A stretch of DNA of 24,000 nucleotides from the NCBI GenBank assembly GCA_017304475.1, contig JAFKKV010000015.1, positions 229,428 to 253,427 on the forward strand, in the 5' to 3' direction. Source of the DNA: Hyphomicrobiales bacterium. Lineage in GTDB: Bacteria; Pseudomonadota; Alphaproteobacteria; Rhizobiales; Phreatobacteraceae. The translations under genes and the position numbers were made by a program. Within the stretch, counting starts at the first letter, position 1; the number at the start of each line of letters is the position of its first letter. Shown here in pieces: positions 1 to 24,000 of the stretch. The notes below the pieces were generated by a model. It did not search any database. It was not told the origin of the DNA and worked only from the letters and a program-made list of their open reading frames with translations.

Positions 1-23
1 GTAACGCCAGCGCGGATGACCCG

Positions 24-740
24 GTGACTTCGCAAGCCCATTCCCGAAATGCCCATGCCCGGAATTGTCCGTGTCCTTGCCGCCGGTTCGCCGCGGCCCT
101 GCGTTTCGGGCGCATGTCGCGGTCCGCCGGGGCACCTCTCTTCGCCGATGGCGGGGCAGGGTCGGCGCTACCCGACACGCCGGCCGCGCGGGCGGCCGAG
201 ACCTATCTGGCGGAGCTGTCCTCGGCCGTCATGATCCGGCATTGCAAGCGCAGCTACCTGTTCGGCAAGGCGCTGGCGGACAAGGCCGGGGCGAAACCCG
301 ACCTGGAAGCGCTTTATGTCGGCTGCCTGCTGCATGATCTCGGGCTGGAGCCGGTCTTCGCCGGACCGGAGGATTACGAGACGATCGGAGCGCGCGAGGC
401 CGGCCGGTTCCTGAGCGCACGGGGCGATGACCGGCTGGCGCGCCAGGTTTCGGCCGCGATCGATGTCCACACCTCCCTTGAAAGCGCCAGGGATCCGCGC
501 CCGGAAGTCGCCTTTCTCAGCATGGGCGTGCTGGTCGACGTCACCGGCACGCGCATCGACGACATCGCGCCGAAGCTCGTTCAGCAGGTCGTCGCCGACT
601 ATCCGCGCGACGGCACCAAGGCGCTGATCGGCGCGCTGCTCAGGCGAGAAATCGAGGCCAAGCCACAGTCGCGCATCGGCCGGTTGCAGGCGCGGGCCGG
701 CGTGCTCGATCTCGTCGCCAACGCGCCGTTTCCGGCCTGA
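24..740 (+). CDS. HD-domain (metal-dependent phosphohydrolase-like) protein
   Basis: ORF carries an HD motif (CLLHDLGL) in a roughly 200-aa helical-looking protein with balanced composition. The listed start at 24 is GTG; an in-frame ATG at 114 (MSRSAGAPL...) is an equally plausible start. Confidence 0.6.
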   Translation: MTSQAHSRNAHARNCPCPCRRFAAALRFGRMSRSAGAPLFADGGAGSALPDTPAARAAETYLAELSSAVMIRHCKRSYLFGKALADKAGAKPDLEALYVGCLLHDLGLEPVFAGPEDYETIGAREAGRFLSARGDDRLARQVSAAIDVHTSLESARDPRPEVAFLSMGVLVDVTGTRIDDIAPKLVQQVVADYPRDGTKALIGALLRREIEAKPQSRIGRLQARAGVLDLVANAPFPA

Positions 741-788
741 GCGCCGGCGATCCACGAACCATTCATCGCCACAGACGAGGACAAGGCC

Positions 789-1628
789 ATGCCGACCGCC
801 GCCCGCGCCATGCACGAAGACGACCCGCTGGATGATTTCGATCCGCGCGAGATCACCCTGGACGGCGTCACCAAGGTCGTCCATGTCGCCGGCACCGGGC
901 CGGCCGTGATCGTCATGACCGAAATGCCCGGCATCAGCCCGCATGTGGCGCGCTTCAGCCGCTGGGTCCGCGATGCCGGCTTCACCGTCTACATGCCTTC
1001 GCTCTTCGGCCTGGACGGCGTGGTGCGCACGGCGGAGGACGGCGCCGCGGTGTTCAAGCGGGCCTGTGTCAGCGCCGAGTTCCGTGCCTTTGCCGGCGCC
1101 GGGTCGAGCCCGGTGACGCTCTGGCTGCGGGCCCTGGCGCGGCTCGCCCATGCCGAATGCGGCGGCCCGGGCGTCGGCGCCATCGGCATGTGCTTCACCG
1201 GCAATTTCGCGCTCACCATGATGCTGGAACCGGCGGTGCTGGCGCCGGTCCTGTCCCAGCCCTCGCTGCCGCTGGACGATCCCGCCGGGACCGGCATTGC
1301 CAATGAGGAATTCCGTGCGGTGCGCGAGCGCCTGGAACGCGAGGACCTCACCGTGCTCGCCTATCGCTTCGAAGGCGACCAGTTCTGCCGGGCGCAACGC
1401 TTCGCGGCTTTCTCGGCGGCGCTTGGCGACCGGTTCATGCCGCGCGTCTTGCCCGACAGCGCCGCCAACCCCGACACCGCGCCGTTCTTCCAGCGCCACG
1501 TCGCATGTCCGCACAGCGTGGTGACCGCGCACCTGATCGACGAAGCCGGCCAGCCGACGATCGCCGCGCGCGACGAGATCCTGGCTTTCTTCGCGCACAG
1601 GCTCGCGCCGGAACGGCGCCGGGGCTGA
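789..1628 (+). CDS. dienelactone hydrolase family protein (alpha/beta hydrolase)
   Basis: 279-aa ORF with the DLH-like layout: a beta-strand/loop VIVMTEMPGISPHV early on, then a nucleophile-elbow-like IGMCFTGNFAL (compare the G-x-C-x-G-G of DLH). High GC3 in this frame. Convergent hairpin downstream. Confidence 0.7.
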   Translation: MPTAARAMHEDDPLDDFDPREITLDGVTKVVHVAGTGPAVIVMTEMPGISPHVARFSRWVRDAGFTVYMPSLFGLDGVVRTAEDGAAVFKRACVSAEFRAFAGAGSSPVTLWLRALARLAHAECGGPGVGAIGMCFTGNFALTMMLEPAVLAPVLSQPSLPLDDPAGTGIANEEFRAVRERLEREDLTVLAYRFEGDQFCRAQRFAAFSAALGDRFMPRVLPDSAANPDTAPFFQRHVACPHSVVTAHLIDEAGQPTIAARDEILAFFAHRLAPERRRG

Positions 1629-1647
1629 CGGCCTCATGCGAAACCGG

Positions 1648-1672
1648 GGCGGGCGCGTCGCGAGCGCCCGCC
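1648..1672. terminator. GC-rich hairpin between convergent genes (possible bidirectional terminator)
   Basis: ggcgggcgc (1648-1656) pairs perfectly with gcgcccgcc (1664-1672) around a 7-nt loop. It lies between the stop of the + gene (1628) and the stop of the - gene (1688). There is no strong U-tract, so intrinsic-terminator status is uncertain. Confidence 0.45.
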
Positions 1673-1687
1673 TGAATTCTCCTGACG

Positions 1688-3556
1688 TCAGAACGAAATC
1701 CTGATGCCGCCCGATCCTTGGAAGTCGTCGCCACCCCGCCGCCCCACGGTCCGGGACAGAGTGGCGGACAAGGCAACATTGGCGTTGATGGCGGCGGAAA
1801 AACCGCCGGCGACGCGTCCATAGATGGACCTCGGGGCGCCCGGAATCGTCCAGGCATTGACGATGAGCGGCGCCGAGTTCGCCTGATAGGCGATGATGCG
1901 CCCATTGCCGAGGAGATCGTGTTCGGCAGTCAGGTTCAGATAGGGCGTGATGATCCGGTCGTCGTGCCGGAGGCTGGTGCGGAATTGCGCGCCGAGGCTG
2001 CCGACGAGAGCCTGGGCCACTTGCGGGCCGACCTTCAAGGTCAGCACGGGATCGCCAAACTCGGAATAACCGTTCACCCGGGCCCAGGCATAGGTCAGGC
2101 CGCCGATGGGGCCAGCCTGCACCGGGCCGATGTCGAAGAGGTAGCCGAGCTTGCCGGCTGCCATCGCTGTTGTTCCATCCGGCCGCGAGGAGAGCGTATC
2201 GACCACGCCGGGGCGTGTGTTGCGCGAGTCCTGGCGTCCGATGGTGGCGAGCCCCTGGGCGAAGAAGTTCGCGTCGGCCCAGGCGCCGTAGAGGCCGAAT
2301 TGATAGGAATTGACGTCCAGGGTGCCGGCCCCGTCGCGCAGCCGAGCCTTGGGATTGGCGTAGTCGAAGGCGGCTCCGACAAAGGCGTTGGCGCTGATGC
2401 GATATTCGAGGCCGAGCGTGCCGCCGGCACTGTCGAACCGATAACCGGCCGATGTGGCCGAACGCGACCGTTCGCCGATGGCGCCATTGGCCTGCATGTA
2501 GAATGACCAGGGGCTGGGGATGGGCGTGCGCCCGAATGCCGCCGGTGCCGGCGAGCCGGTAGGAGAACGGGGCGAGGGCGCAAGGACCGAGGCCTCACGG
2601 AACAGGTCGAGCCTGCCGAACAGCGTCGAGGCGAAGCCCATCGCCGTGCTCAGCACCAGATCGCCTTGTGGCGCGAATGTGAGGGGAGCATTGAGCCGGT
2701 TGACGAGATAGGCGGCGAAGATGGCAAAGCCGCGCGATGTCGGATGCACGCCGTCGAAATAGTAGAGATATTGGTTCTGCAGCGCGGGATCCCCGACGCA
2801 GGCGACCGGGCAAACGCCGACATTGGCGATGCCGTAGAGCGCGGGCGACGCCTTGATCTGGCGGACGATCATCGCGGTGTCGATCAATTCGACGCGGACA
2901 CCGGTCTGGGCGACGGCTGCGAGACCCGCCTGCATCAGGCCGTTATAGTCTCGGCTATAGGCGGTGCCGATGGCCGCCAATGGCGTCCCCGCCGATGCCG
3001 GCGCGGCGCCGGTATCGCCTGTCGTGACGACGAATGTTCGTGCGCCGGCACCCACCAGCGCATTGACGCCGGCCAGCGCCTGGTTGGCGCTGATCGCGGC
3101 GGCGGCGGGAACGCCGGCAAGCGTACCGCCACCCTGGTAGAAGACGCGGACGTCGTTGCCGCCGATATTGAGCGTGACGAGGTCGGTCGGCGCGATCCTC
3201 TGCCCGGCGACGAAACCTTGCCACTGCTGCGCGAAGCCGGGGATGCCGGGCAGGGCCAGATTGATCGAGCCCGTCGTGGCGCCGCCGATCGCGTGGCTGA
3301 CCAGCGGAATGCCCAGCAGCTGCGCCGTCGTGTCGACGTAATTGGTGCCGCCGCTGAACCGCCCGGTGGGATATTGGGGCAGGTTCGGCAGGCCGAGGAG
3401 CCTGAAGAAATTGCCGGTATCGGCCCAGCTGTCGCCGAAGGCGACGACCCTGGTGAACGCGCTCTGGGCGCTCGCTTGCCCGGCGGCCGCGAGCAGTGCC
3501 GCGCCCCCCAGCAGCGCCCCACCGCAGATCAATCCAATGCGTATAGTCCTGTTCAT
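1688..3556 (-). CDS. GDSL/SGNH lipase-esterase autotransporter (EstA-like, type Va secretion)
   Basis: Trimmed from the 645-aa ORF to the ATG at 3556 (MNRTIRIGLICGGALLGGAALLAAAGQASAQ, a signal peptide), which is preceded by GGGAGGG. GDSL block I is VVAFGDSWADTGN. The C-terminal roughly 270 aa has alternating beta-barrel-like sequence ending in ...GGIRISF with a terminal aromatic residue, typical of an autotransporter barrel. Confidence 0.88.
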   Translation of the reverse strand: MNRTIRIGLICGGALLGGAALLAAAGQASAQSAFTRVVAFGDSWADTGNFFRLLGLPNLPQYPTGRFSGGTNYVDTTAQLLGIPLVSHAIGGATTGSINLALPGIPGFAQQWQGFVAGQRIAPTDLVTLNIGGNDVRVFYQGGGTLAGVPAAAAISANQALAGVNALVGAGARTFVVTTGDTGAAPASAGTPLAAIGTAYSRDYNGLMQAGLAAVAQTGVRVELIDTAMIVRQIKASPALYGIANVGVCPVACVGDPALQNQYLYYFDGVHPTSRGFAIFAAYLVNRLNAPLTFAPQGDLVLSTAMGFASTLFGRLDLFREASVLAPSPRSPTGSPAPAAFGRTPIPSPWSFYMQANGAIGERSRSATSAGYRFDSAGGTLGLEYRISANAFVGAAFDYANPKARLRDGAGTLDVNSYQFGLYGAWADANFFAQGLATIGRQDSRNTRPGVVDTLSSRPDGTTAMAAGKLGYLFDIGPVQAGPIGGLTYAWARVNGYSEFGDPVLTLKVGPQVAQALVGSLGAQFRTSLRHDDRIITPYLNLTAEHDLLGNGRIIAYQANSAPLIVNAWTIPGAPRSIYGRVAGGFSAAINANVALSATLSRTVGRRGGDDFQGSGGIRISF

Positions 3557-3751
3557 TGCGTCGCCCTCCCGGTTGTTGGTTTTGGTGTCGTCAGGTCGCG
3601 CGGGCGCGAGCCGCGGCTTTCGCACGCGGCGCCCATGCGGTGGTTGGGGCCGGCGCGCCCGGCGAGGGGCGGCGGCGCGCCGGGCGGCATAGGCCCGGCC
3701 TCTCCGTGCTCGCGCCGCGTGATCGCGCCGCCGTTCGGCTCTTTCGTGCTT

Positions 3752-3773
3752 ATCAATCAGCCGACTGATTGAT
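3752..3773. promoter_or_regulatory. dyad-symmetric operator-like site ATCAATCAG-N4-CTGATTGAT
   Basis: Perfect 9-nt inverted arms read directly from the sequence. Same core as the sites at 12430-12445 and 12561-12580. Lies 196 nt upstream of the autotransporter ATG (3556) and 141 nt downstream of the formamidase stop (3914). Confidence 0.55.
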
Positions 3774-3913
3774 GATTGGGCCGTGCCGTTTCGCCTGGTG
3801 CGCCCTCGGGATCTGCGGGGGTCTTCGCCCGCTTGTGAATGAAGGGGGATTGTCCTGCCGGCGGGGCGATCAGCGGGTGGGGACCGCGCCCTGTGCCGCT
3901 GGTCCGGCGCTGG

Positions 3914-4870
3914 TCATGCGATGAGGGTCTTGAGCAGCAGTCCGTGCACGCCCTTCTCGCCGTTCACCGCTTGGGTGACGCGAAAATCGACGCATAGCGA
4001 GCAGAGCTGGTAGGCATGGGCGGGCGACAGACCGGTGCGATCGCCGATGAAAATGATCATCTCCCGCAGCGCCTGTTTCAGGGCCTGGTCGAGATCCTCG
4101 CCGAAGCCCATGCTGATGAAATGGCTGGGGGTTTCGGCCCTGGGAAAGCGCAGGCGGGGGTCACGCGGCCCGCCGCCCTTGTGAAGGGTCAAGGTGAGCC
4201 GGCCGGTGAGGCACATCTCCAGTGCGGTCACCGACACCTCGCCGTCGCCCTGCAAGCCATGCCCGTCACCGGCCGAGAACAGGCCGCCCTCGGCGTGAAC
4301 CGGCAGGAACAGCGTGCTTCCGGCGACCAGTTCCTTGTTGTCGAGATTGCCGCCGTGACGGCGCGGCTCCTTTGACGAGATCCGGCCGTAGGAGGGCGGC
4401 GGCGCCACGCCCATGACCCCGAAGAACGGCGCCGTCGGCAGGGCCATGCCCCAGGGCAGCCGGGCCAAACCCCTTTCGCGGTCCACGGCGACATGCGTCA
4501 GGACCATTTCGGGGAAGTCGTCCGGCAATGTCCCGGCCAGCGGGCGGATATAGGTGTAGCCCCAGTCCGATCCGAGGTCGACGGCGTCGATGCCGACCTC
4601 CAGCATGTCGCCAGGGGCCGCGCCGGCGATCCCGATCGGCCCGGTCAGGATGTGCGGAGCGAGCGAGGGCAGGCCGGCGTCGAGAACATGCCGGAGCGCG
4701 GCGGGAACCGTCATTCCCAGACCGGCCGGCGGCAGCAGCGAGGCCTTCCCGGAGACGGTCTCCAGGATGACGGTGTCGCCCGACGACACCGTCAGGATGG
4801 GCGGAAATTCGCAATCGAACATGCCGATGCGGACAGTGTCGGGCGTCGCCGCCACGCGATGCAAAGCCAA
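3914..4870 (-). CDS. acetamidase/formamidase family protein (FmdA/AmdA-like)
   Basis: 318-aa ORF. The N-terminus (...TVRIGMFDCEFPPILTVSSGDTVILETVS...) and overall pattern resemble the acetamidase/formamidase family. TTG start at 4870 is preceded by a strong RBS GGAAGGAGG (4876-4884, minus strand) with 5-nt spacing. Last gene of the minus-strand operon. Confidence 0.75.
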   Translation of the reverse strand: MALHRVAATPDTVRIGMFDCEFPPILTVSSGDTVILETVSGKASLLPPAGLGMTVPAALRHVLDAGLPSLAPHILTGPIGIAGAAPGDMLEVGIDAVDLGSDWGYTYIRPLAGTLPDDFPEMVLTHVAVDRERGLARLPWGMALPTAPFFGVMGVAPPPSYGRISSKEPRRHGGNLDNKELVAGSTLFLPVHAEGGLFSAGDGHGLQGDGEVSVTALEMCLTGRLTLTLHKGGGPRDPRLRFPRAETPSHFISMGFGEDLDQALKQALREMIIFIGDRTGLSPAHAYQLCSLCVDFRVTQAVNGEKGVHGLLLKTLIA

Positions 4871-4903
4871 GATCGCCTCCTTCCAGCGCGATATCGGGAT
4901 CGG

Positions 4904-5911
4904 TCATGAAAGCCTGGGCCGGCCGCCGGTCGCGGCATCCGAGTCGTCGTCCAGATGACAGGCCGACACATGCCCGGGGCCGACCGGCCGCAATGCCGGC
5001 TCGTCGATCCGGCAGCGGCCGACGGCCAGGGGGCAGCGCGTGTGAAAGCTGCAGCCCTTGGGCGGATTGATCGGGCTCGGCACGTCGCCGCTCAGGATGA
5101 TGCGCTGGCCTCCGGCCGCGCGTGGCCCCACGAGCGGCGCGGCCGACAGCAGCGCCTTCGTGTAGGGATGCCGCGGCGCCGCGAACAGGGCGCTGCGGGG
5201 CGCCAGTTCGACGATCTTTCCCAGATACATCACGGCGACCCGATGGGCCATGTGCTCGACGATCGCCAGGTCGTGGCTGATGAACAGCAAAGCGAGCCCG
5301 AGCTCCTCTTGCAGGTCCTGCAGCAGATTGACGATCTGCGCCTTGACCGAGACATCCAGGGCCGAGACGGCCTCGTCGCAGACGATCAGGTCGGGCTCGG
5401 CCGACAGGGCCCGGGCTATGCCGATGCGCTGCCGCTGGCCGCCGCTGAATTCGTGCGGCCATCGCTCGGCGGAGCCGCGCGGCAGCCGGACCTTGTCCAG
5501 AACCTCGGCCACCCGGCGATCGATGTCCTCACGCCGCAGGTCTGGCCAGAAGTTCCGGATCGGTTCGGCCACGATCTCGCGGACCTTGAGACGCGGGTTG
5601 AGCGAGGAGAAAGGGTCCTGGAAGACCACCTGCAGCCGCTTGCGCACCGGGCGAAAGGCCGCGGGGCCGAGATTGTCGATGCGCCCGCCGTCGAGGCTCA
5701 CCTGGCCGGCGGTGACGGGGAGCAGGCCGAGCACGGCCCGGCCGACCGTGGACTTGCCGCAGCCGCTCTCGCCGACCAGCGACAGGGTCTCGCCCCGTTC
5801 GATCGCGAAGGAGACGCCGTCGACGGCGCGCAGGCGGGCGGGGCGGCCGAGCCCGGTCCGGACCGGATAATACTTTTTCAGGCCTTCGACAGACAGCAGA
5901 GGCTGGGTCAT
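4904..5911 (-). CDS. oligopeptide/dipeptide-type ABC transporter ATP-binding protein (DppF/OppF-like)
   Basis: Walker [10 protein letters not shown], signature LSGGQRQR-like ([15 protein letters not shown]), Walker [13 protein letters not shown] and the C-terminal oligopeptide-ABC extension. Start trimmed to the ATG at 5911 ([15 protein letters not shown]), which overlaps the upstream stop as ATGA. Confidence 0.9.
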
Positions 5912-6918
5912 GCCGCCACCTCCACGTTTGCCGGGGCATAGTGACAGGCGGCCAGATGGCCCGCGGCCTTCGCCGCGAGCCGTGGCGCGACGTTGCGGCA
6001 GAGATCGGTTGCCGAGCGGCACCGGCCGGCAAAGGCGCAGCCCTGGATCTTCTCCTTGAGGCTCGGGACCGTTCCGGGAATCTCGGCGAGGCGTCCGCCG
6101 GAGCCTGCCCGACTGGCGCCGAGCGCGGGAACCGCGCCGAGCAGCCCCTGCGTATAGGGATGCCTGGGTGTGCCGAAGAGGTCGGTGGTCGCCGCCGCCT
6201 CGACCACCTGGCCGGCATACATGACGAGCACCCGCTCGGCGACTTCCCAGACCACGCCGAGATCATGGGTGATCAGGATGATCGCGGTCCCGATCCGCTG
6301 CTTGAGATCGCGCATCAGCTCCAGGATCTGCGCCTGGATCGTCACGTCGAGCGCCGTGGTCGGCTCGTCGGCGATCAGAAGCTTGGGGTCGCAGGCCAGG
6401 GCCATGGCGATCATTACCCGCTGGCACATTCCGCCGGAGAGCTCGTGCGGGTACTGGCCGATGCGCCGGCGCGGCTCCGGAATGCCCACCATGGCCAGCA
6501 TCTCGATCGCCCGGTCCTGTGCCGGGCCGCCCCGCAGGCCCTGGTGAAGGCGCAGGGTTTCGCTGATCTGCCGCCCGACCGTCAGGACCGGGTTCAGGCT
6601 CGACATGGGATCCTGGAAGATCATGCTGATCGCATTGCCGCGAATGGTCCGCATCTCCGCCTCGGACAAGGTGAGCAGCTCGCGGCCCTGGAAACGAATG
6701 CTTCCGCCAAGGCGCGCCGGGGGCTCCGGCAGAAGCCGCAGCATCGACATCGCGGTGACCGACTTGCCGCTGCCGCTTTCGCCGACGATGGCGAGGGTTT
6801 CGCCGGCATCCACGTGGAAGCTCAGGCCGTTCACGGCGCGGGCCACCCCGTCCGGCGTCAGGAAATGCGCCTGCAGGTCTTCGACCGCCAGCAAGGGCGC
6901 GTCATCGTGTTTCGTCAT
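5908..6918 (-). CDS. oligopeptide/dipeptide-type ABC transporter ATP-binding protein (DppD/OppD-like)
   Basis: Walker [10 protein letters not shown], signature [15 protein letters not shown], Walker [14 protein letters not shown]-loop ITHDL. Confidence 0.9.
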
Positions 6919-6922
6919 GATG

Positions 6923-7849
6923 TCAGGCCTTTCTGCTCATGCGCGGATCGAGCAGATCCCGCACGCCGTCGCCGAGCAGGTTCATCGCAAGGACGGTGAT
7001 GCAGAGAAAAAGGGCAGGGAACAGCACGAGATGAGGCTTGACCTGCCAGATGCCGCGCCCCTCCGCCATGATATTGCCCCAGGACGGAATGCTGGACGGG
7101 GTTCCCGCGCCCAGGAAGGACAGTGCCGCCTCGATGAGAATGGCGCTGGCGCAGATGAAGGTCGCCTGGACGGTCAGCGGACCGACGACATTGGGCAGGA
7201 TGTGGCGCATGATGATGGTCGGCGTGCGGGTGCCGCAGGCGATGGCGGCTTCCACATAGGGCTGCTCGCGGATCGCCAGGACGGCGCCGCGCACGACGCG
7301 CGAAACCCGCGGTATTTCGGTCACCGTGATCGCCAGGATGACATTCTCGATGCTGGCGCGGGTCAGCGCCATCAGCGCGATGGCCAGCAGGATCGGCGGC
7401 ACAGCCATCATGCCGTCCATGACCCGCATCAGGACATTGTCGGCCCAGCGGACATAGCCGGCGACCAATCCGACCGCCAATCCGATGCCGCAGGCCAGCA
7501 GCGCGACGGAAAAACCGACGATGAGCGAGACGCGCGCGCCGAACAGGACGCGCGAATAGACGTCGCGCCCCAGCATGTCGGTGCCGAACCAGAACTGCGC
7601 CGAAGGGTCCTGCTTGCGCAGCACGGGCGCGACCGAGGCCGGATCCTTGGTCATGAGGCCGGGCGCGAAGATCGCGATCAGCACCATGGCGAGCAGCATG
7701 AGGCCGCCGACGATCATGGTCGGATGGCGCCGGACCAGGCCATGCAGGCCGCGGGGCAGGCGGATCTCGGGAAAGAGCTCTGGAAGCTGTCTTGCGGCGA
7801 CCGCGCCTGCGCGGTGGGCCACAGCTTGATCTGCGCGATAAGCGGTCAA
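6923..7849 (-). CDS. ABC transporter permease (DppC/OppC-like)
   Basis: Multi-pass hydrophobic protein with the BPD-transport EAA-like loop (...[23 protein letters not shown]...). The start at 7849 overlaps the upstream permease stop by 4 nt. Confidence 0.88.
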
Positions 7850-8787
7850 TACCGAACCCTCGGATCAATCAGGATGTAGGCGAGGTCAATCAGCAGATTG
7901 ACGAAGACATAGGTGAACGAGAAAAACAGCACGACGCCCTGGATGACCGGATAGTCGCGCCGGAGAATGGCGTCGGCGGTCAGCCGGCCGAGGCCCGGTA
8001 TGGCGAAGACGCTTTCGGTCACGACGGCGCCGCTGACCAGCAGCGCCATGCCGATACCGACCACCGTGACGATCGGGACCGCGGCATTCTTCAAGGCGTG
8101 GATATAGAGAATGCTGGTCCGGCCGAGGCCCTTTGCCTTCGCGGTCCGGATGTAACCTTGCTGGAGAACCTCGAGCAGCGTCGCCCGTGTGGTGCGGGCG
8201 ATGATGGCGACATAGACGCCGCTCAAGGCCAGCGATGGCATCAGCAGGCCCTGCAGCCAGCCGCCGACGCCCTCCGACAGGGGCGTGTAGCCTTGAACCG
8301 GCAGCAGGCCGAGCTGCAGGCCGACGCTGTAGGCGAGCAGGTAGCCGAGCACGAAGCCGGGTATGGAGAAGCCGAACACTGCCGTCGTCATGACGATGCG
8401 GTCGATCCAGGTACCGGCCCGGGCGGCAGCCGCGATGCCGAGCGGCACGCCGATCGTCACTGCCACGACCAGCGTCACGATCATCAGGGACAGGGTCGGC
8501 TCGACGCGTTCCGCCAGCAGGGCGGCGACCGGCAGGTTGGTGAAGATCGAGCGTCCGAGATCGCCCTGCAGAATGCGCCAGGCCCAGTCCGCGAACTGGA
8601 CGAGGAACGGCTGGTCCAGCCCGAGGGAGACGCGGATACGGTCCAGCTCCGCAGGACTTGCATGATCGCCCGCGACCAGAACCGCGGGATCGCCCGGGGC
8701 GATATAGAGCAGGCTGAAGACCATGAGCGCGACCACGGCCATGACCGGGATGGTCGACAGGATCCGACGGATCAGGAAGAGAGGCAT
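7846..8787 (-). CDS. ABC transporter permease (DppB/OppB-like)
   Basis: Trimmed from the 547-aa ORF to the ATG at 8787 (MPLFLIRRILSTIPVMAVVALMVFSLLYIAPGDP, the classic DppB N-terminus). The upstream 234 aa of that ORF are Arg/Pro/Gly-rich and overlap the amidase gene out of frame. Confidence 0.9.
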   Translation of the reverse strand: MPLFLIRRILSTIPVMAVVALMVFSLLYIAPGDPAVLVAGDHASPAELDRIRVSLGLDQPFLVQFADWAWRILQGDLGRSIFTNLPVAALLAERVEPTLSLMIVTLVVAVTIGVPLGIAAAARAGTWIDRIVMTTAVFGFSIPGFVLGYLLAYSVGLQLGLLPVQGYTPLSEGVGGWLQGLLMPSLALSGVYVAIIARTTRATLLEVLQQGYIRTAKAKGLGRTSILYIHALKNAAVPIVTVVGIGMALLVSGAVVTESVFAIPGLGRLTADAILRRDYPVIQGVVLFFSFTYVFVNLLIDLAYILIDPRVRY

Positions 8788-10196
8788 GGCGAGCCTCCGG
8801 TGTCGGCGATCAAAGGCGGGTGTCTCGCGCTCAGGCCGAGCGATTGCTCCAGTGCCCCGGACACCATGAGCAGGCGCTGTTCCGAAAACCACGGACCGAC
8901 CAGTTGCAGGCCGACCGGCAGGCCGGCGGCGGTGAACCCGGCCGGCGTGGAAAGAGCGGGATGGCCGGTCAGGTTGAAGGGGTGCAGCGCGGCGGCCCAT
9001 TGCGGATAGGAACCCGGATAGGCGGGATCGATCGAGTCCAGCCGGGGGGCCGGTGTAGTCACCGTCGGCATGGCCAGGACGTCGTAGCGCTGCAGCAATC
9101 CTTGCACCGCACGAAACAGCGTGGTGCGCCGATCGCTGGCGGCCATGAAGTCGAGGGCCGACCATCCGCGGCCCTGGACGATGCCGGCGCGAAGCGTCGC
9201 GGTCATCCTGTCGCCGGCGGCATCGAAGATGTGGCCATAACGCCGGGCGCGGACCGTGCTCGCCAGCGTCGCATAGATGGAATAGAGGCCATCGAAACAG
9301 GCCTCCTTCACCTCTTCGACAGCCGCGCCAAGGGCCGACAAGCGCGACATCGCGGCTTGCGTCAGGGCCAGCACTTCGGTTTCGGTGCGATACTCGCCGA
9401 AATGGGCGATCCAGCCGACCCGCAGGCCGCGGATCGACATCCGTTCCGGCTCGACGGGCGCCGCGAGCGCGAACGGATCGGCCGGACAAGGCCCTTGCAT
9501 GACCGAGAGCAGCAGCGCGACATCATCCGTGACCCGCGCCATCGGGCCGACATAGGCGAAATTGCCGAAACTATCAGGCGCGGCCTCGTTCGGGATCCGC
9601 CCGAGCGTCGGCTTGAGGCCGAGAACCCCGGTCCAGGCCGCGGGGCAGCGGATGGATCCGCCGCCATCGGTTGCGACCGCGAGAGGAGCCAGCCCGGCGG
9701 CGAGCGCCGCGCCGGCGCCGCCGCTGGACCCGCCCGGGGAGTGCTCCCGGTTCCAGGGATTGAGGGTCACGCCGTCGGCCAGGTTCTCGGTCAGCATCTT
9801 ATGAGCGAATTCCGGCAGCGTGGTCTTACCGATGACGATGGCACCGGCGGCCTTGACCCGGCCGACCGCCAGCGCATCCGTCGCCGGCACGACGGCTTCG
9901 GCGGCGATCGATCCGTTGCGGAGCGGCACTCCGGCAAGGCTGACATTGTCCTTGACGGTGATCGGCACGCCATGAAGCGGGCCGAGCTCCTTGCCGGACA
10001 TGACCTCCGCTTCGGCGAGGCGCGCCGCGGCGCGCGCCTCGTCGGGCATGAGCAGGGCGAAGGCGTTGAGCGAGGGATTGAGCCGCGCGATACGCGCCAG
10101 CACGGCTTCCGTCACCTCGACCGGCGACAGCTGGCGCGACGCGATCAGGGCGGCCATTCGCGTGGCCGGCATGTCGCAGAGTTCGTCCCGGTTCAT
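8772..10196 (-). CDS. amidase (amidase-signature family, GatA-like fold)
   Basis: The AS signature GGSSGG and the downstream ...ATDGGGSIRCPAA... are present. Start trimmed to the ATG at 10196 (MNRDELCDMPATRMAALI...), 9 nt after the upstream cupin stop. Confidence 0.88.
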   Translation of the reverse strand: MNRDELCDMPATRMAALIASRQLSPVEVTEAVLARIARLNPSLNAFALLMPDEARAAARLAEAEVMSGKELGPLHGVPITVKDNVSLAGVPLRNGSIAAEAVVPATDALAVGRVKAAGAIVIGKTTLPEFAHKMLTENLADGVTLNPWNREHSPGGSSGGAGAALAAGLAPLAVATDGGGSIRCPAAWTGVLGLKPTLGRIPNEAAPDSFGNFAYVGPMARVTDDVALLLSVMQGPCPADPFALAAPVEPERMSIRGLRVGWIAHFGEYRTETEVLALTQAAMSRLSALGAAVEEVKEACFDGLYSIYATLASTVRARRYGHIFDAAGDRMTATLRAGIVQGRGWSALDFMAASDRRTTLFRAVQGLLQRYDVLAMPTVTTPAPRLDSIDPAYPGSYPQWAAALHPFNLTGHPALSTPAGFTAAGLPVGLQLVGPWFSEQRLLMVSGALEQSLGLSARHPPLIADTGGSPCLSS

Positions 10197-10204
10197 GGGA
10201 TGCC

Positions 10205-10756
10205 TCAGCCTTTCGACGCCGCATGCGTTTCGGTGATCTTGCCCCGCTCGTCGCGGCCCACTCCCTTGGCGCGCGCGGCTTGCGTGACTTCGTCGACCCA
10301 ATCCACGCTGCCCGGATCGTCACCGCCGATGATCACCAGGAGCAGGGCGTCGATGGCGCTTTCATTGCGAAAGCCACGCAGCACGCCGACTGGCAGCGAG
10401 ATCACGTCATAGGGCTCGAGGAACAACTCGTTCTCGCCTCGGTCGCCCCATTGCACCGAGAACCGCCCGGTGAGGGGCATGAAGACCTCCACCGTCTTGT
10501 GATTGTGCAGGGCGCTTCCCTTGCCCGGACCGGCCCGCACGATGGACAGGTGGAAACCCTCGACATCGGTGATCGGCGGGCTGATCGAGGGATCCTCGGC
10601 AACGCCGCTGCCGATGATGCTGAGCAGCTCGCGCTGATACTGTGGCATCACGGCATCGATCAAAGGCATCGTGCTCGGTTTCAGTTCCTTGAAGATGGCG
10701 ACGCGCTTGCGCATGTCTTCGACGCTGACCTGACGATTTGACACTGTCTTCTCCAT
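10205..10756 (-). CDS. cupin domain protein
   Basis: Cupin motif 1 is readable: G-SALHNH-KTVE-VFMPLTG (H-x-H-x3-E-x6-G). Start trimmed to the ATG at 10756 (MEKTVSNRQ...). The longer ORF would run into the substrate-binding-protein gene. Confidence 0.72.
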   Translation of the reverse strand: MEKTVSNRQVSVEDMRKRVAIFKELKPSTMPLIDAVMPQYQRELLSIIGSGVAEDPSISPPITDVEGFHLSIVRAGPGKGSALHNHKTVEVFMPLTGRFSVQWGDRGENELFLEPYDVISLPVGVLRGFRNESAIDALLLVIIGGDDPGSVDWVDEVTQAARAKGVGRDERGKITETHAASKG

Positions 10757-10781
10757 TGGTGATGAGCTTGCGGCGCGGTTT

Positions 10782-12359
10782 TCAGCGCTTCTCGATATTC
10801 CAGTAGGGTTGAACATAGGCGTGCAGAACGCCGGCGATATTGGCGCGATAGGCATTCACCACCTCCCATTGGCCGACGGGCACATAGGGCAGGAACTGCC
10901 AGAGATGTTCCGCGAAGGGCCCGAAGGCCGCCTTGGCCGAGGCCGCGTCGGTGGCGCGCAGGAAGCGCTGGCGAAGCGCTTCGCCCGCCTCGTCGCAGGG
11001 GAAACCCGGCCAGTTCTGGCCGCCGCAGGACAGGTCCAGGGCCGAATTGGTCAGCGGATGAAACCAGATGCTGCCGGTGGCGTTGTAGGCGAACAGGTGA
11101 TAGCCGCCGGTCGCTGGTGTCCGGTCCTTGTTGCGGACCCGCTGCAACAGCGTGGGAAGGTCGGTCACCTGCAGGTCGACCTTCACGCCGGCCTGCCGGA
11201 GGCGCTGGGCCAGGACCTGCGCCACGACATTGTTGGGGCCCGTCGGCGTGCTCAGCAACACGATCGTTTCGCCGCGATAACCGGCTTCAGCGAGCAGGCG
11301 CCGGGCCCGCTCGACATCCAGCCGGCGATAGGGCTCCGCGCCAGCTTCCGTTCCAAGCGCCGTCCCGCAGACGCCGAAGCCGTAGCAGGTCTTCCAGTCG
11401 GCATCGCCGGCGACCGCAGGCATGATCTCGTTCTGATCGACCAGCAGGGCGATCGCCTGGCGCGCCCTGACGTCATTGAACGGTGGAAAGCGAAAATTGG
11501 GACGGACGAAGGACACGAAAGGCAGGCCATTCGGCCTCACGCGCAGGCCGCGGGCACGCAGAAAGGCGATCTGGTCCGGGTCGGCCTCGGCCCAGAAGTC
11601 GGCCTGGCCGGCGGCCAGCGCATTCGAGGCGGTCGTCGCGTCGGGCAGTATGAGCCATTCGACCCGGTCGACCTTGACCACCCTTGCGCCGGCGAGACCA
11701 TCGGTCGGCTCGCTGCGCGCGGGATAGTCGGGATTTCGCGCGAAGACGACGCGGCTGCCTTCCAGCCGCTCGCCATCGACATAGCGAAACGGGCCGGAGC
11801 CGATGACCGGCACCGGCATCGGCGTGTTGTAGGGCCGCTTCGCGTCGGCCTCGCGCATGATCGCCGGGATCGGTGATCCGGCTCCGGCCAGCAGAAATTC
11901 GACGAGGCCGAAAGGCTCCGTCAGGACGAGGCTGATATTGCGGTCATCCTCGGCGGTCATGGTGGCCAGGCGCGACTTCAGCTGCGCGCCGACCGAGGTA
12001 TTGTCCATCCAGCGCGCGATGGAGGCCGTCACGTCGCGCGCGGTGACCGGGCTTCCGTCATGGAAACGCAGGCCGCTTCGCAAGGTGTAGTGCCGCCTGA
12101 GGCCGTCCTCGCTGAGCGAGAAGCTCTCGACCATCATGGGTTTCGCCGACAGCGTGCTGTCGAGCGCGAAGAGCGTGTCGAACACCATTTGCGCATAGAC
12201 GCGCGAAACCCGGCTGCTGCCCTGTGTCGGGTCCAGGTCGGTGACGTCGCCGCTGACGACGCGCAGCACCTGCGGGCCCTTCTGGGCGGCGGCGCCGCCA
12301 ATGCCCGGCGCGAGCAGGAAGGTCGAAAGCGCCACGGCAAAGAGCTTCGGAAATCTCAT
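10782..12359 (-). CDS. ABC transporter substrate-binding protein (family 5, DppA/OppA-like)
   Basis: Start trimmed to the ATG at 12359 (MRFPKLFAVALSTFLLAPGIGGAAAQ, a signal peptide), preceded by GGAGGG. About 525 aa, the typical size and composition for SBP family 5. First gene of the operon. Confidence 0.85.
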   Translation of the reverse strand: MRFPKLFAVALSTFLLAPGIGGAAAQKGPQVLRVVSGDVTDLDPTQGSSRVSRVYAQMVFDTLFALDSTLSAKPMMVESFSLSEDGLRRHYTLRSGLRFHDGSPVTARDVTASIARWMDNTSVGAQLKSRLATMTAEDDRNISLVLTEPFGLVEFLLAGAGSPIPAIMREADAKRPYNTPMPVPVIGSGPFRYVDGERLEGSRVVFARNPDYPARSEPTDGLAGARVVKVDRVEWLILPDATTASNALAAGQADFWAEADPDQIAFLRARGLRVRPNGLPFVSFVRPNFRFPPFNDVRARQAIALLVDQNEIMPAVAGDADWKTCYGFGVCGTALGTEAGAEPYRRLDVERARRLLAEAGYRGETIVLLSTPTGPNNVVAQVLAQRLRQAGVKVDLQVTDLPTLLQRVRNKDRTPATGGYHLFAYNATGSIWFHPLTNSALDLSCGGQNWPGFPCDEAGEALRQRFLRATDAASAKAAFGPFAEHLWQFLPYVPVGQWEVVNAYRANIAGVLHAYVQPYWNIEKR

Positions 12360-12429
12360 GGGGCTGCCCTCCAGGCCTCTCGCGAACGTCGTGTCGAGAG
12401 CCGCGAGCATACAGAGGGCGAATTGGGAG

Positions 12430-12445
12430 TCAATCAGCTGATTGA
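12430..12445. promoter_or_regulatory. perfect 16-nt palindrome TCAATCAGCTGATTGA (candidate TetR operator)
   Basis: Read directly from the sequence. Centre lies about 78 nt upstream of the SBP start codon, in the AT-richer divergent intergenic region shared with the TetR gene. Confidence 0.6.
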
Positions 12446-12560
12446 TTGATTAAATTCAAGGTCCGATCACGTTCGGTCGATCATGGCCTTTCCTGTTGGT
12501 TTTCCAGACGGTTGTGATCGGACATCTGGATTCAGTGGTCCGGCTCTTCCAAGGCATATG

Positions 12561-12580
12561 TCAATCAGGCGAATGATTGA
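12561..12580. promoter_or_regulatory. dyad TCAATCA-N6-TGATTGA (candidate TetR operator / autoregulatory site)
   Basis: Perfect 7-nt arms. It aligns to the 3753-3772 site as TCAATCAG-N4-(C/A)TGATTGA. Lies 121 nt upstream of the TetR ORF start. Confidence 0.55.
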
Positions 12581-12700
12581 ATAAGCAGCTGAGATGCGCT
12601 AGATGCTGGGTCCGGCCGGGGTGAACGAAGCCCCGAGGGGGCATCAGGTCGCTGACGAGGCCCCGCATCCGACGACATCGAGTTTGGGACATTTTCGAAA

Positions 12701-13396
12701 TTGAAAAACCGCAGTCGCGCCTCGGACGAACAGACACCGGAATACTGGATTTCCTCCACGCGCCGGCCGGTCCGGTCCAAGCGGACGCGCGATCCCGAGC
12801 GTACGCGGCAAAACCTGCTGGACGCCGCCTACAGGGAGTTCGCCCATCTCGGCTATCACGCCGCCAGCATCGCCCGCATCTGCAAGCGGGCCGGCGTCAG
12901 CAACCAGATCCTGTCCCATCATTTCGGCTCGAAGGAGAAGGCCTATCTCGCCGTTCTCGAGGCGGCCTATGTCGCGTTCCGGTCGAATGATCCAAGTCTC
13001 GACCCGAACGCCGCCGATCCGCTGGCCGCGCTGCGCGACTTCGTGACGTTCATGTTCGATCATGTCCAAGAGAACAGGGATTTCGTCAGCCTGTTGAGCA
13101 GCGAAAACATCAACAAGGGCAAGATCATCGGAAAATCGAAGACCTTGAAGGCGATGTACGAACCGCTGATTCAACGGCTCGACGCGCTGGTCAGGAATGG
13201 CGAGAATGCCGGGGTTTTCCGGCCGGGCATCGATGCGCGCCAGCTCTATATCAGCATCAGCGCCTTGTGTTTCTTCAATATTTCCAACGCCTACACCCTG
13301 TCGGCGGTCCTCGATACGGATCTGACGCAAGACGCAGCCCTTGCGGAACGGCGCCAGCACGTCATCGACTTCGCCATGGCCGCGGTCGTTGCCTAG
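12701..13396 (+). CDS. TetR/AcrR family transcriptional regulator
   Basis: N-terminal TetR HTH pattern (RTRQNLLDAAYREFAHLGYHAASIARICKRAGVSNQILSHHFGSKEKAYLAVLE) followed by a helical ligand-binding-type C-terminal domain. The listed start at 12701 is TTG and there is no upstream in-frame ATG, so the exact start is uncertain. Confidence 0.85.
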   Translation: MKNRSRASDEQTPEYWISSTRRPVRSKRTRDPERTRQNLLDAAYREFAHLGYHAASIARICKRAGVSNQILSHHFGSKEKAYLAVLEAAYVAFRSNDPSLDPNAADPLAALRDFVTFMFDHVQENRDFVSLLSSENINKGKIIGKSKTLKAMYEPLIQRLDALVRNGENAGVFRPGIDARQLYISISALCFFNISNAYTLSAVLDTDLTQDAALAERRQHVIDFAMAAVVA

Positions 13397-13442
13397 TGTT
13401 GCTGCACGGTGATGATGATGGCTTGATTTCCCCGAGTGGATA

Positions 13443-13598
13443 AATTCGTGGATGCCCGGGACAAGCCCGGGCAAGACGAGAATTGTCCTCGGAGCGACAG
13501 GTGCTGGACCGACCGAGCGCAGAACCCGCGCCGTGGCCCTGCACACAGCAAGATCAACACATCGTCTTGCCCGGGCTTGTCCCGGGCATCCATGAATT
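13443..13598. repeat. REP/MITE-like element: 37-nt inverted repeats (36/37 match) flanking an 82-nt spacer
   Basis: Arm 1, 13443-13479: aattcgtggatgcccgggacaagcccgggcaagacga. Arm 2, 13562-13598, is its reverse complement with one C/T mismatch. Each arm also contains an internal CCCGGG-N5-CCCGGG hairpin. The motif resembles the dispersed intergenic repeats seen in Bradyrhizobium/Rhodopseudomonas-type genomes (recollection, not searched). Confidence 0.6.
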
Positions 13599-13992
13599 GT
13601 TGCTCCAGAATCAAACGGTCACAATCACAACCCAACGATACTAACCGCCCACGCCGGTTCGGTCGGCCGGCGACGAGGCTTCGCCCGGCTGACGGAAGGC
13701 GAGGGGGCCGAGGCCGCGACGCCCCCGGCGGGATCTGCTAAGGTGCCGGCGTCTGACGCGATGCACGGCCCGATGCGGCCGTACCGCCTCCGGCGGCATC
13801 CAGGCCATTGCGCATTCCGCGACACCGCGTCCTCGACATGCTCAGCGCAAGGCGGAGCGCCGGTTCGGCGATCCCGCGTGGTTCCGTCGATTCCGCCGAA
13901 TGCGCGATTCCGCCGAGTCCGCCTGTTGTCGCGCAACGGCCGGGCGGCAAGGGCTGCCGCGGCGGATGACGACGATGGCCTGCCGGCTGGCT

Positions 13993-14009
13993 GGGCAACG
14001 GCTTTGCCC
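13993..14009. promoter_or_regulatory. dyad GGGCAA-N5-TTGCCC upstream of the reb cluster
   Basis: Perfect 6-nt inverted arms read from the sequence, 181 nt upstream of the first rebB ATG. A TTGACG hexamer follows at 14013-14018. Confidence 0.4.
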
Positions 14010-14117
14010 GTATTGACGTTCCGGCATGCCCGTTTTTCCGCAATCTGAGCGAGTATTTTCAGCGTCCACGCCAATCTTCCGCGTTCTGGCGTCCCTAGGG
14101 TGGGCGCGCTCCATCAA

Positions 14118-14134
14118 GGCAACCGAAAGTTGCC
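14118..14134. promoter_or_regulatory. dyad GGCAAC-N5-GTTGCC (contains CAAC-N5-GTTG; candidate PraR/XRE-type repressor box)
   Basis: Perfect 6-nt inverted arms, ending 56 nt upstream of the first rebB ATG (14190). Confidence 0.5.
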
Positions 14135-14189
14135 CCGGGAGCTCGCCGGCTGCGTCGGCGGGGGCACACTCAGCACGCGAGGAGAGGCA

Positions 14190-14474
14190 ATGGCATTCCC
14201 CACAGCCGTCAACGACCAGATCACCGACTCGGTGACGCAGGCCAACGTCAAGGTGCTGGGCGACGCGCCCGCCATCGCCATGGGCAATCTCTACCAGGCG
14301 ACCGCCCAGGCGCTCGCCAATGCGGCCCACAATGCCGCCAACGCCCAGCAGCAGAGCTACGTCACCAGCCAGGCGGCAACGACGATGGGGGTCGCGACCC
14401 TCTATTCGCTCGACACCGCGGCGACCGGCGTCGCCACCAAGGACATCCTCACGCCGTCGGTCCGCGGCCTCTAA
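14190..14474 (+). CDS. rebB: RebB-family R-body subunit, paralog 1 (94 aa)
   Basis: Trimmed to the ATG at 14190 (RBS GGAGAGG at 14181-14187). MAFPTAVNDQITDSVTQANVKVLGDAPAIAMGNLYQATAQALANAAHNAANAQQQSYV... matches my recollection of the RebB 'killing trait' domain (VNSQITD.VTQ.N..VLG..PA.AM..LY). Confidence 0.85.
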   Translation: MAFPTAVNDQITDSVTQANVKVLGDAPAIAMGNLYQATAQALANAAHNAANAQQQSYVTSQAATTMGVATLYSLDTAATGVATKDILTPSVRGL

Positions 14475-14550
14475 TCCGCGCCGTCACCCGCAACCGCTCA
14501 ACCCCAGGCCTTTCGGCCGTCCGACCCCGAAGGCATCATAGGAGGTCCAC

Positions 14551-14820
14551 ATGGCATTCCCGACGGCTGTCAACAGCCAGATCACCGACTCGGTCACCCA
14601 GGCCAATACCAAAGTGCTGGGCGACGCCCCGGCCATCGCCATGGGCAATCTCTATCAGGCGACCGCCCAGGCGCTCGCCAATGCGGCGCACAACGCCACC
14701 AATGCCCAGCAGCAGAGCTATGTGACCGCCCAGGCCGCCACCACCATGGGGGTCGCGACCCTGTACTCGCTCGACACCGCGGCCACCGGCGTGGCGACCA
14801 AGGACATCCTGTCGTCCTGA
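14551..14820 (+). CDS. rebB: RebB-family R-body subunit, paralog 2 (89 aa)
   Basis: RBS AGGAGG 7 nt upstream. Only about 4 substitutions versus paralog 1 over the first 87 aa, by eye. Confidence 0.85.
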   Translation: MAFPTAVNSQITDSVTQANTKVLGDAPAIAMGNLYQATAQALANAAHNATNAQQQSYVTAQAATTMGVATLYSLDTAATGVATKDILSS

Positions 14821-14906
14821 CGCGCATCTCGCCGGCCCTTAGTCGCCTAAGGACAGGGGCCAGCGACGCAGTGTCTCCGGAATGACGATCCCAAGGATTT
14901 CCAGCC

Positions 14907-15173
14907 ATGGCCTTTCCGACCGCCGTCAATGATCAGATCACGGACTCCGTGACCCAGGCCAATGTCCAGGTGCTCGGCGCTTCGCCGGCCATCGCCATGG
15001 GCAATCTCTATCAGGCCACCGCCCAGGCCCTGGCCAATGCGGCGCATAACGCCACCATGGCGCAGCAGCAGATGTATGTGACGGCCCAGGCCGCCACCAC
15101 CACGGGCGTTGCTCTGCTCTATTCCCTCGGCACCGCGTCGACGGGAGTGGCGACCAAGAAAATCCTCGGATGA
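14907..15173 (+). CDS. rebB: RebB-family R-body subunit, paralog 3 (88 aa)
   Basis: Same MAFPTAVNDQITDSVTQANV... N-terminus. About 12 substitutions versus paralog 1 over 87 aa, by eye. Confidence 0.85.
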   Translation: MAFPTAVNDQITDSVTQANVQVLGASPAIAMGNLYQATAQALANAAHNATMAQQQMYVTAQAATTTGVALLYSLGTASTGVATKKILG

Positions 15174-15240
15174 CGCGCCGGCGGCGTCCCGGCGCCGCCT
15201 GATCCCGCCATAACCCCCTGCACGACAAGGAGCATCTTCG

Positions 15241-15504
15241 ATGGCTTTCCCGACATCGCTCAACAGCCAGATCACCGACTCCATCACCCAGGTCAATACC
15301 AAGGTCCTGGGCGACGCGCCGGCAATGGCCATGGGCAACCTGTTCGTCACCACGAGCCAGGCCCTTTCCAACGCCGCCCACAATGCCACCAACAACCAGC
15401 AGCAGTCCTATGTCACCATGCAGGCCTCGACCGCCCAGGCCGTCGCCACGCTGCTGACCGTCGACACCGCCTCCACCGGCATGGCGACCCACAAGATCTA
15501 CTGA
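15241..15504 (+). CDS. rebB: RebB-family R-body subunit, paralog 4 (87 aa, more diverged)
   Basis: MAFPTSLNSQITDSITQVNTKVLGDAPAMAMGNLFVTTSQALSNAAHNATNNQQQSYV... RBS AAGGAG upstream. Confidence 0.85.
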   Translation: MAFPTSLNSQITDSITQVNTKVLGDAPAMAMGNLFVTTSQALSNAAHNATNNQQQSYVTMQASTAQAVATLLTVDTASTGMATHKIY

Positions 15505-15598
15505 CGCGAAGCCGTGACGAGGTCCGTTCGCGCCATCGGCCGGACGGACAGCGGCCGGTCCGCATAGGGGGCGCCGTCCCAGGCGGGGGAATGTCAGC

Positions 15599-15835
15599 GT
15601 GGCCGAGGGATCCGGCATCGCGACCATGACCGGCTCGGTCGCGACGGGCGTGACGCTGAACGTGGCGCTCGCCCCGTCGGCGGCCATGGCGATGACCTAC
15701 CTGGCCGGCGCCGACAGCATCGCGCTCGCCATGGCCAATGCGGTGGCCAATCAGCAGCGCGGCCAGGTCATCGCCAATGCCGCCACGGTTCAGGCTCTGG
15801 CGCTGATCATTTCGAAGGGAGCTACAGGCACATGA
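15599..15835 (+). CDS. divergent RebB-like protein lacking the N-terminal VNSQITD motif (78 aa)
   Basis: GTG start preceded by GGGGGA. The core aligns to RebB: VTLNVALAPSAAMAMTYLAGADSIALAMANAVANQQRGQVIANAATVQALALIIS versus VTQANVKVLGDAPAIAMGNLYQATAQALANAAHNAANAQQQSYVTSQAATTMGVATLYS. Its stop overlaps the next ATG (ATGA at 15832-15835). Confidence 0.6.
   Translation: MAEGSGIATMTGSVATGVTLNVALAPSAAMAMTYLAGADSIALAMANAVANQQRGQVIANAATVQALALIISKGATGT

Positions 15836-24000: not shown

What the first reader, a model, noticed from the sequence alone, without database searches (positions are those of the whole stretch)
14118..14134. GGCAAC-N5-GTTGCC dyad 56 nt upstream of rebB1: possible PraR-type repressor box
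Seen in the sequence: a perfect 6+5+6 palindrome containing CAAC-N5-GTTG. Established knowledge, from recollection and to be verified: the XRE-family regulator PraR of rhizobia is reported to recognise a CAAC-N5-GTTG type site. In Azorhizobium caulinodans, PraR directly represses the reb operon through multiple sites, with derepression by low temperature and 2-oxoglutarate. A site this close to the start codon would block initiation or elongation. This suggests the R-body genes here are normally silenced by a conserved host-interaction regulator encoded elsewhere.
Basis: partly seen in the sequence, partly recalled or inferred. Interest (0 to 1): 0.6.

Follow-up and report, generated by a model that had tools for sequence, protein, structure and literature searches.

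The report
Candidate PraR operator in reb leader
A 17-base palindrome just upstream of an R-body gene cluster in a Phreatobacter-like soil/water bacterium exactly matches the binding consensus of PraR, the repressor known to silence R-body genes in Azorhizobium. It also forms the tip of an mRNA leader hairpin that R-body operons carry in general, so repressor binding is plausible but unproven.

Summary
The dyad GGCAACCGAAAGTTGCC is real (14118-14134, 55 nt before the rebB1 ATG). It is the only perfect CAAC-N5-GTTG in the window. The literature confirms this as the SELEX consensus of PraR in Rhizobium and Azorhizobium, and confirms that PraR represses the Azorhizobium reb operon. The window comes from a Hyphomicrobiales MAG close to Phreatobacter. 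The 8-base core is invariant in all four Phreatobacter-lineage haplotypes, while the flanks and spacer vary.

Three things weaken the simple reading. (i) No other reb promoter has the site (107 non-redundant, 11 of the fetched loci named alphaproteobacterial). (ii) The Azorhizobium reb promoter itself has only degenerate sites and a different cassette type. (iii) The dyad is the apical stem of a 35-nt hairpin that starts at the predicted +1 of a conserved promoter (CCAATC-N18-CTAGGGT). A 5' leader hairpin is a family-wide, covarying feature of these reb operons, including in bacteria outside the class where PraR orthologues are reported.

My verdict is a probable (about 0.5) PraR-type operator at about +11..+27, built into a leader hairpin. 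The main rival (about 0.3) is a hairpin only, with a coincidental match. I could not test whether the genome encodes PraR. This is a new member of a known kind, of moderate interest.

The parts
14040..14045 (+). Distal CCAAT-like box (GCAATC), a possible upstream activator site
   Evidence: Lies 31 nt upstream of the proximal box and is conserved in P. stygius. Gammaproteobacterial reb promoters show tandem ACCAAT boxes 21 nt apart. Its function is inferred only.
14071..14076 (+). Proximal CCAATC box in the -35 position of the reb promoter
   Evidence: CCAAT[CT]-N18-nTAnnnT occurs in 47 of 107 non-redundant reb upstream regions, against 0.17 in shuffles, 80-182 nt before the ATG. It is invariant in the Phreatobacter lineage.
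14095..14101 (+). -10 element CTAGGGT (TAnnnT core at 14096-14101); predicted +1 at about 14107-14109
   Evidence: It is the second block of the conserved promoter motif and is invariant. The transcription start is inferred from spacing and has not been mapped. No canonical sigma-70 consensus promoter was found in the region, which fits an activator-dependent promoter.
14108..14112 (+). 5' arm (GCUCC) of the outer stem of leader hairpin 1
   Evidence: Pairs with 14138-14142 in the MFE and centroid folds. The variants GCUCC/GGGGC (L003) and GUUCC/GGGGC (P. stygius) keep pairing through G-U.
14118..14134 (.). The dyad GGCAAC-CGAAA-GTTGCC. It is the candidate PraR-type operator (core CAAC 14120-14123, GTTG 14129-14132) and the apical stem-loop of hairpin 1.
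   Evidence: The core is invariant in 4 haplotypes, while the N5 spacer varies (CGAAA, CGACA, TGAAA) and the last C is T in most. The RNA stem-loop alone has -7.2 kcal/mol.
14138..14142 (+). 3' arm (GGAGC) of the outer stem of hairpin 1
   Evidence: The whole 35-nt hairpin (14108-14142) has -15.7 kcal/mol and z = -3.76, with 0 of 200 shuffles as stable. The interval was chosen after the fact.
14143..14161 (+). Leader hairpin 2 (UCGCCGGC-UGC-GUCGGCGG), followed by GGGGC
   Evidence: -11.6 kcal/mol. The second half of the leader is almost invariant in the lineage. A hairpin followed by GGCGGGG recurs in other reb leaders that carry the promoter motif.
14179..14187 (+). Shine-Dalgarno sequence GAGGAGAGG
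   Evidence: Read from the sequence. Invariant.
14190..14474 (+). rebB1, the first gene of the reb cluster
   Evidence: Pfam RebB, E = 1e-30. The identical protein is annotated 'RebB family R body protein [Hyphomicrobiales bacterium]'.
14551..17991 (+). Rest of the Group-1 reb cassette: rebB2-4 (14551-15504), two Reb-like genes (15599-16455), a 116-aa gene (16500-16850) and a 366-aa gene (16891-17991)
   Evidence: The gene sizes match HP1.4, HP1.3, HP1.2 and HP1.1 of Raymann et al.. The genes are syntenic in most fetched loci.
22248..23918 (-). AAA+ (sigma54-interaction-like, no GAFTGA) regulator with an AraC-type HTH, the probable cassette activator
   Evidence: Pfam matches. The GAFTGA motif is absent. 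Homologues lie next to reb genes in 81 loci (window included). Its role at the CCAAT boxes is inferred.

Best explanation
The 17-mer is most likely an operator for the host's PraR/PhrR/CdxA-family XRE repressor. It sits at about +11 to +27 of the reb operon promoter, so a bound dimer would block RNA polymerase escape or early elongation. That would keep a horizontally acquired Group-1 R-body cassette silent unless the repressor is relieved.

The operator is not free-standing. It is built into the apical stem of a 35-nt hairpin at the 5' end of the predicted transcript, a structural element that Group-1 reb leaders have in general.

Shown: the exact consensus match; its uniqueness in the window; its invariance within the Phreatobacter lineage; its position relative to a promoter motif conserved across taxa; the fold.

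Taken from the literature: the PraR consensus, PraR repression of reb in Azorhizobium, and conservation of the regulator across the Alphaproteobacteria.

Inferred: the transcription start, the presence and specificity of PraR in this organism, binding itself, and the mode of repression.
For: - The site is a perfect CAAC-N5-GTTG and the only one in 24 kb. It is also the only one in the 21-kb P. stygius locus.
- The chance of a perfect site is about 0.001 per 100 nt and about 0.008 for the whole intergenic region.
- The consensus was obtained independently by SELEX for two Hyphomicrobiales PraR proteins, and PraR is the one regulator shown to bind a reb promoter directly as a repressor (PMC5527310).
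- The experimentally bound Azorhizobium sites carry 2-3 mismatches, so a perfect site should bind at least as well.
- The 8 core bases show no change in 4 haplotypes. In the same comparison roughly a third of the first ~42 leader positions differ between the window and P. stygius (my count), and 2 of the 5 spacer positions vary.
- The site lies just 3' of the conserved promoter CCAATC-N18-CTAGGGT.
- The host is a Hyphomicrobiales MAG near Phreatobacter.
- The PraR orthologue CdxA and its gene neighbourhood are reported to be conserved across the Alphaproteobacteria.
- The HTH region is nearly identical in ten diverse family members, which fits a shared specificity.
Against: - The regulator's presence in this genome was not verified. 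No PraR-family gene lies in the window or in any fetched reb locus.
- The site is absent from all other reb promoters. Among 107 non-redundant 250-nt upstream regions, a perfect match occurs only in this lineage. Across that whole set about 0.2 chance sites would be expected.
- The Azorhizobium precedent involves a different cassette type and degenerate sites.
- There is one site only.
- The dyad symmetry has an independent explanation. A 5'-proximal hairpin is a family-wide feature of these leaders and covaries in gammaproteobacteria.
- The three substitutions seen in stem positions all break DNA symmetry but keep RNA pairing through G-U.
- Frederix 2014 reports a different MEME motif (TTGCAA) for PraR-bound Rhizobium promoters.
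Confidence: 0.5

Rival explanations
1. RNA hairpin only. The dyad is the apical stem-loop of a hairpin at the 5' end of the reb mRNA. The hairpin acts at the RNA level, most likely by protecting a very highly expressed structural-gene transcript from 5'-end-dependent decay, or as a site for an RNA-binding factor. The match to the PraR consensus is a coincidence.
For: - The 35-nt interval 14108-14142 folds into a two-tier hairpin that starts at the predicted +1. It has -15.7 kcal/mol, and 0 of 200 shuffles are as stable.
- The same fold holds in L003 and P. stygius despite many substitutions, and all three stem changes are wobble-compatible.
- Across 42-44 non-redundant reb leaders, the first 45 nt fold better than dinucleotide shuffles (mean z = -1.13, p about 4e-7). 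Control segments upstream of the promoter and just before the ATG do not (z = -0.13 and -0.04).
- In gammaproteobacterial leaders the hairpin covaries: 7 of 9 pairs show changes on both sides, 0 of 500 shuffles reach the observed covariation score or percentage of paired cells (1 of 500 for cells changed on both sides), and slid registers collapse.
- Other leaders with the same promoter motif carry unrelated hairpins at the same place.
Against: - A hairpin-only model does not predict CAAC/GTTG next to a 5-nt loop. My estimate for that coincidence is roughly 0.001-0.003.
- Within the lineage there are no compensatory double changes, only three one-sided ones, and each has about a 50% chance of keeping the pair.
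- The whole-leader MFE is unremarkable (z = -0.85 and -0.44).
- The TSS is not mapped.
- Bradyrhizobium leaders lack the hairpin.
Confidence: 0.3
2. Operator for a different DNA-binding protein. Candidates are another HTH repressor of the host or a cassette-encoded factor.
For: - The position at about +11..+27 and the conserved dyad would suit any dimeric repressor.
- Several regulators lie nearby: a TetR gene at 12701-13396 and the AAA+/AraC regulator at 22248-23918.
Against: - TetR is adjacent only in the window and L002, yet the dyad is conserved in L003 and P. stygius, where other genes lie upstream.
- The AAA+/AraC regulator is conserved in 81 loci (window included), but the dyad is not. 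From general knowledge, AraC-type HTH domains usually read direct repeats.
- There is no RebR gene and no RebR box in the promoter.
- No other regulator is known with this consensus.
Confidence: 0.08
3. A chance palindrome with no function of its own, conserved only because the whole leader is young and little diverged.
For: - Perfect 6-N5-6 palindromes are abundant (29 in the window, 5 in this intergenic region).
- Only four closely related haplotypes exist.
- The downstream half of the leader is even more conserved than the dyad.
- One perfect site among 107 reb promoters is not far from chance (about 0.2 expected).
Against: - The first ~42 nt of the leader are its most variable part (roughly a third of positions differ between the window and P. 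stygius, my count), yet the core is untouched.
- Position, fold and consensus match coincide.
- The hairpin position is conserved across the family.
Confidence: 0.12

Closest known systems
PraR binding sites A, B and C in the Azorhizobium caulinodans ORS571 reb promoter (Matsuoka et al. 2017, PMC5527310)
   Same: An XRE-family repressor site in the promoter or leader of an R-body operon in a Hyphomicrobiales bacterium. The consensus is the same, CAAC-N5-GTTG. An activator-dependent promoter is overridden by a repressor.
   Different: - The Azorhizobium sites are degenerate: CAAT-N5-ATAG, CTAC-N5-GTTC and CGAC-N5-GTTC. There are three of them.
- That operon carries RebR (Crp-Fnr) and genes unrelated to this cassette.
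- Here there is one perfect site, a Group-1 cassette with an AAA+/AraC regulator, a non-symbiotic host lineage, and an overlap with an RNA hairpin.
- Binding here is untested.
[quoted passage not shown]
   Same: The same regulator family, and the same SELEX consensus as cited in PMC5527310.
   Different: The targets are adhesin, quorum-sensing and biofilm genes. The MEME motif reported for those promoters is TTGCAA. Relief is by the anti-repressor CinS. No reb genes are involved.
CdxA, RtrA, RtrB, CdxB and phage phiCbK TgrL of Caulobacter (PMC10688885)
   Same: CdxA is the PraR orthologue. These are global XRE regulators with many chromosomal sites. The HTH region is nearly identical across family members.
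   Different: The ChIP motif has one strong and one weak half-site, and its sequence is not given in the text I could read. The targets are holdfast and GTA genes.
5'-terminal stabilising stem-loops of bacterial mRNAs (for example the ompA leader; from general knowledge, not checked here)
   Same: A stable hairpin that starts at or within a few nucleotides of +1 of a highly expressed transcript.
   Different: No half-life data exist for any reb mRNA, and the TSS here is only predicted.
Pseudomonas aeruginosa PA14 reb cluster control by RcgA and FecI2 (bioRxiv 10.1101/2020.10.26.356394)
   Same: Cassette-linked regulators drive a reb promoter.
   Different: That cluster carries a linked sigma factor and transcription factor, the kind of pair Raymann et al. 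describe for Group 2 (my assignment). No PraR is involved and no operator or leader structure is described.

Membership tests
PraR/PhrR/CdxA-type (XRE family) operator | Match to the SELEX consensus palindrome CAAC-N5-GTTG | tested here: met
   Perfect match at 14120-14132 and the only one in the window. The consensus was checked in PMC5527310.
PraR/PhrR/CdxA-type (XRE family) operator | Position in or next to the promoter that is compatible with repression | tested here: inconclusive
   The site lies 17-33 nt downstream of the conserved -10 element, so at about +11..+27. The TSS is inferred, not mapped.
PraR/PhrR/CdxA-type (XRE family) operator | Cognate regulator encoded in the same genome | not tested
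   No PraR-family gene lies in the window or in any fetched reb locus. The literature reports the orthologue across the Alphaproteobacteria.
PraR/PhrR/CdxA-type (XRE family) operator | Conservation upstream of orthologous reb clusters in PraR-bearing hosts | tested here: inconclusive
   Met within the Phreatobacter lineage (4 haplotypes). Not met in Bradyrhizobium, Brevundimonas, Sphingomonas, Erythrobacter, Allosphingosinicella or Elstera.
PraR/PhrR/CdxA-type (XRE family) operator | Binding by purified PraR, and derepression in a praR mutant | not testable with these tools
   Needs EMSA and genetics.
5'-terminal leader hairpin of Group-1 reb operons | Stable local hairpin that begins at the predicted transcript 5' end | tested here: met
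   14108-14142 has -15.7 kcal/mol and z = -3.76. The same fold appears in L003 and P. stygius. The start depends on the inferred TSS.
5'-terminal leader hairpin of Group-1 reb operons | Structural conservation, with covariation, among homologous leaders | tested here: met
   Family-wide excess stability is specific to the first 45 nt. Covariation is seen in the gammaproteobacterial group. Within Phreatobacter there are only three one-sided, wobble-compatible changes.
Sigma-54 (-24/-12) promoter | GG-N10-GC spacing within TGGCAC-N5-TTGC | tested here: not met
   The dyad reads GG-N12-GC. A correctly spaced GGGCAACGGCTTTGC at 13994-14008 is not conserved in L003 or P. stygius. The neighbouring AAA+ regulator lacks GAFTGA.
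Intrinsic terminator | GC-rich stem followed by a T run | tested here: not met
   No terminator-like site in 13300-14300. The stem is followed by CCCGGGAG.
RebR (Crp-Fnr) box | GT(A/G)(A/C)C-N4-G(T/G)(T/C)AC in the promoter, and a rebR gene in the operon | tested here: not met
   No match with one mismatch or fewer in the intergenic region. No Crp-Fnr gene was found among the cluster ORFs tested.
Operator of the adjacent TetR regulator | Co-occurrence of the operator with the regulator gene | tested here: not met
   The dyad is conserved in L003 and P. stygius, where no TetR gene lies upstream.
Known RNA family (Rfam) | Covariance-model match | tested here: not met
   The only hit is a sub-threshold chance match elsewhere in the region.

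The most novel reading that the evidence does not exclude
The Group-1 R-body cassette travels between proteobacterial classes with its own regulatory module. That module would consist of an activator-dependent promoter (tandem CCAAT boxes, CCAATC-N18-CTAnnnT), a GAFTGA-less AAA+/AraC regulator, and a covarying 5'-terminal leader hairpin. In the Phreatobacter lineage the apical stem of that hairpin would have been reshaped into a perfect operator for the resident global XRE regulator PraR. One 17-mer would then work twice: as DNA, letting the host silence an acquired toxic organelle, and as RNA, stabilising the transcript once it is made.
Probability: 0.2. Interest if true: 0.55.

Novelty: new member of a known kind. 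Interest (0 to 1): 0.36.

Why it matters
R-bodies damage eukaryotic cells, and their expression is tightly restricted. Only two control circuits have been worked out: PraR/RebR in Azorhizobium, and RcgA/FecI2 in Pseudomonas.

A perfect PraR consensus in the leader of a different (Group-1) reb cassette, in a free-living groundwater genus, would show that PraR silencing of R-body genes is not peculiar to one legume symbiont. It would also give a much cleaner site for binding and 2-oxoglutarate-relief experiments than the degenerate Azorhizobium sites.

The by-products may be of wider use for predicting when R-bodies are made. They are a promoter motif shared by about 40% of reb upstream regions, a linked AAA+/AraC regulator, and a covarying leader hairpin. 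None of these is described in the reb papers I could read.

Tried and rejected
- Sigma-54 promoter. The dyad has GG-N12-GC, which is the wrong spacing. The correctly spaced palindrome at 13993-14009 is not conserved. The nearby AAA+ regulator lacks GAFTGA.
- Intrinsic terminator and canonical sigma-70 promoter scans found none.
- Rfam gave no hit.
- RebR box: none in the promoter region.
- TetR operator: rejected on co-occurrence.
- Additional degenerate PraR sites, as in Azorhizobium: none conserved.
- Search for the source among plasmids found only short, distant hits.
- Search for a PraR gene. I obtained a family member (phiCbK TgrL) and searched with it. It retrieved family members but nothing assignable to Phreatobacter. 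tblastn against every fetched locus found none. Akiba 2010 is not held in the paper library.
- More Phreatobacter-type leaders. The metagenome scan and three look-ups of RebB1 relatives at 90% identity or more returned only unrelated leaders, so the lineage sample stays at four haplotypes.
- My first ORF choice for the downstream regulator (22042-23748, minus strand) was in the wrong frame and gave no Pfam hit. I corrected it to 22248-23918.

Full report
**Observation.** Window 14118-14134 reads GGCAACCGAAAGTTGCC. The rebB1 ORF begins with ATG at 14190, behind a GAGGAGAGG Shine-Dalgarno sequence, and gives a full-length Pfam RebB match, so 55 nt separate the dyad from the start codon. CAAC-N5-GTTG occurs once in the 24-kb window, against 0.15 expected. 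From local composition the chance of a perfect site is about 0.008 for the 793-nt intergenic region and about 0.001 per 100 nt. Dyad symmetry as such is not unusual here. The window holds 29 perfect 6-N5-6 palindromes, against 11.5 in shuffles, and five lie in this intergenic region.

**Literature check.** Matsuoka et al. 2017 (PMC5527310) state the following. PraR of R. leguminosarum (Frederix 2011) and of A. caulinodans (their own SELEX) share the consensus CAAC-N5-GTTG. PraR binds three sites in the A. caulinodans reb promoter and dominantly represses it. RebR (Crp-Fnr) activates it. Low temperature raises expression, and 2-oxoglutarate inhibits PraR binding. The same paper also says that no sequence in that promoter matches the consensus perfectly or with one substitution. 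The bound sites are CAAT-N5-ATAG, CTAC-N5-GTTC and CGAC-N5-GTTC (Fig. S5 text). Frederix 2014 reports a different MEME motif, TTGCAA, for PraR-bound Rhizobium promoters.

**Source and context.** The window's proteins are exact matches to a MAG labelled Rhizobiales/Hyphomicrobiales bacterium (for example MBN8940901.1, on a 315-kb contig). The 366-aa cluster protein falls in the same 90%-identity cluster as one from Phreatobacter stygius, a genus of the Hyphomicrobiales. The cluster contains:
- four RebB genes;
- two Reb-like genes (78 and 207 aa);
- a 116-aa and a 366-aa gene of no known family;
- further large ORFs.

By gene sizes this is the Group 1 synteny pattern (HP1.4, HP1.3, HP1.2, HP1.1) of Raymann et al. 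2013. The A. caulinodans operon carries a Crp-Fnr regulator and other accessory genes, which fits their mutually exclusive Group 2 pattern; that assignment is my inference. The precedent for PraR control therefore comes from a different cassette type.

**Conservation within the lineage.** The identical RebB1 protein occurs on four other contigs, and I fetched the P. stygius locus as well. Aligning the upstream regions gives four haplotypes.
- The core CAAC...GTTG, and GGCAAC/GTTGC, are invariant.
- The spacer varies: CGAAA, CGACA, TGAAA.
- The last C of the 17-mer is T in every sequence except the window and L002.
- The 3-5 nt on either side of the dyad are the most variable part of the leader.
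- By my count, about 14 of the first 42 leader positions differ between the window and P. stygius, but none of the 8 core positions.
- The second half of the leader is almost invariant.
- In the 21-kb P. stygius locus the reb leader site is again the only perfect match, and no additional degenerate site is conserved.

**Conservation beyond the lineage.** A genome-collection scan and a metagenome scan with RebB1 returned 159 loci from alpha-, beta-, gamma- and deltaproteobacteria and other phyla. None has CAAC-N5-GTTG with one mismatch or fewer at a comparable position. That includes the named alphaproteobacterial loci from Bradyrhizobium, Brevundimonas, Sphingomonas, Erythrobacter, Allosphingosinicella and Elstera. 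RebB1 relatives at 90% identity or more sit behind unrelated leaders. Over the 107 non-redundant 250-nt upstream regions, roughly 0.2 chance sites would be expected, so at the level of the whole data set one lineage with a site is only mildly surprising. For this window taken on its own, the a-priori chance is about 0.001-0.008.

**What surrounds the dyad.** Comparing the upstream regions exposed a promoter-like motif, CCAAT[CT]-N18-nTAnnnT. It occurs in 47 of 107 non-redundant reb upstream regions, against 0.17 in shuffles, 80-182 nt before the first reb start codon. In the window it is CCAATC (14071-14076) and CTAGGGT (14095-14101). The region has no canonical sigma-70 consensus. A second CCAAT-like box lies upstream, 31 nt away here and 21 nt away in gammaproteobacterial loci. 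A regulator with a sigma54-interaction-like AAA+ domain lacking GAFTGA and an AraC-type HTH (22248-23918, minus strand) accompanies reb genes in 81 loci (window included). I infer an activator-dependent promoter with +1 near 14107-14109, which puts the dyad at about +11..+27.

**The hairpin.** The dyad is flanked by GCUCC (14108-14112) and GGAGC (14138-14142). The 35-nt interval folds into a two-tier hairpin of -15.7 kcal/mol, and none of 200 shuffles folds as well. A second hairpin follows at 14143-14161. The same fold holds in L003 and P. stygius. All three substitutions in stem positions (C to U twice, A to G once) retain pairing through G-U while breaking DNA symmetry. This is suggestive only, because each such transition has about an even chance of keeping a pair.

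The family-wide evidence is stronger:
- In 42-44 non-redundant leaders the first 45 nt after the predicted start fold better than dinucleotide shuffles (mean z = -1.13, p about 4e-7).
- The 45 nt upstream of the CCAAT box and the last 45 nt before the ATG do not (z = -0.13 and -0.04).
- In gammaproteobacterial leaders the hairpin shows covariation. Seven of 9 pairs have changes on both sides, 0 of 500 shuffles reach the observed covariation score or percentage of paired cells, and slid registers collapse.
- Other leaders that carry the same promoter motif have unrelated hairpins at the same place.

A palindrome at this position is therefore expected whether or not PraR is involved.

**Weighing the readings.** The hairpin explains why there is a dyad, and why it is here. 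It does not explain why the four pairs next to a 5-nt loop spell CAAC/GTTG. By my estimate the chance of that is about 0.001-0.003. The one regulator known to bind a reb promoter as a repressor has exactly this optimum. Its orthologue is reported to be conserved, with its gene neighbourhood, across the Alphaproteobacteria (PMC10688885). The HTH region is nearly identical in ten diverse family members, including a phage copy.

Against this:
- the site is absent from all other reb promoters;
- the cassette type differs from the Azorhizobium precedent;
- there is only a single site;
- I could not check that Phreatobacter encodes PraR.

My probabilities are:

| Reading | Probability |
|---|---|
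| A PraR-type repressor binds here (with or without an RNA role for the hairpin) | about 0.5 |
| Hairpin only, consensus match coincidental | about 0.3 |
| Operator for a different regulator | about 0.08 |
| No function | about 0.12 |

**Mechanism proposed.** RNA polymerase, recruited by the cassette's activator at the CCAAT boxes, initiates at about 14108. A PraR dimer on CAAC-N5-GTTG, centred near +19, would block promoter escape or early elongation. When the repressor is relieved, the first 35 nt of the transcript fold into hairpin 1, which probably protects the 5' end. In Azorhizobium relief comes from 2-oxoglutarate, and in Rhizobium from the anti-repressor CinS. Only the sequence features and folds are shown here; every functional step is inferred.

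**Alternatives excluded.**
- Sigma-54 promoter: the spacing is GG-N12-GC, and the regulator lacks GAFTGA.
- Intrinsic terminator: no T run.
- RebR box: none.
- Operator of the upstream TetR: the dyad persists where TetR is absent.
- Known RNA family: no Rfam match.

**Novelty.** If binding is confirmed, this is a new member of a known kind: a PraR operator on a second, different reb operon, in a non-symbiotic genus. The promoter motif, the AAA+/AraC regulator and the leader hairpin are not mentioned in the reb papers I could read. They may deserve separate follow-up.

Noticed in passing
window 14040-14101; loci L005-L163: A promoter-like motif, CCAAT[CT]-N18-nTAnnnT, precedes the first reb gene in 47 of 107 non-redundant upstream regions from several proteobacterial classes (0.17 expected). 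It often comes with a second CCAAT box one or more helical turns upstream (21 nt in gammaproteobacterial loci, 31 nt here).
   Followed up: partly
window 22248-23918 (minus strand): A 556-aa regulator has a sigma54-interaction-like AAA+ domain, no GAFTGA motif, apparently degenerate Walker motifs and a C-terminal AraC-type HTH. Homologues lie next to reb genes in 81 loci (window included). It is the probable cassette activator and is not discussed in the reb papers I read.
   Followed up: partly
leaders of L009-L032 and others; alignment A3: A 5'-proximal leader hairpin is a family-wide feature of Group-1 reb operons. The first 45 nt have mean z = -1.13, against about 0 in control segments, and gammaproteobacterial loci show clear covariation.
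   Followed up: yes
window 14143-14189: The second leader hairpin and the stretch GGGGGCACACTCAGCACGCGAGGAGAGGCA are almost invariant in the Phreatobacter lineage. A hairpin followed by GGCGGGG recurs in other reb leaders with the same promoter motif. The function is unknown.
   Followed up: partly
window 13443-13598: A pair of 37-nt inverted repeats, 97% complementary and 82 nt apart, lies just downstream of the TetR gene. Each arm contains its own palindrome (TGCCCGGGACAAGCCCGGGCA). It looks like a MITE or REP-type element.
   Followed up: no
window 13993-14009: A second perfect 6-N5-6 palindrome, GGGCAACGGCTTTGCCC, shares GGCAA/TTGCC arms with the dyad and has sigma-54-like GG-N10-GC spacing. 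It is present in the window, L002 and L004 but not conserved in L003 or P. stygius.
   Followed up: partly
L052, L054, L057 (Bradyrhizobium), about 110 nt before the first reb ATG: GTTG(T/C)TGCAACGCCGGTTGG lies just 3' of a -10-like CCTTAGGT. It contains CAAC-N4-GTTG (two mismatches in the N5 register). In two of the three loci it also contains TTGCAA, the MEME motif reported for PraR-bound Rhizobium promoters. These leaders lack the 5' hairpin. This is a weak lead for PraR-type control in a second Hyphomicrobiales genus.
   Followed up: partly
window 13876-13923: Direct repeats of GATTCCGCC-type units (GCGTGGTTCCGTCGATTCCGCC and GCGCGATTCCGCCGAGTCCGCC, 26 nt apart) lie in a block about 270-310 nt upstream of rebB1. 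The block is conserved in L003 and P. stygius. It may be an upstream regulator-binding region.
   Followed up: no
window 1-13400 compared with L003 and L166: The flanks of the reb cassette differ among Phreatobacter-lineage genomes. A block of about 11 kb (ABC transporter, amidase, cupin, TetR) separates the dienelactone hydrolase gene from reb only in the window lineage (the reb-proximal part of the block, from the SBP gene to TetR, is also on L002).
   Followed up: no
window, whole: There are 29 perfect 6-N5-6 palindromes, against 11.5 in mononucleotide shuffles. Most are GC-rich and lie inside coding regions.
   Followed up: no
L005, L039 and others: RebB1 is 92-94% identical to proteins of betaproteobacteria (Rugamonas, Hydrogenophaga). 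RebB1 relatives at 90% identity or more sit behind unrelated leaders, some next to transposase genes (L167-L169). This fits extensive horizontal transfer with promoter replacement.
   Followed up: partly
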